Source: Candidatus Eiseniibacteriota bacterium (lineage in GTDB: Bacteria > Eisenbacteria > RBG-16-71-46 > DASYSL01). Taken from it: a stretch of 64,000 nt of DNA. This document shows, piece by piece, positions 1-64,000 of the stretch. The DNA is taken from positions 15,764 to 79,763 of the forward strand of contig JANPEF010000061.1 in the NCBI GenBank assembly GCA_031431875.1. The letters are read 5' to 3'. The notes under the pieces were generated by a model, which was given only the letters and a program-made list of their open reading frames with translations, made no database searches and was not told the origin of the DNA. Within the stretch, counting starts at the first letter, position 1; each line of letters starts with the position of its first letter. A program made the position numbers and the translations under genes.

Positions 1-222
1 CTCGCCGACCCAGCCAAGGCCCAGCGAAGCGAGCGTGATCCCGAGCTGGCAGGCCGAGAGGTAGGCGTCGAGCTGGCCCACGATCTTCTCGGCCGCCGCG
101 GCGGTCGTGTTTCCCGCCCGCGCAAGCTGGCGCAGGCGGGTGGCCCGCACCTTGACGAGCGCGAACTCGGTGGCGACGAAGAAGCCATTCAACGCGACGA
201 GGAACAGCGCGAGCAGGATCAT
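1..222 (-). CDS. CNNM/DUF21-domain (HlyC/CorC family) membrane protein, N-terminal part; gene continues beyond the window start
   Basis: The reverse-strand translation from the ATG at 222 reads MILLALFLVALNGFFVATEFALVKVRATRLRQLARAGNTTAAAAEKIVGQLDAYLSACQLGITLASLGLGWVGE, a typical DUF21 N-terminus; it lies 4 nt downstream of the pepE stop on the same strand; there is no stop inside the window. Confidence 0.5.
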   Translation of the reverse strand, partial: MILLALFLVALNGFFVATEFALVKVRATRLRQLARAGNTTAAAAEKIVGQLDAYLSACQLGITLASLGLGWVGE

Positions 223-226
223 GGCG

Positions 227-958
227 TCAGGCGACCAGGGAGCGGGTGGGCAGCGCGGTCTCGCGCGCGGTGGGCGCGGTCTCGGCGCCGGACGGGCCGG
301 CGGGCTCGACGCGGTACGCGCCGGCACCCGGACGGAAGCTCACCGCCTCGACGAAGCGCGTGTCCTCGAAGACGACGGCCGCACCATCGTCGGCCGCGTA
401 GCCGGGAGCGAGCGTGCCTTCGGCGACGAACTGGTGGTACAGCGGGCGACGCGTGACCTCGCTGTCGTAGTGAGGGCAGAAGCTGCCCTCGAGAATCCCG
501 AGCAGGTGATGGAGCGGTTTGAGCGCCGTGGGATGGAACGAGTCGGTCACGCCCTCCTCGAACCAGCACAGGCCGCCGGCCGACACACCCGCCATGACCG
601 TGCCCTGCTCCCAGGCGCGGCGCAGCAGCGCGTCGACGCCATGCACCCCCCAGATCGCCGCCAGGTTCGCGGTGTTGCCGCCGGTGACGAAGATCAGGTC
701 CTGGGCGAGCACGAGCGGGGCCAGGTCCTCGTGCTCGCGGTTGAACAGGCGCAGCACCGACGGCACGCAGCGGCGCTCGAGGAACGAGCGGTGAAACGCC
801 TCGATCACCGGCTCGGCATCGCCGCCCGCAGTCGGCACGAGCAGGACGCGCGGATGCTCGCGGCCCGTGCGCGCCAGCAGGAAGTCGTCGAGCGCGTTGC
901 CGGGATCGGTGCGGAAACTGCCGCCGCCGATCGCCACGATGGTGCGGGCGTTCGTCAT
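227..958 (-). CDS. pepE: Peptidase E / S51-family dipeptidase (cyanophycinase-like fold)
   Basis: ORF 227..1057 (-); internal ATG MTNARTIVAIGGGSF... is preceded by GGAGG 7 nt upstream; the GG(N)TANLAAIW and SAGG motifs match S51 peptidases. Confidence 0.7.
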   Translation of the reverse strand: MTNARTIVAIGGGSFRTDPGNALDDFLLARTGREHPRVLLVPTAGGDAEPVIEAFHRSFLERRCVPSVLRLFNREHEDLAPLVLAQDLIFVTGGNTANLAAIWGVHGVDALLRRAWEQGTVMAGVSAGGLCWFEEGVTDSFHPTALKPLHHLLGILEGSFCPHYDSEVTRRPLYHQFVAEGTLAPGYAADDGAAVVFEDTRFVEAVSFRPGAGAYRVEPAGPSGAETAPTARETALPTRSLVA

Positions 959-2304
959 CGCGTCTTCCCTCCATGGAACGAGAGCACGTGGGCGGCCGCG
1001 GCCCTCCCGGAACGGACGGCCGCCTCGATCGTGGCGGGCAGCTCGCTCGCGGTCCAATCGCCCGCGACGACCAGGCCCGGCCGCCCCGTCGTGACCGCGG
1101 GCCGGGCACCGACTGAGACCGCATCATACGACGGCGTGGCCCGCGGTTCCTTGACCACGCGCGCATCGAGCGGCGTGGCCGTCGTGAGATCGTAGGCGGA
1201 CAGCGTCGCCCGTGCGGCCTCGACCACGCGCGCGACCGGCTGGGCGACGAGCGTGCGGGCGGCACTGGCGACCACGGTGATCGCGTGGCGACCGTCGCGG
1301 GCGCCCACGAGCGCGCTGCGGTCGAAGGCCCAGTGGAACCCGGGTCCGCCGCCGGCGGGGGGAGCCACGAGACCGACGACCGGCGCGGTGAGCACCGGCC
1401 GGTCGAACCACAGGGTCACGGTGACGATCGGCGCGGAGGGCACCGCGGCCGCGGCGTCGAGGCTGCGCGCGATGTCGGGCCACGCCGCGGCGACGAGCTC
1501 GCGCGCCTCGGCGGCGGGCACGGCGAGCACGACGTGAGGCACGTCGAACGTGCGACCGTCCTCGAGCGTCACGCGCTGCGCCCCGTCGGCCGCCGGGCCC
1601 ACCGCCGCCACCGCGTGCCCGAGGAACGCCTGCCCGCCGCGCGCGGCCAGCACGGCACCGACGGGGGCAACGAGTTCGCCCAGGCCGACGCTCGCCAGGC
1701 CGAGCGCGGCATCGCTTGCGGTGCCGCGGAATGCGTTGACGACCGTCGAGAAGAGAAGCGCGGCGGGTGCGCGGTCGGGTGTTTCGTTGATCGCCGCCTC
1801 GGTGAGCGGGTGCCAGAAGAAGCGACGCACCGTGGGCCCCGCAGCGGCGCCGAGCGTATCGAGCCAGCGCTCGACGGTCGCACCCGGCGGCGGCGGCGGC
1901 GCACTCACCAGCGCGCGCGCCAGGCCGATGCGCTCGCCGAGCGGAATGCGCGTCCAGCACGCGAGTCCGAGCGCGAGCCCCGCGCGGCCCAGGGCACCCG
2001 GAGCGGTCAGCCGGCTCGTGCGTCCGCCCAGCTCGCGGTACTCGAGATCGAGTCCGTCCTGGAACGCGACCAGCGACGCCGTGCCGAGGCGCGCGAGCAG
2101 TGCGCGCGTTTTCGCGTAGCAGCCGAGGAACACGTGCTGTCCGTTGTCGACCGGATCGCCGAGCCGCGGATCGGGCCACGAGGTCGCGCGGCCTCCCCAC
2201 GTGCGGCGGGCCTCGAGCAGCGTGACGCGCGCGCCGGCGTCGCTCAGCGCGACGGACGCGGCCACGCCCGCCCAGCCGCCACCGATGACGATCGCGTCGT
2301 TCAT
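955..2304 (-). CDS. hpnE: Hydroxysqualene dehydroxylase HpnE (FAD-dependent amine-oxidase/phytoene-desaturase family)
   Basis: Start at MNDAIVIGGGWAGVAAS (Rossmann GxGxxG); the start overlaps the stop of the upstream hpnC/D ORF and the stop overlaps the pepE start by 4 nt; amine-oxidase-like throughout. Confidence 0.75.
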   Translation of the reverse strand: MNDAIVIGGGWAGVAASVALSDAGARVTLLEARRTWGGRATSWPDPRLGDPVDNGQHVFLGCYAKTRALLARLGTASLVAFQDGLDLEYRELGGRTSRLTAPGALGRAGLALGLACWTRIPLGERIGLARALVSAPPPPPGATVERWLDTLGAAAGPTVRRFFWHPLTEAAINETPDRAPAALLFSTVVNAFRGTASDAALGLASVGLGELVAPVGAVLAARGGQAFLGHAVAAVGPAADGAQRVTLEDGRTFDVPHVVLAVPAAEARELVAAAWPDIARSLDAAAAVPSAPIVTVTLWFDRPVLTAPVVGLVAPPAGGGPGFHWAFDRSALVGARDGRHAITVVASAARTLVAQPVARVVEAARATLSAYDLTTATPLDARVVKEPRATPSYDAVSVGARPAVTTGRPGLVVAGDWTASELPATIEAAVRSGRAAAAHVLSFHGGKTR

Positions 2305-3989
2305 CGCCGGTGGCCCAGCACACCGAGCCCGCGCAGTGCCGACTCGAGGCGCGGCAGGCGGACGCGCGTCGTCCACGTCCGTGCCGGATCATCCTCGAGC
2401 CGCGTGAGCACCGCCTCGTAGACGCGCCCCATGCCCAGGGCCGGCGCAAGCGCGCGTTCGGCGCCGGGCGGCACGGCGGTGCGAGCCGCGGCGAACGCGG
2501 CGCGGGCGCGGCCGGCGAGGGCGCGGGCGACCCGGCGAAACGCAGGAGGCATGTGCGCGGCAGCCAGGTCGTCGAGGCCGAGGCCGGTGGGGCCGAGGTC
2601 GTCGGCAGGCACGTAGAGGCGGCCGACGCGCGCATCGGCGGCGACGTCGCGCAGCACGTTCGTGCGCTGGAGGGCGACGCCGAGCGCGATGGCAAAGGCG
2701 CGCGCATCCTCACGTGCGAAGACCGGAAGCGCGGCGAGCCCCGGGCCGCCGCCCACCTGGCGACAGTACTGTTCGAGATCGGCGTCGTTCACGATGGGCG
2801 GGGCGGCGGCGTCGGCGGCGAGCCCGTCGACGAGCCCGGTGAGGCCCTCGTGCAGCAGGCCGTCGAGCGGCGCGCCGAGTGTGGCCCAGGCGCGGGCGAC
2901 ACGGCGGGCCGCGAGCATGCGCGGCGCGCCGGCAGCGAGGGCTGCGACTTCGGCGCGGGCGGCGTCGACCGCGGCGCACGCGATCGCTGCGTCCGGTGCC
3001 TCGTCAACATCGTCGTCGAAGGCGCGGCATAGCGCATGAAGCGCGGCGAGCGCCTCGCGTCGCGGCGCCGGCAGGAGCAGGAACGCCGGGGCGAACGACG
3101 AGCCCGCGGGCCCGCCGGTTGCGCGTGCCCGCACCGCGCGGAGGGCGATGCGCGCGCGATCACCGCCGCCCAGGGAAGGGCGCGTGCGGAAGGCGCGGGG
3201 GCCGAGCGCGCGACTGCGCTCGAGAATCGTGCGGCCTCCGGCGTGCACGGCGGCGAGCCATGGGCCGAGTGCGCGAGGCGCGCTCATCACCAGCGGCGCG
3301 GCATCGTCGAACAAGCGCGCCGTGCGGGCGATCGCATAGGCAAGGGCGCGCTCGTCGCCCCAGCGGCCACGCTCCTCGCGCGGCAAGTAGCAACGCCCGC
3401 GCGGCTCGTCGCGGGAGAGGTCCTGCCAGTGATTGGCGAGCTGGAGCGCGGTGCACAGGCGATCGGAGCGCTCGGAGTTCTCGGGGTCGGTGTCGCCGGC
3501 AGCGGCAAGCACGAGGCGCCCGACCGGCTCGGCCGAGTCGCGGGAATACGACAGCAGATCGTCCCATGTGTCGTACGCGGGCTGGACCAGGTCGCGCTCG
3601 AACGCGTCGAGCAGGCGCGCGAAGAGGCTCGTGTCGAGGCCGAGCCCGGCGCGTGTTGCGGCGAGCGCCGCGAAGATCGCGTCATCGCCGTGCCAGCGGC
3701 CATCGGGACCAGGCGGGAGCGGTGCGGGCGCCTCGAGCCGGGCGCGCAGGGCGGCAAGAGCCGCGCGGCGTGCGGCGAGCGAGCCACCGCCGGGTTCGTC
3801 GGCGACGTCGTCGGCGCGGCGCGCGAATGCATAGAACGCGGCCAGGTGCGGGCGCATGGCGCGGGGGAGCAGCAGCGTGGCGACCGGGAAGTTCTCGGCG
3901 TGTGCGGCCGCACTGCGGCGACAGGCGTCGTAGGCCGCGGCGAGCGCGGCGGACGGCGCGGGGGACGGGACGACGGCATCGGGCGGCAC
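2301..3989 (-). CDS. hpnC/hpnD: Squalene/phytoene-synthase family, two tandem domains in one frame: HpnC-like (ENFPVA..LLP) followed by HpnD-like (FLLLPAPRREAL..CRAFDDDVDE); apparent hpnC-hpnD fusion
   Basis: ORF 2301..4181 (-), 626 aa, with no stop between the two isoprenoid-synthase halves. The proposed start is the GTG at 3989 (V65 of the ORF), chosen so the gene does not overlap the divergent peptidase gene at 4073; the true start is uncertain. A GTG at 3134 could be an internal HpnD restart. Confidence 0.6.
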   Translation of the reverse strand: MPPDAVVPSPAPSAALAAAYDACRRSAAAHAENFPVATLLLPRAMRPHLAAFYAFARRADDVADEPGGGSLAARRAALAALRARLEAPAPLPPGPDGRWHGDDAIFAALAATRAGLGLDTSLFARLLDAFERDLVQPAYDTWDDLLSYSRDSAEPVGRLVLAAAGDTDPENSERSDRLCTALQLANHWQDLSRDEPRGRCYLPREERGRWGDERALAYAIARTARLFDDAAPLVMSAPRALGPWLAAVHAGGRTILERSRALGPRAFRTRPSLGGGDRARIALRAVRARATGGPAGSSFAPAFLLLPAPRREALAALHALCRAFDDDVDEAPDAAIACAAVDAARAEVAALAAGAPRMLAARRVARAWATLGAPLDGLLHEGLTGLVDGLAADAAAPPIVNDADLEQYCRQVGGGPGLAALPVFAREDARAFAIALGVALQRTNVLRDVAADARVGRLYVPADDLGPTGLGLDDLAAAHMPPAFRRVARALAGRARAAFAAARTAVPPGAERALAPALGMGRVYEAVLTRLEDDPARTWTTRVRLPRLESALRGLGVLGHRR

Positions 3990-4072
3990 GGCCGCAGCGT
4001 AGCCGACACCCCCGGCCCCCGCAGCGGAAAATGCGCTGCCCCCGCCGGGAAGCCGTGCTAGCGTCCCGGCCC

Positions 4073-6067
4073 ATGAGCGCCCCCCGAGCCGTCCGCGTCC
4101 TCGCCACCGTCTTCGCTCTCGCCGGCGCCCTTGCCGCGCGGCCGATCCCGTCGTCCGCGGCCGATCCCGCAGCGGGCACACTGCGCGAGGAGGGCACGCG
4201 CGCGCGCCTGCCCCGGCCGCCGGCGCCGATCGTCGCCGCCTTGCCCGCCGGAGCCGACGTCGAGCGCTATCTCAACATCCGCTCGGCGGGGATGCCCGAC
4301 TGGTCCGCCTCGGGACGTCGCCTCGCGTTCCGGACGGCGATCACCGGGCAGAACCAGGTGTGGATGGTGGATCGCGCCGGCGCATGGCCGACGCAGGTCA
4401 CGTTCGGGACCGAACCGGTCGGCGCGTTCGCGTGGTCGCCGGTGGACGACGATCGCCTGATCTTCAGCCGCGACGTCGGTGGCAACGAGCGTCGCCAACT
4501 CTACCTTGCCGACGTGGCGACCGGAGCGGTCCGCCGCCTCACCACGCGCGACGACGTCATCCACAACTGGGGCGGCTGGTCGCGCGACGGCCGCCGCATC
4601 GCCTACACCGCGAACGAGCGCAACCAGGCGTTCTTCGACGTGTACGTGATGGACGTCGAGAGCGGCGTCGCACGGCGCATCCTCGAGCGCGATGGGGCGA
4701 TGTACGGATCGGGATTCACGCCGGACGGCACGCACTACCTCGCCGCCGAGATCCGCTCGAGCCAGGACATGGACCTGTGGCTGCTCGACGCGGACGGGAC
4801 GCCGGCGCCGCGACGTCTCACGCCGGAGGACAACGCCGCGGCCTACGGAGATGCGGCCTGGATGCCGGACGGAAAGAGCCTCCTGTTGATGGGCAACCGC
4901 GATCGCGAGTTCGCCAGCCGGGCCCGGCTCGATGTGGCGACCGGCGGGCTCGCTTACGCCGACTCGCTCGCCTGGGACCTCGAGGAACTCGCGCTGTCGG
5001 ACGACGGCCGGATGCTCGCGACCGTGGTCAACGAGGACGGCCGCGGGCGGCTCGTCGTGCGCGACCTGCGCCTGCGCAGCGCGGACCAGGCGATTCGTCT
5101 GCCCGAACTGCCCGACGGCACCGTGACCGATCCCGTCTGGTCGCGCGACGGCACCCGCCTGGCGTTCGCGCTCAGCGGCCCGCAGCACCCGTCGGATGTG
5201 TGGGTGTTCGATCGCACGGCGAGCACCGTGACGCGCTGGACCGACTCGTGGACCGCGGGCATTCCGCGCGCGACGTTCGCGGCCAGCCGGCTCGTGCACT
5301 TCGACTCGTTCGACGGGACGCGCATCGCCGGCTTCCTCTACCTGCCGCCCGGAACGAGCGGACCGGTGCCGATCGTGTTCAGCGTGCACGGCGGACCCGA
5401 GGAGCAGGCGAAGGCCGTGTTCTCGCCGCTCATCCAGTACTTCGTGCAGCGCGGCTTCGGTGTCTACCAGCCGAACGTGCGCGGATCGACCGGCTACGGG
5501 CGCTCGTTCGCGCGCCTCGACGATGTCGGGAAGCGCCTCGACTCGGTGAAGGACCTGACCGCGGCCGCGCAATGGCTGGTCGCCCAGGGAATCGCCGAGC
5601 CTGGCCGCATCGCGGTCAGCGGGGGATCGTATGGCGGGTACATGACCCTCGCCGCGCTCGCGTTCGATCCCGGGACGTGGGCGTGCGGGGTCGACATCGT
5701 CGGGATCTCGGACCTGCGCACGTTCATCGCCAACACCGGCGCCTGGCGCCGCAACCTGCGCGCCGCCGAGTATGGCGATCCCGACAAGGACGGCGCGGCG
5801 ATGGATGCCGCCTCGCCGATCCATCGCGTGGCCGACATCCGTGCGCCGCTCATGGTGATCCAGGGCGCAAACGATCCGCGCGTGCCGCAGTCCGAGGCCG
5901 ACCAGATGGTCGCGGCGTTGCGCGCCCGTGGCGTGACCGTCGACTACCTGCTCTATCCCGATGAGGGGCACGGCCTGGCCAAGCTCCCCAACCGCATCAC
6001 CGCCTACACGAAGATGGCCGATTTCTTCACCACCCACCTCAAGCCCGCGGTGTCGGCGACGCCCTGA
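4073..6067 (+). CDS. S9-family serine peptidase (prolyl oligopeptidase / acylaminoacyl-peptidase type) with N-terminal beta-propeller and signal peptide
   Basis: In frame within ORF 2879..6067; ATG at 4073 followed by signal peptide MSAPRAVRVLATVFALAGALAARP; WSPDG propeller repeats; C-terminal GGSYGGYM nucleophile elbow and the D and H catalytic residues. Confidence 0.8.
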   Translation: MSAPRAVRVLATVFALAGALAARPIPSSAADPAAGTLREEGTRARLPRPPAPIVAALPAGADVERYLNIRSAGMPDWSASGRRLAFRTAITGQNQVWMVDRAGAWPTQVTFGTEPVGAFAWSPVDDDRLIFSRDVGGNERRQLYLADVATGAVRRLTTRDDVIHNWGGWSRDGRRIAYTANERNQAFFDVYVMDVESGVARRILERDGAMYGSGFTPDGTHYLAAEIRSSQDMDLWLLDADGTPAPRRLTPEDNAAAYGDAAWMPDGKSLLLMGNRDREFASRARLDVATGGLAYADSLAWDLEELALSDDGRMLATVVNEDGRGRLVVRDLRLRSADQAIRLPELPDGTVTDPVWSRDGTRLAFALSGPQHPSDVWVFDRTASTVTRWTDSWTAGIPRATFAASRLVHFDSFDGTRIAGFLYLPPGTSGPVPIVFSVHGGPEEQAKAVFSPLIQYFVQRGFGVYQPNVRGSTGYGRSFARLDDVGKRLDSVKDLTAAAQWLVAQGIAEPGRIAVSGGSYGGYMTLAALAFDPGTWACGVDIVGISDLRTFIANTGAWRRNLRAAEYGDPDKDGAAMDAASPIHRVADIRAPLMVIQGANDPRVPQSEADQMVAALRARGVTVDYLLYPDEGHGLAKLPNRITAYTKMADFFTTHLKPAVSATP

Positions 6068-6134
6068 CGCCGCTGCAGGCCGCGCCATCGTGCAAAGCGC
6101 CTCGTCATCGGGGCCGTTCGGGGCCGCGCCGGGC

Positions 6135-6163
6135 TTGGTCCGGCGAGGCACCCGCGTTACAAT
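6135..6163 (+). promoter_or_regulatory. Sigma70-like promoter TTGGTC-N17-TACAAT upstream of the 6200 gene
   Basis: TTGGTC at 6135-6140 and TACAAT at 6158-6163 with a 17-nt spacer; GGAGG Shine-Dalgarno about 10 nt before the ATG at 6200. Confidence 0.4.
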
Positions 6164-6199
6164 TGCGGACATGGTTCTCCCCGCGGAGGTCGCTCGTCC

Positions 6200-7876
6200 A
6201 TGAAGTCGTTCAGCCGGATCCTCCCGCTCCACGTCCTGCTTGCCGGCGCCATCGCGCCCGCTGCCGGGGCGCAGTGCACGTATCCGCTGATCACCAACGG
6301 CGCGACGGTGACCGCTTCGAGCCAGGTGGCCTCGGTGCGCTTCGCGACGCCGATCACTTCCTTCGTCGCCCTCGGCCTGCGCTCCGACGCCGGCAGCGAT
6401 CATTCCCTCGCCCTGTACGGCGCGACGGGCGGCGCGCCTGCGTGCGGCAGCGGACTTCTCGCCACGTCGAACACGCCGGCAGGCGTCGAGGTGCTCGTCG
6501 GCGACTACCGCCCGGGACACAACCCGACCGGTCCGCGCTTTGCGACGGGAACACGGACCAGCGGCACGGGCGGCATGACGTTCGAACTGGAGACCACCGC
6601 GCGCATCCTGGTCGCCGGCACGCCGCCCGAGTCGTCGCTCGTGGCACCGCCGGTGCTCGACGTCTACCAGACGTTCCTCGAGGCCGGCAGTTCCTACACG
6701 TTCAACCTGGCGAGTGCGGGACCCGATCTCATGGTGCTCGTCTTCCGCAACCCGGGAGCGAATCCGTTCTGGGCCGGTCGCGGCGCCCCGGAGATGCTCG
6801 CCAGCGCGAACGGCCCCACGCTGTTCACTGCACCCGCGTCGGACGACTACGCCCTGGTCGTGGTCAACGATGACGGGGCCGCCGGCACGTACACGCTCTG
6901 GGTCGAGCTGTGCCAGGAGCCCGATACGCTGCTGTCGACTGTGGCGCGCCCGGTGACGTATCCGTATCGCGACAAGCTCGCCATCGAGGACCTCTACTGG
7001 CAAGGCGTCGGCGTTCGCCCCGACGCGGGCTCGGATTGGAACCTCGCGCTCTACGACACGGCGCGCGGGGCACCGGAACCCATCTGCTTCGAGGGCCTGG
7101 TGACGTCGTCTTCGCGCACGAGCGGCGTGGACTTCGTCGTCGGTGACCTGTCGAGCGGACCGCTCAAGCCGTTCTACGTGCGCGAACTGCGCGCCGGGGG
7201 AGACGGTGGCGCCACGGTCGAGTGGGACGCGGGTCCCGACGAGATCGCGGTCGGGGACACGCTGAGCCCGATCGTCCGCACGACCGGCCCCGCGGACGTG
7301 CTCACGGTCTGGGACGCGTACCTGAATCCCGGCACGACCTACACCGTGCTGTTCTCGCCCTCCGGGAGTGCGGAGCTGCGCTGGTTCCTCTTCGCCAACC
7401 CGGCGCAGGGCCCCGGCGGGGAGCGCTGGTTCGCGCGCGACGAGGCGATCCTCACGGCCACGGGGAACGCGCTGGTGACGCCGACCACCCAGGGCTGGCA
7501 CGGACTGGTCGTGGTCAACGAGAACGGCGCGGCCGGTTCGTATTCGCTCGCGATCGCCGGGCTGCCCTACGTCGGTGTCCCGGACGGGGGCGTGCTGCGC
7601 AACGCGCTGGGGGCGATCCAGCCCAACCCGATGCGCACCCGCGCGACGATCGGCTTCACGCTTGCCCGCACCGCTCGCGTCACGATCGAGATCGTCGACG
7701 TGGCGGGGCGCATCGTCGCGCTGGTCGACGGCGGAATGCAGGAGGGGGGACCGGGCGGGCTGGCCTGGGACGGGCGCGATGTGCAGGGCAGCCGGGCCGG
7801 CCCAGGCGTGTACTTCGCGCGCCTGGTGGTCGACGGTGCGGCGATCGGAGCGGCGCGACTCGTCCTCCTCCGCTAG
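6200..7876 (+). CDS. Secreted protein with three PPC-like (pre-peptidase C-terminal) repeat domains and a FlgD-Ig / T9SS-type C-terminal sorting domain; no catalytic domain recognised
   Basis: Signal peptide MKSFSRILPLHVLLAGAIAPAAGA; three repeats ending ...DDYALVVVNDDGAAGTYTLWV or ...VVVNENGAAGSYSL; C-terminus PNPMRTRATIGFTLARTARVTIEIVDVAGRIVALVDGG...GVYFARLVVDGAAIGAARLVLLR matches the FlgD-like/Por-secretion CTD pattern. Confidence 0.7.
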   Translation: MKSFSRILPLHVLLAGAIAPAAGAQCTYPLITNGATVTASSQVASVRFATPITSFVALGLRSDAGSDHSLALYGATGGAPACGSGLLATSNTPAGVEVLVGDYRPGHNPTGPRFATGTRTSGTGGMTFELETTARILVAGTPPESSLVAPPVLDVYQTFLEAGSSYTFNLASAGPDLMVLVFRNPGANPFWAGRGAPEMLASANGPTLFTAPASDDYALVVVNDDGAAGTYTLWVELCQEPDTLLSTVARPVTYPYRDKLAIEDLYWQGVGVRPDAGSDWNLALYDTARGAPEPICFEGLVTSSSRTSGVDFVVGDLSSGPLKPFYVRELRAGGDGGATVEWDAGPDEIAVGDTLSPIVRTTGPADVLTVWDAYLNPGTTYTVLFSPSGSAELRWFLFANPAQGPGGERWFARDEAILTATGNALVTPTTQGWHGLVVVNENGAAGSYSLAIAGLPYVGVPDGGVLRNALGAIQPNPMRTRATIGFTLARTARVTIEIVDVAGRIVALVDGGMQEGGPGGLAWDGRDVQGSRAGPGVYFARLVVDGAAIGAARLVLLR

Positions 7877-7879
7877 ACT
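7874..7879 (+). promoter_or_regulatory. -10-like TAGACT 6 nt upstream of the ATG at 7886 (leaderless-type architecture)
   Basis: TAGACT at 7874-7879, GCGCGG, then ATG 7886; the same TAnnnT-N6/7-start layout recurs at 10590, 13962 (minus strand), 43609 and 51223. Confidence 0.3.
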
Positions 7880-7885
7880 GCGCGG

Positions 7886-8305
7886 ATGGACACGTACCGC
7901 CTCTGGGTTGCGATCACGCCCCGCTTTCGTGACACCGACGCCATGGGCCACGTCAACAACGCGGTCTACCTCACGTATTTCGAGGTCGCGCGCACCGCCT
8001 ACTGGACCGCGCTGACCGGCGATCCCGATTACCAGCGCGTCCCGTTCATCCTCGCCCACACGACGCTCGACTTCCGCTCGCCGGCACTCGTGCGCGAGGC
8101 ACTCGAGGTCGGCATCCGCGTCGAGCGCGTGGGCACCAAGTCCTTCGCCTGCGCCTACCGGATCGAGGAGGCGACGTCGCGGCGCCTGGTCTGCGAGGGC
8201 CGCTCCGTGCAGGTCATCTTCGATTACGCGAAGAACGAGAGCTACCCGGTGCCCCCCGAGCTGCGGGCCAGCCTGCGCGCCTTCGAGGGCTGTCCGGACC
8301 TGTAG
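7886..8305 (+). CDS. Acyl-CoA thioesterase, 4HBT/YbgC-like hotdog fold
   Basis: 139 aa; the RFRDTDAMGHVNNAVYLTYFEVAR motif is typical of YbgC/4HBT thioesterases. Confidence 0.75.
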   Translation: MDTYRLWVAITPRFRDTDAMGHVNNAVYLTYFEVARTAYWTALTGDPDYQRVPFILAHTTLDFRSPALVREALEVGIRVERVGTKSFACAYRIEEATSRRLVCEGRSVQVIFDYAKNESYPVPPELRASLRAFEGCPDL

Positions 8306-8385
8306 ACGCGCCCGCGCCGATCCGGTAGCCTCCCGCGGTCCGGGCCCAGGGCCCGGCCGACCACCATCCAATGGAAGGAACGCCG

Positions 8386-8937
8386 ATGAGCTTCGTTTCC
8401 GAACCCACGATCCTGCACGCGTCGCGGCTGCGGCTCGTCGCCGGCGTGGCGGCGCTGTGCATCGTCACGACGGCGATCGGCTGCGCGTCGTCGGGCGGCT
8501 CCAAGACCCAGGCCGGCACGACCGCGACCGCAACCGCGAAAGCCGGCGGAGAGACCATGACCACGACTCCGGCGAAGGAACCCGATCACATCAAGGTGCA
8601 GCACATCCTGATCGGGGCGAAGGGCACGGTGCCCGGCAAGAGCATCACGCGCAGCCTCGATGAGGCGAAGATTCTCGCCTACCAGCTGGCCGATCGCGCG
8701 CGCAAGGGCGAGGACTTCGGCGCGCTGGTGAGCCAGTACACCGACGACGCGGCACCCGGCATCTACGGGATGTCCAATCGCGGCGTCGCGGCGGGTCAGG
8801 GTGAGTACGGTCGCGAGTCGATGGTACCAGCCTTCGGCAACGTCGGCTTCCCGCTGGCCCTCGGCGCGATCGGTGTCGCGGACTTCGACGCGTCGACGAG
8901 CCCTTACGGCTATCACGTCATCAAGCGCGTCGAATGA
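8386..8937 (+). CDS. Parvulin-type peptidyl-prolyl cis-trans isomerase (PpiC/SurA-like) lipoprotein, paralog 1
   Basis: ORF 8371..8937; GGAAGGAA is 7 nt before the second ATG at 8386; lipobox ...TTAIGC; rotamase core HILIG...GEDFGALVSQYTDD...GYHVIKRVE. Confidence 0.7.
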   Translation: MSFVSEPTILHASRLRLVAGVAALCIVTTAIGCASSGGSKTQAGTTATATAKAGGETMTTTPAKEPDHIKVQHILIGAKGTVPGKSITRSLDEAKILAYQLADRARKGEDFGALVSQYTDDAAPGIYGMSNRGVAAGQGEYGRESMVPAFGNVGFPLALGAIGVADFDASTSPYGYHVIKRVE

Positions 8938-9500
8938 CGCGGGAGGCTCTCGTGAATCCCATGATCCGTCGCGGGCTGCGGCTCGCCTCGCTCGCCCTCG
9001 TCCTCGCCGTGGTCGGCTGCTCGCCGAAGGCGGACGAGGCGGCGAAGACCGCCGTCGATGACGCCGCCGCCGTGGCCAAGGCGGCAGCGGACAGTGTCGC
9101 CAAGCTCGCCGCCAGCACGATGCCCGCCCCCCCGGCGACGGCGCCGGAGCACATCGAGGTGCAGCACGTGCTGATCGGCTTCGAGGGCAAGATCCCGGGC
9201 AAGCCGGTGACGCGTTCGCAGGCCGAGGCCGAGAAGCTCGCGGCCGAGCTGCTCGAGCGCGCCCGCAAGGGCGAGGACTTCGACCAGCTCGTCCAGAAGT
9301 ACACCGACGACCAGTGGCCGGGGATCTACGGCCTGGCCAACACCGGGATCACGCCAGCACAGGGCGAGTTCACGCGTGACGGCATGGTCAAGGGCTTCAG
9401 CGACATCGCCTTCAGCCTGTCGCCCGGCAACATCGACGTCGCCGTCTACGATCCCAAGACGAGCCCGTACGGCTGGCACATCATCAAGCGGTTGAAGTAG
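8934..9500 (+). CDS. Parvulin-type peptidyl-prolyl cis-trans isomerase lipoprotein, paralog 2 (tandem duplicate)
   Basis: Start overlaps the previous stop (ATGA); alternative starts GTG 8952 or ATG 8961 follow a GGGAGG; lipobox LAVVGCS; HVLIG...GEDFDQLVQKYTDD...GWHIIKRLK. Confidence 0.7.
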   Translation: MTREALVNPMIRRGLRLASLALVLAVVGCSPKADEAAKTAVDDAAAVAKAAADSVAKLAASTMPAPPATAPEHIEVQHVLIGFEGKIPGKPVTRSQAEAEKLAAELLERARKGEDFDQLVQKYTDDQWPGIYGLANTGITPAQGEFTRDGMVKGFSDIAFSLSPGNIDVAVYDPKTSPYGWHIIKRLK

Positions 9501-9511
9501 CGCGCGGTCGA

Positions 9512-9556
9512 TTCGATGATTGTGGCCCCCGGGAGATGCCTTCCGGGGGCCGTTTC
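9512..9556 (+). terminator. Intrinsic-terminator-like GC hairpin plus U-rich tail after PPIase paralog 2 (copy 1 of a duplicated hairpin)
   Basis: GGCCCCCGGG-AGATGCCTT-CCGGGGGCC followed by GTTTCATTGTTTC, 12 nt after the stop at 9500. Confidence 0.5.
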
Positions 9557-9635
9557 ATTGTTTCGCCGCCTGCGGGCCGGGGCGTAGACTCATCCCCCCG
9601 CATCCTCAGGGGTTTTCCGACTCGAGAGGTGAACC

Positions 9636-9851
9636 ATGCGCACCGCAGTCCATGCCTTGCTTGCCGCCGCGCTCTGCCTGTCGGCCTCGCCCGCACTGGT
9701 CAAAGCGGCCGACGGCACGTACGACCTGCGCTGGGACAGCTGCACCGGACCGATCGAACGCTGTCCCACGGTGGACGACCAGAACTCGCTGTACGCCTCC
9801 GTGATCGGGCTGGACCAACCGCATCTCGCCTACCAGGTTCAAGTGATCTAA
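9636..9851 (+). CDS. Small secreted Cys-containing protein (71 aa as annotated); ends at a TAA that is in frame with the following ORF
   Basis: ATG with GAGAGG Shine-Dalgarno; signal peptide MRTAVHALLAAALCLSASPALVKA; TAGACT -10-like hexamer at 9585-9590; lower GC and N/T/S/Q-rich composition, unlike the rest of the window. Confidence 0.45.
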   Translation: MRTAVHALLAAALCLSASPALVKAADGTYDLRWDSCTGPIERCPTVDDQNSLYASVIGLDQPHLAYQVQVI

Positions 9852-9917
9852 GGGAACGCGACGACCAACACCGTTCCCGACGCGTGGCGATTCGATGCGC
9901 AGGGGTGCCAGACCGGC

Positions 9918-10592
9918 GTGCCCCTCTTCACGATCGATCACTTCGCGCCTCCGGCGGTGGCGAAGGCGTGCCCGTCCCTCCAGGGCACCGCGCCGAGCAT
10001 CCAGATCAAGGACGTCAGCTTCGTTCCACCATCGATCCTCCTGCCGCAGACACTCCTGCGCATCACGCTGGCGAACGTGTACAACGGCAACCCACAGACC
10101 GGGGACCCCGCGAAGCGCTACTTCCTCGGGCGATTCCAGTTCGATCACGGGTTCTCGGTGATCGGTCCGACGACTCCGGGTGTCGATTGCAGCGGCTTCG
10201 AGGTTCCGCTCCGGTTCGACACGTACTGCACCAGCTACGTCGACACGCAGGGGATGGAATGGAGCTTCGGCCTCGGGGGCACTGGCACCGTGACCTCGAA
10301 GGGGGTGGAAACCTGCCTCCCGGTCCCGGCCGAGACCTCGACCAGCTCGTGCAGTAGTCCACCGACGGCCCCCGGGGGAGACACTCTCCCGGGGGCCGTT
10401 TCGTCATCGCGCGTTCGGGGGAAGATGACTGCGGCCACCAACCCGGGATGGTCTCAGTTACTCGCCCCCGGAACAGGCACTGCGACCATGAGGCGGACAT
10501 GGTCACACTCGCCTCTTCCAAGCAAGGTGACTGCGACCACCTGGGCTCACCCCCCCTCCGGCCCGATCCCGTGCCGCATCCCAATCTGGTAG
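9918..10592 (+). CDS. Hypothetical Cys/Thr/Ser-rich protein in the same frame as 9636..9851; possibly the 3' part of a disrupted gene or pseudogene
   Basis: Frame identical to 9636 (both 0 mod 3); the intervening translation GNATTNTVPDAWRFDAQGCQTG repeats the upstream motif DGTYDLRWDSCTG; atypical composition; the ORF reads through the second hairpin copy. Confidence 0.3.
   Translation: MPLFTIDHFAPPAVAKACPSLQGTAPSIQIKDVSFVPPSILLPQTLLRITLANVYNGNPQTGDPAKRYFLGRFQFDHGFSVIGPTTPGVDCSGFEVPLRFDTYCTSYVDTQGMEWSFGLGGTGTVTSKGVETCLPVPAETSTSSCSSPPTAPGGDTLPGAVSSSRVRGKMTAATNPGWSQLLAPGTGTATMRRTWSHSPLPSKVTATTWAHPPSGPIPCRIPIW
10372..10416 (+). repeat. Second copy of the GGCCCCCGGG...CCCGGGGGCC-GTTTC hairpin element
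   Basis: GGCCCCCGGGGGAGACACTCTCCCGGGGGCCGTTTCGTCATC; about 85% identical in the stem and 3' flank to the copy at 9512. Confidence 0.4.
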
Positions 10593-10601
10593 ATTCCCCT
10601 C

Positions 10602-11201
10602 GTGAAGGATTTCACGAGCCTCGCCCTCCTTTTCGTCGCCCTCCTCTTCCTCGTCGAGATCGCGCTCCTTGCGCGCTTCCTGCGCGCGCGCGGCCCTGCG
10701 CCCGGCCTTCGCTGGATCCTCGCTCCGCTCGTCGTCACGCTCGCATTCGCGCTGCCCGCCGCGTGGATTGCGCGCGCGGGCGGGCTCGCGCCCGGCCTGC
10801 CCGGAGCCGGCATGCCCTGGGAGGACGTGACCGATGCGACGCCGCGGGCGGAGTCCGCCGCCGCCGGTGAGCGCGCGTACCTCAACCGCTGCGCGCCGTG
10901 TCACCTGCCCGAGGGAAGTGGACTGCCGCCGTCGTATCCGCCACTCGTCGGCAGCGCCGTCGTCGCCGGTCCGGTCGACCTGCACGTCCGCTACGCGCTA
11001 TGGGGCAGTCGCGGCATCGCTCGACCACGCGCCGGTGCGGCGCAGATGCCGGGTTTCCATGGCGCGACCAGCGACGCGGAGCTCGCCGCGATCCTGACGT
11101 GGGAACGGAATGCGTGGGGGCATGACGCGGGGATCGTCCGGCCGTCGGACGTCGCGCGCGGGCGTGCCGCCGGCGCGGCCGAAGGGCTCGACCGCCCGTG
11201 A
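10602..11201 (+). CDS. Membrane-anchored monoheme c-type cytochrome (CxxCH = CAPCH)
   Basis: N-terminal transmembrane helices, CAPCH heme-binding motif, and a Met ligand region further downstream; GTG start 6 nt after a TAGATT hexamer; its stop overlaps the ctaA start (GTGA). Confidence 0.65.
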   Translation: MKDFTSLALLFVALLFLVEIALLARFLRARGPAPGLRWILAPLVVTLAFALPAAWIARAGGLAPGLPGAGMPWEDVTDATPRAESAAAGERAYLNRCAPCHLPEGSGLPPSYPPLVGSAVVAGPVDLHVRYALWGSRGIARPRAGAAQMPGFHGATSDAELAAILTWERNAWGHDAGIVRPSDVARGRAAGAAEGLDRP

Positions 11202-12070
11202 ACACGACGGCGCGCCTGGCGCGCGGCACCGTGCTCGCGACGTTCGCCCTGATCGTGCTGGGCGCGATTGTCCGCTCCACCGGGTCCGGCCTCGCCTGCC
11301 CCGACTGGCCGCTGTGCCACGGGCAGCTGATCCCGCCGTTCCAGCCGCAGGTGCTGCTCGAGTGGGGACACCGCGCGGTCGCGCTGATCGTCAGCCTGTT
11401 GACCGCGGCGCTCGCGGGGCGGATCCTGCTGGTTCCGGACGAGCGGCGGGCATTGGGAGGCCTCGTCGGCCTCGCGCTCGCGCTGCTCGCGATGCAGATC
11501 CTCCTCGGCGCGCTCACCGTGTGGAAGCTGCTGCACTTCTCGGTGGTGACGCTCCACCTGGGGAATGCACTGCTGTTCTTCGCGACGCTGATCGCGATCG
11601 CCGAGCGCGCGGGGCGCGGTGCCGAGGCGGCTTTGGACGCGTCGCCTGGCGACGACCGCAGGCTCTGGTGGATCGCCACACTCGCGACGCTCGCCCAGAT
11701 CCTCCTGGGCGGGCTGGTCAGCACCAATCATGCGGGGCTCGCCTGCCCCGATTTTCCGCTCTGCCACGGTGCGTGGTGGCCGGCGGGGGAAGGACCTCTC
11801 GTGCACCTGCAACTGGCGCATCGCTTCGGGGCGTACGCGCTCGCCGCCTTCCTCGCGTTCGCCTGGTGGCGGTCGCGCGGCGAGGCGAATCCGCACGTGC
11901 GAGCGGGTGCCACGGCGGTGCTCGGGCTGGTGCTCATCCAGATCGTGCTCGGCGCGTTCAACGTGCTGCTCGCGGTCCCCGTGTGGCTGACGGCGGCGCA
12001 TCTGGCCACCGCGACGGCGCTGTTCGCGCTGACCGTGCTGACCGCGCTGCGTGCCGGGCGTTCGTCATGA
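11198..12070 (+). CDS. ctaA: Heme A synthase CtaA (COX15 family)
   Basis: Paired CPDWPLCHG and CPDFPLCHG motifs, multiple transmembrane segments, 290 aa. Confidence 0.8.
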   Translation: MNTTARLARGTVLATFALIVLGAIVRSTGSGLACPDWPLCHGQLIPPFQPQVLLEWGHRAVALIVSLLTAALAGRILLVPDERRALGGLVGLALALLAMQILLGALTVWKLLHFSVVTLHLGNALLFFATLIAIAERAGRGAEAALDASPGDDRRLWWIATLATLAQILLGGLVSTNHAGLACPDFPLCHGAWWPAGEGPLVHLQLAHRFGAYALAAFLAFAWWRSRGEANPHVRAGATAVLGLVLIQIVLGAFNVLLAVPVWLTAAHLATATALFALTVLTALRAGRSS

Positions 12071-13362
12071 GCTTCGCCGTGGCGCGCACCGACCTGCGCA
12101 CGATCGCGCTGGCGTACCTCGAGCTGGCCAAGCCGCGGATCGTGCTGCTCGTGCTGCTGACCGGCGTGCCGGCGCTGCTCATGGCGGCGCGCGGGCTGCC
12201 CGAAGCGACGACCGTGATCGGCGCCATCCTCGGCACCGCGTTGGCAGCAGCCTCGGCGGCGGCGTTCAACCACGTGTTCGATCGCGACATCGATGCCCTG
12301 ATGGTGCGTACGAAGCTGCGCCCGCTGCCGACCGGCGTGCTCACGCCGACGCAGGCGACCGTGTTCGCGATCGGGCTCGGCATCGCCGCCTGGCTGGTGC
12401 TCGACCTCATGACGACCCGGCTGGCCGCGATCATCGGGCTGATCTCGATCTTCTATTACGCGGTGGTCTACACCGTGTGGCTCAAGCGCTCGACGCCGCA
12501 GAACATCGTGATCGGCGGCGCGGCGGGGGCGACCGCCCCGCTCATCGCGTGGGCCGCGGTGACCGGGCGCATCGACCTGCCTGCGGTCCTGCTCGCGGCG
12601 ATCGTCTTTTTCTGGACGCCGCCGCACTTCTGGGCGCTCGCGCTCTATCGCCGCGAGGACTACGCGCGGGCGAACATCCCGATGTTGCCGGTGACGCACG
12701 GGGAGGACGAGACGCGGCGGCAGATCCTGCTCTACACGCTGGGGCTGGTGCCGATCACGCTCGCCCCCGTTGGCATTGGCGCGGCCGGGCCGATCTACGG
12801 CGTACCGGCGCTGATGCTCGGCGCCCTGTTCGCGTGGTACGCGCTGCGGCTGTTCCAGACCAAGGCGACCGCGCGCGCGGTGAAGTTGTTCCGCTTCTCG
12901 ATCCTCTACCTGTTCGTGTTGTTCGTCGCGCTGGGCGTCGATGCCGCGGTCGTGGGCGGGCGCAATCGCGCCGCGGCAGAGCGCACGCGAGCGGCGGCGG
13001 CGGCGGCGGTCGCATCGGTCGAGAACCCGGTTGCGGTGCGGGTGACGGCCGGTGCGACCGGGGCGCTGGCGCTCTCGGTGACCGCGCCGCTCGAGGAGGT
13101 CGCGGTGCGTCGGGGCGGGGAGCAGGAGCGCGTGCTGCGGGTCATCAACGGTGGCTCCGACACGTTGCGGGTCTCCGTGAAGCGGAGGGTCCTTCCGGAG
13201 GTGGCGGCGGCCTTCGTGCGCGATGCGGACGGCGGCGCTCCGCGAGTGATGATCGCGCCGGGGGCAACCGTCGACCTGCCGGTGCGCTTCACGATCGATG
13301 CGGCCCTGCCGCTCGACGTGCCAGTCCTGACCGTGATCTACTCGCTCGATGCCTCGCGCTGA
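12067..13362 (+). CDS. ctaB: Protoheme IX farnesyltransferase CtaB/CyoE with a ~130-aa C-terminal extension
   Basis: ATGA overlap with ctaA; UbiA-family motifs NHVFDRDIDALMVRTKLRPLPTG and YYAVVYTVWLKR; the extra C-terminal region (VGGRNRAAAERTRAAAAAAVASVENP...VIYSLDASR) is not part of the canonical ~300-aa CtaB. Confidence 0.8.
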   Translation: MSFAVARTDLRTIALAYLELAKPRIVLLVLLTGVPALLMAARGLPEATTVIGAILGTALAAASAAAFNHVFDRDIDALMVRTKLRPLPTGVLTPTQATVFAIGLGIAAWLVLDLMTTRLAAIIGLISIFYYAVVYTVWLKRSTPQNIVIGGAAGATAPLIAWAAVTGRIDLPAVLLAAIVFFWTPPHFWALALYRREDYARANIPMLPVTHGEDETRRQILLYTLGLVPITLAPVGIGAAGPIYGVPALMLGALFAWYALRLFQTKATARAVKLFRFSILYLFVLFVALGVDAAVVGGRNRAAAERTRAAAAAAVASVENPVAVRVTAGATGALALSVTAPLEEVAVRRGGEQERVLRVINGGSDTLRVSVKRRVLPEVAAAFVRDADGGAPRVMIAPGATVDLPVRFTIDAALPLDVPVLTVIYSLDASR

Positions 13363-13955
13363 GGCGCTTGCAGCGTCCCCTGCACCCACTTGCGCAGCGC
13401 CACGATTCCGTCGTTGTCCTTGGCCGAGGTCGCGATCACGTCGATCTCCTCGCGCCAGGGCAGGAGCTTGCGCAGCTCGGCCAGCTTGCGCGCGGGGGCG
13501 CTGCGGTTCACGCGGTCGCACTTGGTGAACGCGAGCGCGAACGGCACGTCGTCCTCCAGCAGCCACGACAGCATCTCGAGGTCCGAGTCCTGCCACGGCA
13601 CGCTCACGTCGACCAGCTGGAACACCGCGGCGCGGCGCGACGGATCGCCCAGCAGGTCGCGGGCGGCGCGGGTGAACGTGCGGCGTTCCTTCTCGGGTCC
13701 GGCGGCGTAGCCGTAGCCGGGCAGATCGATCAGGTAGAAAGGCGGCGTCTTGTCCGACTCGAGCTCGAAGTAGACGAGCTGGCGCGTGCGGCCCGGCGTC
13801 TTGCTCGTGCGCGCGATCGCCTGGTTGGCGAAGCGATTGACGAGCGACGACTTGCCCACGTTCGAGCGCCCCGTGAAGGCGATTCCCGGACGCTCGTTCG
13901 GGCATGCGGCGGGGTCGAGAAACGAGCCGAGGAACTTCGTGCGGAGGATGCGCAT
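13338..13955 (-). CDS. engB: Ribosome-biogenesis GTPase EngB (YihA/YsxC)
   Basis: [11 protein letters not shown]...[12 protein letters not shown] (G1), DLPGYG (G3), TKCD (G4); 205 aa; TACCTT hexamer 7 nt upstream of the ATG on the coding strand. Confidence 0.8.
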
Positions 13956-14010
13956 GAAGCCCAAGGTAGCATGCCTTGACACCCGGCGACGGCCCGACGA
14001 ACATGCGCCC

Positions 14011-14523
14011 ATGAACGAGCCGCGCCCCGCCGATGCCGCGCCCGCGCCCCGGGTCGGCGTGATCATGGGCAGCCAGAGTGATCTCGAGACGATGGCGCCC
14101 GCCGTCGAGCTCCTGACCGCGCTTGCCGTGCCGCACGAAGTGCGCATCGTCTCGGCGCACCGCACCCCCGACTGGATGTTCGAGTACGCCTCGACGGCCG
14201 AGGCGCGCGGGCTCGCCGTGATCATCGCCGCCGCAGGCGGCGCGGCCCACCTGCCCGGGATGACCGCGGCGAAGACGATCCTGCCGGTGCTCGGCGTGCC
14301 CGTCGCCGCGACCGCGCTCGGCGGCGTCGACGCGTTCCTCTCCATCGTCCAGATGCCGAAGGGCGTGCCAGTCGGTACGCTTGCCATCGGCGCGCCCGGG
14401 GCGGCAAACGCGGCGCTGCTCGCGGCGCGCATCGTCGCCCTCGGCGATCCGGCGCTGCGCGAAAGACTGCGCGCATGGACCGCGGCTCGACGCGACGAGG
14501 TCCTCGGCGACTCGACGCCGTGA
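14011..14523 (+). CDS. purE: N5-carboxyaminoimidazole ribonucleotide mutase PurE
   Basis: [15 protein letters not shown]...HRTPD...[11 protein letters not shown], classic PurE motifs. Confidence 0.8.
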
Positions 14524-15722
14524 GCGCGGTCCTCGGCATCCTGGGCGGGGGACAGCTCGGGCGCATGACCGCGCTTGCCGCCCGCCCGCTCGGCTTCGCC
14601 GTGCACGTGCTCGATCCCGATCCTTCCTGTGCCGCCGCACCCGTCGTCGAGCGCGTGGTCGCCGCGTCGTTCGACGATGCCGCTGCCGCGGAGGAGCTGG
14701 CGCGCGCGTGCAGCGTCGTCACTCTCGAGATCGAGCAGATTGCGCCGGCCTCGCTGGCCGCGGCGGCGCGGCACGCGCCCGTGCGCCCGGCGCCGGCCGT
14801 GCTGCACGTGGTGCAGGATCGCGTGCGCCAGAAGCAGTGGCTCGCGGCGCAGGGCTTCCCGACGGGGCCGTTCCGTGCGGCTGCCGACGAGGCGGAGTTC
14901 GTCGCGGCGGTGCGCGTGTTCGGCGGTCGGGTCTTTGCCAAGTCGAGCTTCGGCGGTTACGACGGTCGTGGCCAGGCCGCGCTCGACGAGGACGACGATC
15001 GCGCCCATGCCGAGGCCGTCGTCGTCGCGCGGGCGGCGAATGCGCCGGCCGCCGACGCGCGGCTCGACGCGGCGGCGCGCACGGCCTGGCGGGCGGTGGG
15101 GGCGGCGCCGTGCGTGGTCGAGGAGGCGCTCGCGCTCGAGGGCGAGTTGTCGGTACTGGTCGCCCGTGGCGTCGACGGCGCGATCGCGGTCTACCCGCCG
15201 GCGCGCAATCACCACGTCGATCGCATTCTCGCCTGGTCTGAGCTGCCGGGCGATCTGTCGCCGACGCTCGCGGCGCGGGCGCAGGAGCTGGCGGCGGCGA
15301 TCGCGCGCGCGCTGGACGTCGTGGGGCTCCTCTGCGTCGAGTTCTTCCACACGCGCGACGGGCGCCTGCTGGTCAACGAGTTGGCGCCCCGGCCGCACAA
15401 CAGCTACCACGGCAGCGACCTCGCCTGCGTCACGGGCCAGTTCGAGCAGCTGGTCCGGGCGGTGACCGGGCTGCCGCTCGGGGCGGTCGACGTGGTCCGC
15501 CCGGCCGCCATCCACAACCTGCTCGGCGACCTGTGGGCCGACGGCGCCGAGCCCGCGTTCGACCGCGCCCTCGCGATCCCCGGCGTCCGGCTCACGCTCT
15601 ACGGCAAGGGGACGCCACGCCCGGGGCGGAAGATGGGGCACCTGACGGCGACGGCTGCCACGCCGGGGGCGGCCCGGGCACTCGTCGAGCAGGGCTTCGC
15701 CAGCTTGCAGCAGGCCACCTAA
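14520..15722 (+). CDS. purK: N5-carboxyaminoimidazole ribonucleotide synthase PurK (ATP-grasp)
   Basis: GTG start overlapping the purE stop (GTGA); [14 protein letters not shown]-terminus; ATP-grasp body. Confidence 0.8.
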
Positions 15723-15834
15723 GCCCTTCCGGGTTTACGATTTACAGGCCAGCCCGGACGTGCTATTCCCTCGGTGATCCGTTCCCCGCATCCCCAATCG
15801 TGGCGGGCGCTGGCGCCCGCGAGGAGCCCGATTC

Positions 15835-17301
15835 ATGTCCCAGTTCCACCTGACCCCCGAAGGCAAGAAGCTCGTCACCTTCATCCCCGGCGACGGCATC
15901 GGCGCCGAGGTCACCGGCGCCACCCGCCGCATCATCGAGGCGACCGGCGCGGCCGTCACCTGGGAGGACTGCGAGGCCGGGGCGAGCGTGTTCAAGAAGG
16001 GCCTGCCGTCGGGTGTGCCGCAGGAGACGATCGACTCGATCAAGAAGACGAAGGTCGCGCTCAAGGGCCCGCTCGAGACGCCAATCGGCTTCGGCGAGAA
16101 GAGCGCCAATGTCACCCTGCGCAAGTTGTTCGAGACCTACGGCAACATCCGCCCGGTGCGCACCCTGCCCGGCGTGCCGACGCCATTCTCGAACAAGGCC
16201 ATCGACCTGGTGGTCGTGCGCGAGAACGTCGAGGACCTCTACGCCGGCATCGAGTACATGCAGACGCCGGGCGTCGCCGAGGCGCTCAAGCTGATCTCGC
16301 GCAAGGGCTGCGAGAAGATCGTGCGCCTGGGCTTCGAGGTCGCGCGCGCCGAGGGCCGCAAGAAGGTCCATTGCGCGACCAAGTCGAACATCATGAAGAT
16401 GACCGAGGGCACGCTCAAGCGCACGTTCGAGGCGATCGCCCCCGAGTACCCCGAGATCGAGTCGACGCACATCATCGTCGACAACTGCGCCCACCAGCTC
16501 GTGCGCTTCCCGGAATGGTTCGACGTCATCATCATGACCAACATGAACGGCGACATCCTGTCGGACATGACGTCCGGCCTGATCGGCGGGCTCGGCTTTG
16601 CACCGTCGGCGAACCTGGGCACCGACTATGCGATCTTCGAGGCCGTGCACGGCTCGGCGCCGAAGTACACGGGCAAGAACGTGATCAACCCGACGGCCGT
16701 GCTGTTCGCGGGCGTGATGATGCTGCGGCGCCTCGAGGAGTTCGCGGCGGCGGCGGCGATCGAGAACTCCGTGATCGCCGTGCTCGAGGACGGGAAGTTC
16801 CGCACGCGCGACGTCGTCGGCGACGCCGGCTCGGTGAGCACGAGCGACTACACCGATGCGATCATCGCCAACCTGGGGCGCAAGCCGTCGAAGGCGTTCG
16901 TGCGCGAGTACCGGCCGATCAAGATGCCCGACGTGCCCGCCGCGCCTGATTTCGTCAAGGTGAAGGAGCGCATGGTCGCCGGTGCCGACGTCTACGTCGA
17001 GTGGACGAGCTCCGTCGAGACGCTCGGAAAGAGCCTCGAGACCGCGCTCGCCGGCTCGCCCTTCCGGCTGCACATGATCGCGAGTCGCGGCACGAAACTC
17101 TACCCCGGGGTGAGCGCCGTGACCGACACGGTCGACGCGTTCACCGCCCGCTGCATGCGCGCCGACGGGGGCGACACGACCGACGCCGAGATCCTCGACC
17201 TGCTCGCCCGCGTGGGTGCCAGGGCGCCCTGGTCCCACGTCGAGAAGCTGAACGTGTTCGACGGCGCGCTCGGCTACACGAAGGCACAGGGCGAGGATTG
17301 A
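15835..17301 (+). CDS. icd: Isocitrate dehydrogenase (isocitrate/isopropylmalate dehydrogenase family) with a C-terminal extra domain, Thermus-type long form of 488 aa
   Basis: GDGIG, NMNGDILSD and GSAPKYTGKN motifs; GAGGAG Shine-Dalgarno 9 nt upstream; ~130-aa C-terminal extension. Confidence 0.85.
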   Translation: MSQFHLTPEGKKLVTFIPGDGIGAEVTGATRRIIEATGAAVTWEDCEAGASVFKKGLPSGVPQETIDSIKKTKVALKGPLETPIGFGEKSANVTLRKLFETYGNIRPVRTLPGVPTPFSNKAIDLVVVRENVEDLYAGIEYMQTPGVAEALKLISRKGCEKIVRLGFEVARAEGRKKVHCATKSNIMKMTEGTLKRTFEAIAPEYPEIESTHIIVDNCAHQLVRFPEWFDVIIMTNMNGDILSDMTSGLIGGLGFAPSANLGTDYAIFEAVHGSAPKYTGKNVINPTAVLFAGVMMLRRLEEFAAAAAIENSVIAVLEDGKFRTRDVVGDAGSVSTSDYTDAIIANLGRKPSKAFVREYRPIKMPDVPAAPDFVKVKERMVAGADVYVEWTSSVETLGKSLETALAGSPFRLHMIASRGTKLYPGVSAVTDTVDAFTARCMRADGGDTTDAEILDLLARVGARAPWSHVEKLNVFDGALGYTKAQGED

Positions 17302-18434
17302 AACTCTCCGTTCCCCGCGAGATCGCCCCGGGCGAGACGCGCGTCGCGCTCGTGCCCGAGACGCTGGCGCGCCTGATCAAGGCCGGCGCAAGCGTGACCG
17401 TCGAGGCCGGCGCGGGGGAACGCGCGGGCTTCCCGGATGCGGCGTACGCCGCGGCGGGGGCACGCATCGAACCGGACGTGCGCGCGCTGTGGCGCGCTGC
17501 CGACCTGGTGCTCAAGGTCCGCGAGCCTCTCGATCATCCCGGCGCCGGCGCGCACGAGCTGGACCTCGCGCGCGAGGGGTCCATCGTCGTCGGCCTGCTG
17601 CGGCCGGTCGAGAACGAGGCGCTCCTGGCGCGCTACACCGCGCGCCGCGTGACCGCGTTCGCGATGGAGAAGGTGCCGCGCACGTCGCGCGCGCAGAAGA
17701 TGGATGCGCTGTCGGCGATGAGCACGATCGCGGGGTACAAGGCCGTGCTGCTGGGCGCGATGCGGCTGCCGCGCTTCTTTCCGCTCATGATGACCGCGGC
17801 CGGGACGATTCCGCCGGCCCGCGTCCTCATCCTGGGCGCCGGTGTGGCGGGGCTGTCGGCGATCGCAACGGCGCGTCGCCTGGGCGCGGTCGTCGAGGCC
17901 TTCGACGTCCGTCCCGCGGTGCGCGAGGAAGTGCAGAGCCTGGGCGCCACGTTCGTCGGCCCGAGCGGGGACGCGGTCGCGTCGTCGGTGGCCGGCGCCG
18001 GCGGCTCGGGTGCGTACGCCGCCGAGCAGAGCACCGATGACGCGCGTCGCCGCCAGGAGATGCTGGTGCCGCACGTCGCGCAGGCCGACGTCGTGATCGC
18101 GACCGCGCTCGTTCCGGGTCGCCCGGCGCCGCGCCTGGTGACTGCGGCGATGGTCGAGTCCATGAAGCCCGGCGCCGTGATCGTCGACCTGGCCGCCGAG
18201 ACCGGGGGCAATTGCGAGCTCACCCGCGCCGGCGAGGACGTCGTTGCGCACGGCGTGACCATCCTCGGGCCGGTCAACCTGACCGCCACGGTGGCCGGGG
18301 ACGCCAGCCGAATGTATTCGCGCACGATCGCCGCGTTCGTGCTCCACCTGGTCAAGGACGGCGCACTCGCGCCCGACTTCGCGGACGACATCGTGCGCGA
18401 GTCGTGCATCGCCCGCCCGGGGGACGCCGCGTGA
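17298..18434 (+). CDS. pntAA: NAD(P) transhydrogenase alpha subunit part 1 (PntAA, dIII/alanine-dehydrogenase-like)
   Basis: TTG start overlapping the icd stop (TTGA); LKLSVPREIAPGETRVALVPE; Rossmann GAGVAGLSA. Confidence 0.8.
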   Translation: MKLSVPREIAPGETRVALVPETLARLIKAGASVTVEAGAGERAGFPDAAYAAAGARIEPDVRALWRAADLVLKVREPLDHPGAGAHELDLAREGSIVVGLLRPVENEALLARYTARRVTAFAMEKVPRTSRAQKMDALSAMSTIAGYKAVLLGAMRLPRFFPLMMTAAGTIPPARVLILGAGVAGLSAIATARRLGAVVEAFDVRPAVREEVQSLGATFVGPSGDAVASSVAGAGGSGAYAAEQSTDDARRRQEMLVPHVAQADVVIATALVPGRPAPRLVTAAMVESMKPGAVIVDLAAETGGNCELTRAGEDVVAHGVTILGPVNLTATVAGDASRMYSRTIAAFVLHLVKDGALAPDFADDIVRESCIARPGDAA

Positions 18435-18733
18435 GCGCAGCCGAAGTCCTCACCGTCCTCACCATCTTCGTGCTCGCCGTCTTCACCGGTTTCGAGGTGA
18501 TCTCGAAGGTGCCGGTCGTCCTGCACACGCCGCTCATGTCGGGCACCAACGCGATCCATGGCATCGTCGTCGTCGGCGGGATCGTCGTGCTGGCGCATGC
18601 CGAGGGGCCGTGGCTCGTGGGGCTCGGCTTCGTCGGCGTCGTCTTCGGCGCGGCCAACCTGGTCGGCGGGCTGGTCGTCACCGACCGCATGCTCGGCATG
18701 TTCAAGAAGAAGCCGAAGGACGCGCCGAAGTGA
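18431..18733 (+). CDS. pntAB: NAD(P) transhydrogenase alpha subunit part 2 (PntAB, small membrane subunit)
   Basis: GTGA overlap; ~100 aa with three transmembrane helices, ...GFEVISKVPVVLHTPLMSGTNAIHGIVVVG. Confidence 0.75.
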   Translation: MSAAEVLTVLTIFVLAVFTGFEVISKVPVVLHTPLMSGTNAIHGIVVVGGIVVLAHAEGPWLVGLGFVGVVFGAANLVGGLVVTDRMLGMFKKKPKDAPK

Positions 18734-20136
18734 GCCCGGCCGTGCTCGATCTCGTGCAGCGCATCCTGTTCCTCGTCTCCATCGTGACGATCATCGTGGG
18801 GCTCAAGCGCCTGAGCTCGCCGGCCACCGCGCGCTCGGGCAACGCGCTCGCGGGCTGGGGCCTGGCGATCGCGGTGCTCGCCACGTTCGTCACCGGCGTG
18901 CCCCAGAACCTGGGGCTCATCGTGCTGGGCCTCGTGGTGGGCTCGGGCCTGGGCTGGTGGGGCGCGCGGGTGGTCCAGATGACCGACATGCCGCAGATGG
19001 TCGCCCTGCTCAACGGGCTGGGCGGCGGCGCGGCGGCGGCGGTGTCGGTGGCCGAGTTCATCGCCTGGCGCTCCGGGCCGGGGGCGGGCGGGCCGGTCCA
19101 CATCGTCAGCATTCTCGCCGGCACGGTGATCGGCGCGGTGTCGTTCGCGGGCTCGCTGCTCGCCTTCGCCAAGCTGCAGGGCATCGGCGAGCGCGCCGTG
19201 ATCCTGCCGGGCGGTCGCCTGCTGCAGGCCGCGGTCGTCGTGGCCGCGCTGGTCACGGGCGGGCTCGCTGCGACCAGCGGCGGCCTTCCCGTGTTCGTCA
19301 CGTTCGTCGTCCTGGCGCTGGCGCTTGGCGTGCTCATGGTCGTGCCGATCGGCGGCGCCGACATGCCGGTCGTGATCTCGATCCTCAACTCATGCACCGG
19401 GCTCGCCGCGGCCGCGGCGGGTCTCGTGCTCGACAACCACGCCCTGCTGGTCAGCGGCACGCTGGTCGGTGCCTCGGGTACGCTGCTCACGCGGCTCATG
19501 TGCAAGGCGATGAACCGCTCGCTGGCCAACGTGCTGTTCGGCGCGCTGGGCGCTGCACCGGCGGCCGGCACGGCCGCAGCGGGGGCGGGCCCCCCAAAGC
19601 GTCCCGTGCGCGACGTGTCGGTCGAGGATGCGGCGGTGCTGCTGGCCAACGTGCAGAGCGTGATCATCGTCCCCGGCTACGGCCTGGCGGTGGCGCAGGC
19701 GCAGCACGTCGTGCGCGAACTGGCGGACCTGCTGGCCAGGCGCGGCGTCGAGGTGAAGTACGCCATCCATCCCGTGGCGGGCCGCATGCCCGGGCACATG
19801 AACGTGCTGCTGGCCGAGGCCAACGTGCCGTACTCGCAGTTGTTCGACCTCGAACAGATCAACGGTGACTTCGAGCGCACCGACGTGGCGCTGGTCATCG
19901 GCGCCAACGACGTGGTGAACCCCGCGGCGCGGCACGACAAGGCGAGCCCGATCTACGGCATGCCGATCCTCGACGCCGACAAGGCGCGTCACGTGGTCTT
20001 GATGAAGCGATCGCTCAACCCCGGCTTCGCGGGCATCGACAACGAGCTCTACTACGATCCGAAGACGACGATGCTGTTCGGCGACGCGAAGCAGGTGCTC
20101 GGCCGACTTGTCGAGGAATTGAAAAGCGAGGCGTAG
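18730..20136 (+). CDS. pntB: NAD(P) transhydrogenase beta subunit PntB
   Basis: GTGA overlap; transmembrane N-half and NADP(H)-binding C-half GYGLAVAQAQH...PVAGRMPGHMNVLLAEA. Confidence 0.85.
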   Translation: MSPAVLDLVQRILFLVSIVTIIVGLKRLSSPATARSGNALAGWGLAIAVLATFVTGVPQNLGLIVLGLVVGSGLGWWGARVVQMTDMPQMVALLNGLGGGAAAAVSVAEFIAWRSGPGAGGPVHIVSILAGTVIGAVSFAGSLLAFAKLQGIGERAVILPGGRLLQAAVVVAALVTGGLAATSGGLPVFVTFVVLALALGVLMVVPIGGADMPVVISILNSCTGLAAAAAGLVLDNHALLVSGTLVGASGTLLTRLMCKAMNRSLANVLFGALGAAPAAGTAAAGAGPPKRPVRDVSVEDAAVLLANVQSVIIVPGYGLAVAQAQHVVRELADLLARRGVEVKYAIHPVAGRMPGHMNVLLAEANVPYSQLFDLEQINGDFERTDVALVIGANDVVNPAARHDKASPIYGMPILDADKARHVVLMKRSLNPGFAGIDNELYYDPKTTMLFGDAKQVLGRLVEELKSEA

Positions 20137-20251
20137 CCCCGGGCGATTTTCATGCTGTGGGCGGGTCGTTCCGCTAGACTGCCTCACCGTTCCCCCGGGG
20201 CCGGATCGCTCCCGACCTCCTCCGCCGTTCCCCCGGTCCTTGCGAGTGCCC

Positions 20252-23200
20252 ATGATGGCCACCCAGGCCCCCCGTCCCGGTCGCGGTTCGTTCGTCGGCT
20301 TTGTTCCGCTTCTGACGCTGCTCCTGTCCACGCCGGTCATCGCGGTTCCCGTCGGCACGGCGCCGCCCCTGGCCCTGCGCGATCGGACGCCGGGCCTGGT
20401 CGCGTTCACCGACGCGCGGCTCGTGATCGCCCCGGGCCGGACGGTCGAGAAGGGGACACTGGTCATCAAGGACGGCATGATCGTCGCCGCCGGTGCGGGG
20501 GTGAAGATCCCCGCCGGCGCAACCGTGCGCAGTCTCGCGTGGGCGACGATCTATCCCGGCTTCCTCGATGCCAGCGTGCCGGTCGGTTTCCCGTCGTCGG
20601 CGACCACCGGCCTGATTCGCGACGGCGCCGACGGTCCCTCGGGCGGGCCGGGCTCCGGCGGCCCGAGCGGCATTGCCGGGCCGGGCGCGTCGAGCTGGAA
20701 CCCGCACGTCACGCCGGGCCGGCGCGTCGAGCTCGACCTGCCGGCCGACAGCCTGGCCGCGAAGCTGCGCTCCACGCTGCGCAGCCAGGGCGTCACGGTG
20801 GCGCTGGTCGCCCCGGCGCGCGGCGTCGTCAGGGGGCAGGGCGCCCTGCTTACCACCGCCGACGGCCCGCTCGGGCGACTGGTGGTCAAGCCGCAGGCGA
20901 GCATGCACCTGGCGCTCAACTCGGGGCTCTCCTTCGACGACCAGGGCTATCCGCAGTCGCCGATGGGCGCGGTCGCGCTGTTGCGCCAGACTTTCGCCGA
21001 CGCCGCCTGGTACACCAGGGCGCAGGCGGCCTGCGCACGCGACCCGAAGCTGCCGCGGCCCGAGACCGAGGAGGGCCTCGCCGCGCTCACCGCGTTCCGC
21101 ACCACGCGCGCGCCATTCGTGATCGACGCCCAGGACGAGCTCTACGTGCTGCGCGCCGACCGTCTCGCCCGCGAGCTCGGATTCGACGCGATCGTGCGCG
21201 GCTCGGGTCGCGAGTACCGCCAGCTCGACGCGATCAGGGCGACGGGGCGCACGATCATCGTTCCGCTGTCGTTCCCGAAAGCGCCGATCGTCGACACGCC
21301 CGAGCAGGCGATGAACGTCTCGCTCGAGGACCTCATGCACTGGGACGTGGCCCCCGAGAACGCGGGCCGGCTGGCGAAGGCAGGCGTGCCGATTGCCTTG
21401 ACCTCGGATCGGCTCGAGGATCGCGGCACGTTCCTGGTCCAGGTGCGGAAGGCCGTCGACCGCGGTCTCACGCCCGCGCAGGCGCTGGCCGCGCTGACCA
21501 CCACGCCGGCGCGCGCGCTCGGGGTGGGTGATCGCCTGGGCACGCTCGAGGCCGGGAAGCAGGCGCACTTCGTCATCACCGACGGGGACCTGTTCGCCGC
21601 CACGACGAAGGTGCGCGAGGTGTGGATCGATGGCGAGGCCTACCCGATCAAGCCCTGGCCCGAGCTCGATCTGCGCGGGCGCTGGCTGGTGACGCTCGAT
21701 CCGCCTGCAGCCGGAGCCGACTCGATCGTGCTCGCGCTCGCCGGGCAGCCCGATTCGCTGGGCGGCACGCTGCGGCTGGGCAAGGACACGATGCTCAAGT
21801 CCGCGCAGCTCCTCGAGCGACAGCTGTTCGTGTCGCTGTCCGGCGACTCGCTGGGAAAGCAGGGCGTCGTGCGCCTCTCCGGCGCGGTCGAGGGCGCAGG
21901 CGCCGAGCCGATCGTACGCGGCACGGGTGTGTGGCCCGACGGGGCGCCGTTTGCGTGGAGCGCCCGCCGCATCGCCGCCTACACGCCGCCGGCCGACACG
22001 GCGGCGAAACCGCCCCCCGTGCGCGCCAGCTACGAGCCGAACTTCCCGTTGGGCGACTGCGGTCGCAACGGCATTCCGGAGCGCCCGGCCGTCGTCGCGT
22101 TCGAAGGCGCGACCGTGTGGACGTCGGGTCCGGCCGGGAGGATCGAGGGCGCGACCGTGCTGGTCGAGAATGGGGTGATCCGCGCGGTCGGCAAGGACGT
22201 GCGCGTGCCGGCGAGCGCAGTCCGCATCGACGCGCGCGGCAAGCACATCACGCCGGGCCTGATCGACGCGCACTCGCACACCGCGACCGACGGTGGGATC
22301 AACGAGGGCGGGCAGAACGTCACCGCCGAGGTGCGCATCGGCGACTTCATCGACCCGAACGACATCGCGCTCTACCGCGAGCTTGCCGGCGGCCTGACCG
22401 CGGCGCACATCCTGCACGGTTCGGCGAACGCAATCGGCGGGCAGAGCCAGATGATCAAGCTGCGCTGGGGAGCACCCGACTCGGCGCTCAAGTTCGCGGG
22501 CTGGCCGGCGACGATCAAGTTCGCGCTGGGCGAGAATCCCAAGCAGTCCAACTGGGGCCTGCAGGACCCGACGCGCTATCCGCAGTCGCGCATGGGCGTC
22601 GAGCAGTTGATCCGCGACCGCTTCGCTGCGGCGCGGGACTACACGGCCGAGCAGAAGCGCGGCACGATGGCGAACGGCCTGCCGGCGCGGCGCGATTACG
22701 AACTCGAGACGATCGCCCAGATTCTCGACGGCACGCGCACCATTCACAGCCACGCGTACCGCCAGGACGAGATCCTGATGCTCATGCGCGTGGCCGAGGA
22801 ATACGGCATCCGGGTCGGCACGTTCCAGCACATCCTCGAGGGCTACAAGGTGGCCGACGTGATGGCCGCGCACGGGGCCGGCGGCTCGACGTTTTCCGAC
22901 TGGTGGGCCTACAAGATGGAAGTCATCGATGCCATCCCGTTCAACGGCGCGCTGATGCATCGCGCCGGCGTGCTCGTGTCGTTCAACTCGGACTCGGACG
23001 AGCTGGCGCGTCGTCTCAACACCGAGGCGGGGAAGGCGGTCAAGTACGGCGGGGTCTCCCCGGAGGAAGCGCTCGAGTTCGTCACCGCAAACCCGGCGAA
23101 GCAGCTCAAGGTCGACGCGAAGGTCGGCTCACTCGAGCCCGGCAAGGATGCCGACCTCGTGGTGTGGAGCGGCCCGCCGTTGTCGCCGCTATCGCTCTGC

Positions 23201-23452
23201 GAGCAGACGTGGATCGACGGCCGGCGCTACTTCGACCGCGCGGAGGATCTCGCGATGCGCGTCGAGCAAGAGAGGATGAAGCAGGTGCTGGCGCAGAAGG
23301 CGCTCGCGGCACCCGGGGGCAGCGGCGGCGGGGGCCCGGGAGGCCGCGGCGTGCCGCGCCACGACTGGGCCGACGAACATGACGAGGGGGATGACGGTGG
23401 CTTCGGCTCGCGGGCCGCCGCGGCGCGTAGCTGCGAAGGAGGTGCGCGATGA
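20252..23452 (+). CDS. Large secreted amidohydrolase-family protein (two metal-dependent hydrolase regions, ~1067 aa)
   Basis: Signal peptide MMATQAPRPGRGSFVGFVPLLTLLLSTPVIA; amidohydrolase motifs PGFLDAS..., GLIDAHSHTATDGGINEG and HSHAYRQDE. Confidence 0.7.
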   Translation: MMATQAPRPGRGSFVGFVPLLTLLLSTPVIAVPVGTAPPLALRDRTPGLVAFTDARLVIAPGRTVEKGTLVIKDGMIVAAGAGVKIPAGATVRSLAWATIYPGFLDASVPVGFPSSATTGLIRDGADGPSGGPGSGGPSGIAGPGASSWNPHVTPGRRVELDLPADSLAAKLRSTLRSQGVTVALVAPARGVVRGQGALLTTADGPLGRLVVKPQASMHLALNSGLSFDDQGYPQSPMGAVALLRQTFADAAWYTRAQAACARDPKLPRPETEEGLAALTAFRTTRAPFVIDAQDELYVLRADRLARELGFDAIVRGSGREYRQLDAIRATGRTIIVPLSFPKAPIVDTPEQAMNVSLEDLMHWDVAPENAGRLAKAGVPIALTSDRLEDRGTFLVQVRKAVDRGLTPAQALAALTTTPARALGVGDRLGTLEAGKQAHFVITDGDLFAATTKVREVWIDGEAYPIKPWPELDLRGRWLVTLDPPAAGADSIVLALAGQPDSLGGTLRLGKDTMLKSAQLLERQLFVSLSGDSLGKQGVVRLSGAVEGAGAEPIVRGTGVWPDGAPFAWSARRIAAYTPPADTAAKPPPVRASYEPNFPLGDCGRNGIPERPAVVAFEGATVWTSGPAGRIEGATVLVENGVIRAVGKDVRVPASAVRIDARGKHITPGLIDAHSHTATDGGINEGGQNVTAEVRIGDFIDPNDIALYRELAGGLTAAHILHGSANAIGGQSQMIKLRWGAPDSALKFAGWPATIKFALGENPKQSNWGLQDPTRYPQSRMGVEQLIRDRFAAARDYTAEQKRGTMANGLPARRDYELETIAQILDGTRTIHSHAYRQDEILMLMRVAEEYGIRVGTFQHILEGYKVADVMAAHGAGGSTFSDWWAYKMEVIDAIPFNGALMHRAGVLVSFNSDSDELARRLNTEAGKAVKYGGVSPEEALEFVTANPAKQLKVDAKVGSLEPGKDADLVVWSGPPLSPLSLCEQTWIDGRRYFDRAEDLAMRVEQERMKQVLAQKALAAPGGSGGGGPGGRGVPRHDWADEHDEGDDGGFGSRAAAARSCEGGAR

Positions 23453-24795
23453 TGCCAGCGAGTGCCGCAGGCGCGAGCTTGGCCTTCGCCCTGGTCTTCA
23501 TGCTCTCGGCCTCTGCCGCTCACTCCGCCGTCCCCATCCCCGGCCCGCCCCAGACCCGTCCGGTCGCGATCGTCGGCGCTGCCCTGTACCCGGTGTCGGG
23601 GCCGCGCATCGCCGACGGCACGATCGTCTTCGCCGAAGGGAAGATCGTCGCCGTGGGGCCCACGGCTAGCATGACGGTTCCAGCCGAGGCCGAGCGGATC
23701 GACGGCCGCGGCAAGCGCGTTTACCCGGGGCTGGTCGATGCGTGGACCCAGCTCGGCCTCAACGAGGTCACCGCGGTGCGAGCCACCGTCGATGCGCGCG
23801 AGGTCGGCCCGATCAATCCGAACGTGCGCGCGCAGGTGTCGTTCAACCCGGAGAGCGAGCTCCTGCCGGTGACGCGCTCCAACGGCGTGCTCGTCGTCGG
23901 GGTTGCGCCGCAGGGCGGCCTGCTCGGCGGCCAGGTCGCCGCCATGACCCTCGATGGCTGGACATGGGAGGAGATGACGCTGCGTGCCCCGGTCGGCATG
24001 CAACTGAGTTGGCCGCCGATGGTGCTCGTGCGCGACGGCGCGCCCGAGGATCGGCAGAAGGAGAATCGCGAGAAGGCGCTGCGCGCCGTGCACGAGGCGT
24101 TCGCCGATGCCCGCGCCTACCGTGTGGCGAAGCTGGGGGCGGGGAGCGCCGGCATCGAGACCGACCTGCGCTGGGAGGCAATGATCCCGGTGCTCGAGCG
24201 GCGCGTTCCGCTGTTCGTCGAGGCCGAGGAGATCCACCAGATCGAGGCGGCCGTCGCCTTCGCCGCGGCCGAGAGCCTGAAGCTGGTGATCGTCGGCGGT
24301 TACGACGCGGCCGCCGCGGGCGAACTGCTGCGACGCAACGACGTGCCGGTGATCGTCGGCGGGATCCTCCGCCTGCCACGCCGTCGCGGCGATGCCTATG
24401 ACGCGCCGTACACGCTGCCGGCTCGATTGCACCGCGCCGGCGTCCGCTTCTGCCTGACCAACGGCAGCCTGTGGAACGAGCGCAACCTGCCGTACGCGGC
24501 CGGCACCGCCGTCGCCTATGGACTGCCGGCGGAGGTCGGCCTGGCGGCGATCACGCTCGAGGCGGCAAGGATTCTCGGCGTCGGCGATCGCGTGGGTTCG
24601 CTCGAGCCGGGAAAGGATGCGACACTGCTGGTCACCAACGGTGATCCCATGGAGGAGCCCACGGCGGTCGAACGCGCGTGGATCGGCGGCCGTGCAGTCG
24701 ACCTCGATGATCGCCACAAGACGTTGAACGCGAAGTACGTGGAAAAATACCGCCGCCTCGGCATCGATCCGGGCGCCGACGGCACACGGCCCTGA
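23449..24795 (+). CDS. Secreted amidohydrolase-family protein
   Basis: ATGA overlap with the upstream amidohydrolase; signal peptide; YPGLVDAWTQLGL and D-x-x-x-G metal-binding regions. Confidence 0.7.
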   Translation: MMPASAAGASLAFALVFMLSASAAHSAVPIPGPPQTRPVAIVGAALYPVSGPRIADGTIVFAEGKIVAVGPTASMTVPAEAERIDGRGKRVYPGLVDAWTQLGLNEVTAVRATVDAREVGPINPNVRAQVSFNPESELLPVTRSNGVLVVGVAPQGGLLGGQVAAMTLDGWTWEEMTLRAPVGMQLSWPPMVLVRDGAPEDRQKENREKALRAVHEAFADARAYRVAKLGAGSAGIETDLRWEAMIPVLERRVPLFVEAEEIHQIEAAVAFAAAESLKLVIVGGYDAAAAGELLRRNDVPVIVGGILRLPRRRGDAYDAPYTLPARLHRAGVRFCLTNGSLWNERNLPYAAGTAVAYGLPAEVGLAAITLEAARILGVGDRVGSLEPGKDATLLVTNGDPMEEPTAVERAWIGGRAVDLDDRHKTLNAKYVEKYRRLGIDPGADGTRP

Positions 24796-24811
24796 CGGGC
24801 GGGAGAGAGTC

Positions 24812-25231
24812 ATGAAGCGGAATGCAGAGAGAACGACGGGCAAGACGGCGACGTGGTGCGGGATCCTCATCTTCGCGGCCGCTCTCGCGGCCGGAGCTGG
24901 CTGCGCGCCTGCGGCCGAGAAGGCCGCCGAGGCGCCCGCGGTCACCACCCCGGCGCCTGCGCCCTCGCCCGGCGTGGTCGAGGTGACGGTCGATGGTTCG
25001 GGCTTCCACCCGGATCGCATCACCGCGCACGCGGGACAGCCGATCACCCTGGCCATCACGCGGACGACCGACGAGACCTGCGGCACCGAGATCGTCATCC
25101 CCACGATGGCGATCGACACGAAACTGCCGCTCAACCAGCGCGTCGAGGTGACCGTGACGCCGGTGGCCACGGGCGAGGTCGCGTTCGCCTGCGCGATGAA
25201 CATGCACAAGGGGACGATCGTCGTCGAGTAG
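24812..25231 (+). CDS. Cupredoxin-like domain lipoprotein
   Basis: GGGAGAGAG Shine-Dalgarno; lipobox AGAGC; small beta-sandwich ending with Cys/His/Met-containing FACAMNMHKG. Confidence 0.5.
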   Translation: MKRNAERTTGKTATWCGILIFAAALAAGAGCAPAAEKAAEAPAVTTPAPAPSPGVVEVTVDGSGFHPDRITAHAGQPITLAITRTTDETCGTEIVIPTMAIDTKLPLNQRVEVTVTPVATGEVAFACAMNMHKGTIVVE

Positions 25232-25265
25232 CTCCGAGTCGAGGCGTCGTCCACGGGAGGTCGGG

Positions 25266-27959
25266 ATGGGAATGACGCATTGCGTTCGTCGTCATCAATC
25301 GTACGTCGCAGTCGCGATCGCCGCGGGTTCGCTCGCGTGGGCCGCGCTCGGCGGGGCGGTCGCAGCGGTGGGCGCACCGGCTGCGGCGCCCGTCGACTCG
25401 GCCGGGACGGTGGGCAGCCGACTGGGCCGCGCTGTCGTGCCGCTGTCGCAGAAGGTCGAACTCCGCCTCGACCCCGCGTCCCCGGACTACAGCGGCTCGA
25501 CCACGATCTCGATCGAGGCAGCCGCGCCGTTCCGTTCGCTGCGCGTGCACGCGAGGGAGCTGTCGGTCGAGACGATCCTGCTCGCGGGCGGCCTCGTGCA
25601 CGTCGCGCCGAAGTGGGCCAGCGAGACGGACGGGACGATCCGTATCACCTTCAGCGAGCCCGTGCCGGCGGGGATCTACCTGCTCACGCTGCGCTTCCGC
25701 AACGACTTCAACACGCAGGCCACGAGCCTGTACCGCCTCAAGGCCGGCGACGACTGGTACTGCTTCACGCAGTTCGAGGCGACCGACGCGCGCGAGGCCT
25801 TCCCGTGCTTCGACGAGCCCGAGTTCAAGATCCCGTGGGACCTCGAGCTGACCATTCCGGGCGGGCACAGCGCGGTCGCGAACACGCCGATCGTCTCGAG
25901 CGCCCCGGCCGGCGACGGTTGGACGAAACACGTGTTCAAGCGCTCGAAGCCCATGCCGACCTACATCCTGGCGATCGCCACCGGGCCGCTCGAGATGACG
26001 CCGATCGAGGGCATGTCGATTCCGGGCAACGTTGTGACGGTGAAGGGGCAGGCGACGCTCACCGCCGAGGCGAGGCGCGTCGCGCCGCCGATCCTCGCCG
26101 CGCTCGAGGCCTACTTCGGGCGCCCGTATCCCTACGAGAAGCTCGACCTGCTCGCGGTGCCCGAGTTCTGGCCCGGCGCCATGGAGAACGCGGGCGCGAT
26201 CACGTTCGCCGATGGCGTGCTGCTGCTCGATGACAAGACGGCGACCGTCTCGATGCGGCGCTCGCTGGCGTCGATCACGGCGCACGAGCTCGCGCACATG
26301 TGGTTCGGTGACCTGGTGACGATGAAGTGGTGGGACGACCTGTGGCTCAACGAGTCGTTCGCCTCGTGGCTGGGCGAGAAGGTGACCCACGGCGTGTACC
26401 CGGAGTTCGGGATCGAGGACCGCCTCGTGCTCGACGCGGACGAAGCGATGCTGGTCGACGGTCGACTGAGCACGCGCGCGGTCCGCCAGCCCGTCAAGAG
26501 CCTCGACAATCTCCTGCAGTCGGCCGATGCCCTTGCATACCAAAAGGGACAGACGGTCCTCGGCATGTTCGAGCAGTGGCTGGGCCCCGACGTGTTCCGG
26601 GCCGGCGTGCGCGACTACATCTCTCGCCATGCGTGGGGGAACGCCGTGGCGGACGACCTGTGGTCGGCGCTGTCGCGCTCGGCGAAGAAGGACGTGGGTG
26701 GCTCGATGGGCACGTTCCTCAACCAGCCCGGGCTCGCGCTCGTCGGGGCCGAGCCGCTGCCGGGCGGCCGGGTGCGCCTCACGCAGTCGCGCTTCCTGCC
26801 GGCCGGAACGGTCGCGCCGACACCCCAGCGCTGGTCGATCCCGGTCACGCTCAAGTATGGCGGGGCGAGCGGGGCGGCGAAGACGAAGAGCGTGCTGCTC
26901 TCCGCGCCGACGCAGGTCGTCACGCTCGAGCCGGGGGTGAAGTGGGTGTACCCGAACGGGCGCGCCTGGGGCTACTACCGCTGGAAGATGCCCGACGCCT
27001 CGATCACCGCGCTGGTCGAGCGGGCCAGCACCTCCCTCGAGTTGCGCGAGCGCATGGAGCTGACCACCAATGCAGCGGCCTTGCTCGACGCCGGTGCGAT
27101 GCCTGGCGACACCTACCTGCGCCTGCTCGAGAAGCTGGCCGCAGACGAGGAGCCCGCCGTGGTCGGCGCGGTGCTCGACGGGATGGAGAAGGTGAAGCAG
27201 ACGTTCATCACGCCCGAGGTCGAGCCCGCCTATGCCGCGTACGTCCAGCGCGCGCTCGCGCCGGCGGTGGATCGCTTCGGCCTGACGAGGCAAGCGGGCG
27301 AGCAGGAGTCGGTGTCGTTCATCCGCGGGCGCCTGCTCGGCATGCTCGCCGACGAGGGTCGCGACCCCCGCGCGCGCGCCTACGCCGACTCGCTGGCGCA
27401 GGCGTACCTGGCCGACGTGACGAGCGTCGATCCGTCGCTTGCGTTCACGTCGCTGCAGGTCGCCGCCATGGACGGGGATCCCGCGCTGTGGGAGACCTAT
27501 CGCACGCGCTTCGAGTCGGCGCCGAACCCCGGCGAGCGGCGCAACTTCCTTGCGGCGCTGGGCTCGTTCCGCTCCCCGCCGCTGCGCCAGAAGTCACTCG
27601 ACTACGCGCTCGCCGGCCCGCTCCGGCCGCAGGAGGTGCTGGCCGTCCCGCGCGCCATGGGCGGCGCCTCCGAGGAGGGCCGGGAAGCGCAGTTCCAGTG
27701 GGCGATGCAGAACTACGATGCGATCATGAAGCGCGTGCCACCCATGTTCGCAGTGTTCATGCCGTTCGTCGGATCCGGCTGTTCCGGCGACCGGCTCACG
27801 GCGACGCAGTCGTTCTTCGCCGATCCGGCGCACGCGCCTCCGGGCACCGAGAAGGAACTGGCAAAGGTGACCGAAACGGTCGAGGACTGCATGAAGCTGC
27901 GGGCGCGCGAAGGTCCGCGCGTGCGCGAGTTCCTGCAGCGAGGTCCGGTTGCGAACTAG
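25266..27959 (+). CDS. pepN: M1-family aminopeptidase N
   Basis: GAMEN exopeptidase motif and HELAHMWFGD-(18)-E zinc site (WLNESFASW); signal peptide; ~897 aa. Confidence 0.85.
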   Translation: MGMTHCVRRHQSYVAVAIAAGSLAWAALGGAVAAVGAPAAAPVDSAGTVGSRLGRAVVPLSQKVELRLDPASPDYSGSTTISIEAAAPFRSLRVHARELSVETILLAGGLVHVAPKWASETDGTIRITFSEPVPAGIYLLTLRFRNDFNTQATSLYRLKAGDDWYCFTQFEATDAREAFPCFDEPEFKIPWDLELTIPGGHSAVANTPIVSSAPAGDGWTKHVFKRSKPMPTYILAIATGPLEMTPIEGMSIPGNVVTVKGQATLTAEARRVAPPILAALEAYFGRPYPYEKLDLLAVPEFWPGAMENAGAITFADGVLLLDDKTATVSMRRSLASITAHELAHMWFGDLVTMKWWDDLWLNESFASWLGEKVTHGVYPEFGIEDRLVLDADEAMLVDGRLSTRAVRQPVKSLDNLLQSADALAYQKGQTVLGMFEQWLGPDVFRAGVRDYISRHAWGNAVADDLWSALSRSAKKDVGGSMGTFLNQPGLALVGAEPLPGGRVRLTQSRFLPAGTVAPTPQRWSIPVTLKYGGASGAAKTKSVLLSAPTQVVTLEPGVKWVYPNGRAWGYYRWKMPDASITALVERASTSLELRERMELTTNAAALLDAGAMPGDTYLRLLEKLAADEEPAVVGAVLDGMEKVKQTFITPEVEPAYAAYVQRALAPAVDRFGLTRQAGEQESVSFIRGRLLGMLADEGRDPRARAYADSLAQAYLADVTSVDPSLAFTSLQVAAMDGDPALWETYRTRFESAPNPGERRNFLAALGSFRSPPLRQKSLDYALAGPLRPQEVLAVPRAMGGASEEGREAQFQWAMQNYDAIMKRVPPMFAVFMPFVGSGCSGDRLTATQSFFADPAHAPPGTEKELAKVTETVEDCMKLRAREGPRVREFLQRGPVAN

Positions 27960-28723
27960 CGGTAGCCAGCCTTGATGCGGCCCCACGTCGCCGGAACGGC
28001 CGGCGTGGGTGTCTCGTAGGTGATGGTGAGCGCGGGGCGGAGTGTGGGATCCGTCGATTCGCGGGAGTCGAACTTCTTGACCGTCTGCGCTATCGCCTCG
28101 TTGCCGCGCAGCAGCCAGCCGTGGTTGCTCGCAGGCTCGTCGAGCCACGCCTGCACGTCGGCGACCAGCCCGGGATTCGACGTCCACACGTAGGTTCCCG
28201 TTGCGTCGACCGCCAGCGTCGCGCTCGCCGCCGCCGCGAAGTCGCCCCCGGCCGCGGCCCAGAGGGATCCCGGGAAGAAGGTGTGCTTCCACGTTGCGTC
28301 GCCGGCCTGTGCCGGCGCGCCGCTGCCACCGGCGATCCCGGCGTCCGAGGCGCCCTCACCCCAGGCGGCGCTCGCGCGGTGCAACCCAACGTTCGCGGCT
28401 CCGGCACTCGTCTGGCTCATGATCAACTCAAGATCGACCGACAGGATCGTCGCGCCGTCGGGAATCGCCGCGGCCACGTTGAACCACAGCAACCCGCGGC
28501 GGATGCTGTTCGTGGCCTGGTTGTTGCGGCCGGCGAAAAAGCTGGTGCCCGCGCCGTTGCTGAGGGATCCAGTAGCGCTCTCGTAGAGCGTATTGTCTTT
28601 CGCCGCGCCGATGACCAGCGTCGTGCCGGCCCGCGCACCCGGAGCGGGAACGAGCAGGGCGACGAGGACGGCGACCAGCCGGGCCGCGGATCGGCCGCCG
28701 CGATGGGCGTGGAACGGGTTCAC
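27956..28723 (-). CDS. Secreted hypothetical protein (beta-rich; possible DNRLRE/choice-of-anchor-like domain, uncertain)
   Basis: GTG start with GAGGAG Shine-Dalgarno 6 nt upstream; signal peptide VNPFHAHRGGRSAARLVAVLVALLVPAPGARA; no catalytic motif recognised. Confidence 0.55.
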   Translation of the reverse strand: MNPFHAHRGGRSAARLVAVLVALLVPAPGARAGTTLVIGAAKDNTLYESATGSLSNGAGTSFFAGRNNQATNSIRRGLLWFNVAAAIPDGATILSVDLELIMSQTSAGAANVGLHRASAAWGEGASDAGIAGGSGAPAQAGDATWKHTFFPGSLWAAAGGDFAAAASATLAVDATGTYVWTSNPGLVADVQAWLDEPASNHGWLLRGNEAIAQTVKKFDSRESTDPTLRPALTITYETPTPAVPATWGRIKAGYR

Positions 28724-28889
28724 GAAATTCTCCTCGAATGGGGTCGCCGGCGACCGATCGGCAGGGGAAGGGCCGACGACGAGTATACAACGCCCCCCCT
28801 TGCGCCCGCACCTGTGGGCGGGGAGAATGCGGCGTCCGGCCGTAGGGCTCGCCGTCCGATCATCCACCCTCCAGCTGTTCTGGGGACCC

Positions 28890-30986
28890 ATGCGCGAAGA
28901 AGACCTGCTCCGCCTCGTCTGGATCACCGATCCGCAGATCGCACCCGCGGGGGATCGCATCGTGTTCGTGCGCGTCATCGTCGACGAGGCGAACGATCGC
29001 TACGCGACCTCCCTGTGGATCGCTGATGCCGCCCTTGGCCGGCCGCGGCCGCTCACCTTCGGGCCCGGCGATGCACAGCCCCGCTGGTCGCCCGACGGCA
29101 CGCGCCTCGCGTTCGTGCGCTCGCCCGAGCCCGGCCAGCCCGCACAGCTGTGGGTGATGCCCATGCGCGGCGGCGGCGAGGCCGTGCGGTTGACCGACCT
29201 GGTGAAGGGCGCGGGATCCCCGGCATGGTCGCCCGACGGCATGCAGATCGCGTTCACCAGCGGCACGAACCCCGAGCTCGACACGCCCGACGCGGAGGCG
29301 AAGAAGCCGAAGAACGCCCCCGGGCGGATCGTCGCGCGGCCCATGGTGAAGCTCGACAACGTGGGTGCGCTCGATCCCGAACACCAGGACCACGTGTGGG
29401 TGGTGGCACTCGCCGTCGACGGCGCCGCCGCTGGAGCGCCGCGCATGCTGACCTGCGGCCGCTTCAACGAGGACGCGCCCGAGTGGTCGCCCGACGGCGC
29501 GGGCGTCTGCTTCGTGAGCGATCGCCGGCTCGCACCGTGGTATGGCCTCGATGATGCGGACGTGTGGTCCGTCGCGGCCGACCGCACGGTCCCGACCGAG
29601 AGCGAGGTCACGCTCGTTGCAGACGTGGCGGGCACCATCGGCCGCTTCACGCTGGGCGCTGACGGTCGCGTGCTCGCGGTGGGGATGCTGACGCAGGAAC
29701 CGCCTCGCTCCTACGACCAGCCCGACGTGTTCGTGTGCGCGCCGCCGTTCCCGCAGCCCACGCCGCACGGGCTCACCCAGGCATACGAGTTCGAGGCGGG
29801 GGACTCGTCGATCTCCTCCGACCAGCACCCGCCCCGGGCGGGCGGCAGCGTTCCGCTGGCGTTCATCGAGGGTGGGGCCGCCGTGCTCACGGTGGTGGGG
29901 CGGCACGGCGCGTGCATCCTGGCGCGCATCGGCGCCGACGGTTCGGTGACCGAGCTCACGCCCGCCGATCGCGAGATCGTCTCGGGCACCGTGTCGGCCG
30001 ACGGGAAGTGCGCCGCGGTGATCGTCGGCTCACCGTCCCGGCCCGGGGTGCTTTGCGCCTGCGACGTGGCGAGCGGCGCGCTGACGCCGTTGTACGACCC
30101 GAACGAGGCACTGTTCACCGAATCGAAGCTGGGGAAGGTCGAGGAGGTCTGGTACCCGTCGTTCGACGGGCAGAAGGTCCAGGGCTGGGTGGTGACGCCG
30201 CCCGGGTTCGATCCCGCGCAGAAGTATCCGCTCGTGCTGCAGATCCACGGCGGTCCGCACGTGGCGTACGGCGTCGGCTTCTTCCACGAATTCCAGGTGC
30301 TCGCCGAGGCCGGCTATGTCGTCCTCTACGTGAACCCGCGTGGCTCGACGACGTACGGGCAGGAGTTCGGCAACGTGATCCAGTTCGAGTATCCAGGCGA
30401 CGACTGGAAGGACCTGATGGCCGGCGTCGACCTGCTGGTCGGCCGCGGCTTCATCGACGCGACGCGGATGGGCGTCACCGGCGGATCGGGCGGGGGGCTC
30501 CTGACCAACTGGACGGTGGTGAACACCGATCGCTTCGCCTGCGCGATCACGCAGCGCTGCGTCGCCGACTGGACGTCGTTCTGGTACGGGGCCGATTTCG
30601 CGCAGTTGACGAACTTCTGGTTCCGCGGCGCGCCCCACGAGGATCCGGCCGACTATGCGCGCCGCTCACCGCTGACGCACGCGGCCCGGGCGAAGACGCC
30701 GCTGCTCGTCGTCCACAGCGAGGACGACTGGCGGACGCCGATCGTTCAGGGGGAGGGGATGTTTCGCGCCATGCTTGCCCAGCGCGTGCCCACGGCGATG
30801 ATCCGCTTCCCGGGCGAGGGCCACGAGCTGTCGCGGAGCGGCGCGCCGTCGCGGCGGGTGCAGAACCAGCGCGTGATGCGCCGCTGGTTCGATCGCTGGC
30901 TCCAGGGCAAGGACGCGCCCGAGTTCGACGATCCGCTGGCCGCGGCACCGGCGCCGCTTCCGGCAGGGGCCCGCGCGAAGGGCTAG
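28890..30986 (+). CDS. S9-family serine peptidase (acylaminoacyl-peptidase-like), second copy, cytoplasmic or unprocessed N-terminus
   Basis: MREEDLLRLVWITDPQIAPAG...; propeller WSPDG repeats; catalytic GGSGGG (Ser), D and H in the C-terminal alpha/beta hydrolase. Confidence 0.8.
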   Translation: MREEDLLRLVWITDPQIAPAGDRIVFVRVIVDEANDRYATSLWIADAALGRPRPLTFGPGDAQPRWSPDGTRLAFVRSPEPGQPAQLWVMPMRGGGEAVRLTDLVKGAGSPAWSPDGMQIAFTSGTNPELDTPDAEAKKPKNAPGRIVARPMVKLDNVGALDPEHQDHVWVVALAVDGAAAGAPRMLTCGRFNEDAPEWSPDGAGVCFVSDRRLAPWYGLDDADVWSVAADRTVPTESEVTLVADVAGTIGRFTLGADGRVLAVGMLTQEPPRSYDQPDVFVCAPPFPQPTPHGLTQAYEFEAGDSSISSDQHPPRAGGSVPLAFIEGGAAVLTVVGRHGACILARIGADGSVTELTPADREIVSGTVSADGKCAAVIVGSPSRPGVLCACDVASGALTPLYDPNEALFTESKLGKVEEVWYPSFDGQKVQGWVVTPPGFDPAQKYPLVLQIHGGPHVAYGVGFFHEFQVLAEAGYVVLYVNPRGSTTYGQEFGNVIQFEYPGDDWKDLMAGVDLLVGRGFIDATRMGVTGGSGGGLLTNWTVVNTDRFACAITQRCVADWTSFWYGADFAQLTNFWFRGAPHEDPADYARRSPLTHAARAKTPLLVVHSEDDWRTPIVQGEGMFRAMLAQRVPTAMIRFPGEGHELSRSGAPSRRVQNQRVMRRWFDRWLQGKDAPEFDDPLAAAPAPLPAGARAKG

Positions 30987-30992
30987 AGGCCG

Positions 30993-31985
30993 CTAGGCAG
31001 CGCGGCGGGCGGGCGTCTCGACGCAGTTGCCGCCGTGCTGCCGCGCATCGCGCAGCACGCGCTCGGTCACCGCCCACAAGGTCTCGAGATCCACGCCGTC
31101 GCCCGGGAACGTGGCGACGCCGAACGTTGCCGACACGGCGCCCGCGGCGTGCGGTGCGAAGGCGTGGGTGGTGAGCGCGCTGCGCATGCGTGCGGCCACT
31201 TCGACCGCACCCTCGCGGCCGGTCTGCGGGAGCACGACCGCCGTCAGGCCGCCCGTGCAGCGGCCGACCAGGTCGATGTCGCGCACGTGCGATCCCAGGA
31301 GTTCCGCGACGTCCGCCAGAGTGCCCGCCGGCCAGGATTCGTCGCCGGCATCCGCCGCCGGATCGACCGCGACGAGGATCAGCGACAACTCCTGCCCGTG
31401 ACGATGGGCTCGCCGGATCTCCTTCTTGAGCGCGGCGCGCAGTGTGCGCTCGCCCACGGCATCCCCGTCGTCGGCCCTGGGTACACGTGCGGCGAGGCGG
31501 CGGCGTTCGAGCGCGGCGCCGAGCCACGCGGCGAGGAGGAGCATCGACTGCATCTCGCCTGCGGTGAAGCGGGCGCGGCCGCGACGGCGATGGACGGCGA
31601 GGTACGAAGGCTCGTGATCGGCCCGCGCGATCGGCACGAACAGCACGGGCCCGGCCTCGACGCCCGGGCAGCCGTCGCCCTCGGCATAGGCCGGTTGTTC
31701 GGACAGGTCGGCGAAGCTGATCGTCCGGGGTTCGGCCGCGAGGGCGCGCAGCGCCTCGCTGCCCTCCGGCGCGAGCGGCAGCACGGCCGGCAGGTCGCCG
31801 CCCGCGTGCAGAACCAGGCGCTCGGTCGGACGGCGCGACGACACGAGGACGACCGCGGCCGCATCGGCGTCGACGAGGGCGCCCGCGGTGCGCAGGGCGC
31901 GCGCGAGCAACTGCCCGCGCGTTCCGGGTGACGCCGGGTTCTCGAGTGCGAGCAGCAGTTCGTGGATCCGGTCGGCCTGGGCCAT
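30993..31985 (-). CDS. GAF-GGDEF diguanylate cyclase family protein (active site looks degenerate)
   Basis: AGGAGG Shine-Dalgarno before ATG 31985; N-terminal GAF-like region, C-terminal GGDEF-fold ...RCTGGLTAVVLPQTG..., but no intact GG(D/E)EF signature is readable by eye. Confidence 0.6.
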   Translation of the reverse strand: MAQADRIHELLLALENPASPGTRGQLLARALRTAGALVDADAAAVVLVSSRRPTERLVLHAGGDLPAVLPLAPEGSEALRALAAEPRTISFADLSEQPAYAEGDGCPGVEAGPVLFVPIARADHEPSYLAVHRRRGRARFTAGEMQSMLLLAAWLGAALERRRLAARVPRADDGDAVGERTLRAALKKEIRRAHRHGQELSLILVAVDPAADAGDESWPAGTLADVAELLGSHVRDIDLVGRCTGGLTAVVLPQTGREGAVEVAARMRSALTTHAFAPHAAGAVSATFGVATFPGDGVDLETLWAVTERVLRDARQHGGNCVETPARRAA

Positions 31986-32324
31986 TGCCCTTCCTCCTTG
32001 GCGACGCCGGACGGTCGGCGTCGAGGCAAGGAAGTGCAACCGCCATGCCAGCGAGGTCAGGTCGGGCACCGAACGCGCAGTGTGTTGTCCCGGTGTGCAT
32101 TGCGCTTGTCGCTTGCGATGTCAGGTGAGCCTGGCGGCTTTGCCACCAGGACAGGTGGCGTCGATTTGGCCACCCGGGGTGGGCGATTGACACCCGGTGC
32201 GGATGCTCCTATGCTCCTTGGGCTCGCCGATTCGAGCCCCCCACGAGCATCGTTCGCAGCACCGGGACTTCGGCCCGGTCCCCTGCCCCAGCCAGCAAAC
32301 TCACGGTTCCGTGGAGGCAGTCCC

Positions 32325-33035
32325 ATGAAGCGCTTGTCATTCCTGTCCGCGTTTGCCCTCTTGGCCGCGCCCGCCCTTGCCTTCGCCGCTCCGAATGCCG
32401 GCACCTACCAGACCACCGACCTCGGCGGCCAGCTCCTCACCGGGCGCGCCTCGTCGCACCGGACGGGGATCAACTCCGGCCTGCCGCATGTCCTGCACTC
32501 GCAGTCGTGGAACGGCTCGACGCTCGGCACGCAGTGGGAGTTGCGCTGCGCGGTCGAGAACGCCGCGTTCGGCATCCAGGACAACCGCGTCAACGGCACC
32601 GGCACCATCGTCTACAGCTCGACCTACACCGGCGGCCAGTTCGAGCTGTACAACACCGGCGGCGCCTGGGGTGACGGCGTGGCCGCGCTCGGAACGACGA
32701 GCATCATCTCGACCGTGCAGTTCGTGAACATCAACAACGTCTCGACGCCGGTCGCGTCGGTCGTCAATGCCAACACCTCGGGTGACTTCGGCGGCGGCTG
32801 CGTCCTCACCTTCGCGATCGCGAATGGCGTCGGCGTGGGCGAGACGACGAGCCTCGACGTTTCGATCCAGAAGCCGGCCGACTACCCGACGTTCCTCGCC
32901 GCCAACTGCGGCCTCGCCTTGCCCAACGAGCAGTTCGGCACGTGGGGCACCATGATCACCGGGACGCTGCGCATCGATTGCTCGGTCGACGCAACGACTT
33001 CGACCTGGGGCGCGGTGAAGAACATCTATCGCTGA
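32325..33035 (+). CDS. Secreted S/T/N/G-rich hypothetical protein, low-GC atypical composition
   Basis: GGAGG Shine-Dalgarno then ATG 32325; signal peptide MKRLSFLSAFALLAAPALAFAAP; ends ...TWGAVKNIYR; followed by a strong terminator. Confidence 0.5.
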   Translation: MKRLSFLSAFALLAAPALAFAAPNAGTYQTTDLGGQLLTGRASSHRTGINSGLPHVLHSQSWNGSTLGTQWELRCAVENAAFGIQDNRVNGTGTIVYSSTYTGGQFELYNTGGAWGDGVAALGTTSIISTVQFVNINNVSTPVASVVNANTSGDFGGGCVLTFAIANGVGVGETTSLDVSIQKPADYPTFLAANCGLALPNEQFGTWGTMITGTLRIDCSVDATTSTWGAVKNIYR

Positions 33036-33068
33036 TATGGCATGACCTCTTGTCAAGCTGGTCCACAC

Positions 33069-33102
33069 GCGACCACCGCTCCGGCGGTGGTCGCTGTGTT
33101 TT
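33069..33102 (+). terminator. Rho-independent terminator
   Basis: GCGACCACCGC-tccg-GCGGTGGTCGC (11-bp stem) followed by TGTGTTTTGG. Confidence 0.5.
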
Positions 33103-33330
33103 GGGGAGATGAGCTTCTGGAAGGACGGACGCGGAAGTCGCCGACGGCGTGTCACTCTGATATCCGCGGGTTGCCTCGAAGGATCGGGGCCGAGCCGCAT
33201 GACCGTAGTTCGTCGGGAGGTACCGCAGTCTAGCATCGTGAGTCGGTGGCTCCGGTGAACCGGAGTCCCGTCGCGTAGCGATATCGCGGGTTATCTCACG
33301 CATCATCCCCTCGTCCGTCCATCCTGAAGC

Positions 33331-34452
33331 TCAGCCTTGGGCCTTCGCGGCTTCCGGCCGGGCCAGTGCGGCCCAGAGGAAGCCGGCGAGCTCGCGAGCA
33401 ATCGCGATGACGATCTTGTTGCGGTGCTTGCCTCGAGCCTCCATCTGCCGGAATCGACGACAGAGCCGCTTCTGGGCCCGATCGGCCAGGGCAATCATGG
33501 CCGGCGGCTGGCCAAGCCGCCGGTTCGCCAGGTCCTTGCTGACCCGAGCCTTGTGGCGGTAGTTCCAGGAGCCTTCGATCAGAGTGCGGCGCACGTGCTG
33601 GTTGCCGGCGCGCGTGATCCCGCCGCGGCGATGATGATCTCCACTGCTGGCTTCCGAGGGCACGAGCCCGAGAAAGGCCATGAGCGAAGGAGCAGACGGA
33701 AACCTCCGAACGTCATGAAGCTCCGACAGCAAGATCATGGCGTTCACCGTGTCGATCCCGCGAAAGCAGCGGAGCCAACCGACTCGTTCGCGCCACGGCT
33801 CTCCCTGGGAGATCGCCAGGAGCTCGACATCGAGCGCGGAGCGCTGGGCCTCACGCTGCTCGACCGTGAGCAGGTAGTCCTCGAAGACGATCCGCTCGGA
33901 AGGGCGTTCGAACACCAGGCTCGTGAGCCAGGTCCGATGGGCCTGAGACCACGAGTGTGCTTGCCCCGTGCCGAAGACCAGCCCGTGCCGCAACAGGAAG
34001 TGCGTGAGGCGGTGACGCGCCCGCGTGAGATCGACGCGCGCATCGTCGCGGCAGCGGCACAGATCCCGTACCGCCTCCTCGTCAACGCTCGGAGGATGGA
34101 CTTCGGTCAGAAGCCCTGCGCGAAACAGCTCGGCCAGCTTGCGCGCATCCCTGCGATCGGTCTTGATGCGATCGCCCGGCCGAAGCGGCGTCAGGGACGG
34201 CGCGATCACCGTGCACTCGCAGCCCTGAGCGATCAGATCACGCTGAAGCACGTAACCGCAGGGTCCTGCTTCGTAACAGCAACGAACCGGTCCCTGCGCC
34301 TGGGCCTTGATGCGCTGGACCAACTTGCGGACTTGGGCCGCCTGGTTCGCGATCTGCCCATTCCACGGCTCCCGATCCTGGGGCTTGAGTACGCAAAACG
34401 AGATCGTGTTGCGATGGACATCCAGACCGACGATGGTGCTAGGCTCTTGCAC
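33331..34452 (-). CDS. IS110-family transposase (RuvC-like DEDD N-domain plus Tnp C-domain)
   Basis: GTG start with GGGAG Shine-Dalgarno; VGLDVHRNTISFCVL N-terminus, ...CCYEAGPCGY..., C-terminal ...GLVPSEASSGDHHRRGGITRAGNQHVRRTLIEGSW typical of IS110/IS1111 transposases. Confidence 0.8.
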   Translation of the reverse strand: MQEPSTIVGLDVHRNTISFCVLKPQDREPWNGQIANQAAQVRKLVQRIKAQAQGPVRCCYEAGPCGYVLQRDLIAQGCECTVIAPSLTPLRPGDRIKTDRRDARKLAELFRAGLLTEVHPPSVDEEAVRDLCRCRDDARVDLTRARHRLTHFLLRHGLVFGTGQAHSWSQAHRTWLTSLVFERPSERIVFEDYLLTVEQREAQRSALDVELLAISQGEPWRERVGWLRCFRGIDTVNAMILLSELHDVRRFPSAPSLMAFLGLVPSEASSGDHHRRGGITRAGNQHVRRTLIEGSWNYRHKARVSKDLANRRLGQPPAMIALADRAQKRLCRRFRQMEARGKHRNKIVIAIARELAGFLWAALARPEAAKAQG

Positions 34453-34600
34453 GGCCGGCTCCCTTCGTATGCGGCTCTGCTGCTTCAAGCAGCAAACCGC
34501 GTCAGAGTGGATCAAACCACCCGGTCGTTCCCGGGGTTCCTGGTTGGGAACGACGGTACGAACCGGGGGCCGGTCATGCCATAGGGTCTAGAGTCGGGGC
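34453..34600 (-). ncRNA. Structured 5' non-coding end of the IS110 element; candidate bridge/seek RNA region
   Basis: Several hairpins lie between the transposase start and the neighbouring gene stop: GCTGCTT-c-AAGCAGC, and GTCGTTCCC...GGGAACGAC (9-bp stem). Confidence 0.3.
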
Positions 34601-35320
34601 CTAGTCCGGCAGCGTCGAGACCTTGAACGGCGTCGGCGGAGACGAGGTGACGACCTTGCCGCCTTCGTCCCGGGCGTCCACGCGGACGAGCAGCGCCTGT
34701 CCCGCAACCGGACGGAAGTCGAGTTCGGAGGCCGGCACGTCGAGCGCCGAGTCGCCGCGCACGCTCCGGTATGCCAGCTCTTCGAGGCGGTCCGAGTAGA
34801 CGCGCACCTCGTAGGTGTCGGCGCCCGGAACCGCGTTCCACGAGACGTGCAATCCGTCGACATCGAGCCCGGCCGAGCGGACGCGCAGCATCGGCGCATT
34901 CGCATCGCTCGATCCGCCGCGCAGGACCTGCGATGGATCGTGCTCCGCATGGCGCGGCCACAGAACGACCCCGCCCACCACGATTGCCGCCACCACGAGC
35001 CCCAGCGCGGGCCGCAGTGCCGGCGCGAACAGCGCGGCCCACCACGAGGTGCGCGGCGTCGCGCGTAACGGCGCGTGGGGTGCAGGGTCGGGTTCGGAAG
35101 GCGCGCCGATCGTCCGCGCCAGGAACGCCGACAGCCGGGCGTCCGCCGCCGCGACGTCCGGCAGCGCGGCGTCGGCGCCGGGATCCATGAACCGGGCGTA
35201 GGCATCGAGCAGCGCGCCGCAGCGCGGGCACTGCGCGACGTGGGCGCGGCGCGGATCCGTCGCCGGCAGCTCGGCGACCGTGGCCAGTTCCTCGACCGGC
35301 ATGCAGGGCGTGACGGTCAC
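34601..35320 (-). CDS. Anti-sigma factor: zinc-finger N-domain, one transmembrane helix, periplasmic FN3-like domain
   Basis: GTG overlapping the sigma stop (GTGA), alternative ATG at 35302; CPRCGALLDAYARF zinc-finger anti-sigma motif; transmembrane segment WWAALFAPALRPALGLVVAAIVVGGVVLW. Confidence 0.6.
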   Translation of the reverse strand: MTVTPCMPVEELATVAELPATDPRRAHVAQCPRCGALLDAYARFMDPGADAALPDVAAADARLSAFLARTIGAPSEPDPAPHAPLRATPRTSWWAALFAPALRPALGLVVAAIVVGGVVLWPRHAEHDPSQVLRGGSSDANAPMLRVRSAGLDVDGLHVSWNAVPGADTYEVRVYSDRLEELAYRSVRGDSALDVPASELDFRPVAGQALLVRVDARDEGGKVVTSSPPTPFKVSTLPD

Positions 35321-35898
35321 GGCGTTCTCCCTGCGAGCGCGGTGCGGAGCTTGCGCCGGGCGCGCTGCAGGAGTGCGCGTGCCCCGGTCGCATTGTCGAG
35401 CCTCATCACGACCGTGATCTCCTCGACGGGCAGTCGCTCGAAGCAGCGCAGCCACAGCGCTTCCCGTTCCTCGGGATCGAGAGTGTCGGCAAGCAGCTGG
35501 CGCAACGCTATCTCATCCTGCAGCTCCCCCAGCATCCGTTCCGGGGTGCCGTCCGTCGCCGGCAGCGTCTCGAGCTCGACGTCGTCGTCGCGCAGCAGGC
35601 CCGGCGCCGCGAGTTCGTTCAGGCAACGATTGCGCGCGATCGCGAAAAGCCACGAGCCGAAGAGCGCCCGGCCCTGGAACGAGCCCAGGGCGCGCCACGC
35701 CCGCAGCAGCACCTCCTGCGCCAGTTCGAGCGCTCGTTCCGGATCCCGCACGTAGCGGTGACACCACACGTACACCCGACGCTGGTAGCGCCCGAGCAAC
35801 GCCGAAGCCGCGGCCCGCCCGCCCGCCCCGTCGGGATCGGCGGCGTGGCGGGCGAGGAACTCGTCGTCGGTCGGCTCGGGGCGCGGGGCCTCGCTCAT
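35317..35898 (-). CDS. ECF (sigma-70 family group 4) RNA polymerase sigma factor
   Basis: Region 2 (YVWCHRYVRDPERALELAQEVLLRAWRAL) and region 4 (LPVEEITVVMRLDNATGARALLQRARRKLR). Confidence 0.8.
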   Translation of the reverse strand: MSEAPRPEPTDDEFLARHAADPDGAGGRAAASALLGRYQRRVYVWCHRYVRDPERALELAQEVLLRAWRALGSFQGRALFGSWLFAIARNRCLNELAAPGLLRDDDVELETLPATDGTPERMLGELQDEIALRQLLADTLDPEEREALWLRCFERLPVEEITVVMRLDNATGARALLQRARRKLRTALAGRTP

Positions 35899-36088
35899 CG
35901 GATAGGAACGGCTCCAGGGCCGGAAATCACAGGCGGCGGGCCGGGACGGGGCAGGCGACCGGTAGCGGACAGCGTAAGCCGTGGCGCCGCAAACGGGAAG
36001 GGGCCCGTCCGGTTTCGCTTGTCGCGCCCGAAAGCGCCCCGTACCGTGCGGGTCGCGCGGCGCATCGTGCCGCCGCAGGGAGGACGCC

Positions 36089-36538
36089 GTGACCAATTCC
36101 GTGAACTGGATGCTCATCATCGTCGGGGCGCTCGCGCTCGTCGCCGAGGTCGTCCTCGGCGTCATCACCGGTTTCGACCTCGCGATCGTCGGCCTGGCGC
36201 TCATGGTCGGCGGCGGAATCGGGCTCGCCTTCGGGTCGGCCGAGGTCGGCCTGTTCGCCGCCGGCGCGTTCGCGTTCCTCTACCTCGCGTTCTTCCGCCG
36301 GCAGGTCAAGGCGCGGCTGGCCGCCGGGCCCGCCCGGCCGACGAACATCGACGTGGTGCTGGGCAAGAGCGGAATGGTGACCGAGCGGATCGGGCCGCAT
36401 GCGCCGGGAATGGTACGGGTCGGCGACGAACTGTGGCGCGCGGCGCTGCTGGACGAGGGCGCGGGCGCGATGGCGAAGGAACCCGGAACGACGGTGCTGG
36501 TGGACTCGGTCGAGGGCGTAACCCTTAAGGTGAGGTGA
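36089..36538 (+). CDS. NfeD-family membrane protein (short form with C-terminal OB-fold)
   Basis: GGGAGG Shine-Dalgarno then GTG; two transmembrane helices then an OB-fold; immediately upstream of and overlapping the SPFH gene, the canonical NfeD-stomatin pairing. Confidence 0.65.
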   Translation: MTNSVNWMLIIVGALALVAEVVLGVITGFDLAIVGLALMVGGGIGLAFGSAEVGLFAAGAFAFLYLAFFRRQVKARLAAGPARPTNIDVVLGKSGMVTERIGPHAPGMVRVGDELWRAALLDEGAGAMAKEPGTTVLVDSVEGVTLKVR

Positions 36539-37554
36539 CGACGATGAACGAAGGCAACAGTTTCTTCCCGGTCCTGCTCGGGATCTTTGCCGTCCTCGGG
36601 CTCATCACGCTGGCGCGCACGGCGCGCATCGTGAACCAGTACGAGAAGGCGCTGGTCATGCGCCTGGGCAAGTACAAGTGCACGGTCGACTCGGGTCTGA
36701 CCTTTCTCGCGCCGTTCATCGAGGACATGATCAAGGTCGACATGCGCGAGAAGGTGATCAACGTCGAGCCGCAGAAGGTCATCACCAAGGACAACGTGAC
36801 CGTCATCGTCGATGCCGTCATCTACTACAAGGTGATCGACCCGGTGAAGACCGAGTTCGAGGTGCAGAACTTCGGCTATGCCTGCACCACGCTGGCGCAG
36901 ACCAACCTGCGCAACCTGATCGGCGACCGCACGCTCGACGAGACGCTGGTCGCCCGCGACATGATCAACACCAACCTCCGCCTCGTCCTCGACGAGGCGA
37001 CGAACCTGTGGGGCGTCAAGGTGACGCGCGTCGAGGTGCAGAAGATCGACCCGCCGGTCGACATCACCGAGGCGATGTCGCGGCAGATGAAGGCCGAGCG
37101 CGACAAGCGCGCCTCGATCCTCGAATCCGAGGGCTTCAAGCAGAGCCAGATCCTGCAGGCCGAGGGCGTCAAGCAGGCCGACATCCTGCGCGCCGAGGGC
37201 GAGGCCCAGGCCCGCGTGACGCGCGCCAACGCCGAGGCCGAGGCGATCAAGCTGGTTTCGACCGCCGCCGAGACGTACTTCAAGGACCGCGCCGAGGTGA
37301 TGCGTCGCCTCGAAGTGCTGAACCACACCCTGTCGGAGAACACGAAGTTCGTGCTGCCGTCGAACGGCGAGTTCGTCAACGTGCTCGGGCTGGGCGATGC
37401 CGGTGGTGGCGGTGGTCGTCGCCGTGGCGGGGATGACGGCGGGAGCGGTGGCGGTGGCAAGGGCGGCTCCGGCGGTTCTTCAGGCCCGAGCGGCGGGATG
37501 GGTGGCGGCTTCGGCGGCGGCGAGATCCCGGTCGTGCCCCTGCGCCGCTCGTGA
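36535..37554 (+). CDS. SPFH/band-7 (stomatin/HflK-C-like) protein with Gly-rich C-terminal tail
   Basis: N-terminal transmembrane helix; SPFH core ARIVNQYEKALVMRLGKY...; coiled-coil EAQARVTRANAEAEAIK; GGGGGRRRGGDDGGSGGGGKGGSGGSSG tail. Confidence 0.8.
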   Translation: MTTMNEGNSFFPVLLGIFAVLGLITLARTARIVNQYEKALVMRLGKYKCTVDSGLTFLAPFIEDMIKVDMREKVINVEPQKVITKDNVTVIVDAVIYYKVIDPVKTEFEVQNFGYACTTLAQTNLRNLIGDRTLDETLVARDMINTNLRLVLDEATNLWGVKVTRVEVQKIDPPVDITEAMSRQMKAERDKRASILESEGFKQSQILQAEGVKQADILRAEGEAQARVTRANAEAEAIKLVSTAAETYFKDRAEVMRRLEVLNHTLSENTKFVLPSNGEFVNVLGLGDAGGGGGRRRGGDDGGSGGGGKGGSGGSSGPSGGMGGGFGGGEIPVVPLRRS

Positions 37555-37904
37555 GCGACGGCGGCGAGCTCTTCGCCTCCGACGTCCGCATCGTGTTCTC
37601 GACGGCGCCCGACACCGAGGCGGCGCTCCGCCTCGGCCGGACGCTGGTCGAGGAGCGCCTGGCCGCGTGCGTCAACGTCGTGCCCGGTGTGCGCTCGATC
37701 TATCGCTGGCGCGAAGCGGTGGAGGAGGCCGAGGAAGTGATGCTTGTCCTCAAGACGACGGCCGCCGCCGCCCCCGCGCTGGCTGCGCGGCTGGCGGCGC
37801 TCCATCCCTACGAGGTTCCCGAGGTGCTTGCGATCGAGCCGGCCGCCGGTGCCGAGGCGTACCTCGGCTGGATCGGCGAGAGCGTGACAACACCGGCGCG
37901 TTAG
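37551..37904 (+). CDS. cutA: Divalent-cation tolerance protein CutA
   Basis: 117 aa, ...ACVNVVPGVRSIYRWREAVEEAEEVMLVLKT...; GTGA overlap with the SPFH stop. Confidence 0.75.
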   Translation: MSDGGELFASDVRIVFSTAPDTEAALRLGRTLVEERLAACVNVVPGVRSIYRWREAVEEAEEVMLVLKTTAAAAPALAARLAALHPYEVPEVLAIEPAAGAEAYLGWIGESVTTPAR

Positions 37905-37911
37905 CGCCGCT

Positions 37912-39306
37912 CTACGGCCCGAGGCCTTCGGGAATCGCCGCCCCGGGAGCCGTCGCGGCGAATACATCCTGCGATTCCGTCGCCACGGCCGTACCCGGCT
38001 TCGGCTTCATGAACGGCAGCAGGACCAGCGGCAACAGCCCCACGACGCAGTCGATCACGAGCGTCTTCGGGTAGCCGAAGCGCACGATCGAGAAGCCCTG
38101 CCACGTCGAGGTGTACGAGATGGCGAAGTTCTGCATCGCCATGTACGCCGTGAACTGCGTCGCCGCCACCGCCGGCGTCGTGATGTCCATGAACAGCGCG
38201 CTGCGGATCCCGTAGTACAACCCCTGGAACACGTTGTAGGAGATGCAGGCAATCCAGAACGCCTGGACGAGCCCGGCCGGCACCGCGGGGCGGTCCGGGG
38301 CGTTCGCCGCGATCGAGTGGATCCAGCCGTACTGTTGCATCTGCCAGGCGAGGTACAGCGTCGGCACCGCGGTCATCGCGATGAAGACGGCCAGCGTGCG
38401 CCGCCGGCCGAAACGGTCGGAGACCCACCCGCCGGTGATGCAGGTCACGGCGAAGATGACCGTCGACCAGAGATTGAGCGTGGCCACCTGGTTGTCGGTG
38501 AAGCCCAGCTCGACGGCCAGAGTCGACTGCAGCGCGAGCGCCAGGGCGTAGGCGCCCAGCGGCAACAGCGCCGAGAACACGCCGACGAGCGCGGCTTGCG
38601 ACCCGATGAACGCCCTATACGCCTGGACGACGAAGGTCTTGAGCTCGAGGCCGACGGCCGCGACCTTCGAGCCGACGACCGGCGCAGCGAGCGGACGCGC
38701 GACCTCGCGCAGCGGCAACACGACGAAGACGGTGACCAGCAGGATCACACCGATGACGAAGAAGTACGTCGACTGGAACGGCATGACGCCGGCGAGGAAC
38801 AGCACCATCGATCCGCCGATCGTCTGTCCCACCGACGCGCCGCCGAACATGAAGCCGTTGGCCACGCCACGCTCCGACTCGGGGAGCACGTTGCAGGCGA
38901 GCGCGTCGATGGCCACGTCCATGATCGCCGCGAACGAGTTGTGGACGGCGATGATGATGGTGAAGAGGGCGAGGTTCTTCACGTAGTCGATCGGCCAGGC
39001 GAGGAGCAGCGTGGCGGCCATGCCCAGCTGCATGAGGAAGATCCACAGCCGGCGGCGGCCGAAGCGGTCGCTCGAGAACGTGTCGACGAACGGCCCGGCG
39101 ATCCACTTGAACGCCCACGGCAGGTAGAGCGAGCCGACGAACGCGCCGATCAGCTCCGGCGACAGGCCCTGGCGGCGCATCTGCGTGCCGATGGCGGTGG
39201 CGGTGAAGCCGAGCGGGATGCCCTCGGTCATGTAGAGCAGGAAGAACGCGGTGAGGCGACCGTTCTTGGTCGCCAGCAGGTCGGGGAGCGGCAGGCGGAA
39301 GCTCAT
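37912..39306 (-). CDS. MFS transporter, PucC/BCD family, paralog A
   Basis: 12 transmembrane segments; LYLPWAFKWIAGPFVDTF and DRFGRRR motifs; the start overlaps the stop of paralog B by 1 nt. Confidence 0.7.
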   Translation of the reverse strand: MSFRLPLPDLLATKNGRLTAFFLLYMTEGIPLGFTATAIGTQMRRQGLSPELIGAFVGSLYLPWAFKWIAGPFVDTFSSDRFGRRRLWIFLMQLGMAATLLLAWPIDYVKNLALFTIIIAVHNSFAAIMDVAIDALACNVLPESERGVANGFMFGGASVGQTIGGSMVLFLAGVMPFQSTYFFVIGVILLVTVFVVLPLREVARPLAAPVVGSKVAAVGLELKTFVVQAYRAFIGSQAALVGVFSALLPLGAYALALALQSTLAVELGFTDNQVATLNLWSTVIFAVTCITGGWVSDRFGRRRTLAVFIAMTAVPTLYLAWQMQQYGWIHSIAANAPDRPAVPAGLVQAFWIACISYNVFQGLYYGIRSALFMDITTPAVAATQFTAYMAMQNFAISYTSTWQGFSIVRFGYPKTLVIDCVVGLLPLVLLPFMKPKPGTAVATESQDVFAATAPGAAIPEGLGP

Positions 39307-40667
39307 CAGTGAACGACTCCTTCCGGAATGGCCGCGCCGGGACCGGGGCCCGACGGCGGAGCGAACCCCGCGGCCGCATGTCTGGCGGACAGCGGAGTGA
39401 CGAACGGCAGGATGAGCAGGCACACCAGGCCGAAGGCCGCGTCGAACCCGAGGGTGAGAGGATACCCGAATCGCTCGATCGAGTGGCCCTGCCACCACGC
39501 GGCCATCGAGGAGGCCAGGTTGCACAGGGCCATGTACGCGGTGAACTGGGTGGCGGCCACGCGCGGCGTCGTGATGTCCATGTAGAGCGCGGTGCCCGCG
39601 CCGTACATGAGGCCCTGCGCGATGTAGTACGAGAGGCAGGCGGTCCAGAACGCGCTGATCGCCGCCGCCCCGATCGCCCCGCCGGCGAGCAAGAGTGCGA
39701 GGCAGACGCCGGGCACGGACATCAGGGCGACGAAGAGCGCGATCGTGCGGCGGCGGCCCAGGCGATCCGACAGCCAGCCGCCGACCACGCAGCCCAGCGC
39801 CCCGCAGAACGACGAAGCCATCGCCAGCGCGCCGATGGCGCCGTCGTCCATGCCCAGCTCGACCGCGAGGTTCGATTGCAGCGCCAGGCCGAGGCCCATG
39901 GCGCCCATCGGCAGGAGCGCCAGCAGCACGCCGAACAGGGCGCCGCGCGAGCCGGTGAAGGCGTGCCACGACGCGACGAGGAACTCGCGCATGCGCGCGC
40001 CCGCCGCCGCCAGCGCCGCCGCAGGGCCGGCGCCGGGGCCGCCCGCGTGCGCCGCCGCCACCGCAGCCGTCTCGCGCAGGCGCAGCGAGACCACGATCCC
40101 GATCAGCGCGACCGCTCCGGCAACGACGAGGAACGTGGCGCGGAACGGCATGGCCGCGGTCAGCATGAGCACGCCGCCGCCGCCCAGTGCGGTGCCCACC
40201 GCTTGTCCCGCGAACATGACGCCGTTCGCCGTCCCACGTTCCTCGACGGGCAGCACGTTGCAGGCGAGCGCGTCGATCGCGACGTCCTGCGTCGCGGCGA
40301 AGGCGTTGTGCAGGATCAGGAGCCCGGTGAAGAGTGCGAGCTGCTGCGCGGGATCGACGGTCATGGCCACCAGCAGCGTGACGACCATGAGGCCCTGCGC
40401 CAGCACGACCCAGAATCGCCGCGGTCCCCAGCGCGCCACGGTCAGCGAGTCGACGATCGGCCCCACCGCCCACTTGAACGCCCACGGCAGGTAGAGCGCA
40501 GCGACGTAGGTCCCGATCTCCGCGGGACCCAGGCCCAGTCGGCGCATCTGTGTGGCCACGGCGACCACCGCGAAGCCCGAGGGCAGGCCCTCACTGACAT
40601 AGAGGAGGAAGAACGAGACGAGGCGGGCGCGACGCGTGCCGAGAGGGTCGGACGGAAGGAGGCGCAT
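39306..40667 (-). CDS. MFS transporter, PucC/BCD family, paralog B
   Basis: ~45% identical to paralog A by eye (LYLPWAFKWAVGPIVDS, DRLGRRRT); AAGGTG Shine-Dalgarno before ATG 40667. Confidence 0.7.
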   Translation of the reverse strand: MRLLPSDPLGTRRARLVSFFLLYVSEGLPSGFAVVAVATQMRRLGLGPAEIGTYVAALYLPWAFKWAVGPIVDSLTVARWGPRRFWVVLAQGLMVVTLLVAMTVDPAQQLALFTGLLILHNAFAATQDVAIDALACNVLPVEERGTANGVMFAGQAVGTALGGGGVLMLTAAMPFRATFLVVAGAVALIGIVVSLRLRETAAVAAAHAGGPGAGPAAALAAAGARMREFLVASWHAFTGSRGALFGVLLALLPMGAMGLGLALQSNLAVELGMDDGAIGALAMASSFCGALGCVVGGWLSDRLGRRRTIALFVALMSVPGVCLALLLAGGAIGAAAISAFWTACLSYYIAQGLMYGAGTALYMDITTPRVAATQFTAYMALCNLASSMAAWWQGHSIERFGYPLTLGFDAAFGLVCLLILPFVTPLSARHAAAGFAPPSGPGPGAAIPEGVVH

Positions 40668-40858
40668 GGGCGCGCACCTTAGCACAGCCGGCGTCCGATT
40701 CTCCCGACGAGCGTCCGGCACTCCCGACAGGGCGGCGGGCACCGCGTGCAGCGCCTCGATCCGGGACTTCCCGCGAACCCACGCGAATTCGCGGGCTGGA
40801 GGGACCGCGACGCGCTGGCATGGCGCGTGCATCCCTCCCCGTGCAGGGGAGGTGGACC

Positions 40859-41641
40859 ATGCACTCGTCCAAGGTCTGTTGGCATCGCTTCATCGCAGTT
40901 GCGCGGCGTCGACGTCGCCTGCTGATCCGCCGGGCAGGCGCGCTCGCGGCGACGTTCACCATCGTGCCGCTCGCCATCGGCGTCGATCCGGTCGATCGCG
41001 ACACGTCGTTCACGACGTTCACGGTCGGCATCGGCGCGGGGTCCTACGCCGACGTGGCGCGCGGCTGCAGCGGAGAGGTGATCTCCGCGCGCAGCCGGCC
41101 GGTCGGCGACGTCGGGTTCGGCGTCGAGCACGAGATGGACAGCGCGGTGCTCGGCGTACGGGCCACGCGGCGAGGGTCCGGCATCGGCGGCGACGACGCC
41201 GTCGAGTCCTGGGTGGCGAATCCCCACGCGTCGTACGAGGGGGATCGGTTCGGGATCGGCGCGGGTATCACGCTTCCGGATCAGGTCTCGGCGGGCAACT
41301 ACACCGACGAGGACTTCGTCCTTCCGTTGACGGGTCACATCCGGACCGGCAATCGCGCTCGCGGCACGGACTTCCGCATCAGTTTCGGCGAGAACGTCCC
41401 GGCATATTCGCCGGGCGGCGGGGCCGAGATGACGCAGGGTTTCCGCATCTCGCGTGTCGTCCGGGGCCGCGTCGGCGTGGCGGGGCCGGTGCCGTTCGAT
41501 CAGGTCGGTCTCATCGTGCGGACGAACGTTCGGGCCACCGACGCGCTCACGATCGAGCTGCGCGGTCGCCTCGGGCAGTCCGAGGGTGTCGGCGAGTCGA
41601 CGATCGGCGTGGGCGTGAGCTACCGGATCGACCACCACTAG
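40859..41641 (+). CDS. Hypothetical protein (Arg-rich N-terminus then hydrophobic segment; Gly/Val-rich beta-strand-like repeats)
   Basis: GGAGG Shine-Dalgarno 7 nt before ATG 40859; no recognisable family. Confidence 0.45.
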   Translation: MHSSKVCWHRFIAVARRRRRLLIRRAGALAATFTIVPLAIGVDPVDRDTSFTTFTVGIGAGSYADVARGCSGEVISARSRPVGDVGFGVEHEMDSAVLGVRATRRGSGIGGDDAVESWVANPHASYEGDRFGIGAGITLPDQVSAGNYTDEDFVLPLTGHIRTGNRARGTDFRISFGENVPAYSPGGGAEMTQGFRISRVVRGRVGVAGPVPFDQVGLIVRTNVRATDALTIELRGRLGQSEGVGESTIGVGVSYRIDHH

Positions 41642-41656
41642 TTCCCGCCACGCGAA

Positions 41657-41684
41657 CGGGCCCGGCGTGCATCCGCCGGGCCCG
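41657..41684. terminator. GC-rich hairpin between convergent genes (possible bidirectional terminator, no U-tract)
   Basis: CGGGCCCGGCG-tgcatc-CGCCGGGCCCG, 11-bp perfect stem. Confidence 0.3.
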
Positions 41685-41741
41685 TCGTGCACCGCGGGCC
41701 GGGGCCCGCGCGGGGGGTGCTCGTCTGCGGTCGCGCGGCGT

Positions 41742-43520
41742 CTACCGCACCATCACCAGCTTGGCGTCGAAGCGCGTCTCGCCCACCTCGCCACGGTAGA
41801 AGTACATGCCGGGCGCCACGCGCGCGCCCGTGTCGTCGGAGCCGTCCCACGCGATCGACGCTTCACCGGCGGGACGCGCCTCGTCGACGAGCGTGCGCAC
41901 CTTCTGGCCGCGCACGTTGAAGATCTCGAAGTGCACGTGGCCCGCGGTCGGCTGCGCGTAGCGGATGCGCGCGCCGCCGGTCGTGCTGGCGAACACGACG
42001 CTCGATGTCCGCGGAGCAATTTCTGCGAGCGGCAGGACGCTGCCGGACTCTGCGGTGACTCCGCCTCTCGGCACCGTCAATCCAGCAGCCGTGGCGTCGA
42101 AGGCTGCTCCTTCATTCGCCCTCGCCGCCTGCGGCGGCGAGATCATGTGATGATCGTGCGCGAAGCCCGAGTGCGATGGCGCGACATACGGGAACGCGCC
42201 CTGGAACGGAAGTTCGTTTGCGTCGACGCCGTCGCCCAGCAGGGAGTTCGGCTCGCCCGCGCCCAGCAGCACGCCCGCGACGGCGCGCAACTCGATGTCG
42301 ACCACGTCGTCGACCAGGCGGCGGCCGTTGGGGAAGCCGTCGAGCTGGCCGGCGAGCACGCCGAGGCGGTTCGGCGACAACGACGGGGCGATCGCGGTGT
42401 TGAGGCGGATCATCTCGGAGGGGACGACGTCGGCGCGCTTGTTGAGGCCGTCGACGCCGGTGAGGAACACCGCGACGAGATCGTTGCGCGGCGCCGGAGG
42501 TACGGTGAGGCCGTACAGCAGGTTGAGCAGCCGCGCCGGCTCGGGGTCGACCACGTACGAGAGGAACTGCCCGTCGTCGGCCGGCTTCGACGCGTTCCAG
42601 CGATCCTTCTGCGACAGCGGCAGCACGATCTCGTTGACCAGCGGCATGCCCAGGCGCGACACCTGCTGCCACGGACCCTTCTCGTCGTCCCACGCCATCT
42701 TCCTGCCGGTGCCGCCGGCCTTGCGGCTCGCCGTCGCCCACACGCCGAGGATCGCGTTCGGATCGGTGGTACCGGTGGGCATCGCGCCGGTCGCGGTCAG
42801 CTTCGCGATCGGCACCTGGATCGCGATCGTCTGGCAGTTGTACCCGCCCAGGCCGTCGACTCCGCCACCGGCGTTACCCGGCGCGCCCGGGCGAATGGTC
42901 AGCAGGTCGAACACCGCACCCAGGTCGACGAAGAACGGATCGTCGCTCTGGCCGGCGTACACCTTGATGTCGCCGTCGAGGGTGCGCACCGCCTGCTGCA
43001 TGAGCACGGGCCAGTTCGGCGTCGACGCCGGGCCGATGTTCGACGGGGTCGTGGACAGGTCGTTGCCGAGCACACGACGCCCGTTCGACTCCTCGCTCGT
43101 GACGTAGAGCTGGTAGGTCTGCGGCCGGTTCCAGTTCGGGTCGGTGAGGCTGTGGATCGGCCCGACGTTGTAGAGGAACGTGTTGGCGTTGCGGGTCGCG
43201 GTCGAGAAGCGGAAGTTGTAGACGATCTCGGCGGCCGGGTCGCCGTCATTGCTGACCTTGACCTGGTAGAGCACCTCATCGCCGAACTTGTAGAAGTTCG
43301 GGCCGCCGCCGGGCTCCTGCACGCCGTTGTAGGTCGCGATCAGCGTGACCGTGCCCGGCGCATCGGGGCTGACGAAGGCATAGACGTCGAGGTTGTCGGC
43401 GACGGGATCTTCGGCGATGGCGGGGGCTTCGCGGTGGCTCGAAGCCAGGGCGATCGACGGCAGCAGGGACACGGCGCTGGCAAGCAGCAGGGCACGGGCA
43501 AACGAAAGCGGACGGGACAT
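41742..43520 (-). CDS. DUF4331-family secreted protein with FlgD-Ig / T9SS-type C-terminal sorting domain
   Basis: GGAGGT Shine-Dalgarno; signal peptide then SSHREAPAIAEDP, which is the DUF4331 signature N-terminus; C-terminus ...HVHFEIFNVRGQKVRTLVDE...GMYFYRGEVGETRFDAKLVMVR. Confidence 0.7.
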   Translation of the reverse strand: MSRPLSFARALLLASAVSLLPSIALASSHREAPAIAEDPVADNLDVYAFVSPDAPGTVTLIATYNGVQEPGGGPNFYKFGDEVLYQVKVSNDGDPAAEIVYNFRFSTATRNANTFLYNVGPIHSLTDPNWNRPQTYQLYVTSEESNGRRVLGNDLSTTPSNIGPASTPNWPVLMQQAVRTLDGDIKVYAGQSDDPFFVDLGAVFDLLTIRPGAPGNAGGGVDGLGGYNCQTIAIQVPIAKLTATGAMPTGTTDPNAILGVWATASRKAGGTGRKMAWDDEKGPWQQVSRLGMPLVNEIVLPLSQKDRWNASKPADDGQFLSYVVDPEPARLLNLLYGLTVPPAPRNDLVAVFLTGVDGLNKRADVVPSEMIRLNTAIAPSLSPNRLGVLAGQLDGFPNGRRLVDDVVDIELRAVAGVLLGAGEPNSLLGDGVDANELPFQGAFPYVAPSHSGFAHDHHMISPPQAARANEGAAFDATAAGLTVPRGGVTAESGSVLPLAEIAPRTSSVVFASTTGGARIRYAQPTAGHVHFEIFNVRGQKVRTLVDEARPAGEASIAWDGSDDTGARVAPGMYFYRGEVGETRFDAKLVMVR

Positions 43521-43620
43521 CGGACGACCTCCGGACTGGGATGGGACACGGGTTCTGGGCCTCACCCGGGATACGGACCCCGCCGGCGATCGGATGACCC
43601 GCGGATGCTAGGATGCGGCC

Positions 43621-44685
43621 ATGTTCGTGCTCGGCATCGAAACCTCCTGCGACGACACGGCCGCCGCCGTGGTCGAACACGGCCCCCGGCCCCCCCGGCT
43701 GGTCTCCAGCATCGTCGCGGTGCAGGACGTGCACCGCGAGTTCGGCGGCGTCGTGCCCGAGCTGGCCTCGCGCGCCCACCTCGAGCTGCTGCCCGGCGCG
43801 GTCGAGCGGGCGCTGGCCGAGGCCGAGCTCGATTTCGACGACATCGACGGCATCGCCGTGACGCGCGCACCGGGGCTCCTCGGCGCGTTGCTCGTCGGCG
43901 TGAGTTACGCCAAGGCGCTGGCCGTCGCGCTGGAGAAGCCGTTCGTCGGCGTCAATCACATCGAGGCCCACCTGCTCGCGCCGCTGCTCGAGGGTGCCGT
44001 GTTCGAGTTTCCGGCGGTCGGCGCGGTCGTCTCGGGCGGACACTCCGAGATCTTCCTCGTGCACGCGCTCGGCGCCTACACGCTGATCGGCACGACGCGC
44101 GACGACGCGATCGGCGAGGCCTTCGACAAGGCCGCGAAGTTGCTGGGGCTGGGCTTTCCGGGCGGCCCCGTCGTCGACCGGCTCGCCGCCGTGGGCGACG
44201 CCGGGCGGCATCCGCTCCCGCGCGGGATGAGCGGCTCGGGCGACCTCGACCTCTCGTACTCCGGGCTCAAGGCGGCGACGCGACGGCTGATCGAGGGCCC
44301 GGCGGGTGCGCTGTTGCGCGCCGCGCCCGAGTCGGACGAGGCGGCGCAGCTGCGCGCCGACATCTGCGCGTCGTTCCAGGTCGCCGCGGTCGATCCGCTC
44401 CTGTCGAAGCTCGAGACCGCCGCGCGCCGCCACGGCGCCCGCTCGCTCGTCGTCGGCGGGGGCGTGGCGTGCAACTCGCGGCTGCGCGAAGGCCTCGCCG
44501 GGATCGGCACGCGGCTGGGCATTCCCGCTTTCCGGCCGAGCCCCGCGCTGTGCGCCGACAACGCGGCGATGATCGCGCTCGTCGGCGGCTTCCGGCTGGC
44601 GCGCGGTGAGCGCGACGGACTCGACCTCGAGCCCGTGCCGAGCCTCGACGAGAGCGGCATGCTCTCCGTGAAGGCCCCCGCGTAA
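43621..44685 (+). CDS. tsaD: tRNA N6-adenosine threonylcarbamoyltransferase TsaD (Kae1/Gcp)
   Basis: MFVLGIETSCDDTAAAVV...HIEAHL...GGGVACN; a TAGGAT hexamer lies 6 nt upstream of the ATG. Confidence 0.85.
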   Translation: MFVLGIETSCDDTAAAVVEHGPRPPRLVSSIVAVQDVHREFGGVVPELASRAHLELLPGAVERALAEAELDFDDIDGIAVTRAPGLLGALLVGVSYAKALAVALEKPFVGVNHIEAHLLAPLLEGAVFEFPAVGAVVSGGHSEIFLVHALGAYTLIGTTRDDAIGEAFDKAAKLLGLGFPGGPVVDRLAAVGDAGRHPLPRGMSGSGDLDLSYSGLKAATRRLIEGPAGALLRAAPESDEAAQLRADICASFQVAAVDPLLSKLETAARRHGARSLVVGGGVACNSRLREGLAGIGTRLGIPAFRPSPALCADNAAMIALVGGFRLARGERDGLDLEPVPSLDESGMLSVKAPA

Positions 44686-45062
44686 CTGCTTGTCCCCGCG
44701 CGCCGGGTGCGTCCGTCCCCGGTCGCAATTCGCTCGCCGGGGCCCGAAATCGTGCCGATCGCACGGGGTGCCGCGGTTTCGGATCGAACCGAGGCGGTCC
44801 GGGCATCGAAAATCCCTCGCCTGCCGCTGGCCAGGGGCCCGTTCCGCAATCTTCACTCAAACGATGCTCTGCCAATCACTTCCAGCGGGGGACCAGGCTC
44901 GGTTGCGCTCCCGGGACACCGCAAGGCGTGCGGCCCTACGGGCCGCAGAGCTGGAACTCCTTGGGCGGCACGGGACTTGCGCCGATATCGCGGCGGGGTC
45001 CCCGGGCCGGCGCGTCGCGCGCCGCGCCAAGGCGGGCGTGACCCCGGGGGAGGGGAGCGCAC

Positions 45063-46088
45063 GTGACGCAGGGGAAGTCTCGCATCCTGGTTGCCGACGA
45101 CGAGCCGAACCTGCGTGAGGCGCTGCGCATCCTCCTCGATCGGAACGACTTCACCGTCCTGCTCGCCGTCGATGGGCAGGAGGCCGTCGAGATCGCACAG
45201 CGCGAGCAGCCGGACCTCGTGCTCCTCGACGTCATGATGCCGCGCATGGACGGCTACGAGGCGTGCCGCACGCTGCGCGCCCACTACCGCACGGGCCATA
45301 TCCCGATCATCATGCTCACGGCGAAGTCGCAGCAGGAGGACGATCGCGTCCAGGGCCTGTCCCAGGGCGCGAACGACTACATCGGCAAGCCGTGGCATGG
45401 CAAGGAACTGGTTCAGCGCATCAAGAACCACCTCGAGTGGGCGAAGACCCAGCGCTCCGTGAGCCCGCTCACCGGGCTGCCGGGCAACCTGTCGATTCTC
45501 GCCGAGCGACAGCGCCGCGTCGACGCGGGCCAGACGTTCGCCCAGATGTTCCTCGACATCGACAGCTTCAAGTCGTTCAACGATCGCTACGGCTTCCCGG
45601 TCGGCGACACCGCGATCACCGCCGTTGCCGACGTGCTCGCGCAGGTCATCGAGACGCAGGGACGGCCCGGCGACTTCGTCGGCCACATCGGCGGCGACGA
45701 CTTCACGGTGGTCACCGAGCCCGACCGCGCGGAGAGCCTCGCCGAGGCCATGAAGAACGCTCTCGAGGAGCGCATGCCGCTGCTCTACGAGGAGGAGGAT
45801 CGGGCCCGTGGCTCGGTGCGCGTCCTCAACCGGCGCCACGAGTACGAAGACTTCCCGCTCATGAGCGTGACGATTGCGCATGCGACGTACGATCCGGCGA
45901 CGGGGATGCACCTGGCGCAGCTCGACGATCAGCTGCGCGAGCTCAAGGAGTACGGAAAGAGCCTGCCTGGCTTCGTCGTCGCCAGCGAGCGCCGGCGCAG
46001 ACGTGTCGACGCCGGGCCCGAGACGGCCTGGGGCAGCCCGCCGAAACTCGAGGCGCCACCGCCCCAGCGGAAGTCGAAGGCGGCGTGA
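45063..46088 (+). CDS. Response regulator with C-terminal GGDEF domain (PleD/WspR-like diguanylate cyclase; the GGDEF reads GGDDF)
   Basis: REC domain ILVADDE...DLVLLDVMMPRMDG...MLTAK; then RYGFPVGD...GHIGGDDFTVV. Confidence 0.8.
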   Translation: MTQGKSRILVADDEPNLREALRILLDRNDFTVLLAVDGQEAVEIAQREQPDLVLLDVMMPRMDGYEACRTLRAHYRTGHIPIIMLTAKSQQEDDRVQGLSQGANDYIGKPWHGKELVQRIKNHLEWAKTQRSVSPLTGLPGNLSILAERQRRVDAGQTFAQMFLDIDSFKSFNDRYGFPVGDTAITAVADVLAQVIETQGRPGDFVGHIGGDDFTVVTEPDRAESLAEAMKNALEERMPLLYEEEDRARGSVRVLNRRHEYEDFPLMSVTIAHATYDPATGMHLAQLDDQLRELKEYGKSLPGFVVASERRRRRVDAGPETAWGSPPKLEAPPPQRKSKAA

Positions 46089-48337
46089 GTCTCCGGCCCG
46101 CCCAGCGAACTCGCGGCGTCGCGGTCGGAACGCTCGCGCCCGCCACGGTGAGCTCGCCGTGCGCGGCCGCGGCATTCGTGCTGACCACCAGCGGCGATGT
46201 CACCGCGCACATCGACGTGTGCGCCGAGGCCGCAAGGGGGGCGGTCGGCGGGACAGCCTGGCGGCTGGATCATCTCGAGGCCGCAAGCGGAACGCTGCAC
46301 GCCCACTCCTTCGACGGCCCGGTCCTCCTGCCCGAGCCCGGCGGCGCGCTCGAATGGCTGCTGCATCACGAGGCGCCACTCGTGCGCGAAGATGCGGCGG
46401 CCGAGGCGTTCGGTCCCGGGGCCACGGGCGCGATTCTCGGCCTGCCCGTGCGCGCGGGCGACATCCTCTTCGGCTTCCTGCGCATCGCCCTGCCGGCCGT
46501 CCCGCTGGCGGGTGTCGCCGCGCCCGGCGTGGCGAACGCGCGCGTCTTCGCCGACCTGTGTGCGCTCGCGCTCGAACGCCACGCCGGTGAGCTTCAACTC
46601 GCCCGCCAGCGCGAGCGCATGGAGGCGCTCGAGCTCAAGGCCAACGCGGGCGAGACGCTGTTCAGCGAGCTGATCGCCGTCGTCGCGCACGAGATCCGCA
46701 CGCCGCTGACCTCGATCAAGGCCTACACCGAGGCGCTGATCGACGCGCCGAGCGACGAGTTCGAGCGCCGCCGTGAGTTCCTGCACGTCATCGACGAGGA
46801 GTGTGATCGCCTGGGCCGTCTGGTCGGCGACGCGCTCGACCTGTCGCGCCTCGAGGCCGGCCTGCGCCTGCTCAAGGTGAAGCCGATGACGGCGACGACG
46901 CTGCTCGAGGACGTGGTGACCACGCTGGAGCCCGATGCGACGAAGCATGGTGTCGCGCTGGTGATCGAGGAGGGCGTGGCCATCGACGACGTCGAGGCCG
47001 ACGGCGACCTGCTCAAGCAACTGCTGTTCAACCTGGTGGGCAACGCGATCAAGTTCTCGCCGGCGGACACGACGGTCACGTTGCGCGCCGAGACCCACGG
47101 TCAAGGCCAGTGGCGCCTGTCGGTCAGCGACCAGGGCGGCGGCATTCCCGAGGACCAGCTCGAGCGGATCTTCGAGCGGTTCCACCGCGTCGAGCTCAAG
47201 AGCGGCCGGCGCGTCCAGGGCACGGGGCTGGGACTGGCCATCGCGCGGCACATCGTCGACCTGCACGGCGGTCGCCTGTGGGTCGAGAATGCGCCGACCG
47301 GCGGCTCGATCTTCTCGGCGCTCCTGCCGCGGCGGCAGCTCGCGCCGGCGCAGGTGCGCTCGGTCGCGGCCGCGCTGGCGCGTCGGGCCGACGTCGCCGA
47401 CCTGCTCGACGCGGCGATGGGCATGATCGCCGAGGTCATGGCGGCGGACATCGTCTCGACGCTGCTGGTCGACGCCGCGGCGGGCGACCTGTGCATCGTG
47501 GCGTCGCGCGGGCTCGATCCGGACGCCCGCTCGCGGCGTATGCACTTCCGCGGCGGCGTTGCCGGTGCGGTGCTGTCGGCCGGACAGCCGGTGCGCGTCG
47601 AGAACATCGAGACCGATCGTCGCTTCGGCAAGAAGAGCCATCCGCAGTATTCGACGAAGTCGCTGCTGTGCGCGCCGCTGGCGGTCGGGGGCGTCGTCGT
47701 CGGCGTGGTCAACGTCACCGACAAGCGCTCGCGCGCCGAGTTCGACGAGTCGGACCTGGAACTGCTCACGTCTCTGGTCGATCGAATCTCGGCGGCGCTG
47801 TCGCGCGCCCACGCCTATCCCGACTCGACGGCGGTGGTCGCCGAGGCGAAGGCCTCGGTGCAGTCCGTGGCACGCGTGCGGCGCGACCTGTGGCTCGGCG
47901 ACTCCGAGCTGTCGCGCCACGCGACGCGTGTCGCCGGACGCGTGGGCGTCGATCTCGCAACGGCGGCGGCGATCGCGCGCCTGACCGCGGGCGACGCGGG
48001 TGACGCGGGCGACGCGGACGGGGTGTGGTCCGCCGACGCGGCGAGCGCCGCGCGCGCGTTGCTGCTGTCGCGTGCCGAGCGCCTCGACGGCAGCGGCCGC
48101 CCCCATGGCCTGCGCGGCGAGGCGATCCCGATGGGCGCCCGCATCCTCGGAGTCATCGACGAGTTCGAGAGCATGACCCATGGGCGATCGTATCGCACCG
48201 CGTTCACCGTTGACGAGGCGCTCGGCGCGTTGCGCGAGGCCGCCGGCACCCGGTTCGACGCGGGGGTGATCGAGGCGCTGGCCGCCTCGCTCGCCGACGA
48301 GGGCTGGATGGGCGACGAACGGGAGGAGGCGGCCTGA
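46085..48337 (+). CDS. Sensor histidine kinase: GAF - HisKA - HATPase_c - GAF - degenerate HD-GYP (cytoplasmic)
   Basis: GTGA overlap with the upstream regulator; H-box VVAHEIRTPLTSI; N and G boxes LVGNAIKFS...GTGLGLAI; a second GAF; C-terminal HATRVAGRVG...RAERLDGSGRPHGL (HD-GYP motif with GYP changed to GRP). Confidence 0.75.
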   Translation: MSLRPAQRTRGVAVGTLAPATVSSPCAAAAFVLTTSGDVTAHIDVCAEAARGAVGGTAWRLDHLEAASGTLHAHSFDGPVLLPEPGGALEWLLHHEAPLVREDAAAEAFGPGATGAILGLPVRAGDILFGFLRIALPAVPLAGVAAPGVANARVFADLCALALERHAGELQLARQRERMEALELKANAGETLFSELIAVVAHEIRTPLTSIKAYTEALIDAPSDEFERRREFLHVIDEECDRLGRLVGDALDLSRLEAGLRLLKVKPMTATTLLEDVVTTLEPDATKHGVALVIEEGVAIDDVEADGDLLKQLLFNLVGNAIKFSPADTTVTLRAETHGQGQWRLSVSDQGGGIPEDQLERIFERFHRVELKSGRRVQGTGLGLAIARHIVDLHGGRLWVENAPTGGSIFSALLPRRQLAPAQVRSVAAALARRADVADLLDAAMGMIAEVMAADIVSTLLVDAAAGDLCIVASRGLDPDARSRRMHFRGGVAGAVLSAGQPVRVENIETDRRFGKKSHPQYSTKSLLCAPLAVGGVVVGVVNVTDKRSRAEFDESDLELLTSLVDRISAALSRAHAYPDSTAVVAEAKASVQSVARVRRDLWLGDSELSRHATRVAGRVGVDLATAAAIARLTAGDAGDAGDADGVWSADAASAARALLLSRAERLDGSGRPHGLRGEAIPMGARILGVIDEFESMTHGRSYRTAFTVDEALGALREAAGTRFDAGVIEALAASLADEGWMGDEREEAA

Positions 48338-50694
48338 TGGGACGCACCGCCCGGCCGCGGGGGATCCGCGGCGGCTCGGTCAAGTCGACGTGGAGCGAGA
48401 TGCAGCAGCTCCGCCAGCGCGTGCGCGATCTCGAGCAGATGCGCGAGCGCCTGTCGCGGCTCTACTTCAGCCAGGTCGAGACCGGCAAGGCGCGCATGGA
48501 GAAGCTCCATCGCATCCTCGAGGTCGTGACGAGGCTCAACTCGAGCCTCGACATCGATTCGCTGCTGGGCCAGATCGTGGGCGCCGTGCAGAAGAGCCTG
48601 GGCTTCCGCATCGTGCTGCTGCGCATCCTCGATCCGCAGTCGAACGCGCTGCGCGCCCGCGCCTTCGCCGGCCTGTCGCCCGTGGCGATCGCGCACCTCG
48701 AGGCCGCGGACGTGCCGGTCGGCGAGTTCCAGTCGTGGTTGACGGACGAATCCCGGGTCAGCCGCTCGTACTTCATCAGCCACAAGAACCAGTTCAGCCG
48801 TCGCCTGCCGGACGGCATCGTCCACGACCTGGGCACGCGCGAGGACTGGGAGTGGCATCCCGAGGACGTGCTGCTCGTGCCGCTGTACACGCGCACGGGC
48901 GAGCTCATGGCGTATCTCTCGGTCGACGATCCGGTCGACCGGCTGGTGCCGTCGCGCGAGACCATCGAGATGCTCGAGATCTTCGGCAACCACGTGGTCG
49001 TGGCGCTCGAAAACTCGCGCCTGGTCCAGTCGCTGGGCGAGCACGGGCGCGAGCTCGAGGTCGTGAACCGTCGCATGGGCGAGCTCAACCAGCTCAAGTC
49101 GGCGTTCCTCTCCGCCGTATCGCACGAACTGCGCACGCCGCTGACCGCGATCCGGGCCTACCTCGACAGCCTGCGCGACGACCTCGACAAGCCCGGCCTC
49201 GAGGCGCCGCTGCGCTTCGTCGGCATCCTCGACGAGGAGAGCCGCCGACTCTCCGACCTGATCGACTCGATCCTGTCGTTCTCGCACCTCGAGCGGGGGA
49301 GCAATCCGCTCGAGTTCCGGTCCCTCGATGTGGCCGGGCCGCTGGAGGCCGCGGCGCTGGCGCTCAAGCCCATGGCGGAGGCCAAGAAGGTTTCCCTTCA
49401 GACCGAGCTGCGGGCTGCCGACATCAGGATCGAGGCGGATCTGGAGCTGCTCAAGCAGCTCATCCTTCACCTGGGCGGCAACGCGATCAAGTTCACCGCG
49501 CCCGGTGGGGCAGTTCGCATCACGGCGGACGCCGACGATCGGGGCCTCGTCCTCACGGTCGAGGACACCGGGATCGGCATTCCCGAGGACCAGCTCGATC
49601 GCATCTTCGAGCGTTTCTACCAGGTCGACCAGAGCCTGGTGCGGCGCTTCGGGGGCACGGGGCTGGGTCTCGCGCTGTGCAAGTCGATCGTCGAGGTGCA
49701 CGGCGGCAGCATCGCGGTGGAGTCGACGATCGGCGAGGGATCGACGTTCACGGCGCGCTTGCCGCGCCAGGCGAAGAATCCCGCGGCACAGGCCGCGCCG
49801 ACGCCGGTGACGGCGCACGGCGACGCGGACGAGGCGCTGCGTCTCAACCTGGCCTGGACGGCGGGAGTCCTCGGACTCGAACGGGTCGCGCTGCTGGCGC
49901 CCGCTCACGGGGGACACGCGGTACGGGCGTCGATCGGGTTGCCGGTACGGGCCGATCGGGGCGGAGACGACGCGCTCGCCACGCTCGGCGAGGGCCCGCG
50001 TCTCGCGGTTCCGGTGGTGCACGAGGGCCGGACGATCGGCTCGCTCGTGACGACCTGGCCCGCGACACACGGTCCGGCGGAGGAGGCGGTGCTCGCCTCG
50101 CTGGCGGAGCGGATCGGTTCGGTGCTGGCGCACGCGAACCGGATGCAGGAAGCGCACGCGGCCATGGCTGGATCGGCCGAGTTGTTGCGCGGGGAAGTGA
50201 CGCGACTGTCGCTCGGTCGCGTAGCCACGTCGGACCGGGTGCGGCGCGCGCGACAACTGGCGCGAACCCTGGGTCTGCCGCCCGACCAGGCGGCGCACGT
50301 GGCGTGGGCGGCGGCGGCCGATGCGGTGGACGCCACGCTGTTCGACGGACGCCTCGGCGATACCGCGAGCGACCGGCCCGAGGCCGTCCGCGAGATCCTC
50401 GCGCATCGCCACGAGCGCGTCGATGGTGCGGGAACGCCGCAGGGGCTGGTGGGCGACGAAATCGCCCTCGGGGCGCGGATCCTCGCGGTGGTGGCCGCCT
50501 TCGAGGAGGCGGTCGAGGGCACCAGCGGGGTCGCGAGTTGTTCGGCGGTGGACGCGATCGAAGACTTGTGGATGCGGGTCGGGCACGAGTTCGACCCGAT
50601 GGTGGTGGAAGCACTCGTCGTACTCGGGGTCGAGGAGGGATGGCTCGACCGGGGATGGGCCCAGGGCTCGTCCGACGCCGCGGAGGCGGCATGA
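48337..50694 (+). CDS. Sensor histidine kinase, paralog of the previous gene (GAF - HisKA - HATPase_c - GAF - degenerate HD-GYP)
   Basis: ATGA overlap; H-box SAVSHELRTPLTAI; GGNAIKFT...GTGLGLAL; C-terminal HRHERVDGAGTPQGL (GYP changed to GTP). Confidence 0.75.
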   Translation: MGRTARPRGIRGGSVKSTWSEMQQLRQRVRDLEQMRERLSRLYFSQVETGKARMEKLHRILEVVTRLNSSLDIDSLLGQIVGAVQKSLGFRIVLLRILDPQSNALRARAFAGLSPVAIAHLEAADVPVGEFQSWLTDESRVSRSYFISHKNQFSRRLPDGIVHDLGTREDWEWHPEDVLLVPLYTRTGELMAYLSVDDPVDRLVPSRETIEMLEIFGNHVVVALENSRLVQSLGEHGRELEVVNRRMGELNQLKSAFLSAVSHELRTPLTAIRAYLDSLRDDLDKPGLEAPLRFVGILDEESRRLSDLIDSILSFSHLERGSNPLEFRSLDVAGPLEAAALALKPMAEAKKVSLQTELRAADIRIEADLELLKQLILHLGGNAIKFTAPGGAVRITADADDRGLVLTVEDTGIGIPEDQLDRIFERFYQVDQSLVRRFGGTGLGLALCKSIVEVHGGSIAVESTIGEGSTFTARLPRQAKNPAAQAAPTPVTAHGDADEALRLNLAWTAGVLGLERVALLAPAHGGHAVRASIGLPVRADRGGDDALATLGEGPRLAVPVVHEGRTIGSLVTTWPATHGPAEEAVLASLAERIGSVLAHANRMQEAHAAMAGSAELLRGEVTRLSLGRVATSDRVRRARQLARTLGLPPDQAAHVAWAAAADAVDATLFDGRLGDTASDRPEAVREILAHRHERVDGAGTPQGLVGDEIALGARILAVVAAFEEAVEGTSGVASCSAVDAIEDLWMRVGHEFDPMVVEALVVLGVEEGWLDRGWAQGSSDAAEAA

Positions 50695-50728
50695 CCGCTC
50701 CATCCAGCCAGACAGGGAGGTGATTCGG

Positions 50729-51136
50729 GTGTCCAAGGGTCGCATTCTGGTGGTCGACGACGAGGTGTACATCGTCCACATTCTCGACTTCTCGCTCGGC
50801 ATGGAGGGTTACGAAGTCGTGACCGCCCTCGACGGCGAGCAGGCGCTCGAACGGGTCGCGCAGCAGAAGCCCGACCTCATCGTGCTCGATATCATGATGC
50901 CGAAGCTCGACGGCTACGAGACCTGCAAGGCGCTCAAGAGCCGCGAGGAGACACGCGACATCCCGGTCATCCTGCTCTCGGCCAAGGGGCGCAACGTCGA
51001 CCAGAAGACCGGCTTCGAGGTCGGCGCCGACGACTACATCACGAAGCCGTTCTCGCCGCGCAAGCTGGTCGAGCGGATCAACGCCATCCTCGGTCACGCC
51101 AACTCGAGCGACGTCCAGGAGCGCCAGGCCTCCTGA
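50729..51136 (+). CDS. Single-domain response regulator (CheY-like receiver)
   Basis: GGGAGG Shine-Dalgarno 8 nt before GTG; ILVVDDE...DLIVLDIMMPKLDG...LLSAKG. Confidence 0.75.
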   Translation: MSKGRILVVDDEVYIVHILDFSLGMEGYEVVTALDGEQALERVAQQKPDLIVLDIMMPKLDGYETCKALKSREETRDIPVILLSAKGRNVDQKTGFEVGADDYITKPFSPRKLVERINAILGHANSSDVQERQAS

Positions 51137-51222
51137 GCGCACCTGGCGCACGGGCCGCCCGCAGCGGCGGCCGTGTCGTGGAAGACGGGGCTGCAGCCGT
51201 GGAAACCGGGGCCGCCGCAGCG

Positions 51223-51228
51223 TAGACT
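51223..51228 (+). promoter_or_regulatory. -10-like TAGACT 6 nt upstream of the priA GTG start (leaderless-type architecture)
   Basis: TAGACT at 51223-51228, CCGCGC, then GTG 51235. Confidence 0.3.
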
Positions 51229-51234
51229 CCGCGC

Positions 51235-53379
51235 GTGAGCTTCGTCCGCGTCGCCTTCCCCGTCCCCGTTCGCCAGACCTTCCTCTATTCCGTTCCACCC
51301 GAGCTCGAGTCGCGGGCGCGACCCGGCGCCGAGGTGCGTTGCCCATTTGGCGCGCGCGAGCGCCGGGGGTTCGTCGTCGAGCCCGCGCGCGAAGCCGATC
51401 GCCACGGGGTGAAGGCGATCCTCGGGGTGGTCGGCGACGACGTCGTCTTCCCGCCCGACCTGCTGCGCCTGTGTTCGTGGATCGCCGACTACTACCTGGC
51501 GCCCATCGGGCGCGTGCTCGCCGCGGCGCTGCCGGGCGGGCTCGAGGGTTTTGGCGGCAGCCGCGCTCGCAAGCAGGCGGGGGCCGGCGGCGGCGCGCAC
51601 ACCGCGCTCGTCGCGCCCGGTGCGATCGCACCCGTCGGCGATCCGGGAGGGACCGGGACGCACAAGCTCACCGCGGCCCAGCACGCCGCCGGCGAGGCGA
51701 TCGCCCGCGCGCTCGACGCACGCGCCTACGCCGCCTTCCTGCTCCACGGCGTCACCGGCAGCGGAAAGACGGAGGTCTACCTCGCCGCGGCGCGTGCCAC
51801 GATTGCGGGCGGCCGCCGCGTGCTCGTGCTCGTGCCCGAGGTCGCGCTCGCCCACCAGATCGTGCACGCCTTCCGCGCCCGCTTCGGCGACCGCGTCGGC
51901 GTGCTCCACTCCTACCTGGCACTCGGCGAGCGCCGCGCCACGTGGGAGCGCGCCCGCCGCGGCGGGCTCGACGTCGTCGTCGGCGCGCGCTCGGCCGTGT
52001 TCGCGCCGCTGCCCGGCCTGGGGCTGGTGCTGGTCGACGAGGAGCACGACTCGACCTACAAGCAGAGCGAGCAGGTTCGCTACCACGGTCGCGACACGGC
52101 GCTGGTGCGCGCGCGGCTGGCCAACGCGGTCGCCGTGCTCGGCTCGGCGACGCCCAGTCTCGAGTCGTTCGCCAACGTCGAGCGCGGCAAGTACCGCCGC
52201 CTCGAATTGCCGGAGCGTGTCGACGGCCGCCCGCTCCCGGTGATCGAGCTGGTCGACCTCAACGAGGTCGCGCGTGAGGCAGCACCGGTGGCGTCCGCGG
52301 TCGCTGCGGCACCTCGTCGTCCCCGTCGCGCGCCCGGGCTGTTCACGCCGCCGCTGCTCGATGCGCTCGCCGCGACGCTCTCGCGCAAGGAACAGGCGCT
52401 CGTGTTCCTCAACCGGCGCGGGCACACGCGCATCGTCGAGTGTGAGGACTGCGGCCACGTCGAGTCCTGCCCGGCGTGCGACGTGGCGCTCACCTACCAT
52501 CGCAGCGACGAGCGGTTCCGCTGCCACTACTGCGCCTTCGAGCGACCGGCGACCGGCGCGTGCCCGAAGTGCGCGAGCCCGTTCTTCCGCCACAAGGGCT
52601 CGGGCACGCAGCGTGCCGAGAAGGAACTCGCCACGCACTTTCCGCAGGCGCGCGTCCTGCGCCTCGACTCGGACAGCGCCCGGCCGCGCGGCGAACAGGC
52701 GCGCATCCTCGGTGCGTTCGGCCGCGGCGAGGCCGAAATTCTGCTGGGCACGCAGATGATCGCCAAGGGCCTCGACTTTCACGGCGTCACGCTGGTCGGT
52801 GTCGTCTCGGCCGACGGCTCGCTGCACATGCCCGACTTCCGCGCCGCCGAGCGCACGTTCCAGACGCTGGTCCAGGTGGCCGGCCGCGCCGGCCGCGGCA
52901 CGCGCCCGGGGCGCGTCGTCGCCCAGACGCGCGCCGCCGATCACTACGCGCTGGTGGCCGCGCAGCAGCACGACTTCGCCGCGTTCGTGGCGCGCGAGAG
53001 CATCCATCGCCGCGACTTCGGCTACCCGCCGTACGGGCGGCTGGTCGCTTTCGGGATCGCCGGCGTCGACGAGGAAAAGGTGGTCGACGCAGCGACGCGC
53101 GTGGCGGCGCGGGCGCGGATCGCGGCGAGCGCCGGAACCGCGACCGGCGCTGCCGGAACCGCGGGCGAGATGCAGGTGCTCGGCCCGGCGCCGGCGCCGC
53201 TGGCGCGCCTGCGCAGCAAGCACCGCTGGCGGGTGACGCTCAAGGCCGCCGACGCGGCGTCGCTCCACGCCGCCGCGCGCGCCACCCTGGACGGGCTCGA
53301 GCACCCGGCGACGGCGGCGGATCGCCTGCCTGCCGGGGTGGCGTTGACCGTGGATGTCGATCCGTACGACCTGCTGTGA
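51235..53379 (+). CDS. priA: Primosomal protein N' (PriA helicase)
   Basis: Walker A GVTGSGKTEVY; DEEHD; C-terminal CxxC zinc fingers (CEDCGHVESCPACDVAL...CHYCAF...CPKCAS). Confidence 0.85.
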   Translation: MSFVRVAFPVPVRQTFLYSVPPELESRARPGAEVRCPFGARERRGFVVEPAREADRHGVKAILGVVGDDVVFPPDLLRLCSWIADYYLAPIGRVLAAALPGGLEGFGGSRARKQAGAGGGAHTALVAPGAIAPVGDPGGTGTHKLTAAQHAAGEAIARALDARAYAAFLLHGVTGSGKTEVYLAAARATIAGGRRVLVLVPEVALAHQIVHAFRARFGDRVGVLHSYLALGERRATWERARRGGLDVVVGARSAVFAPLPGLGLVLVDEEHDSTYKQSEQVRYHGRDTALVRARLANAVAVLGSATPSLESFANVERGKYRRLELPERVDGRPLPVIELVDLNEVAREAAPVASAVAAAPRRPRRAPGLFTPPLLDALAATLSRKEQALVFLNRRGHTRIVECEDCGHVESCPACDVALTYHRSDERFRCHYCAFERPATGACPKCASPFFRHKGSGTQRAEKELATHFPQARVLRLDSDSARPRGEQARILGAFGRGEAEILLGTQMIAKGLDFHGVTLVGVVSADGSLHMPDFRAAERTFQTLVQVAGRAGRGTRPGRVVAQTRAADHYALVAAQQHDFAAFVARESIHRRDFGYPPYGRLVAFGIAGVDEEKVVDAATRVAARARIAASAGTATGAAGTAGEMQVLGPAPAPLARLRSKHRWRVTLKAADAASLHAAARATLDGLEHPATAADRLPAGVALTVDVDPYDLL

Positions 53380-53682
53380 GGGCGCGGGCCCGCCCGACGC
53401 CCGCCCGTCCTGCGGCGATTCCGCCGCAGTCGGCAGCACCCGGGGCCGCGACGAATGCCCCGCGACCGCGCCCCGGGCGGCGGCCATCCGCCTTGACACC
53501 CATTTGTCCCCGCGGCTAGCCTCCTAACCGTAAGCGCTTTCGGAAGTTCCATCCTGCCATGTCGCGGGGGACGCCGCGCCCGATCGCCGCGAGCGAACCC
53601 GCCCTTTTCCGGGCACGTGCTTTGCGCTACACCAAGGGAGTCGCTTCGCTGCGGGCGAGCGCAACGAAAGGAGTGCCTCAAC

Positions 53683-55086
53683 GTGAAGACATCGATGATC
53701 GGAACGGTCCTTGTCGCCTTCGCCGCCACCCTGGTCCTGGCGCCGCAGGCCGGCGCGCGCGACTTCCGCGTGGCCGGCGGCATCCAGTACGTGATCCAGG
53801 GCACCAAGGAGAAGGAAAAGGGCAACCTCGAGGATGCGCAGCGCATCTTCGGCAAGGCCGTCACGAACCTGAAGATGGGCGTCGAGAACGATCCGAAGGA
53901 CAACGAGGCGTGGCTCTACCTGGGCCAGGCGTACGGCGAGCTCGACAGCACGAAGCAGTGTGGCGATGCCTTCGCCGAGGCCGTCCGCCGCCTGCAGGGC
54001 GATCCGAAGCTCCTCAAGCGTGCGACCGACAACCGCGACTACTTCTTCAATGCCGCCTACAACGACGGCCTGAAGAAGTACAAGGACGCGACCGCCATCA
54101 TGGCGGCCGAGGAGATCCCCAACTCGACCGACCCCAAGGCGGCCGAGGCCAAGGCCAAGCTGGCCGAGGCTCAGGTGTCGTTCCAGAAGGCGATCGACAT
54201 CAACGGCACGCGCGCCATCGCCTACGACAACCTGGCGATCATGCTGGCGCTGCAGGGCAAGTTCGACCAGGCCGGCCCGGTCGTCGATGCGGGCCTCGCC
54301 AACTCCGACCCCAAGGACGGCCCCGAGTACGAGCGCCTCAAGAGCCGCAAGGACTCGCTCTACAACAACGCCGTCATCGAGCGCCTGAAGGCCAACGACT
54401 ACGACGGCGCGATCGCGCTGCTCGACGGCATCCTGGTCAAGAACCCGAACGACTTCGGCGTGCTGACGCGCGCGGCACAGACCTCGTTCGAAAAGGCGAA
54501 GAAGCTCGAAGAGGCCAAGGACGAGGCCGGCGCGAAGGCCGCGTACGCGCAGGCGGCGGGTTATTTCGGCCGCGCCGTTCCAGTCGCGCCCGACGAGTCG
54601 AACAAGAAGGACATGATGTACAATCAGGTCGTGGCCAGCCAGGCTGCGGGCGATCCGAAGACCGCGGCCAGGGTCGCCTTCGACCTCGTGCAGATCGACC
54701 CGAAGGACGTCACCTATCACCGGCTGCTGCGCAGCGCCTACGACAAGATGCGCGCGGTGGACAAGGCGGCCGAGGAGGTCTGGGCCATCCTGGGTCTCGG
54801 CGACACCGCAACGCCGGTTGCCGATCTGCCCGCATTCCTCGCCACGGTCACCAAGACCAGCGAGGCCGGCAAGGCCCTGGCCCAGTTCGGCCCGCCCGAT
54901 GAGGTCCGCCAGTTCAACAGCGGGGACATGAAGGTGGACGTCTGGTACTGGTGGACGAAGAAGCGCTGCATCGCGTTCACCGGCGGGCGCAAGGTCGGCG
55001 AAGCAAACTTTGGTGAGTTCGCGGGCGACGTGCCGGCGCCGACGGCGAAGCCGGCGACCAAGGCCGGCGCGACCAAGAAGGGCTGA
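53683..55086 (+). CDS. Secreted TPR-repeat protein, Lys-rich
   Basis: AAGGAG Shine-Dalgarno 9 nt before GTG; signal peptide KTSMIGTVLVAFAATLVLAPQAGA; TPR-like AWLYLGQAYGEL and AIAYDNLAIMLALQGKFDQA. Confidence 0.65.
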   Translation: MKTSMIGTVLVAFAATLVLAPQAGARDFRVAGGIQYVIQGTKEKEKGNLEDAQRIFGKAVTNLKMGVENDPKDNEAWLYLGQAYGELDSTKQCGDAFAEAVRRLQGDPKLLKRATDNRDYFFNAAYNDGLKKYKDATAIMAAEEIPNSTDPKAAEAKAKLAEAQVSFQKAIDINGTRAIAYDNLAIMLALQGKFDQAGPVVDAGLANSDPKDGPEYERLKSRKDSLYNNAVIERLKANDYDGAIALLDGILVKNPNDFGVLTRAAQTSFEKAKKLEEAKDEAGAKAAYAQAAGYFGRAVPVAPDESNKKDMMYNQVVASQAAGDPKTAARVAFDLVQIDPKDVTYHRLLRSAYDKMRAVDKAAEEVWAILGLGDTATPVADLPAFLATVTKTSEAGKALAQFGPPDEVRQFNSGDMKVDVWYWWTKKRCIAFTGGRKVGEANFGEFAGDVPAPTAKPATKAGATKKG

Positions 55087-55088
55087 CC

Positions 55089-56105
55089 TTGATCGACGGG
55101 ACCGTCGCCATCCTCGGCTACGGTCACCAGGGTCGCGCCCAAGCGCTGAACCTGCGCGATCAAGGACTGCGCGTCGTCGTCGGCGCGCGCACGGGCGGGG
55201 CGGGGGCGACGCGAGCGATCGCGGACGGCTTCGCCCCGCTTCCGCTTTCCGCCGCAGCCGCGGCAGCCGCGGCCGGCGCGCCGGGGGGCGCGGGTGTGCT
55301 CGCGCTGCTGCTGCCCGACGACCTGATCCCCACCCTCGTGCGCGACGAGATCGCGCCCGCGATCACCCCCGGCACCACCCTGCTGCTCGCCCACGGCTCG
55401 GCGATCGTCTATGGCGGACTGGTCGCGCCGCCGGGCTGCGACCTGGCACTCGTCGCGCCAGCCGCGCCCGGTGCGGTCGTCCGCTCCGCGTTCGAGGCCG
55501 GCCGTGGCGTTCCCACCTACGTCGCGGTGGCGGCCGGTGCGGCCGACCCGGCGCGGGCGCGCGCGCGGGCGTTCGCCTGGGCGCGGGCGCTCGGAGCGGA
55601 ACTCCCCGGCGGCACGCTGCTCGAGACCGACGTCGAGAGCGAAACCGTCATCGACCTGTTCGGCGAACAGGCGGTGGTCGTCGGCGGCGTCACCGAGCTG
55701 GTCGAGGCCGCGTATCTCACGCTGGTCGAGGCCGGCTACGACGAGCGGGTGGCCTACCTCGAGGTCGTCCACCAGCTCAAGCACCTGGTCGACGTGATTC
55801 ACGCCGAGGGACCCGACGCGCTGCGCGACCGCATCTCGGGGACCGCGCTGTACGGTGCGCTGACCCGCGGGCCGCGGGTGATCAATGCGGTCTCACGCGC
55901 CGCGATGGTCAACCTGCTCGAGGAGATCGAGACCGGCGCGTTTGCCGCCGAGCGGGCGGCCGACCTCGCCGCCGGGAGCCCCAGGCAGGCGGCGCTGCGG
56001 GAGGCGGCCCGGGCCCGGGGGCTGACCGCGGCCCGGGCCCGGGCCCTGGCCGGAGCCGGCGGGCCCGCGGACGGGTCCCCGGGGGCCGACCCCTCGTCGC
56101 GCTAA
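55089..56105 (+). CDS. ilvC: Ketol-acid reductoisomerase IlvC (class I) with Ala/Gly-rich insertion
   Basis: VAILGYGHQGRAQALNLRDQG N-terminus; TTG start; inserted run SAAAAAAAAGAPGGAG. Confidence 0.75.
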   Translation: MIDGTVAILGYGHQGRAQALNLRDQGLRVVVGARTGGAGATRAIADGFAPLPLSAAAAAAAAGAPGGAGVLALLLPDDLIPTLVRDEIAPAITPGTTLLLAHGSAIVYGGLVAPPGCDLALVAPAAPGAVVRSAFEAGRGVPTYVAVAAGAADPARARARAFAWARALGAELPGGTLLETDVESETVIDLFGEQAVVVGGVTELVEAAYLTLVEAGYDERVAYLEVVHQLKHLVDVIHAEGPDALRDRISGTALYGALTRGPRVINAVSRAAMVNLLEEIETGAFAAERAADLAAGSPRQAALREAARARGLTAARARALAGAGGPADGSPGADPSSR

Positions 56106-56123
56106 TCCGTTGCGCAAAAACTG

Positions 56124-56158
56124 ATTGACAGATTTCAGGTAGACCTTACGCTGCCTCA
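56124..56158 (+). promoter_or_regulatory. Sigma70-like promoter TTGACA-N16-TACGCT upstream of the HU/IHF-like gene
   Basis: A perfect -35 TTGACA at 56124-56129 and a TAnnnT -10 16 nt downstream. Confidence 0.45.
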
Positions 56159-56214
56159 CGGCTCCCGGGAGGGGGGCCTTCCCAAGGGAACGACCGGTGG
56201 CGCGGAGGCTCAAG

Positions 56215-56493
56215 ATGACCAAGGCCGACATCGTCGACCAGATCGCCGAACGGACGGGGTTGACCAAGAAGGACGTGGCCGACACCGTGGACGGATTCCT
56301 CGAGGCCGTGAGCCGCGCGCTCGCCAACGGCCATCACATCGAGATCCGGGGTTTCGGCACGTTCAAGGTCAAGGACCGCAAGTCTCGACTGGCCCGGAAC
56401 CCGCGCACGGGTGAGGCTGTCCCGGTGCCGCCGCGCAAGGTGCCCGTCTTCAAGGTGAGCAAGGAATTGAAGGACATGGTCGCGCAGGGCTGA
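56215..56493 (+). CDS. HU/IHF-family DNA-binding protein
   Basis: MTKADIVDQIAERTGLTKKDVADTVDGFLEAV...IRGFGTFKVKDRKSRLARNPRTGEAV, the beta-arm signature R-N-P-R-T-G. Confidence 0.8.
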   Translation: MTKADIVDQIAERTGLTKKDVADTVDGFLEAVSRALANGHHIEIRGFGTFKVKDRKSRLARNPRTGEAVPVPPRKVPVFKVSKELKDMVAQG

Positions 56494-56565
56494 GGCCCGC
56501 GCTGCCGGAGAGATTCGATCGGATTCGCAGTGCGTTCGCAGCAACCTATGCCTGTGTTACGACTT

Positions 56566-56603
56566 GCCCGCGCCCGGACCTCCCTCGAGCGCGGGCATTT
56601 TCC
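56566..56603 (+). terminator. Rho-independent terminator after the HU/IHF-like gene
   Basis: GCCCGCGC-ccggacctccctcga-GCGCGGGC followed by ATTTTCC. Confidence 0.5.
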
Positions 56604-56623
56604 TTCGTCCCGCTGCGCGGGAC

Positions 56624-57307
56624 TCAGTTTCTGGAGTTGCGCAGCAGCACGAGGCGCAGCAGGCCGAGCAGGGCCATCGCCGCCCCGGCGAGGTAGGTGA
56701 GCGCGGCCGCATCGAGCACCTTCTTCGCCATGGCCGCCTCGTCCGGAGTGGCGATCCCGGCCGACGTCAGGTGCGTGTAGGCGCGGGAGCTGGCATTGAA
56801 CTCGACCGGCAGCGTCACGACGTGGAACAGCACCACGCCCGTGAACAGGATGATCCCCAGGTCGATCAGCCACAGCCCGCCGCTGCCCAGGATGATGCCG
56901 ATGAACGCCAGCGGCATCGCCAGCATCGAGCCCAAGTTCGCGGGGCCGAGCAGCGACCAGCGCCAGCGCATCGGCATGTAGCCCTTGGCGTGCTGCAGTG
57001 CGTGGCCGACCTCGTGCGCTGCCACCCCGAGGGCGGCGATCGAGTCCGAGCCGTAGACGTCGTCGGACAGGCGCACGACGCGCTTGGTCGGGTCGTAGTG
57101 GTCGGTCAGTCTGCCTGGCACGTGCTCGACCTGGACGTCTCCCGCGCCGAAGGCGTTGAGCAACGCGCGCGCCGCGTCGTGCCCCGTGCGACCCCCCGAG
57201 GTGCGGACCTGCGCGTACTTCTTGAACGTGGAGGTCACCTTCCACTGGGCGAAGAATGCGAACAGCATGCCGGGGATGAGCAGGAGCATTGTCGGATCGA
57301 AGAACAT
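56624..57307 (-). CDS. Membrane zinc metallopeptidase (YugP/COG2738-like)
   Basis: HEVGHALQH zinc motif flanked by transmembrane helices; 227 aa. Confidence 0.7.
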   Translation of the reverse strand: MFFDPTMLLLIPGMLFAFFAQWKVTSTFKKYAQVRTSGGRTGHDAARALLNAFGAGDVQVEHVPGRLTDHYDPTKRVVRLSDDVYGSDSIAALGVAAHEVGHALQHAKGYMPMRWRWSLLGPANLGSMLAMPLAFIGIILGSGGLWLIDLGIILFTGVVLFHVVTLPVEFNASSRAYTHLTSAGIATPDEAAMAKKVLDAAALTYLAGAAMALLGLLRLVLLRNSRN

Positions 57308-57429
57308 GGCTGACGACCTCGGGGCGCAGAACGTACTGTGACGCGGGCGCGCGTCGTGCGCGCCGACATCCCCTTGGACGCTACCCGCGCCGTCCCTGTG
57401 CGGTCAACCTTGCGCTCCCGGAGCCCGCC

Positions 57430-58500
57430 GTGTCCCCATCCGCCGCTGCCTCGGCCATCGACCTGCGCTCCGACACCGTCACCCGCCCGACCCCGGGGAT
57501 GCGGGCGGCGATCGCCGCGGCGGTCGTGGGCGACGACGTCTACGACGACGATCCGACGATCCACGCGCTGCAGGACCGGGTCGCGGCGCTGGCCGGCAAG
57601 GCCGCCGGGCTGTTCGTTCCCAGCGGCACGATGGGGAACCAGATCGCGGTGCACGTCCAGACGGAGCCCGGCGACGAGGTCCTGCTCGAGCGCGGCAGTC
57701 ACATCTTCAACTACGAGTCGGGCGGCGCCGCCGCGCTCTCGGGCGTGCAGCTTCATCCTCTCGCGGGCGTCCGCGGCGGGCTCGATCCGGTGACCGTGCT
57801 GGCCGCCGTGCGCGACCCCGACGTGCACGCACCGCCGGCCCGCCTGCTCTGCCTCGAGAACACCCACAACCGCGCCGGGGGCGCGATCGTGCCGCTGGCG
57901 GCGCTGGTCGCCACCGCCGAGGCGGCGCGCGCGCGGGGGTTGCGCGTCCACCTCGACGGCGCCCGGCTGTGGAATGCAGTCGCCGCCACCGGCGTGCCAA
58001 TCGCCCGCTGGGCGGCTTCGTTCGACACCGTGATGATGTGCTTCTCGAAGGGACTCGGCGCACCGGTGGGCTCGATCCTGCTGGGCGATGCGGCGACCAT
58101 CGCGCGCGCCCGGCGCGTCCGCAAGCGGCTGGGCGGGGGGATGCGGCAGGCGGGGATGCTCGCCGCGGCCTGCCTGTACGGGCTCGATCATCACGTCGAG
58201 CGCCTGGCCGACGATCACCGCCGGGCGCGTCGGCTGGCCGAGCTGATCGCCGCCACGCCCGGCCTGGCCTGCGATCCCGCCTCGGTCGAGACGAACATCG
58301 TGCTCTTCGAAGTTACGCACCCCGCGTGGAACGGGGCGGCGGTCGTCGCGGCGCTGGCGGCCCGCGGCGTCCTCGTGGCCACCTTCGGCCCGCGGACGGT
58401 CCGGGCGGTGACCCACCTCGATATCGACGACGCGTCCATCGAGCGGGCGGGCGAGGGCTTCGCCCGGCTCGCGGTCGATGGCATCCAAGCCTCAATATGA
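57430..58500 (+). CDS. ltaE: Low-specificity L-threonine aldolase (PLP-dependent)
   Basis: DLRSDTVTRPT...GTMGNQIA...CFSKGLGAPVGS (PLP-Lys region). Confidence 0.8.
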   Translation: MSPSAAASAIDLRSDTVTRPTPGMRAAIAAAVVGDDVYDDDPTIHALQDRVAALAGKAAGLFVPSGTMGNQIAVHVQTEPGDEVLLERGSHIFNYESGGAAALSGVQLHPLAGVRGGLDPVTVLAAVRDPDVHAPPARLLCLENTHNRAGGAIVPLAALVATAEAARARGLRVHLDGARLWNAVAATGVPIARWAASFDTVMMCFSKGLGAPVGSILLGDAATIARARRVRKRLGGGMRQAGMLAAACLYGLDHHVERLADDHRRARRLAELIAATPGLACDPASVETNIVLFEVTHPAWNGAAVVAALAARGVLVATFGPRTVRAVTHLDIDDASIERAGEGFARLAVDGIQASI

Positions 58501-58576
58501 CAATCACTTGCGCGCACGGGGTGGGGGGTGCATGCGGCTTGTGACCCCCCGCCCGGTGTGCTAGTTTCCGGCTCGT

Positions 58577-59374
58577 ATGGATTGGACGGCGTCGGATCCC
58601 ACCGGCGTGTGGGCCCGTTGGCGCACCCGGACGCCGGACCTGCGCGCACAGATTGCAGACCTGCTGCAGCGGGAGCTCACGCTGCGCGGGCAGTCGCGTG
58701 TCGTCCTCGGTCTCTCGGGCGGGCTCGACTCCACGGTTGCCGCCACGCTCTGCGTCGACGCGCTTGGCGCACCAAACGTGCTCGGCGTGCTGCTCCCGCA
58801 CCGATCCTCCGACACGCAGGCACTGTCGTCCGCCCAGGGCATCGTCAACACGCTGGGCATCACCACCCGGCGCGTCAACGTGAGCCCGATGGTCGACGCG
58901 TACTTCGCGAACTTCCCGGATGCCAGCCGCGAGCGGCGGGCCGTACGCCTGGCCTGGGAGCGCCTGGCGATCCTGCACGACTTCGGTGCCCATTACGGCG
59001 GCATGGTGCTGCAGATCGTCAATCGCTCGGACCTGGCGCTCGATTTTGGCCCGGAGCCAAGGCTCCCGGCGCTTGCGGTGCGTCCGTTCGAGGGGGTCTA
59101 CAAGTCGCAGCTCCGCCTGCTCGGGCAGTCGCTCGAGATTTCGCAAATGGTGCTCGATCGCCGGCCGTCGCTCGACTCCTATCCCGGTCAGGCCGACGAG
59201 TCCGAACTGGGCGCCAGCTACGAGACCATCGACCCGGTGCTCGAGTGGCTGCTCGATCACAAGGGGACGCCCGAAAAGGTGGTGAGTCTCGGCTATCCCG
59301 CAGAGGTCGTGGAGCGGGTGCAGGCGCGACTTGACCGGCGTCGCGACAGCCCGCTGCCCGTCGCGCTGGCGTGA
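58577..59374 (+). CDS. nadE: NH3-dependent NAD+ synthetase NadE
   Basis: PP-loop SGGLDS; 265 aa. Confidence 0.8.
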   Translation: MDWTASDPTGVWARWRTRTPDLRAQIADLLQRELTLRGQSRVVLGLSGGLDSTVAATLCVDALGAPNVLGVLLPHRSSDTQALSSAQGIVNTLGITTRRVNVSPMVDAYFANFPDASRERRAVRLAWERLAILHDFGAHYGGMVLQIVNRSDLALDFGPEPRLPALAVRPFEGVYKSQLRLLGQSLEISQMVLDRRPSLDSYPGQADESELGASYETIDPVLEWLLDHKGTPEKVVSLGYPAEVVERVQARLDRRRDSPLPVALA

Positions 59375-59381
59375 GGCGGTG

Positions 59382-60281
59382 GTGAGCGAGGGCCCGCTCG
59401 AACGGGGCGCTCTCTATGTCGTGGCGACGCCGATCGGCAACCTCGGGGACCTGTCCCCGCGGGCGCTCGCGGTGCTGCGCGCCGTCGACTGGATCGCCGC
59501 CGAGGACACGCGGCACAGCGGTGGGTTGCTGACGCGCTTCGCGATCGAGGTGCCGCTGATCTCGGCCCACGCCCACAACGAGCGGGGGCGGGCCGAGGAC
59601 CTGGTGGCGCGGCTGGCAGCCGGATCGATCGGCGCGCTGATCGTCGACGCCGGCAGCCCGGGCATCAGCGATCCGGGCGCACGCATCGTGCGCCGAGTCG
59701 CCGAGGCCGGGTTTCCGGTGCGGGTCGTGCCCGGGCCGAGCGCGGTCATCGCCGCGCTTTCGCTCTCGGGATTCTCTGCCGACGCATTTACCTTCGGCGG
59801 CTTCTTGCCGCCGAAGGATGCAGCGCGGGACACGAAGTTGCGCGCCCTGCTCGCTCGGAGCGAGACGGTGGTCGTCTACGAGGCGCCGCACCGCGTGCGG
59901 GCCACGCTCGAGGCGCTGGCGCGGCTGGCGCCGGGCCGCCCGATGGCGGCGTGCCGCGAGCTGACCAAGCTGCACGAGGAGACGCTTCGCGGCGACGCGG
60001 CCGCGGTGCTCGCGCAGATCTCCCCCGAGCGGGAGCGAGGGGAGTGGGTTCTGGTGATCGCGGGGCCGGGCAAGGATGAGGTGGAACCGGCTGACGCGGC
60101 AGACGCGGACGCTGGTGCGGCTGGCGCCGGTGGCGCCGACATCGGTGGCGCCGATATGGATCCGCGCGCGCGTTATGTCGCGGCGCAGGTGGCCAGCGGC
60201 GCGAGCCCCGACGAGGCGCGGCGTCGCGCCGAGTTCGTGCTCGGCCCGGAGCGGCGCCGCCGCGGGAAGGAGCGCGCATGA
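59382..60281 (+). CDS. rsmI: 16S rRNA (cytidine1402-2'-O)-methyltransferase RsmI
   Basis: LYVVATPIGNLGDLSPRA...AEDTR; tetrapyrrole-methylase fold; Asp/Ala-rich tail. Confidence 0.8.
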   Translation: MSEGPLERGALYVVATPIGNLGDLSPRALAVLRAVDWIAAEDTRHSGGLLTRFAIEVPLISAHAHNERGRAEDLVARLAAGSIGALIVDAGSPGISDPGARIVRRVAEAGFPVRVVPGPSAVIAALSLSGFSADAFTFGGFLPPKDAARDTKLRALLARSETVVVYEAPHRVRATLEALARLAPGRPMAACRELTKLHEETLRGDAAAVLAQISPERERGEWVLVIAGPGKDEVEPADAADADAGAAGAGGADIGGADMDPRARYVAAQVASGASPDEARRRAEFVLGPERRRRGKERA

Positions 60282-60991
60282 ACGCCGGAACCGCGGCGAT
60301 CGATCGGCTGAAGGACGGCGGGCGGCGCGTGGTGCGCGGCCTGCTCGATCCCGTCGTGGCGCTCCTCGCCCGCATCGGTGTCGCGCCCGATCACGTGACG
60401 TGGACCGGCCTGCTCGTGACCTGTGCCGGTGGTGGGTTGTTCGCGGTCGGACGGTTTCGCGCGGGCGCGCTGGTGGCGCTCGTCGGTTGCCTGATGGACA
60501 CGCTCGACGGCGGCCTGGCGCGGGCGAAGAACGGCGTCACCCGCTGGGGCGCGTTCCTTGACTCGACGACGGACCGCATCGCCGATGCGGCGCTGTTCCT
60601 CGGGATCGCGGCGCACTACGCGCAGCACCCGCTGTCGCTTCTGAGCGACGAGGATCGGCTGACCGACCTGCTGCTCGGTCCGCCCCTGGCGACGGCGCTG
60701 GTGCGCGACGGCGCGGCCGAGGCGATGTGCTACGCGCTGCTGGCCCTGCTGGCGATGGTGGCCGCATTGATCGTGTCGTACACCCGCGCCCGCATGGAGG
60801 GCGTGGGAGTGGAGTGCCGGGCCGGCTGGTTCGAGCGGCCCGAGCGCCTGGTGGTCCTGCTCGGAGCCGCCCTGTTCGGTGCGGCGTCCCCGGTGATGCC
60901 GTGGGCGCTCGCGGCTCTGGTCGTGTTGTCTTCAATCACCGTGATCCAGCGCGTCGCGTACGCGCGATCGCGGCTTTCGGGCTCCGCCTGA
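60278..60991 (+). CDS. CDP-alcohol phosphatidyltransferase; probably phosphatidylinositol-phosphate synthase given the adjacent MIPS gene
   Basis: ATGA overlap with rsmI; D-x2-D-G-x2-A-R...G-x3-D-x3-D pattern (DTLDGGLAR...DSTTDRIAD); transmembrane-rich. Confidence 0.75.
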   Translation: MNAGTAAIDRLKDGGRRVVRGLLDPVVALLARIGVAPDHVTWTGLLVTCAGGGLFAVGRFRAGALVALVGCLMDTLDGGLARAKNGVTRWGAFLDSTTDRIADAALFLGIAAHYAQHPLSLLSDEDRLTDLLLGPPLATALVRDGAAEAMCYALLALLAMVAALIVSYTRARMEGVGVECRAGWFERPERLVVLLGAALFGAASPVMPWALAALVVLSSITVIQRVAYARSRLSGSA

Positions 60992-61024
60992 CGCGGAGCC
61001 GGTTCCCCAGGGAGGCTGTCCAAG

Positions 61025-62236
61025 ATGGGTAAGGTTCGGGTTGCGATCATCGGCGTCGGCAACTGCGCATCGTCCTTCGTCCAGGGCGTGCAGTACTACC
61101 AGAACGCCAGGGACGAGGACCGCGTGCCGGGCCTCATGCACGTGAACCTGGGCGGCTACCACATCCGGGACATCGAGTTCTCGGCCGCCATCGACATCGA
61201 CAAGAACAAGGTCGGCAAGGACCTCGCCGAGGCGATCTTCACCAAGCCGAACAACACGCTGAAGTTCTCGCCGGTGCCGAAGACGGGCCTCACCGTCCAG
61301 CGCGGCATGACGCACGACGGCCTCGGCAAGTACCTGTCGAAGATCATCCAGAAAGCGCCGGGCTCGACGGTCGACATCGTCAAGCTGCTCAAGGACTCGA
61401 AGACCGACGTGGTCGTGTCGTACCTGCCGGTCGGCTCGGAAGAGGCGACCAAGTGGTACGTCGAACAGATCCTCGAGGCCGGTTGCGCCTTCGTCAACTG
61501 CATCCCGGTGTTCATCGCCCGCGAGCCTTACTGGCAGCGGCGCTTCGAGGCGAAGGGCCTGCCGGTCATCGGCGACGACATCAAGTCGCAGGTCGGCGCG
61601 ACGATCACGCACCGCGTCCTGACCAGCCTGTTCGTCGATCGCGGCGTCCGCATCGATCGCACGTACCAGCTGAACTTCGGGGGCAACACCGACTTCCTGA
61701 ACATGCTCGAGCGCGAGCGCCTCGAGTCGAAGAAGATCTCGAAGACGAACGCGGTGACGAGCATGATCCCGTACGAGATGGACGAGGCGAACGTGCACGT
61801 CGGTCCGTCGGACTACGTCCCCTGGCTGCTCGATCGCAAGTGGTGCCACATCCGCATGGAGGGCACGACGTTCGGCGACGTGCCGCTCAACCTCGACATG
61901 AAGCTCGAGGTGTGGGACTCGCCCAACTCGGCCGGCGTCGTCATCGACGCGGTGCGCTGCGCCAAGCTGGCGCTCGACCACGGCCTCAAGGGCGCGCTGA
62001 TCGGACCGTCTTCGTACTTCAAGAAGTCGCCGCCGGTGCAGTACCCCGACGACCAGGCGCGCCAGATGGTCGAGGACTTCATCACCAAGTACGGGAAGAA
62101 GGGCGCCCGCAAGATGTCGGCGAAGCCAGCGAAGCCAGCGAAGCCAGCGAAGGCGACGAAGGCCGCGAAAGCCGGCCGTGCCGTGGCTCCGGCGAAGAAG
62201 GCGAAGCCCGTCACGAAGGCGGGGAAGAAGAAATAA
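61025..62236 (+). CDS. ino1: myo-Inositol-1-phosphate synthase with Lys/Ala/Pro-rich C-terminal tail
   Basis: GGGAGG Shine-Dalgarno; [18 protein letters not shown]...[12 protein letters not shown]...[12 protein letters not shown]; tail [38 protein letters not shown]. Confidence 0.85.
62121..62165 (+). repeat. 9-bp tandem repeat (CGAAGCCAG x3 plus two degenerate units) encoding AKPAKPAKP inside ino1
   Basis: cgaagccagcgaagccagcgaagccagcgaaggcgacgaaggccg. Confidence 0.6.
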
Positions 62237-62414
62237 CCCTTCCGCCCCGTTCTGGATGGACTCGACGAGCCCGGGAGCACACCCCGGGCTCGTTCGATCT
62301 CCTGCCGAGCGTCGCCTGTCGCTCACGATGGAGTGGCGCTGGCGTCGGGCGTGGGAGAAGCTTGACCGCAGGCCGGGCGCAGCGGGACCTCGCAAGGGTC
62401 CTCGAGAGGACATC

Positions 62415-63191
62415 ATGCTTCGACATCGCGTTGCGTTCATCACCATGGTCCTGGCCGTGCCCCTCGCCTTCGTGGCGGTGGGATGCGGTGACTCTCCCGC
62501 CGAGCCCCCGCGCGTCGTGTCCCCGCCCGAGCCCGAGGCGCTTCGAGTGTTCTTCGTCGGGAACAGCCTCACGTACGTGAACGATCTTCCGCAGATGGTC
62601 GCGGCGCTCTCCCGCGCGGCGGGGGACGACCCGCCGCTCGAAACCGGGAGCGTGACGTTCGGGGGCTATGCGCTCGAGGATCACCTGGCCGAGGGCAGTG
62701 CCGCGCGCGCCATCGCCGAGGGCGGGTGGGACGTCGTCGTGCTGCAGCAGGGCCCGTCGGCCCTGCCCGAGAGTCGAGTGAATCTCATCGAGTTCTCCGG
62801 CCGCTTCGCCACGCTCATCCGCGCCGCTGGCGCCCGCCCGGCGCTCTACGGCGTGTGGCCTTCGGAGGATCGAAGCTTCGACCTGGATGCCTGCATCGAG
62901 TCGTACCGGCGAGCAGCCATCGCCGTGGATGGACTCTCGCTCCCGGCCGGTGGGGCATGGAAGTCGGCGTGGGCGCACGATCCTGCGCTGCCGCTCTACG
63001 GAGCGGATCGCTTTCACCCCTCGCCGCTCGGCACGTACCTCGCCGCGCTCGTGATCTACTCCGAGTTGCTCGACAAGTCGCCGATCGGACTGCCCAGCGA
63101 GTTCGACGTCGCGGGATCGCCGCTGTCGATCCCGCAGGAGCAGGCGGCGCTCGTCCAGGCGGCCGCCGCAGCGGTGAACGGAACGGAGTAG
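62415..63191 (+). CDS. SGNH/GDSL-like hydrolase lipoprotein
   Basis: GAGAGGA Shine-Dalgarno; lipobox FVAVGCGD; FFVGNSLTY (GDSL block I), GGWDVVVLQQG, DRFHPS (block V DxxH). Confidence 0.65.
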   Translation: MLRHRVAFITMVLAVPLAFVAVGCGDSPAEPPRVVSPPEPEALRVFFVGNSLTYVNDLPQMVAALSRAAGDDPPLETGSVTFGGYALEDHLAEGSAARAIAEGGWDVVVLQQGPSALPESRVNLIEFSGRFATLIRAAGARPALYGVWPSEDRSFDLDACIESYRRAAIAVDGLSLPAGGAWKSAWAHDPALPLYGADRFHPSPLGTYLAALVIYSELLDKSPIGLPSEFDVAGSPLSIPQEQAALVQAAAAAVNGTE

Positions 63192-63233
63192 TCTCCCGGC
63201 TGGCCCTAACGGACTCGGAGGTGGCCCATTTCC

Positions 63234-63884
63234 ATGGCGGCCCGGTTCATCACGTTGGAAGGAGTGGAAGGGTCGGGCAAGAGCACCCAGCTCGCCCGGC
63301 TCGCTGCGAGCCTGCACGAACGCGGACTCTCACCGCTGGTGACGCGGGAGCCCGGCGGCACGCCGCTCGGCCGTGCGCTTCGGGACGCCCTGCTCGCACC
63401 CGGCGCCGACGCGCGCGCCCGCTCGCCGCTGACCGAGGCGTTGCTCATGGTGGCCGATCGACACGAGCACGTGGCGCGCGTGATCGCTCCGGCGCTCGCC
63501 GCAGGGCGCATCGTCCTCTGCGATCGCCATGCCGACTCGACGCTGGCCTACCAGGGAGGCGGTTCGGGCATCGCGCTCGAGACGCTGCGGTCGCTGAATG
63601 CGATCGCGGTCGGAGCGACGCGGCCGGTGCTCACGCTCCTGTTCGACCTGCCCGTCGAGGCGGCGCTCGCCCGCATGGCGGCGCGCGCGGGGCAGGCCGG
63701 CCCCGCTCCCGATCGATTCGAGGCCGAGACCGTCGCGTTTCACGAGCGGGTGCGGCGAGCCTATCTCGATCTCGCGTCCGCCGAGCCCGAACGCATCGTC
63801 GTGATCGATGCGCTGCGACCGGCCGATGACGTCTTCGCCGACGTCCGGAACAGGTTCGACGAGCTCCTGGCGACGACTTCCTGA
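63234..63884 (+). CDS. tmk: Thymidylate kinase
   Basis: FITLEGVEGSGKSTQ P-loop; DRH; 216 aa. Confidence 0.85.
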   Translation: MAARFITLEGVEGSGKSTQLARLAASLHERGLSPLVTREPGGTPLGRALRDALLAPGADARARSPLTEALLMVADRHEHVARVIAPALAAGRIVLCDRHADSTLAYQGGGSGIALETLRSLNAIAVGATRPVLTLLFDLPVEAALARMAARAGQAGPAPDRFEAETVAFHERVRRAYLDLASAEPERIVVIDALRPADDVFADVRNRFDELLATTS

Positions 63885-64000
63885 GCGAAACGCTGTGCTA
63901 TTCTGAGCCGGTCGACCCGCGGCTCGACAGCGCGCCTGCGGACCCCAGTTTCGTCCCGAGGACAACTCCATGCGCCCGCGCCACCTGGGAATCGCCGCCT

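Follow-up and report, generated by a model that had tools for sequence, protein, structure and literature searches.

The window analysed here, a stretch of 64,000 nucleotides, comes from the 71% GC genome of an uncultured soil bacterium of the candidate phylum Eisenbacteria (Candidatus Eisenbacteria or Eiseniibacteriota). A preliminary description had noted that five of its genes, encoding a thioesterase, cytochrome c, EngB, TsaD and PriA, begin 6 or 7 nt after a hexamer of the form TAnnnT. Inspection of the sequence finds all five sites in place, and Pfam confirms the identity of all five genes. Five further sites of the same type precede the genes for squalene/phytoene synthase (SQS), an S9 peptidase, an MFS transporter, NAD synthase and PurE (Table 1). 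This leaderless-type layout is thus found at about 10 of the 56 genes in the window, about one in six. The SQS and S9 peptidase genes are divergent, with an 83-nt gap between them, and the cytochrome c gene is the first of a cyt c-ctaA-ctaB operon according to sequence and Pfam. We read operon position manually, from gaps and gene orientation: nine of the ten sites lie at divergent junctions or behind gaps of at least 76 nt, the exception being the thioesterase, and about 9 of the roughly 31 first-in-operon genes carry the layout.

Table 1. Positions in the window of the ten leaderless-type gene starts and of the elements in front of them.
Gene	Coordinates	Strand	-35-like hexamer	-10 region	Spacer to start	Start codon
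Squalene/phytoene synthase (SQS)	3987..4001	-	none	TACGCT 4001-3996	6 nt	GTG 3989
S9 peptidase	4056..4075	+		TGcTAGCGT, hexamer 4059-4064	8 nt	ATG 4073
Thioesterase (4HBT)	7874..7888	+	none	TAGACT 7874-7879, no TGn	gcgcgg, 6 nt	ATG 7886
Cytochrome c	10587..10616	+		TGgTAGATT, hexamer TAGATT 10590-10595	cccctc, 6 nt	GTG 10602
engB	13953..13971	-		TGcTACCTT, hexamer TACCTT 13968-13963	gggcttc, 7 nt	ATG 13955
purE, divergent from engB	13976..14013	+	TTGACA 13976-13981, 17 nt	GAACAT 13999-14004	6 nt	ATG 14011
MFS transporter	40665..40684	-		TGcTAAGGT, hexamer 40681-40676	8 nt	ATG 40667
tsaD	43606..43623	+		TGcTAGGAT, hexamer 43609-43614	gcggcc, 6 nt	ATG 43621
priA	51200..51237	+	TGGAAA 51200-51205, 17 nt	TAGACT 51223-51228	ccgcgc, 6 nt	GTG 51235
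NAD synthase (nadE)	58539..58579	+	TTGTGA 58539-58544, 17 nt	TGcTAGTTT, hexamer 58562-58567	9 nt	ATG 58577

Our results show that the occurrence of TAnnnT before start codons is a real pattern, beyond chance. We define the spacing d as the number of nucleotides between the -10 hexamer and the start codon and measured it for 56 curated starts in the window. The leaderless-type starts among them were chosen without regard to the hexamer: a codon model gave eight, and for engB and purE the start was set by where the Pfam domains lie and by aligning orthologues. TANNNT occurs only 82 times in the window on both strands. Nine of the 56 starts have it at a spacing of 5-9, where 0.88 are expected (Poisson P 4e-7), and five have it at a spacing of exactly 6, where 0.18 are expected (P 1e-6); the expectation was taken from spacings of 10-60 at the same starts. 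In the raw count for the window there are 8 matches at 6 nt against about 0.5 per bin. The distance distribution that the preliminary description had proposed as a check is, within the window, not flat: it has a sharp peak at 6 nt. Among 187 noncoding "shadow" ORFs of at least 100 amino acids only two have the hexamer at d=5-9 and none at d=6, compared with 9 of the 56 real starts (Fisher P 4e-5).

The peak is also present in related loci. Our comparison set consists of contigs and loci from other Candidatus Eisenbacteria, referred to by L numbers, and here eight sites fall at d=6 and five at d=7, with further cases in additional loci. The starts used for these relatives coincide with a public-pipeline call or a tblastn match in 14 of 15 cases, and in 5 of 5 cases in the additional set. 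A metagenome scan with CtaB returned 80 loci, most of them from other phyla at 45-52% identity; the useful ones were L030, L039 and L067, and the remainder served as a negative control. Across 357 kb of high-GC DNA from other phyla the identical scan gives a flat distribution without a spacing peak.

The hexamers resemble bacterial -10 boxes in more than their spacing. Six of the nine leaderless-spaced hexamers follow the extended -10 motif TGn, compared with 4 of the 73 found elsewhere in the window (Fisher P 4e-5), and TGNTANNNT lies 6-9 nt before the ORF start at 6 of its 10 sites in the window; for the relatives the count is 8 of 12. A -35-like hexamer at a distance of 17 nt accompanies three of the ten sites (purE, nadE and priA), and at the other seven a recognisable -35 (at least 4/6 matches) is absent; the SQS and thioesterase sites have neither TGn nor -35. 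The purE site combines leaderless-type spacing and a perfect -35 with a -10 box that is not TAnnnT. A scan for the E. coli consensus (TTGACA-N17-TATAAT, at least 4/6 per hexamer and 9/12 overall) found no sites in positions 3500-16000 and 40000-59500. We regard this result as uninformative rather than negative, because the threshold asks too much of GC-rich -10 boxes, which miss a 4/6 match to TATAAT; the boxes in the window match it at just 3-4 positions. Rfam and tRNA scans of the window gave no matches and hence offer no known RNA gene to explain the "orphan" TGcTAnnnT sites.

At none of the ten leaderless-type starts is there a Shine-Dalgarno (SD) core, defined as GGAG or GAGG within -18..-4, compared with 32 of the 46 other starts, a figure that is partly circular since the presence of an SD was a criterion for some start calls. 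The absence of an SD at the TAnnnT-type starts had been part of the preliminary description, as had GGAGG-type SD sequences elsewhere, and these are indeed found at ino1 (61025), pepN (25266) and tmk (63234). Most of the genes without the leaderless-type layout have either a GGAGG-type SD or an overlapping stop and start that couples them to the gene before. This division between starts also supports the earlier suggestion that the organism probably uses both modes of initiation side by side. The same type of hexamer lies 36-110 nt upstream of SD-led genes at 6158, 9585, 32210 and 63899. Two TAGACT copies previously listed at leadered distances are where they were said to be, the one at 9585 lying 45 nt before the ATG at 9636 and the one at 20175 lying 71 nt before the ATG at 20252.

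In orthologous loci the T in position 1, the A in position 2, the T in position 6 and the length of the spacer are conserved, whereas variation is seen in positions 3-5 and in the spacer sequence. These footprints cover four lineages for engB, five for tsaD, three to five for cytochrome c, five loci for the MFS transporter, three for SQS, four for purE and three for priA, and the TG extension is retained among the orthologues of engB, the MFS transporter, cytochrome c and tsaD. Orthologues of engB read TGcTAGGTT-N7-ATG (L039, L113) and TGcTACCCT-N7-ATG (L111), while purE reads TTGACA-N17/18-(GAACAT/CACGAT/GACGAT)-N6-ATG in the same three loci. For SQS we find TACGCT-N6-GTG in L113 and TACGCT-N7-GTG in L110; in the latter the S9 peptidase has TGgTAGTCT-N6-GTG at its public-pipeline start (2140), and this start and the one called for SQS are just 39 nt apart. 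The MFS transporter has TGcTAAGGT-N8 in L006, TGcTACCGT-N8 in L118 and L120, and TGaTACCTT-N8 in L120. In tsaD the spacer of L006 differs at five of six bases and is still 6 nt long, and other relatives have TAGGAT-N6 (L119), TACCCT-N6 (L120) and CATCAT-N6 (L118). The tsaD hexamer TAGGAT contains AGGA and could be read as an SD. This reading is ruled out by the orthologues, which have TACCCT or CATCAT at equal spacing, so AGGA is not what is conserved. The priA arrangement TGGAA(A/T)-N17-TAGACT-N6-GTG is kept in L004 and L006 although the sequence between the two boxes has diverged; it is lost in L118, where TAGTCT lies about 52 nt upstream. The NAD synthase site is identical in L004, a locus too close to be informative.

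The assigned start codons are, judged by alignments and orthologue lengths, correct. Residue 1 of TsaD aligns with residue 1 of the solved chains 6nak, 3zet and 4ydu, and residue 1 of EngB with residue 1 of B. subtilis YsxC (1sul). Residue 3 of PriA aligns with residue 23 of the solved chain 6dcr_A, in our reading the third native residue behind a tag of about 20 residues. All three proteins therefore align with solved homologues from residue 1-3. For the other genes, the starts fit the lengths of orthologues and the public gene calls. Thioesterase orthologues of 139 amino acids predominate among the 120 best matches. The AIRC domain of PurE begins at residue 89 of a longer ORF, and PurE of L111 has 170 amino acids.

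The cytochrome c start deserves separate mention. Its GTG lies inside a palindrome, CGTGAAggatTTCACG (10601-10616), that resembles the operator of the CRP/FNR family, TGTGA-N6-TCACA: the window has cGTGA-AGGATT-TCACg, and L030 and L067 have perfect TGTGA-N6-TCACA. The palindrome is present once in the window, with a chance expectation of 0.6. Two further relatives have TGgTAGAGT-N7-GTGAAGGAATTCAC (L113) and TGgTAGGGT-N7-GTGAAGGATTTCAC (L116). An RNA hairpin was also considered. Its folding energy of -3.3 to -4.8 kcal/mol is no better than that of shuffled sequences, and we prefer to read the palindrome as a DNA operator. The start codon sits in a conserved CRP-like palindrome that is a candidate operator. 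The site given in the preliminary description is present, with two qualifications: the GTG is part of this palindrome, and in L030 and L067, which keep both hexamer and palindrome, the ORF is in a different frame and opens about 30 nt further downstream.

Taken together, these observations are very probably explained by sigma-70-type promoters that give rise to leaderless or nearly leaderless mRNAs in a genome that also contains SD-led genes. The promoters would be recognised by the housekeeping sigma factor. Their -10 consensus is TAnnnT, often extended by TGc, and at the first gene of a transcription unit 6-9 nt separate it from the ATG or GTG. RNA polymerase would start at the start codon where the spacing is 6-7 nt and 1-3 nt before it where the spacing is 8-9 nt; for NAD synthase the predicted leader is about 2-3 nt. 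The resulting mRNA would have no room for an SD sequence, and the ribosome would bind directly to the start codon at the 5' end. We infer both the positions of transcription start, from geometry alone, and the mode of translation at these starts. The earlier proposal that these are -10 elements from which transcription would start no more than about 1 nt away from the start codon is supported, and all its predictions at the level of sequence hold.

One could argue that the pattern stems from chance and ascertainment. If a called start is the first start codon after an in-frame TAG, then TAGnnT-N6-start needs only one extra T. Indeed, four of the five hexamers first described open with a TAG in frame with the start, and this TAG is hence at the same time the stop codon delimiting the ORF; at 7874 this TAG is the stop of the upstream gene. 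There are also five internal in-frame cases of TAC-NNT-N6-[AG]TG among 988 internal ATG/GTG codons. However, the enrichment (Poisson P 1e-6 to 4e-7) and that of TGn are significant, orthologues conserve hexamers that do not begin with TAG (TACCTT, TACCCT, TACGCT) as well as out-of-frame spacings of 7-8 nt, and neither the shadow ORFs nor the DNA from other phyla reproduce the peak. Because of the shadow-ORF control and the conservation data the in-frame stop fails as an explanation of the whole pattern, and chance is barely credible. Alternatively, the -10 boxes could be real and the true starts lie further downstream, in which case the mRNAs would be leadered and the starts mis-assigned. The downstream cytochrome c ORFs of L030 and L067 fit this view, as does the L113 thioesterase, whose SD-led ATG follows a TACCTT at a distance of about 40 nt. 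We nevertheless consider it quite unlikely, given the alignments of TsaD, EngB and PriA and the predominant length of the thioesterase orthologues; in addition, cytochrome c in the window has no in-frame ATG, GTG or TTG ahead of its membrane helix, and there is no SD core near any alternative start. Even less likely is a role of TAnnnT in the RNA, where it would lie in a longer 5' UTR and serve as a non-SD signal for ribosome binding. GeneMarkS-2 reports non-SD motifs close to starts in bacteria of the Fibrobacteres-Chlorobi-Bacteroidetes (FCB) group (PMC6028130). The invariant T1, A2 and T6, the TGn and the -35 hexamers TTGACA and TGGAAA at 17 nt are, by contrast, DNA-level features of sigma-70 promoters; the same type of hexamer also occurs well upstream of SD-led genes, and the sites are found at operon-first genes and not at internal ones.

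The thioesterase is the weakest of the leaderless cases. Its TAGACT was described correctly, but it is the least secure member of the set: the first three bases (7874-7876) are the stop codon of the co-directional upstream gene (6200..7876), the gap is 9 nt, and only close relatives keep the layout. For this gene it is a serious, if not the likelier, possibility that the two genes are co-transcribed and the ribosome reinitiates at ATG 7886 after terminating at the TAG, TAGACT then being a stop codon followed by chance bases. The short gap and the lack of an SD, TGn and -35 all fit with reinitiation. So do L111, where an ATGA overlap couples the two genes, and L110, where a 16-nt gap contains no hexamer; in L113 the layout is absent too, and there is a GGAG SD. 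In L116 and L117 (85% amino acid identity), however, the upstream gene ends with TGA and TAGTCT-gcgcgg-ATG is nevertheless present further downstream, which argues that hexamer and 6-nt spacer are kept independently of the stop codon. An internal promoter and reinitiation could also coexist.

For leaderless genes, a -10 box 6-9 nt before the start is the signature described in the literature (PMC3160421, PMC6028130, PMC3898074, PMC12340547). The pattern matches that of Actinobacteria and Deinococcus-Thermus; it is a known architecture in a new lineage and not a new mechanism. In Actinobacteria (M. tuberculosis, Streptomyces, Corynebacterium; "group C" of GeneMarkS-2), TANNNT lies about 6-8 nt before the ATG or GTG of operon-first genes that have no SD and a weak or absent -35, with SD-led genes alongside. 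Leaderless genes there make up about 25-50% of operons (PMC3898074, PMC6028130), to be compared with the roughly 9 of about 31 counted manually in the window. Our case differs in belonging to Candidatus Eisenbacteria and in the frequency of TGn: the motif precedes 6 of 9 hexamers here, whereas in M. tuberculosis only 7% of the TANNNT promoters have it (PMC3898074). ORFs of Deinococcus-Thermus (D. deserti, D. radiodurans) likewise have one of two alternative motifs in the 20 nt ahead of them, TANNNT at 6-7 bp or GGAG, and T1, A2 and T6 are near-invariant across orthologues (PMC12340547, PMC4007540). The fraction is higher there, at about a third of the genes or, counted as mRNAs, 47-60%, and the Deinococcus-Thermus case has been verified experimentally, whereas we infer the one in Eisenbacteria. 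The "TA-like signal" of Zheng et al. [quoted passage not shown] That survey found it in Acidobacteria (13%) and in delta-proteobacteria (16%) as well; it reported little TG extension in high-GC groups, in contrast to this window, and is older than the Eisenbacteria genomes (PMC3160421). As in extended -10 promoters (TGnTATAAT), TG lies one base upstream of the hexamer and the -35 is missing at the S9 peptidase, cytochrome c, engB, MFS transporter and tsaD sites, but the hexamers of these putative promoters have a GC-rich core (TAGGAT, TACCTT and similar). We found no report in the literature of a leaderless promoter signature for the Eisenbacteria lineage.

Combining these results, we tentatively suggest, at slightly less than an even chance, that Eisenbacteria may be previously unrecognised heavy users of leaderless genes (about 30% of operons), mostly with extended -10 boxes TGc-TAnnnT and no -35, that the mode of initiation may turn over fast between close relatives, and that the cytochrome c operon may carry a CRP/FNR-like operator in its first codons. 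If so, one and the same orthologue would be leaderless, SD-led or stop-start coupled depending on the member of the group, as for the thioesterase, priA and cytochrome c, and at cytochrome c a single DNA element would bring together promoter-proximal operator, transcription start and start codon. Where a genome has leaderless genes, gene finders that assume SD sequences put starts in the wrong place. Recognition of the "group C" pattern in metagenome-assembled genomes (MAGs) of Eisenbacteria would improve start calls and promoter maps for this uncultured soil phylum. It would also add a lineage beyond Actinobacteria and Deinococcus-Thermus that mixes leaderless and SD-led initiation, and the aligned orthologues would provide natural examples of a single gene switching between leaderless, leadered and coupled expression.

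Our results show that -10-type hexamers, often extended, stand at a fixed 6–9 nt from the starts of operon-first genes. All five arrangements of a TAnnnT hexamer, a short spacer, and a start codon that the preliminary description had read as leaderless-type promoters were found when the sequence was re-read, and Pfam agrees with the gene names given to them. Five sites of the same layout can be added: SQS, S9 peptidase, MFS, NAD synthase, and purE. The window has a G+C content of 71% and contains 82 TANNNT hexamers on both strands. We counted the spacing between the end of each TANNNT in the window and any ATG or GTG 3′ of it with which a GC3-rich ORF of 100 codons or more begins. The count peaks at spacing 6, with 8 cases versus about 0.5 per bin elsewhere. 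Among 56 gene starts, curated with a codon-usage model first and then with Pfam and orthologues, 9 carry TANNNT at spacing 5–9 (0.88 expected; P ~4e-7) and 5 at spacing 6 (0.18 expected; P ~1e-6), expected counts being derived from spacings 10–60.

An in-frame TAG opens four of the five hexamers described earlier, and the same TAG is the stop codon that bounds the ORF. We therefore checked 187 noncoding "shadow" ORFs: the motif occurs at spacing 6 in none of them and at spacing 5–9 in two (Fisher P 4e-5). The same scan of 357 kb from 26 high-GC loci of other phyla yields a flat histogram without a peak. The spacing peak is not created by the method. Across 988 internal ATG/GTG codons, in-frame TAC-NNT-N6-[AG]TG occurs at five, versus zero to two at other in-phase spacings. 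All five cases contain Tyr codons and none carries the extended -10 trinucleotide TGn; they are probably background, due to chance or codon structure. Some may also be internal promoters or alternative starts.

The hexamers are positionally conserved and mutually exclusive with Shine-Dalgarno (SD) sequences. GGAG or GAGG lies within -18 to -4 at 32 of the 46 other starts and at none of the ten sites, which include the five for which a missing SD had been reported. SD-led genes had been said to coexist with them; ino1, pepN, and tmk are indeed among the 32. Gaps and gene orientation were read by hand: upstream of nine of the ten sites there is a divergent junction or a gap of at least 76 nt, and about 9 of some 31 first-in-operon genes are of the leaderless type.

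At these sites, 6 of the 9 TAnnnT hexamers have TGn immediately 5′ of them, compared with 4 of the 73 others in the window (Fisher P 4e-5). The total of TGNTANNNT in the window is not enriched (10 vs. 7.4 expected); its placement is, with 6/10 copies in the window and 8/12 in relatives 6–9 nt before an ORF start. Only purE, nadE, and priA have a -35-like hexamer at 17 nt. Most of the sites that lack one carry TGn, as extended -10 promoters should. Hexamers of the same type also occur at leadered distances before SD-led genes; one of these promoters, about 110 nt 5′ of the gene at 32325, is near-canonical. Evidently, the main sigma factor of the organism can recognize -35 and -10 boxes like those of E. 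coli. In 3500–16000 and 40000–59500, a scan with the strict E. coli consensus detects none of these sites, because their -10 cores are GC-rich.

Both leadered TAGACT hexamers named previously are present. The one at 9585 lies directly past a strong intrinsic terminator (14-bp stem, T-rich tail) 3′ of the second rotamase gene; between this hexamer and ATG 9636 is a leader of 45 nt, which contains an AGAGG SD. The ORF reaching 10357, tested as the longer ORF 9536–10357, has no Pfam match; the related contig L116 lacks an ORF corresponding to 9636–10357, and its rotamase to cytochrome c distance is 93 nt. The other lies 71 nt 5′ of ATG 20252, the start of a large amidohydrolase gene that is leadered but SD-less, no SD-like sequence being found in cccccggtccttgcgagtgcccATGATG before the start.

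Coordinates of the features (positions are those of the window unless a related contig, L030 to L118, is named; Nx, spacing in nt)
Feature	Element	Position (strand)	Basis or context	Form in relatives
Thioesterase (4HBT)	TAGACT-gcgcgg-ATG	7886 (+)	Sequence, Pfam	
Cytochrome c	TAGATT-cccctc-GTG	10602 (+)	Sequence, Pfam	TGgTAG(ATT/AGT/GGT)-N6/7-GTG
engB (EngB)	TACCTT-gggcttc-ATG	13955 (-)	Sequence, Pfam	TGcTA(CCT/GGT/CCC)T-N7-ATG, four lineages
tsaD (TsaD)	TAGGAT-gcggcc-ATG	43621 (+)	Sequence, Pfam	TGcTAGGAT-N6 in three (5/6 spacer bases differ in one); two more lineages with TACCCT-N6 and CATCAT-N6
priA (PriA)	TAGACT-ccgcgc-GTG	51235 (+)	Sequence, Pfam	TGGAA(A/T)-N17-TAGACT-N6-GTG, three, inter-box spacer divergent
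Squalene/phytoene synthase (SQS)	TACGCT-N6-GTG	3989 (-)	Spacing scan	TACGCT-N6/7-GTG, three
S9 peptidase, divergent from SQS	TGcTAGCGT-N8-ATG	4073 (+)	Spacing scan	TGgTAGTCT-N6-GTG in L110, 39 nt from called SQS start
MFS transporter	TGcTAAGGT-N8-ATG	40667 (-)	Spacing scan	TG(c/a)TA(AGG/CCG/CCT)T-N8-ATG, five loci
NAD synthase (nadE)	TTGTGA-N17-TGcTAGTTT-N9-ATG	58577 (+)	Spacing scan	
purE, divergent from engB	TTGACA-N17-GAACAT-N6-ATG	14011 (+)	Perfect -35, weaker -10	TTGACA-N17/18-nAnnAT-N6-ATG, four
Back-to-back promoters		3987–4075; 13953–14013	SQS/S9 peptidase; engB/purE	
Leadered, SD-led gene	TACAAT	6158		
Leadered, SD-led gene	TAGACT	9585–9638 (with leader and ATG)	Past terminator	
Leadered, SD-led gene	TTGACA-N17-TATGCT	32187–32215		
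Leadered, SD-led gene	TGcTATTCT	63899		
Leadered, SD-less gene	TAGACT	20175		
Terminator		9522–9553		
Internal cases	TAC-NNT-N6-[AG]TG	2756 (-), 4514 (+), 27726 (+), 41786 (-), 54631 (+)		
Palindrome	CGTGAA-ggat-TTCACG	10601–10616	Cytochrome c start	L030 300–315; L067 1445–1460; cytochrome c starts of L113 (6233) and L116 (1753)
Palindrome GTG frame			Cytochrome c locus	L030 301–333; L067 1446–1475
Downstream cytochrome c start				TTG 330 (L030); ATG 1473 (L067)
Extended -10 matches	TGCTAGACT; TGCTAGGCT	33227–33235 (-); 34437–34445 (+)	Region ~33040–35500	
Tandem pairs		8386–9500; 37912–40667; 46178–50694	Rotamases; MFS; sensor kinases	

Across syntenic contigs with 63–96% protein identity, T1, A2, T6, and the spacer length are kept, and positions 3–5 and the bases of the spacer vary. 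Such a pattern is to be expected if a -10 element has a fixed distance to the start point. Reading the AGGA inside the tsaD hexamer as an SD is ruled out by the TACCCT and CATCAT orthologue variants. In relatives, the starts adjoining the hexamers are public-pipeline calls or tblastn matches (14/15 in one listing, 5/5 in another); priA is leadered in L118. Residue 1 of TsaD aligns with residue 1 of the solved TsaD chains 6nak, 3zet, and 4ydu, and residue 1 of EngB with that of B. subtilis YsxC. For PriA, the alignment pairs residue 3 with residue 23 of chain 6dcr_A; we take the latter to be native residue 3 behind a tag of about 20 residues. The thioesterase length of 139 aa is found in most of its 120 best homologues, and no alternative start precedes the membrane helix in the cytochrome c of the window.

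One could also argue that the thioesterase, and this site only, is translated by termination-reinitiation, which is a serious alternative there. The co-directional upstream gene, 9 nt away, has the TAG of the thioesterase hexamer as its stop codon, and the site has neither TGn nor a -35. In L116 and L117 (85% identity), the upstream gene stops with TGA, yet TAGTCT-gcgcgg-ATG is kept further downstream. Hence, the hexamer is retained independently of the stop. At the same locus the hexamer is absent in L110, the genes overlap by ATGA in L111, and the L113 gene is SD-led with TACCTT about 40 nt upstream.

The cytochrome c GTG sits in the first half of a palindrome that occurs once in the window. 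In the form (C/T)GTGA-N6-TCAC(G/A), it lies directly 3′ of the cytochrome c-ctaA-ctaB promoter, and relatives have TGTGA-N6-TCACA. Its half-sites match CRP-type TGTGA/TCACA and its RNA hairpin is weak; a CRP/FNR-type operator is more likely than an RNA hairpin. Such a putative CRP/FNR-family operator may overlap the transcription start. The frame opened by the palindrome GTG ends after 9–10 codons in L030 and L067; there, the cytochrome c ORF begins in a different frame about 30 nt further downstream, with no obvious SD before its TTG or ATG. The promoter is therefore conserved, and the leaderless start looks lineage-specific. Depending on the lineage, the same promoter seems to drive either a leaderless gene or one with a short leader.

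Two pairs of leaderless-type promoters stand back to back. The starts of engB and purE are separated by 55 nt, and a few bases lie between the purE -35 and the engB -10 of the opposite strand; for the starts of SQS and S9 peptidase, the separation is 83 nt in the window and 39 nt in L110 (public gene calls). Adjacent genes form tandem pairs at three places: two PPIC-type rotamase genes (~69% nucleotide identity), two MFS-type genes, and an apparent pair of GAF/HisKA/HD sensor kinase genes (second gene scanned here, first gene inferred from relatives). Of the MFS-type genes, the upstream copy, scanned here, is leaderless-type, and the downstream copy, MFS in relatives, is SD-led. Two further extended -10 matches have no convincing gene start 6–9 nt downstream. 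The region around them has a weak coding signal, a slightly lower G+C content, and no Rfam or tRNA matches. Unannotated small genes or RNAs, or antisense transcripts, could be transcribed from these two matches.

In sigma-70 geometry, the -10 hexamer covers -12 to -7, and a hexamer there therefore places the transcription start at or near the start codon. At a spacing of 6–7 nt, the first transcribed base would be the A or G that opens the start codon, and at 8–9 nt transcription would begin 1–3 nt upstream. The resulting mRNA would be translated without SD pairing.

The PriA protein is 88–96% identical to those of MAGs labelled Candidatus Eisenbacteria, and homologues of the thioesterase and TsaD carry the label Candidatus Eiseniibacteriota; both names denote a candidate phylum. 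We found no report in the literature searched that links Eisenbacteria to leaderless genes. Bacterial leaderless genes have this layout as their published signature, with TANNNT about 12 bp (from the first T) 5′ of the start (PMC3160421). In the GeneMarkS-2 "group C," a Pribnow box lies 6–8 nt from the starts of about 25–50% of operons (PMC6028130), and TSS-verified leaderless cases exist in M. tuberculosis (PMC3898074) and Deinococcus (PMC4007540, PMC12340547). What differs is the lineage and, compared with M. tuberculosis, the share of TGn (6/9 here, 7% there; PMC3898074). The leaderless-type feature is real, statistically solid, and evolutionarily conserved, and its sequence supports the interpretation as leaderless-type promoters.

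Follow-up and report, generated by a model that had tools for sequence, protein, structure and literature searches.

A probable single-gene insertion, now decayed, with two terminator-type hairpins in an uncultured Candidatus Eisenbacteria bacterium

In a 64-kb stretch of DNA from an uncultured soil bacterium of Candidatus Eisenbacteria (hereafter the window), positions 9501-10586 very probably represent DNA gained by this lineage, which holds a copy of a single gene disabled by a nonsense codon and truncated at its 3' end, together with two GC-rich hairpins of terminator type. The overall picture is one of plain gene gain followed by decay and leaves current understanding unchallenged.

The locus and its neighbours

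The features of the locus and of the two genes that anchor it are listed below. Hairpin energies are predicted RNA energies and their z-scores refer to 200 shuffles.

8934..9500, + strand: PPIC-type peptidyl-prolyl isomerase, paralogue 2 (PPIase 2), upstream anchor; Pfam Rotamase_3, 1e-15
9524..9556, + strand: hairpin 1 with its GTTTC tail, 24 nt past the PPIase 2 stop; -29.3 kcal/mol, z -5.1
9565..9585, + strand: GCCGCCTGCGGGCCGGGGCGT, lying between hairpin 1 and the pseudogene; probably what is left of the loop and 3' arm of the ancestral PPIase 2 terminator
9624..9631, + strand: Shine-Dalgarno-like GAGAGGTG, 4 nt upstream of the ATG at 9636, read directly from the sequence
9636..9848, + strand: 5' part of the pseudogene, called as a 71-aa ORF; codes for the signal peptide and for the predicted cohesin-like domain up to about its third beta-strand
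9849..9851, + strand: in-frame TAA nonsense codon, aligned with L71 of the homologue P0002
9852..10343, + strand: 3' part of the pseudogene, family profile positions about 70-231 (hmmsearch, one domain, 260 bits)
10344..10364, + strand: junction, where the C-terminal tag WGxIKxQYRx, the native stop and a 28-37-nt spacer would be expected
10365..10402, + strand: hairpin 2 with its GTTTC tail at the truncated 3' end of the pseudogene; -37.6 kcal/mol, z -5.3
10403..10586, + strand: novel non-coding tail, absent from relatives; spurious C-terminus of the 224-aa ORF in frame 0
10587..10601, + strand: 5' flank of the cytochrome c gene, where collinearity with relatives restarts
10602..11201, + strand: membrane-anchored c-type cytochrome, downstream anchor; Pfam Cytochrome_CBB3; followed by CtaA and CtaB

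Upstream collinearity with relatives ends exactly at the TAG stop codon of PPIase 2 (blastn against the relative L011 breaks at 9500). The start of this gene differs in the public call, and an exact look-up of the protein as delimited here gave no match. Six nucleotides upstream of the GTG start codon of the cytochrome c gene lies the conserved TGGTAGATT (TGnTAGATT), which resembles an extended -10 element; this putative promoter element was left untouched by the insert. Tandem Repeats Finder returned nothing for the locus itself, and an Rfam scan of 9300-10800 (E <= 1) yielded two chance-level hairpin matches on the minus strand, far under the gathering scores.

An earlier note on this DNA had described the composition of the locus as atypical. 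The GC content is indeed lower than in the flanks (0.63-0.67 over 9500-10600 vs 0.70-0.75), but this modest shift stems from which amino acids a secreted beta-sandwich protein contains, not from foreign codon usage. The pseudogene has a GC3 of 0.86, resembling host genes, and a total GC of 0.66, with values of 0.68 and 0.69 for the PPIase genes and 0.67 for another secreted-protein gene in the window. A foreign origin deduced from composition was therefore rejected on account of the host-like GC3.

One former gene in two called ORFs

The called ORFs of 71 aa and 224 aa are two pieces of one former secreted-protein gene, because homologues, the family profile and the structure model all span the TAA. 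As already proposed in the earlier note, ORFs 9636..9851 and 9918..10592 share one frame and are divided by the TAA at 9849-9851, and the idea that both once formed a single secreted protein is supported by these three lines of evidence. A homology search such as had been advised there retrieved 18 full-length homologues (P0002-P0019, 228-276 aa, E 3e-59 to 3e-31), all unbroken across the TAA position, and single tblastn alignments spanning 9690-10334 cross this codon. In frame 0, the family profile was matched by a single domain over positions 5-231 of 241 with 260 bits (hmmsearch). The third-position GC signal of the same frame is unbroken from about 9625 to about 10300 and passes through the TAA, while the GTG at 9918, the annotated start of the 224-aa ORF, falls within the domain. 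The AlphaFold model of P0002 (pLDDT 86, pTM 0.80) predicts one cohesin-like beta-sandwich, in which the TAA-aligned residue L71 sits inside beta-strand 62-73. Judged by this model, the lesion precludes a folded product, with the stop placed in a beta-strand and the C-terminal WG..K..YR gone. The motif W-x-D-x-C-x-G, previously taken for a repeat before and after the stop, is present on both sides, but it represents two separately conserved motifs of one family; the motif pair alone is thus no proof of fusion.

The family comprises secreted proteins of about 245 aa, known so far almost exclusively from Eisenbacteria, in each of which a signal peptide precedes one cohesin-like beta-sandwich, with a short WGxIKxQYR tag at the C-terminus. 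Family genes in other genomes usually form tandem arrays, each gene with a GC hairpin and T-rich tail downstream; the window contains a single copy. No close donor copy of the insert was found, the best homologue being about 51-55% identical. Neither Pfam nor NCBIfam assigned the joined protein or its homologues to a family, and within Pfam the joined protein had no match at E <= 1 and P0002 and P0016 none at E <= 0.1. On the predicted structure, the family has a cohesin-type beta-sandwich fold. The likeness to Cohesin modules (PF00963; type I/II/III, cellulosomal and non-cellulosomal) lies in the predicted fold alone, with sequence identities of 5-12%; unlike these modules, the family is larger (about 200 residues), carries conserved cysteines and has its own C-terminal tag. 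A literature search on Eisenbacteria returned community and genome surveys only and nothing about the family or the tag. A short C-terminal WGxIKxxYR tag also occurs on unrelated secreted proteins of the same genome.

The truncated 3' end

Intact homologues feature the tag, a stop codon and then 28-37 nt up to the terminator. Here, hairpin 2 starts 21 nt past the last family-homologous codon, and as the junction 10344..10364 holds these 21 nt only in place of the tag, the stop and the usual spacer, about 45 nt of the family layout are missing. The last 10 profile positions, which correspond to the near-invariant C-terminal tag, were not found in any of the six frames. A frame 2 peptide ending in DLDQLVQ before a TAG at 10355-10357, loosely similar to the ..xQYRx end of the family, was considered and rejected; it is without profile support and would still leave the hairpin spacing about 25 nt short.

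The segment 10344-10592 is non-coding read-through, hairpin 2 included, and the annotated 224-aa ORF is an artefact because the copy lacks the C-terminal tag and a stop of its own. The earlier placement of hairpin 2 inside ORF 9918..10592 is accordingly correct for the called ORF, but that portion is non-coding, the family homology of the pseudogene stopping at 10343. The tail 10403..10586 shows GC contents of 0.52/0.76/0.72 at codon positions 1/2/3, unlike coding DNA, contains an 18-nt direct repeat, AAGRTGACTGCGRCCACC, at 10422-10439 and 10524-10541, and had no Rfam match.

Reality and age of the lesions

Three assemblies, each from its own sequencing run (L001-L003), have the identical TAA and hairpin 2. 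They yield one and the same sequence over 9462-10676, and since they depart from the window at 9519, 10631 and 11439, a single assembly has not simply been duplicated. The four TAA-bearing assemblies stem from samples of one study, and the allele is thus reproducible, though not thereby fixed. Among the explanations weighed in the earlier note, a nonsense-mutation pseudogene is borne out by the identical TAA in three other assemblies, which at the same time speaks against a sequencing error as its cause. The genome is metagenome-assembled, multi-copy paralogous families invite mis-assembly, and L005, from another assembled genome, likewise has a frameshifted family copy (6901-7650); nevertheless, the recurrence of one sequence in three independent runs, and the presence of just one family copy in the window that could mislead an assembler, make it barely conceivable that faulty sequencing or assembly produced the TAA or the truncated 3' end. 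It is also highly improbable that the locus is functional as it stands, be it as two small genes or as one protein made by reading through the TAA. Four assemblies have gene calls for both ORFs, the codon bias is intact on either side of the TAA and few conserved positions deviate. Against this, the stop lies within a beta-strand of a single compact domain, the downstream ORF has no signal peptide and its intradomain GTG no Shine-Dalgarno sequence, and the near-invariant C-terminal tag is lost. The two genuine genes considered earlier are therefore not supported, the homologues being continuous across the stop. A stop at the TAA column was absent from every homologue, and TAA ends 3 of the 31 confident ORFs in the window. 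A reassignment of TAA was rejected because it is an ordinary terminator codon here, and programmed read-through was discarded for the same use of the codon and the lack of conservation of the stop.

In the 41 conserved columns only 3-4 deviations occur, which is within the range of intact homologues, and no frameshift was found within the 708 nt of the pseudogene. Since the coding part is thus almost without further decay, the inactivation would be recent; alternatively, the copy may already have been truncated on arrival. The locus resembles decayed bacterial pseudogenes (unitary or processed by decay, with nonsense codons and 3' truncation, often mis-annotated as two ORFs) in that intact homologues span the lesion, the stop interrupts a folded domain, a spurious ORF takes in intergenic DNA and the copy is lineage-specific. 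It differs from them in a coding part that is otherwise almost undecayed.

The hairpins as probable terminators

An exact search of the window for GGCCCCCGG-N4-20-CCGGGGGCC found two sites, 9524-9551 and 10367-10397, both on the + strand and both followed by GTTTC, vs 0 sites expected (100 shuffles). This confirms the earlier statement that the pair occurs nowhere else in the 64 kb, and no other perfect hairpin of the window with a stem >= 9 bp has this sequence. The two copies are about 85% identical, as noted earlier, over about 36 nt from GGCCCCC to GTTTC (local score 39 vs a shuffle maximum of 24), with the loop start GAGA and the tail in common, and their flanks show no homology to each other. 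The perfect stems of 9 and 12 bp can be extended to 13 and 17 pairs. Their tails read GUUUCAUUGUUUC and GUUUCGUCAUCG, of which a simple U-tract terminator scan accepted copy 1 only; the corresponding tails of the relatives read CGUUCG. Short U-tracts are usual for terminators in high-GC genomes.

The hairpin is not peculiar to this locus. An identical stem and tail is carried by at least 120 unrelated metagenome contigs, many of them high in GC, and 60 of 92 metagenome hairpin sites lie <=120 nt downstream of an ORF (>= 80 aa), vs 36% of random positions. None of 80 hairpin-bearing metagenome loci encodes the family or the neighbouring genes. Because the same stem and tail recurs in metagenome contigs, mostly just downstream of ORFs, both hairpins are best read as intrinsic terminators, although efficient intrinsic termination is not assured given the short T run (GTTTC) after each. 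Hairpin 1 is probably the intrinsic terminator of PPIase 2; this earlier assignment gains plausibility from its position 24 nt past the stop, its stable stem and a similar hairpin in relatives. As in Rho-independent terminators of high-GC bacteria, a perfect G+C-rich stem of 9-17 bp with a loop of 3-10 nt lies on the coding strand just past a gene end and is followed by T residues. Unlike typical representatives, the T run comprises three bases, and the adjacent pair is about 85% identical, beyond functional need. This extra likeness may be left to gene conversion, co-transfer or chance.

Origin of the insert

In three relatives (L011, L013 and L014), the gene order is thioesterase-PPI1-PPI2, a spacer of 91-115 nt and cytc-ctaA, with no such gene; the spacer carries one hairpin at the same place, with a CCCCGG/CCGGGG core and a GTTCG tail. 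Amino-acid identities give the tree ((window, L011 93.6%), L013 81%), L014 72%, with L011 as the sister lineage. L011 is collinear with the window on either side of the locus, with a nucleotide identity of about 90%, and 76 nt in L011 are replaced by 1086 nt here. As the three relatives, including the sister lineage, have PPIase 2 and the cytochrome c gene adjacent without the gene, in agreement with the synteny check proposed in the earlier note, the locus appears to be a lineage-specific insertion of ~1 kb gained after the split from the sister lineage, the direction of gain being deduced by parsimony over three relatives only. The two hairpins had been suspected to mark the ends of an ~860-bp insertion. 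The insertion is real, but the novel DNA extends from 9501 to 10586 and overruns hairpin 2 by about 190 nt.

Comparison with the relatives' spacers further suggests that 9565..9585 is a remnant of the ancestral terminator. Its 11-mer GGCCGGGGCGT is identical in L011 and L013, and the remnant reaches a local score of 30 against L013 with a shuffle maximum of 28. Deleting 9532-9564 rebuilds a hairpin with a 25/27 match to L013 (score 42 vs a shuffle maximum of 38 in 40 shuffles).

The polarity might be reversed if the gene were ancestral at this site and had been lost in the relatives, e.g., by recombination between the direct hairpin repeats. Direct repeats favour deletion, and exactly one similar hairpin is found in the relatives' spacer. 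However, with L011 as the sister of the window and L013 and L014 as successive outgroups, two or three losses would be required vs one gain. Moreover, a deletion between the repeats would leave 205 nt after hairpin 2, where the relatives have about 45 non-homologous nt, and their terminator is conserved among them and differs from both window hairpins. The ancestral presence of the gene is thus clearly unlikely, and deletion between repeats in the relatives was rejected because the tree makes it the less parsimonious course and the flanks show no homology.

Similarly, the hairpins could be sites of recombination or transposition (integron attC-like, IS200/IS605- or REP-like), with a promoter-gene-hairpin cassette integrated at the chromosomal terminator hairpin and one hybrid hairpin left on each side. 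They are in direct orientation, 843-846 nt apart and about 85% identical, they bracket a gene in DNA that is absent from relatives, and hairpin 1 can be read as a hybrid to which the ancestral terminator contributed the 5' arm and a hairpin-2-like element the rest (loop, 3' arm and tail). Yet the novel DNA continues for about 190 nt past hairpin 2 and the ancestral remnant lies inside the supposed cassette, for which reasons a simple Campbell-type integration at the hairpin was rejected. No third hairpin copy exists in the 64 kb, which were searched for dispersal of the REP, MITE or IS200-IS605 type within the window only, and none of 11 loci from other Eisenbacteria genomes has the hairpin, L001-L003 being re-assemblies of this locus. 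Neither an integrase or transposase (8 kb upstream, 5 kb downstream) nor an integron integrase or attI (8 kb upstream, 5.4 kb downstream) was found; L011 stays collinear for 8 kb on the upstream and 5.4 kb on the downstream side, and each of its genes has a Pfam domain of the housekeeping kind. The flanks are without attC-type RYYYAAC/GTTRRRY cores, and integron attC sites were rejected in particular, as the tails GTTTCAT and GTTTCGT have pyrimidines for the required purines and the 5' flanks no inverse core. Furthermore, the flanks share no homology, no target site is duplicated apart from the hairpin, the stem is widespread as an ordinary terminator, and the family is encoded at 0 of 80 hairpin-bearing metagenome loci. 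Integron cassettes and IS200/IS605 or REP hairpin elements do share the arrangement of one gene between similar direct hairpins that is absent from relatives. They differ from it by core-site motifs, a nearby recombinase or other copies, and by the lack of novel DNA past the hairpin, and attC or IS-end structures are imperfect, unlike the short perfect GC stems seen here. Such a cassette is, all in all, unlikely. It is very unlikely that the look-alike hairpins are the footprint of a hairpin-mediated insertion by template switching or GC-stem recombination, by which Eisenbacteria would move single secreted-protein genes from their tandem arrays into terminators.

Proposed course of events and significance

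According to the favoured reading of lineage-specific gain and decay, about 1.1 kb would have been gained in the short spacer between PPIase 2 and cytochrome c-ctaA-ctaB, carrying a single family copy that was presumably killed by the TAA and by loss of the last ~10 codons, the stop and the spacer. With tag, native stop and spacer missing, frame 0 runs through hairpin 2 into intergenic DNA and yields the spurious 224-aa ORF. Hairpin 1 would end the PPIase transcript, and hairpin 2 may end any transcription of the pseudogene and insulate the cytochrome c promoter.

For annotation, this means that the public 'hypothetical proteins' of 71 aa and 224 aa are pieces of one dead gene, and that intergenic DNA, including a putative terminator, makes up about a third of the translated 224-aa ORF. 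If the hairpin-mediated insertion were true, terminators of unrelated operons would serve as landing pads for single-gene cassettes of Eisenbacteria. The locus offers a well-polarised example of gene gain and subsequent quick decay in an uncultured phylum. As a by-product, an uncharacterised secreted family with a predicted cohesin-like fold is defined, and the WGxIKxxYR tag may hold more interest than the pseudogene locus itself.

An interrupted gene of a secreted protein family

The locus comprises the following features.
8934-9500: PPIase 2, upstream of the insert
9524-9556, + strand: hairpin 1 with GTTTC tail
9636-10343: pseudogene, reading across the TAA at 9849-9851
10365-10402, + strand: hairpin 2 with GTTTC tail
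10602-11201: cytochrome c gene, with CtaA and CtaB next

Judged from sequence comparison, ORFs 9636..9851 and 9918..10592, which share a frame and are divided by the TAA, are one gene and not two. A search with the joined pieces, as proposed in the earlier note, recovered 18 homologues of 228-276 aa covering both (E 3e-59 to 3e-31), besides the annotated 224-aa ORF itself. In every homologue the TAA column is occupied by an amino acid; the conserved motifs LSWDxCTGP and PDAWRFDxxGCQ flank it on opposite sides. Likewise, homologues match 9690-10334 as single segments in tblastn, and a profile from 17 of them finds one domain in frame 0 (positions 5-231 of 241, 260 bits), in which third-position GC keeps to 0.79-0.95 between 9625 and about 10300, unbroken over the TAA. 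These results bear out the proposal of a once single secreted protein, and the continuity of the homologues across the TAA together with the single profile domain speaks against two genes.

A sequencing or assembly error, also considered before, is contradicted by Logan assemblies of three separate runs (SRR20217185, SRR20217188, SRR20217190), in each of which the 71-aa and 224-aa ORFs recur. Their identity to the window is 99.8-99.9%, with differences at 9519, 10631 and 11439, and the TAA and hairpin 2 are identical in all three. As TAA closes three of the 31 confident window ORFs, it is an ordinary stop codon in this genome. Thus, with the stop reproduced in three assemblies and a sense residue in all homologues, the suggested nonsense-mutation pseudogene is upheld. 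The window copy deviates at 3-4 of 41 conserved family columns (intact members at 0-13) and no frameshift was found in its 708 nt, so that inactivation appears to be recent.

The gene is also damaged at its 3' end. Nearly all homologues finish with C..TPA..TTWGxIKxQYR(N)-stop; homology of the window copy ends at the Thr codon 10341-10343, and the last ten profile positions were found in none of its frames. In intact homologues, the 30-nt tag and the stop are followed by 28-37 nt to a GC hairpin. Since hairpin 2 begins only 21 nt past the last homologous codon, about 45 nt are missing. In frame 0 of 10344-10592, GC at codon positions 1/2/3 is 0.52/0.76/0.72, unlike any window gene; therefore, in the annotated 224-aa protein, which has an internal GTG start, the last 83 codons are terminator and intergenic DNA read as coding sequence. 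The position of hairpin 2 within a reading frame, remarked on earlier, is accordingly mechanical, an annotation artefact.

The atypical composition ascribed to the locus is real as a drop in GC (0.63-0.67, nearby 0.70-0.75) but reflects amino-acid content: GC3 of the window copy is host-like at 0.86, and total GC is lowered at codon positions 1 and 2. Total GC is similarly low for a further secreted protein encoded in the window and for the PPIase genes.

A probable insertion absent from the closest relatives

The organism is assigned to Candidatus Eisenbacteria (Eiseniibacteriota). Relatives were found by a cytochrome c search, followed by the contigs of the closest ones, L011 (GCA_031413115.1), L013 and L014. 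All three show the order thioesterase, PPIase 1, PPIase 2, a 91-115-nt spacer, cytochrome c and CtaA, with CtaB next in L011 and L014 (the L013 contig stops after CtaA). The family gene is absent from the spacer in 3/3, so that the synteny comparison advised earlier finds PPIase 2 and cytochrome c adjacent without the insert.

Amino-acid identities over five proteins
Window-L011: 93.6%
Window-L013: 81.4%
L011-L013: 81.2%
Window, L011 or L013 to L014: about 71%

According to these identities, the window and L011 are sisters, with L013 and L014 as successive outgroups. Window segments 1601-9500 and 10587-16000 match L011 at about 90% identity in blastn; between them lie 1086 nt in the window versus 76 nt in L011, in agreement with an insertion. 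By parsimony, a single gain is preferred to two or three losses. A further contig without the insert, L012 (SRR20217196), belongs to the same run series.

Upstream, two tandem PPIC-type rotamase paralogues (8371-8937 and 8934-9500) overlap by 4 nt at start and stop, and each has a lipoprotein-like N-terminal signal (..GC). This pair is kept upstream of cytochrome c-CtaA-CtaB in 4/4 genomes. Downstream, TG(G/C)TAGA(T/G)T is conserved 6-7 nt 5' of the cytochrome c GTG start in 4/4 genomes, in the relatives 3' of their spacer hairpin. It resembles an extended -10 promoter element, whose position would imply a leaderless or near-leaderless mRNA. The roughly 1-kb insert ends exactly at this element.

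Positions of the TG(G/C)TAGA(T/G)T element
Window: 10587-10604
L011: 7986-8003
L013: 2533-2550
L014: about 3121-3139

The hairpins as probable terminators

The pattern GGCCCCCGG-N4-20-CCGGGGGCC has two exact matches in the window, 9524-9551 and 10367-10397, both on the + strand and directly followed by GTTTC (0 expected from 100 shuffles). Predicted folding energies are -29.3 kcal/mol for hairpin 1 and -37.6 kcal/mol for hairpin 2 (z about -5). The 64-kb window has 17 perfect hairpins with stems of 9 bp or longer, and among them this sequence is unique to the two, as the earlier note had observed. Their similarity (local alignment score 39, shuffle maximum 24) spans only about 36 nt, from GGCCCCC through GTTTC, and the flanks compared on both sides show no relatedness.

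The spacer of the relatives contains one hairpin, CCCCGGCC-loop-GGCCGGGG-CGTTCG (-27 to -39 kcal/mol), which is the PPIase 2 terminator. At least 120 metagenome contigs, with 52-76% GC, contain the window hairpin sequence including its tail. Among the matches listed, loops are diverse without a common sequence, some sites are bidirectional, and 60 of 92 sites have an ORF of 80 aa or more ending no further than 120 nt upstream (random positions, 36%); in 80 of these contigs the family was sought and encoded in none. This wide occurrence 3' of ORFs identifies a generic high-GC terminator type and not a special element. Both window hairpins stand where terminators are expected, and termination is most likely their role, which we infer although the run of T is short.

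In the unrelated metagenome contig L020 (Ga0316630_10171136, minus strand, about 770-860 and 1370-1460), the window-type stem occurs twice, the copies having identical loops and lying about 600 nt from each other, each 20 nt past an ORF and with flank homology of at least 100 nt; this exemplifies duplication of a gene end together with its terminator.

Origin of the likeness between the hairpins

Between hairpin 1 and the gene, 9575-9585 exactly repeats an 11-mer from the 3' arm of the relatives' hairpin, GGCCGGGGCGT. Excising 9532-9564 restores a hairpin agreeing with L013 at 25/27 positions (score 42; maximum of 40 shuffles 38), and an alternative parse against L011 takes out 62 nt instead. 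This suggests that a patch of about 33 nt, resembling hairpin 2 and placed within the ancestral terminator, makes up the loop, 3' arm and tail of hairpin 1, the details being uncertain; it could stem from short-patch conversion or template switching between two GC-rich stems.

Four histories were weighed. In the favoured one, hairpin 2 arrived with the insert, and hairpin 1 came to resemble it through later conversion. Next comes an insert from a tandem array that also brought its upstream neighbour's similar terminator; in other Eisenbacteria, the family genes are arranged as two or three tandem copies (L004, L005, L006, L008), away from PPIase or cytochrome c genes, most copies having a strong GC hairpin with T-rich tail at the 3' side and adjacent copies carrying similar hairpins. 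No donor was identified among the homologues found, as the best is only about 51-55% identical. Convergence on a common terminator sequence ranks third. Least favoured are recombination sites of a cassette: the paired hairpins would then mark the insert ends, as proposed earlier, but the ancestral-terminator remnant sits inside the supposed cassette and about 190 nt of novel DNA (10403-10586) extend past hairpin 2. Moreover, no further hairpin copies were found in the 64-kb window or in 11 loci from other Eisenbacteria genomes, attC-type core motifs are absent, and the collinear flanks hold no recombinase.

The novel non-coding tail contains an 18-nt direct repeat, AAGRTGACTGCGRCCACC, at 10422-10439 and 10524-10541 (102 nt apart); a third, incomplete copy, ACTGCGACCA, sits between them (10480-10489), and a degenerate half-hairpin, GCCCCCGGAA, at 10464-10473. 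They may be what is left of a decayed duplication of a hairpin-2 unit of about 100 nt, or putative protein-binding sites.

The protein family and its C-terminal tag

In the L005 array, the third copy (6901-7650) is frameshifted: its frame ends in TTWGTPWVALPCPR and a stop, and the proper tail KTWGQIKSQYRQ with its stop is encoded out of frame within 45 nt after 7650. Either decay is common in the family or tandem paralogues were mis-assembled.

Nearly all cohesin-like family members (L004-L009) end in [ST]TWGx[IV]KxxYR and a stop, which also close two unrelated signal-peptide proteins of the window, one without a domain match and the other with a DNRLRE domain (NF033679, 7e-17).

Tag in unrelated window proteins
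33006-33035, +: ORF ending 33035, probable start MKRLSFLS near 32325
27956-27985, -: end of ORF 27956..28978

No Pfam or NCBIfam model matches the tag, and no description surfaced in literature mentioning the phylum. The tail is a low-confidence helix in the model of a family protein. The tag looks like a putative C-terminal sorting or anchoring signal of Eisenbacteria.

Conclusion

We read the locus as a lineage-specific insertion, about 1.1 kb long, with a terminator-type hairpin on each side, the hairpins being, we infer, most likely ordinary terminators. Within it lies one gene copy from a secreted, cohesin-like Eisenbacteria protein family, and this copy appears to have been inactivated recently.

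What the first reader, a model, noticed from the sequence alone, without database searches (positions are those of the whole stretch)
33106..34600. IS110-family insertion with highly structured non-coding ends: candidate bridge/seek-RNA-guided recombinase
A lone DEDD-type IS110 transposase (33331..34452, minus strand) sits between a strong terminator at 33069..33102 and the stop of an anti-sigma gene at 34601. The element's two non-coding ends are packed with hairpins.

Left end, upstream of the transposase, 148 nt:
- GCTGCTTcAAGCAGC, a 7-bp stem.
- CGGTCGTTCCC...GGGAACGACGG, a roughly 9-11-bp stem.

Right end, downstream of the transposase, 225 nt:
- CTCCGGTgaaCCGGAG, a 7-bp stem.
- GCGATATCGC, a short palindrome.
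- A near-perfect direct repeat, GATATCCGCGGGTT at 33159..33172 and GATATCGCGGGTT at 33280..33292.

IS110/IS1111 elements encode a non-coding bridge (seek) RNA in exactly such end regions. It base-pairs with both target and donor DNA. The direct repeat could represent donor-core and target-core copies.

The insertion lies immediately beside a low-GC, S/T/N-rich secreted-protein gene (32325..33035). That is consistent with a horizontally acquired islet.
Basis: partly seen in the sequence, partly recalled or inferred. Interest (0 to 1): 0.7.

Follow-up and report, generated by a model that had tools for sequence, protein, structure and literature searches.

The report
IS1111-type insertion sequence with bridge RNA
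This is an intact, probably still mobile insertion sequence of the known IS110/IS1111 kind: its downstream non-coding end holds a two-loop guide ("bridge"/"seek") RNA whose loops match the element's own ends and its target, the last two codons plus stop codon of a family of secreted-protein genes. It is a clean example of a known mechanism, not a new one.

Summary
The element runs 33034..34589 (1556 bp), not 33106..34600. It includes the "terminator" hairpin and a perfect 12-bp sub-terminal inverted repeat.

The 373-aa transposase has both IS110 Pfam domains. Its DEDD residues and Ser-Gly motif are intact.

A 99.4 % identical copy and about 16 copies at roughly 90 % DNA identity or less (transposases 72-92 % identical) sit in other flanks. 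Every one with the right junction on its contig abuts a gene ending (T/S)WGxxKxxYR-stop. An uninterrupted orthologue ends TAC CGC TAG. So insertion is at a CT/AG core inside the stop codon, and the element supplies a new TGA.

The downstream 297-nt end holds a conserved RNA with two internal loops.
- **Target loop:** its two strands match the two strands of the target.
- **Donor loop:** one strand matches the right-end tip plus core. The other weakly matches the left-end tip.

Across 54 relatives these segments covary with each element's own flanks (z = 17, 15 and 11). Helices show compensatory changes.

The upstream end is a conserved 5'UTR fold that pairs the inverted repeat with the ribosome-binding site and start codon. 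It carries no guide signal.

Verdict: new member of a known kind. The "acquired islet" idea is not supported.

The parts
33034..34589 (-). The whole insertion sequence: 1556 bp, counting one copy of the core dinucleotide.
   Evidence: Homology among 18 independent copies breaks at these points. The uninterrupted orthologue L099 loses homology at window 33033.
33032..33033 (.). Core dinucleotide at the right junction (CT on +, AG on the transposase strand). C is the last base of the Arg codon. T is the first base of the stop codon.
   Evidence: AG is found at both junctions in 41 of 49 related elements. The empty sites read TACCGC-TAG.
34588..34589 (.). Second copy of the core (left junction). 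The AG at 34590-34591 (+) is the remnant of the original TAG stop codon.
   Evidence: The predicted pre-insertion sequence is ...ATCTATCGC-TAG-AGTCGGGGC-CTA...
33331..34452 (-). Transposase (bridge recombinase) gene. GTG start, 373 aa. DEDD = D11, E61, D99, D102. Catalytic Ser-Gly = S270-G271, within GLVPSEASSG.
   Evidence: PF01548 7e-20 and PF02371 4e-19. NF033542 'IS110 family RNA-guided transposase' scores 236.7 bits against a cut-off of 140. The residues are invariant or nearly so in 38 homologues. They align to ISCro4, and IS621 defines the motif.
33036..33047 (.). Right-end sub-terminal inverted repeat (GGTCATGCCATA on the transposase strand).
   Evidence: It is 12/12 complementary to 34572-34583 (I10). 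The same architecture occurs in about 60 relatives.
34572..34583 (.). Left-end sub-terminal inverted repeat (TATGGCATGACC on the transposase strand).
33110..33333 (-). Predicted bridge/seek RNA (about 224 nt). It is closed by a 25-nt long-range stem, 33309-33333 with 33110-33134, that includes the transposase stop codon.
   Evidence: Inverted repeat I1 is 88 % complementary. Fold z = -4.0. The closing stem shows compensatory changes. A profile of this end finds it behind about 80 related transposases.
33219..33300 (-). Target-binding module, an internal loop between two helices. Outer helix: 33286-33289 with 33223-33226. Inner helix: 33271-33275 with 33237-33241. A variable hairpin lies at 33249-33266.
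   Evidence: Consensus of 29 diverse sequences. The outer helix has 3 of 4 pairs with compensatory change. 91 % of cells pair, against 25-45 % when partners are slid.
33276..33284 (-). Segment A, AUAUCGCUA. It is identical to the gene-sense strand of the target (TAT CGC TA) and would pair with the transposase-sense strand across right flank, core and one base.
   Evidence: It matches the window's own target at 8 of 8 bases. It reads CTA in copies whose target stop was TAG and CTG where it was TGA. In 54 relatives the longest match to the element's own target averages 6.70 nt, against 4.77 +/- 0.12 permuted, z = 16.9.
33228..33236 (-). Segment B, AUGCUAGAC. It holds the left target flank (CU), the core (AG) and the first two bases of the left end (AC). 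The last part resembles a handshake guide.
   Evidence: It reads TCAGAC in the copies whose left junction is TC-AG-AC. Its contiguous match to the element's own left flank averages 2.57 nt, against 0.87 +/- 0.12, z = 14.6.
33141..33217 (-). Donor-binding module. Outer helix: 33211-33215 with 33142-33146. Inner helix: 33195-33198 with 33166-33169. A variable hairpin lies at 33173-33190.
   Evidence: The hairpin has 3 pairs with compensatory change. The outer helix is almost invariant.
33155..33164 (-). Segment D, GAUAUCAGAG. It is identical to the tip of the right end plus the core (ATATC-AG).
   Evidence: It follows the right-end tip in relatives: ATATCAG, ATAGCAG, ATATGAG, ATACTAG, ATCCTAG, ATATCAA. 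Match 2.92 against 2.01 +/- 0.08, z = 11.
33199..33208 (-). Segment C, CUACGGUCAU. It is a weak candidate guide for the left-end tip: GGUC would pair with G-ACC.
   Evidence: Its last 2-5 bases follow the bottom strand of the left-end tip in relatives, z = 4.4. An unanchored search gave no signal. It does not follow the centre of the inverted repeat.
33069..33104 (+). Terminator-like hairpin plus T-tail inside the element. It is oriented to stop transcription entering from the target gene.
   Evidence: The hairpin is kept with compensatory changes, and a T-rich tail is kept on the + strand, in the 72-73 % lineages. Function is inferred.
33051..33056 (-). Perfect TTGACA, 3-4 nt inside the right-end inverted repeat. 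Its role is unknown.
   Evidence: It is conserved across the family. No -10 lies at a usable spacing in either the inserted state or the predicted circle junction (and by reading the sequence).
34453..34587 (-). Left end, the 5'UTR of the transposase. It has three local hairpins inside a long-range helix (34567-34577 with 34451-34462) that pairs the inner half of the inverted repeat with the Shine-Dalgarno sequence (34459-34466) and the start codon.
   Evidence: Fold z = -4.9. In 15 relatives there are 39 pairs, 15 with compensatory change. No target-matching signal.
32325..33035 (+). Target gene, encoding a 236-aa secreted protein ending TWGAVKNIYR. Its present TGA stop is a hybrid: T from the target, GA from the element.
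27956..27985 (-). An unoccupied site of the same kind in the window: ...TGGGGCCGCATCAAGGCTGGCTACCGCTAG, the end of a DNRLRE-domain protein gene.
   Evidence: The pattern has 2 matches, against 0.03 expected. Sequence, domain.

Best explanation
Positions 33034..34589 are an intact insertion sequence of the IS110 family, IS1111 group.

**Shown**
- It encodes a DEDD/Ser recombinase.
- It has 12-bp sub-terminal inverted repeats, a short left end of 137 nt and a long right end of 297 nt.
- It sits inside the stop codon of a gene ending ...Tyr-Arg-stop. All 13 other independent copies whose right junction is on the contig (of the 17 fetched) sit at the same kind of site.
- The target reads TAY-CGC-TAG or TAY-CGC-TGA. 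The crossover is at the dinucleotide CT (AG on the transposase strand), which spans the last Arg base and the first stop base.
- The element's right end supplies GA, so the gene keeps a stop codon (TGA).

**Shown by comparison**
- The right end holds a conserved RNA of about 224 nt with two internal loops.
- In the 5' (target) loop, the 5' strand is identical to the gene-sense strand of right flank plus core. The 3' strand is identical to the opposite strand of left flank plus core, plus two bases of the element's left tip.
- In the 3' (donor) loop, the 3' strand is identical to the right-end tip plus core. The 5' strand weakly matches the left-end tip.
- All of these segments change together with the flanks or ends of each related element.

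**Inferred from IS621 and ISEc11**
- The element excises as a circle that joins ...CCATATC-AG-ACCCTATGG...
- The RNA bound to a recombinase tetramer pairs one loop with this junction and the other with TAYCGC-TAG.
- Strands are exchanged at the core through a phosphoserine intermediate.

**Inferred from structure only**
- The left end is a 5'UTR fold that hides the ribosome-binding site and start codon.
- The internal hairpin with a T-tail terminates the host gene's transcript.
For: **Transposase identity and integrity**
-; the IS621 residues are defined.

**Ends and mobility**
- A 99.4 % identical copy lies in different flanks.
- 18 copies were aligned, with homology breaking at the same bases.
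- The inverted repeat is perfect at 12 nt.
- The same LT|AG|ACNNT-ATGG...CCAT-ATC|AG|RT architecture appears in about 60 relatives.

**Target**
- All 14 occupied sites (the window's and 13 others) with the right junction on the contig end (T/S)WGxxKxxYR*.
- An uninterrupted 88 % orthologue ends TACCGCTAG, and homology stops at the T.
- An unoccupied paralogous site lies in the window.

**Guides**
- Segment A against the element's own target: z = 16.9. Against the right flank alone: z = 7.7.
- Segment B against the left flank: z = 14.6. Segment D against the right-end tip: z = 11.
- Segments A and B switch together with the TAG or TGA type of target among close copies.

**Structure**
- 26 pairs were tested. 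91 % of cells pair, against 25-45 % when slid. 12 pairs show compensatory change, and 0 of 500 shuffles reach the observed covariation score.

**Match to published descriptions**
- The order of the matches (complement of the top strand lies 5' of the complement of the bottom strand) and the location downstream of the gene fit the IS1111 group.
Against: - No expression data exist. No sigma-70-like promoter was found in the region, so how the RNA is made is unknown.
- Rfam has no matching family.
- Recognition of the left-end tip is weak (z = 4.4 anchored, 0.7 unanchored). The outer helix of the donor loop is invariant, so it is untested by covariation.
- The left-flank guide covers only about 2 bases beyond the core in this lineage. 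Those bases are constant within a lineage. That they belong to the target rather than to the element rests on the stop-codon argument and on two empty sites.
- The empty orthologue (L099) is not syntenic downstream, so no exact 'before' sequence of this locus was seen.
- In the window lineage an alternative helix (GCGUGAG with CUCACG) competes with the family-consensus inner helix.
- The transposase is 373 aa, longer than the 330-350 aa quoted for IS1111 transposases.
Confidence: 0.88

Rival explanations
1. The structured downstream end is only a 3'UTR with protein-binding sites (transcript stabiliser, terminator, transposase-binding sites). The short matches to target and ends are chance or shared ancestry. 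Target choice would then be made by the protein.
For: - No expression data exist and Rfam gave no hit.
- Several conserved blocks (CCCGACG, GGTCATGC, AGTGAC) are invariant, as protein-binding sites would be.
- The left-flank match is only about 2 nt in this lineage.
Against: - The variable segments track each element's own flanks: z = 16.9, 14.6 and 11 against permuted pairings. The right flank alone, which is clearly host DNA, gives z = 7.7.
- The antisense of the RNA and the upstream end give almost no signal (z = 2.1, 1.4 and -0.2).
- Experiments on ISEc11, ISPa11 and ISKpn4 show that such RNAs are essential.
Confidence: 0.05
2. The guide RNA is encoded in the upstream (left) end, as in IS110-type elements such as IS621. 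Alternatively, both ends contribute guides.
For: - The upstream end is strongly structured (z = -4.9).
- Its structure is conserved with 15 compensated pairs.
- A few IS1111-like elements have long non-coding regions at both ends.
Against: - The upstream end shows no excess match to the target on either strand (z = 1.4 and -0.2).
- Its main long-range helix covers the Shine-Dalgarno sequence and start codon, which fits translational control.
- All four guide-like segments lie downstream.
Confidence: 0.04
3. The downstream region encodes a small protein. An ORF in the transposase frame, 33306 down to 32956, is stop-free in most relatives.
For: - The homologous frame has no stop in 25 of 29 diverse sequences.
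- A gene caller placed a 96-aa ORF there in L003.
Against: - The ATG is not conserved. Relatives read CACGAT where the window reads GATGAT.
- Sequence lengths differ by non-multiples of three.
- In the window the ORF runs out of the element into the antisense of the host gene.
- Variation is concentrated in the guide segments and in compensated stem pairs, not at third codon positions.
- Stop-free frames are common at about 65-70 % GC.
Confidence: 0.02
4. The copy is a dead or domesticated relic that no longer moves.
For: - There is only one copy in the 64-kb window.
- Only one distant relative was found among species-representative genomes.
Against: - The ORF is full length with all catalytic residues.
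- The inverted repeats are perfect.
- The guides match this copy's own junctions.
- A 99.4 % identical copy with an identical transposase lies in different flanks.
- Many relatives sit on contigs of about 1.5-2 kb, as repeats do in metagenome assemblies.
Confidence: 0.06

Closest known systems
ISEc11, ISPa11, ISKpn4 and ISPst6 (IS1111 family) and their seekRNA (Siddiquee et al. 2024, PMC11187229)
   Same: - DEDD transposase, sub-terminal inverted repeats and a long non-coding region downstream of the gene.
- The RNA carries one segment complementary to the top strand 5' of one complementary to the bottom strand, and the two overlap at the insertion point.
- No target duplication.
- The 82-nt target module here is the same size as the 82-96-nt short seekRNAs.
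   Different: - The transposase is only about 40-42 % identical to the nearest named enterobacterial elements, ISSso6 and ISEc45. It is also longer, 373 aa against 330-350.
- Terminal extensions beyond the repeats total 8 bp (6+2, 5+3 or 4+4, depending on where the crossover in AG is drawn). The quoted values are 7+3 or 6+3.
- The target is a protein-coding gene end including its stop codon, not one of the targets I recall for this group (REP elements, attC sites, transposon inverted repeats). That comparison rests on my own knowledge.
- Nothing here was tested experimentally.
IS621 bridge RNA and recombinase (Durrant et al. 2024, PMC11208160; Hiraizumi et al. 2024, PMC11208158)
   Same: - The RNA has two internal loops, one for the target and one for the donor. 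Each loop reads both DNA strands around a shared core dinucleotide (CT, which is AG on the other strand).
- Two bases after the target guide match the donor, like the handshake guides.
- DEDD plus Ser-Gly catalytic residues.
   Different: - The RNA lies downstream of the gene, not upstream. The order of the strand matches is reversed.
- The inverted repeats are long (12 bp against 2-3 bp).
- The left-flank guide is very short (about 2 nt beyond the core), and the left-end guide is weak.
- Protein similarity is remote (E = 2e-6).
ISPa11, ISCARN28 and ISAzs32-type predicted IS1111 bridge RNAs (Durrant et al., Fig. 6 and Extended Data Fig. 10)
   Same: The bridge RNA is predicted in the right end. 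The donor-binding bases lie in a less regular loop than in IS621.
   Different: Rfam 15 returned no match.

Membership tests
IS110 family (DEDD/Ser bridge recombinase elements) | Transposase with DEDD_Tnp_IS110 (PF01548) and Transposase_20 (PF02371) domains | tested here: met
   E = 7e-20 and 4e-19, both above the cut-offs. NF033542 scores 236.7 bits against a cut-off of 140.
IS110 family (DEDD/Ser bridge recombinase elements) | Catalytic D-E-D-D and Ser-Gly present | tested here: met
   D11, E61, D99, D102 and S270-G271 are present. They are invariant or nearly so in 38 homologues. They align with ISCro4, and the IS621 residues are defined.
IS110 family (DEDD/Ser bridge recombinase elements) | Site-specific insertion with a shared core dinucleotide and no target duplication | tested here: met
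   14 occupied sites carry the same motif. AG is present at both junctions. The empty sites read TACCGCTAG.
IS1111 group | Sub-terminal inverted repeats of 7-17 bp | tested here: met
   12/12 at 33036-33047 and 34572-34583. Relatives have 9-14 bp.
IS1111 group | The longer non-coding region lies downstream of the transposase gene | tested here: met
   297 nt downstream against 137 nt upstream, using the ends set.
IS1111 group | C-terminal motif GL-P----S/T-G | tested here: met
   GLVPSEASSG at residues 262-271. The motif is defined.
IS1111 group | Terminal extensions of 7 (or 6) bp on the left and 3 bp on the right beyond the repeats | tested here: inconclusive
   Here the extensions are ACCC plus TC plus one shared AG, 8 bp in all (6+2, 5+3 or 4+4), against 9-10 bp. 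This is a descriptive feature, not a strict criterion.
IS1111 group | Transposase of 330-350 aa | tested here: not met
   373 aa. The published range is descriptive, taken from ISfinder entries.
Bridge RNA / seekRNA | Structured RNA region in the long non-coding end, conserved with the transposase | tested here: met
   Fold z = -4.0. A profile finds it behind about 80 relatives. 12 of 26 pairs are compensated.
Bridge RNA / seekRNA | Segments matching both strands of the target around the core, covarying with the target | tested here: met
   Segment A gives z = 16.9 and segment B gives z = 14.6. Both switch with TAG or TGA targets.
Bridge RNA / seekRNA | Segments matching both sides of the donor (circle) junction | tested here: inconclusive
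   The right-end guide (segment D) is clear, z = 11. The left-end guide (segment C) is weak, z = 4.4 anchored with no unanchored signal.
Bridge RNA / seekRNA | The RNA is expressed, binds the recombinase and is required for transposition | not testable with these tools
   No transcript or biochemical data are available. No sigma-70-like promoter was found.

The most novel reading that the evidence does not exclude
This may be an undescribed IS1111-group lineage, from Eisenbacteria-like soil and sediment bacteria, adapted for harmless homing into gene ends.
- Its bridge RNA is programmed for the last two codons plus stop codon of many unrelated secreted-protein genes. These genes share an undescribed C-terminal tag, TPxxPx(T/S)WGx(I/V/L)KxxYR-COOH.
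- The element rebuilds the stop codon.
- It brings a terminator facing the host gene.
- It keeps its own translation shut by pairing its inverted repeat with its ribosome-binding site.

The tag itself could be a new sorting signal.
Probability: 0.55. Interest if true: 0.45.

Novelty: new member of a known kind. Interest (0 to 1): 0.32.

Why it matters
The mechanism is not new. RNA-guided IS110/IS1111 recombination has been known since 2024, and bridge RNAs are predicted for about 90 % of such elements.

The value here is as a well-resolved natural example from an uncultured, 71 %-GC lineage:
- exact ends, core, target logo and a four-segment guide map;
- about 80 related loci that give a ready covariation data set for IS1111-type bridge RNAs, whose donor loop is less understood than that of IS621.

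Two further points are worth recording. The target is a coding-gene end whose stop codon the element restores. A shared C-terminal protein tag also came to light that no family library recognises.

Tried and rejected
- **Rfam.** Rfam 15 in permissive mode over 32900-34800 gave only two chance-level hits.
- **Species-representative genomes.** The scan found one relative, 44 % identical, so closer copies had to come from metagenome contigs.
- **Segment C as a guide for the inverted repeat.** In the window GGTCATGC equals the repeat. I rejected the idea because the segment stays GGTCATGC in relatives whose repeats differ.
- **Left-end guide.** An unanchored search gave no signal (z = 0.7).
- **Circle-junction promoter.** TTGACA is conserved, but the only -10-like hexamer (TATGGC) would be 23 nt away, and the promoter scan found none.
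- **Hairpin presenting segment A in its loop** (CGCG/CGCG, the single-sequence fold). The family covariation favours the outer helix 17-20 with 82-85 instead (GC to UA in 5 sequences).
- **Small-ORF reading**. Rejected; see the rival explanations.
- **Guide RNA in the upstream end.** Rejected.
- **P0021 context.** The sample file was too large, so no DNA was returned.
- **C-terminal tag.** Pfam and NCBIfam gave no hit. A literature search on Eisenbacteria C-terminal sorting found nothing relevant.
- **ISfinder.** It could not be queried, so the element has no family name beyond the nearest annotated relatives.
Full report
**What is there**

The minus-strand ORF 33331..34452 starts with GTG, six bases after GAAGGGAG. 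It encodes a 373-aa protein with both IS110-family domains: PF01548 at 7e-20 and PF02371 at 4e-19. It scores 236.7 bits on NCBIfam NF033542, 'IS110 family RNA-guided transposase', against a cut-off of 140.

In an alignment of 38 homologues at 58-92 % identity, D11, E61, D99, D102 and G271 are invariant. S270 is nearly so. These residues align with the DEDD and Ser-Gly positions of ISCro4. In IS621 the equivalent residues D11, E60, D102, D105 and S241-G242 form the active site. The gene is therefore intact.

The window holds one copy only.

**Where the element ends**

The database holds the identical protein on another contig (L002). That contig is 99.4 % identical to the window from 34593 down to 33004 and unrelated beyond.

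Sixteen further copies, with transposases 72-92 % identical, were fetched and aligned. On the transposase strand all begin (flank)-CT/TC-AG-ACC(C/A)-TATGGCATGACC. All end GGTCATGCCATATC-AG-CG(G/A)TA...

The 12-nt repeat TATGGCATGACC / GGTCATGCCATA is perfect in the window, at 34572-34583 and 33036-33047 (I10).

**The target**

Past the right end, every copy whose contig reaches that far (14 sites) runs into the 3' end of a convergent gene. The products differ from each other except for the tail ...TP.xP.(T/S)WGx(I/V/L)Kx.YR-stop.

The window has a second gene with this tail, unoccupied, ending GGC TAC CGC TAG at 27956. An 88 %-identical orthologue of the window's target gene in another genome (L099) is uninterrupted and ends AAC ATC TAC CGC TAG. 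Its homology to the window stops at 33033, the T of the stop codon.

The only reading that gives every target gene a stop codon is this. The target is TAY-CGC-TAG, or TAY-CGC-TGA in the lineages whose left junction reads TC-AG. The crossover is in CT (AG on the transposase strand). The element is 33034..34589. The AG at 34590-34591 is the rest of the old stop codon, and the present TGA is T from the host plus GA from the element.

The core AG stands at both junctions in 41 of 49 relatives.

**The downstream RNA**

The 297-nt right end folds better than shuffles (z = -4.0). It is closed by a 25-nt stem that includes the stop codon of the transposase (I1). That stem shows compensated changes.

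A sequence profile of this end finds a homologous region behind about 80 transposases that are only 41-60 % identical. From 29 diverse members the consensus is two modules, each an internal loop between two helices.

I tested a hand-drawn version of that structure:
- 91 % of cells pair, against 25-45 % when partners are slid.
- 12 of 26 pairs have compensatory changes.
- No shuffle out of 500 reaches the observed covariation score.

The outer helix of the first loop (33286-33289 with 33223-33226) has GC to UA and CG to GC exchanges. The outer helix of the second loop is invariant, so it is untested.

**The guides**

Four single-stranded segments carry the information.

| Segment | Coordinates | Sequence | What it equals |
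|---|---|---|---|
| A | 33276-33284 | AUAUCGCUA | gene-sense strand of the window's own target (TAT CGC TA) |
| B | 33228-33236 | AUGCUAGAC | left flank CT + core AG + first two bases of the left end |
| D | 33155-33164 | GAUAUCAGAG | right-end tip ATATC + core |
| C | 33199-33208 | CUACGGUCAU | weakly, the bottom strand of the left-end tip (GGUC against G-ACC) |

Among close copies, segments A and B read CTA and CTAGAC where the target stop was TAG. They read CTG and TCAGAC where it was TGA.

Across 54 non-redundant relatives with different targets:

| Comparison | Observed | Permuted | z |
|---|---|---|---|
| 5' part of RNA vs own target, longest exact match | 6.70 nt | 4.77 +/- 0.12 | 16.9 |
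| Same, right flank alone (undoubtedly host DNA) | 5.24 nt | 4.42 +/- 0.11 | 7.7 |
| Segment B vs own left flank | 2.57 nt | 0.87 +/- 0.12 | 14.6 |
| Segment D vs own right-end tip | 2.92 | 2.01 +/- 0.08 | 11 |
| Segment C vs left-end tip, anchored | 2.09 nt | 1.70 +/- 0.09 | 4.4 |
| Left-end tip (bottom strand) vs whole RNA, unanchored | 4.91 nt | 4.85 +/- 0.08 | 0.7 |

Segment D shows variants such as ATAGCAG, ATATGAG, ATACTAG, ATCCTAG and ATATCAA that follow the end.

Controls are flat. The antisense of the RNA gives z = 2.1. The upstream end gives z = 1.4 and -0.2.

The arrangement agrees with what Siddiquee et al. and Durrant et al. describe for IS1111-type elements. The complement of the top strand lies 5' of the complement of the bottom strand, the two overlap at the core, and the RNA is downstream of the gene.

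**The upstream end**

The 137-nt left end folds well (z = -4.9). In 15 relatives it keeps 39 pairs, 15 of them with compensated changes.

That helix pairs the inner half of the inverted repeat (34567-34577) with the Shine-Dalgarno sequence and start codon (34451-34462).

I read this as translational control of the transposase. That is an inference. The region has no guide signal.

**Other features of the element**

The hairpin 33069-33094 has its T-tail on the plus strand. It keeps a T-rich tail on that strand in diverged lineages. It would therefore stop the target gene's transcript as it enters the element. This too is inferred.

A perfect TTGACA sits 3-4 nt inside the right repeat throughout the family. 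I could not find a partner -10 in the inserted or the circular configuration.

**What is not supported**

The flanking gene is not a low-GC islet. It is 66.8 % GC against 71 % for the window. It has hundreds of homologues, several labelled Candidatus Eisenbacteria. It is the target, not cargo.

Rfam gave no hit. That says only that no curated model fits.

A stop-free frame runs through the RNA in 25 of 29 relatives. It lacks a conserved start and runs out of the element, so I do not think it is a gene.

**Comparison and verdict**

By every defining feature I could test, this is a member of the IS110 family, IS1111 group, carrying a bridge/seek RNA. The departures are minor: a longer transposase (373 aa), shorter terminal extensions (8 bp in all against 9-10), and a nearest named relative at only about 42 % identity (ISSso6).

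Expression, RNA-protein binding and RNA dependence could not be tested.

It is a new member of a known kind. The natural-history detail is the most interesting part: homing into the stop codon of genes that share a C-terminal tag, with the stop codon restored.

Noticed in passing
window 33006-33035 (+) and 27956-27985 (-); target-gene ends in L002-L005, L087, L088, L090-L092, L094-L096: Otherwise unrelated secreted proteins share a C-terminal tail, ..TP.xP.(T/S)WGx(I/V/L)Kx.YR-stop. No Pfam or NCBIfam model hits it. It looks like a short C-terminal sorting tag specific to this (Eisenbacteria-like) lineage.
   Followed up: partly
window 33051-33056 (-): A perfect TTGACA lies 3-4 nt inside the right-end inverted repeat and is conserved in nearly all relatives. 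No -10 hexamer lies 16-18 nt away in either the inserted state or the predicted circle junction, so its role is unexplained.
   Followed up: partly
L009, L012, L061, L066, L085 (right junctions): These relatives show AA instead of AG at the right junction, while their left junction and the donor guide in their RNA say AG. Possible causes are insertion at a mismatched core or a later mutation.
   Followed up: no
window 33237-33243 with 33294-33300 (-): In the window's own lineage GCGUGAG can pair perfectly with CUCACG. That would compete with the family-consensus inner helix of the target loop. It may be an alternative, inactive fold or a lineage-specific extra helix.
   Followed up: partly
window 34590-34603: Before the insertion, the target gene's TAG and the stop codon of the convergent gene (34601-34603) would have been only 9 nt apart, with no terminator between them. 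The uninterrupted orthologue in L099 has its own terminator hairpin after TAG (L099 1355-1385).
   Followed up: no
window 27959-28978 (-): The gene carrying the unoccupied target site encodes a DNRLRE-domain protein (NF033679, 1.8e-16).
   Followed up: no
window 34601-35320 (-) and about 35317-35900 (-): The upstream gene is an ECF-type sigma factor (Sigma70_r2, 1.6e-16).
   Followed up: partly
metagenome contigs: Most contigs carrying relatives of this transposase are 1.3-2.5 kb, about the length of the element. That suggests they are multi-copy repeats that break assemblies in soil and sediment metagenomes.
   Followed up: no
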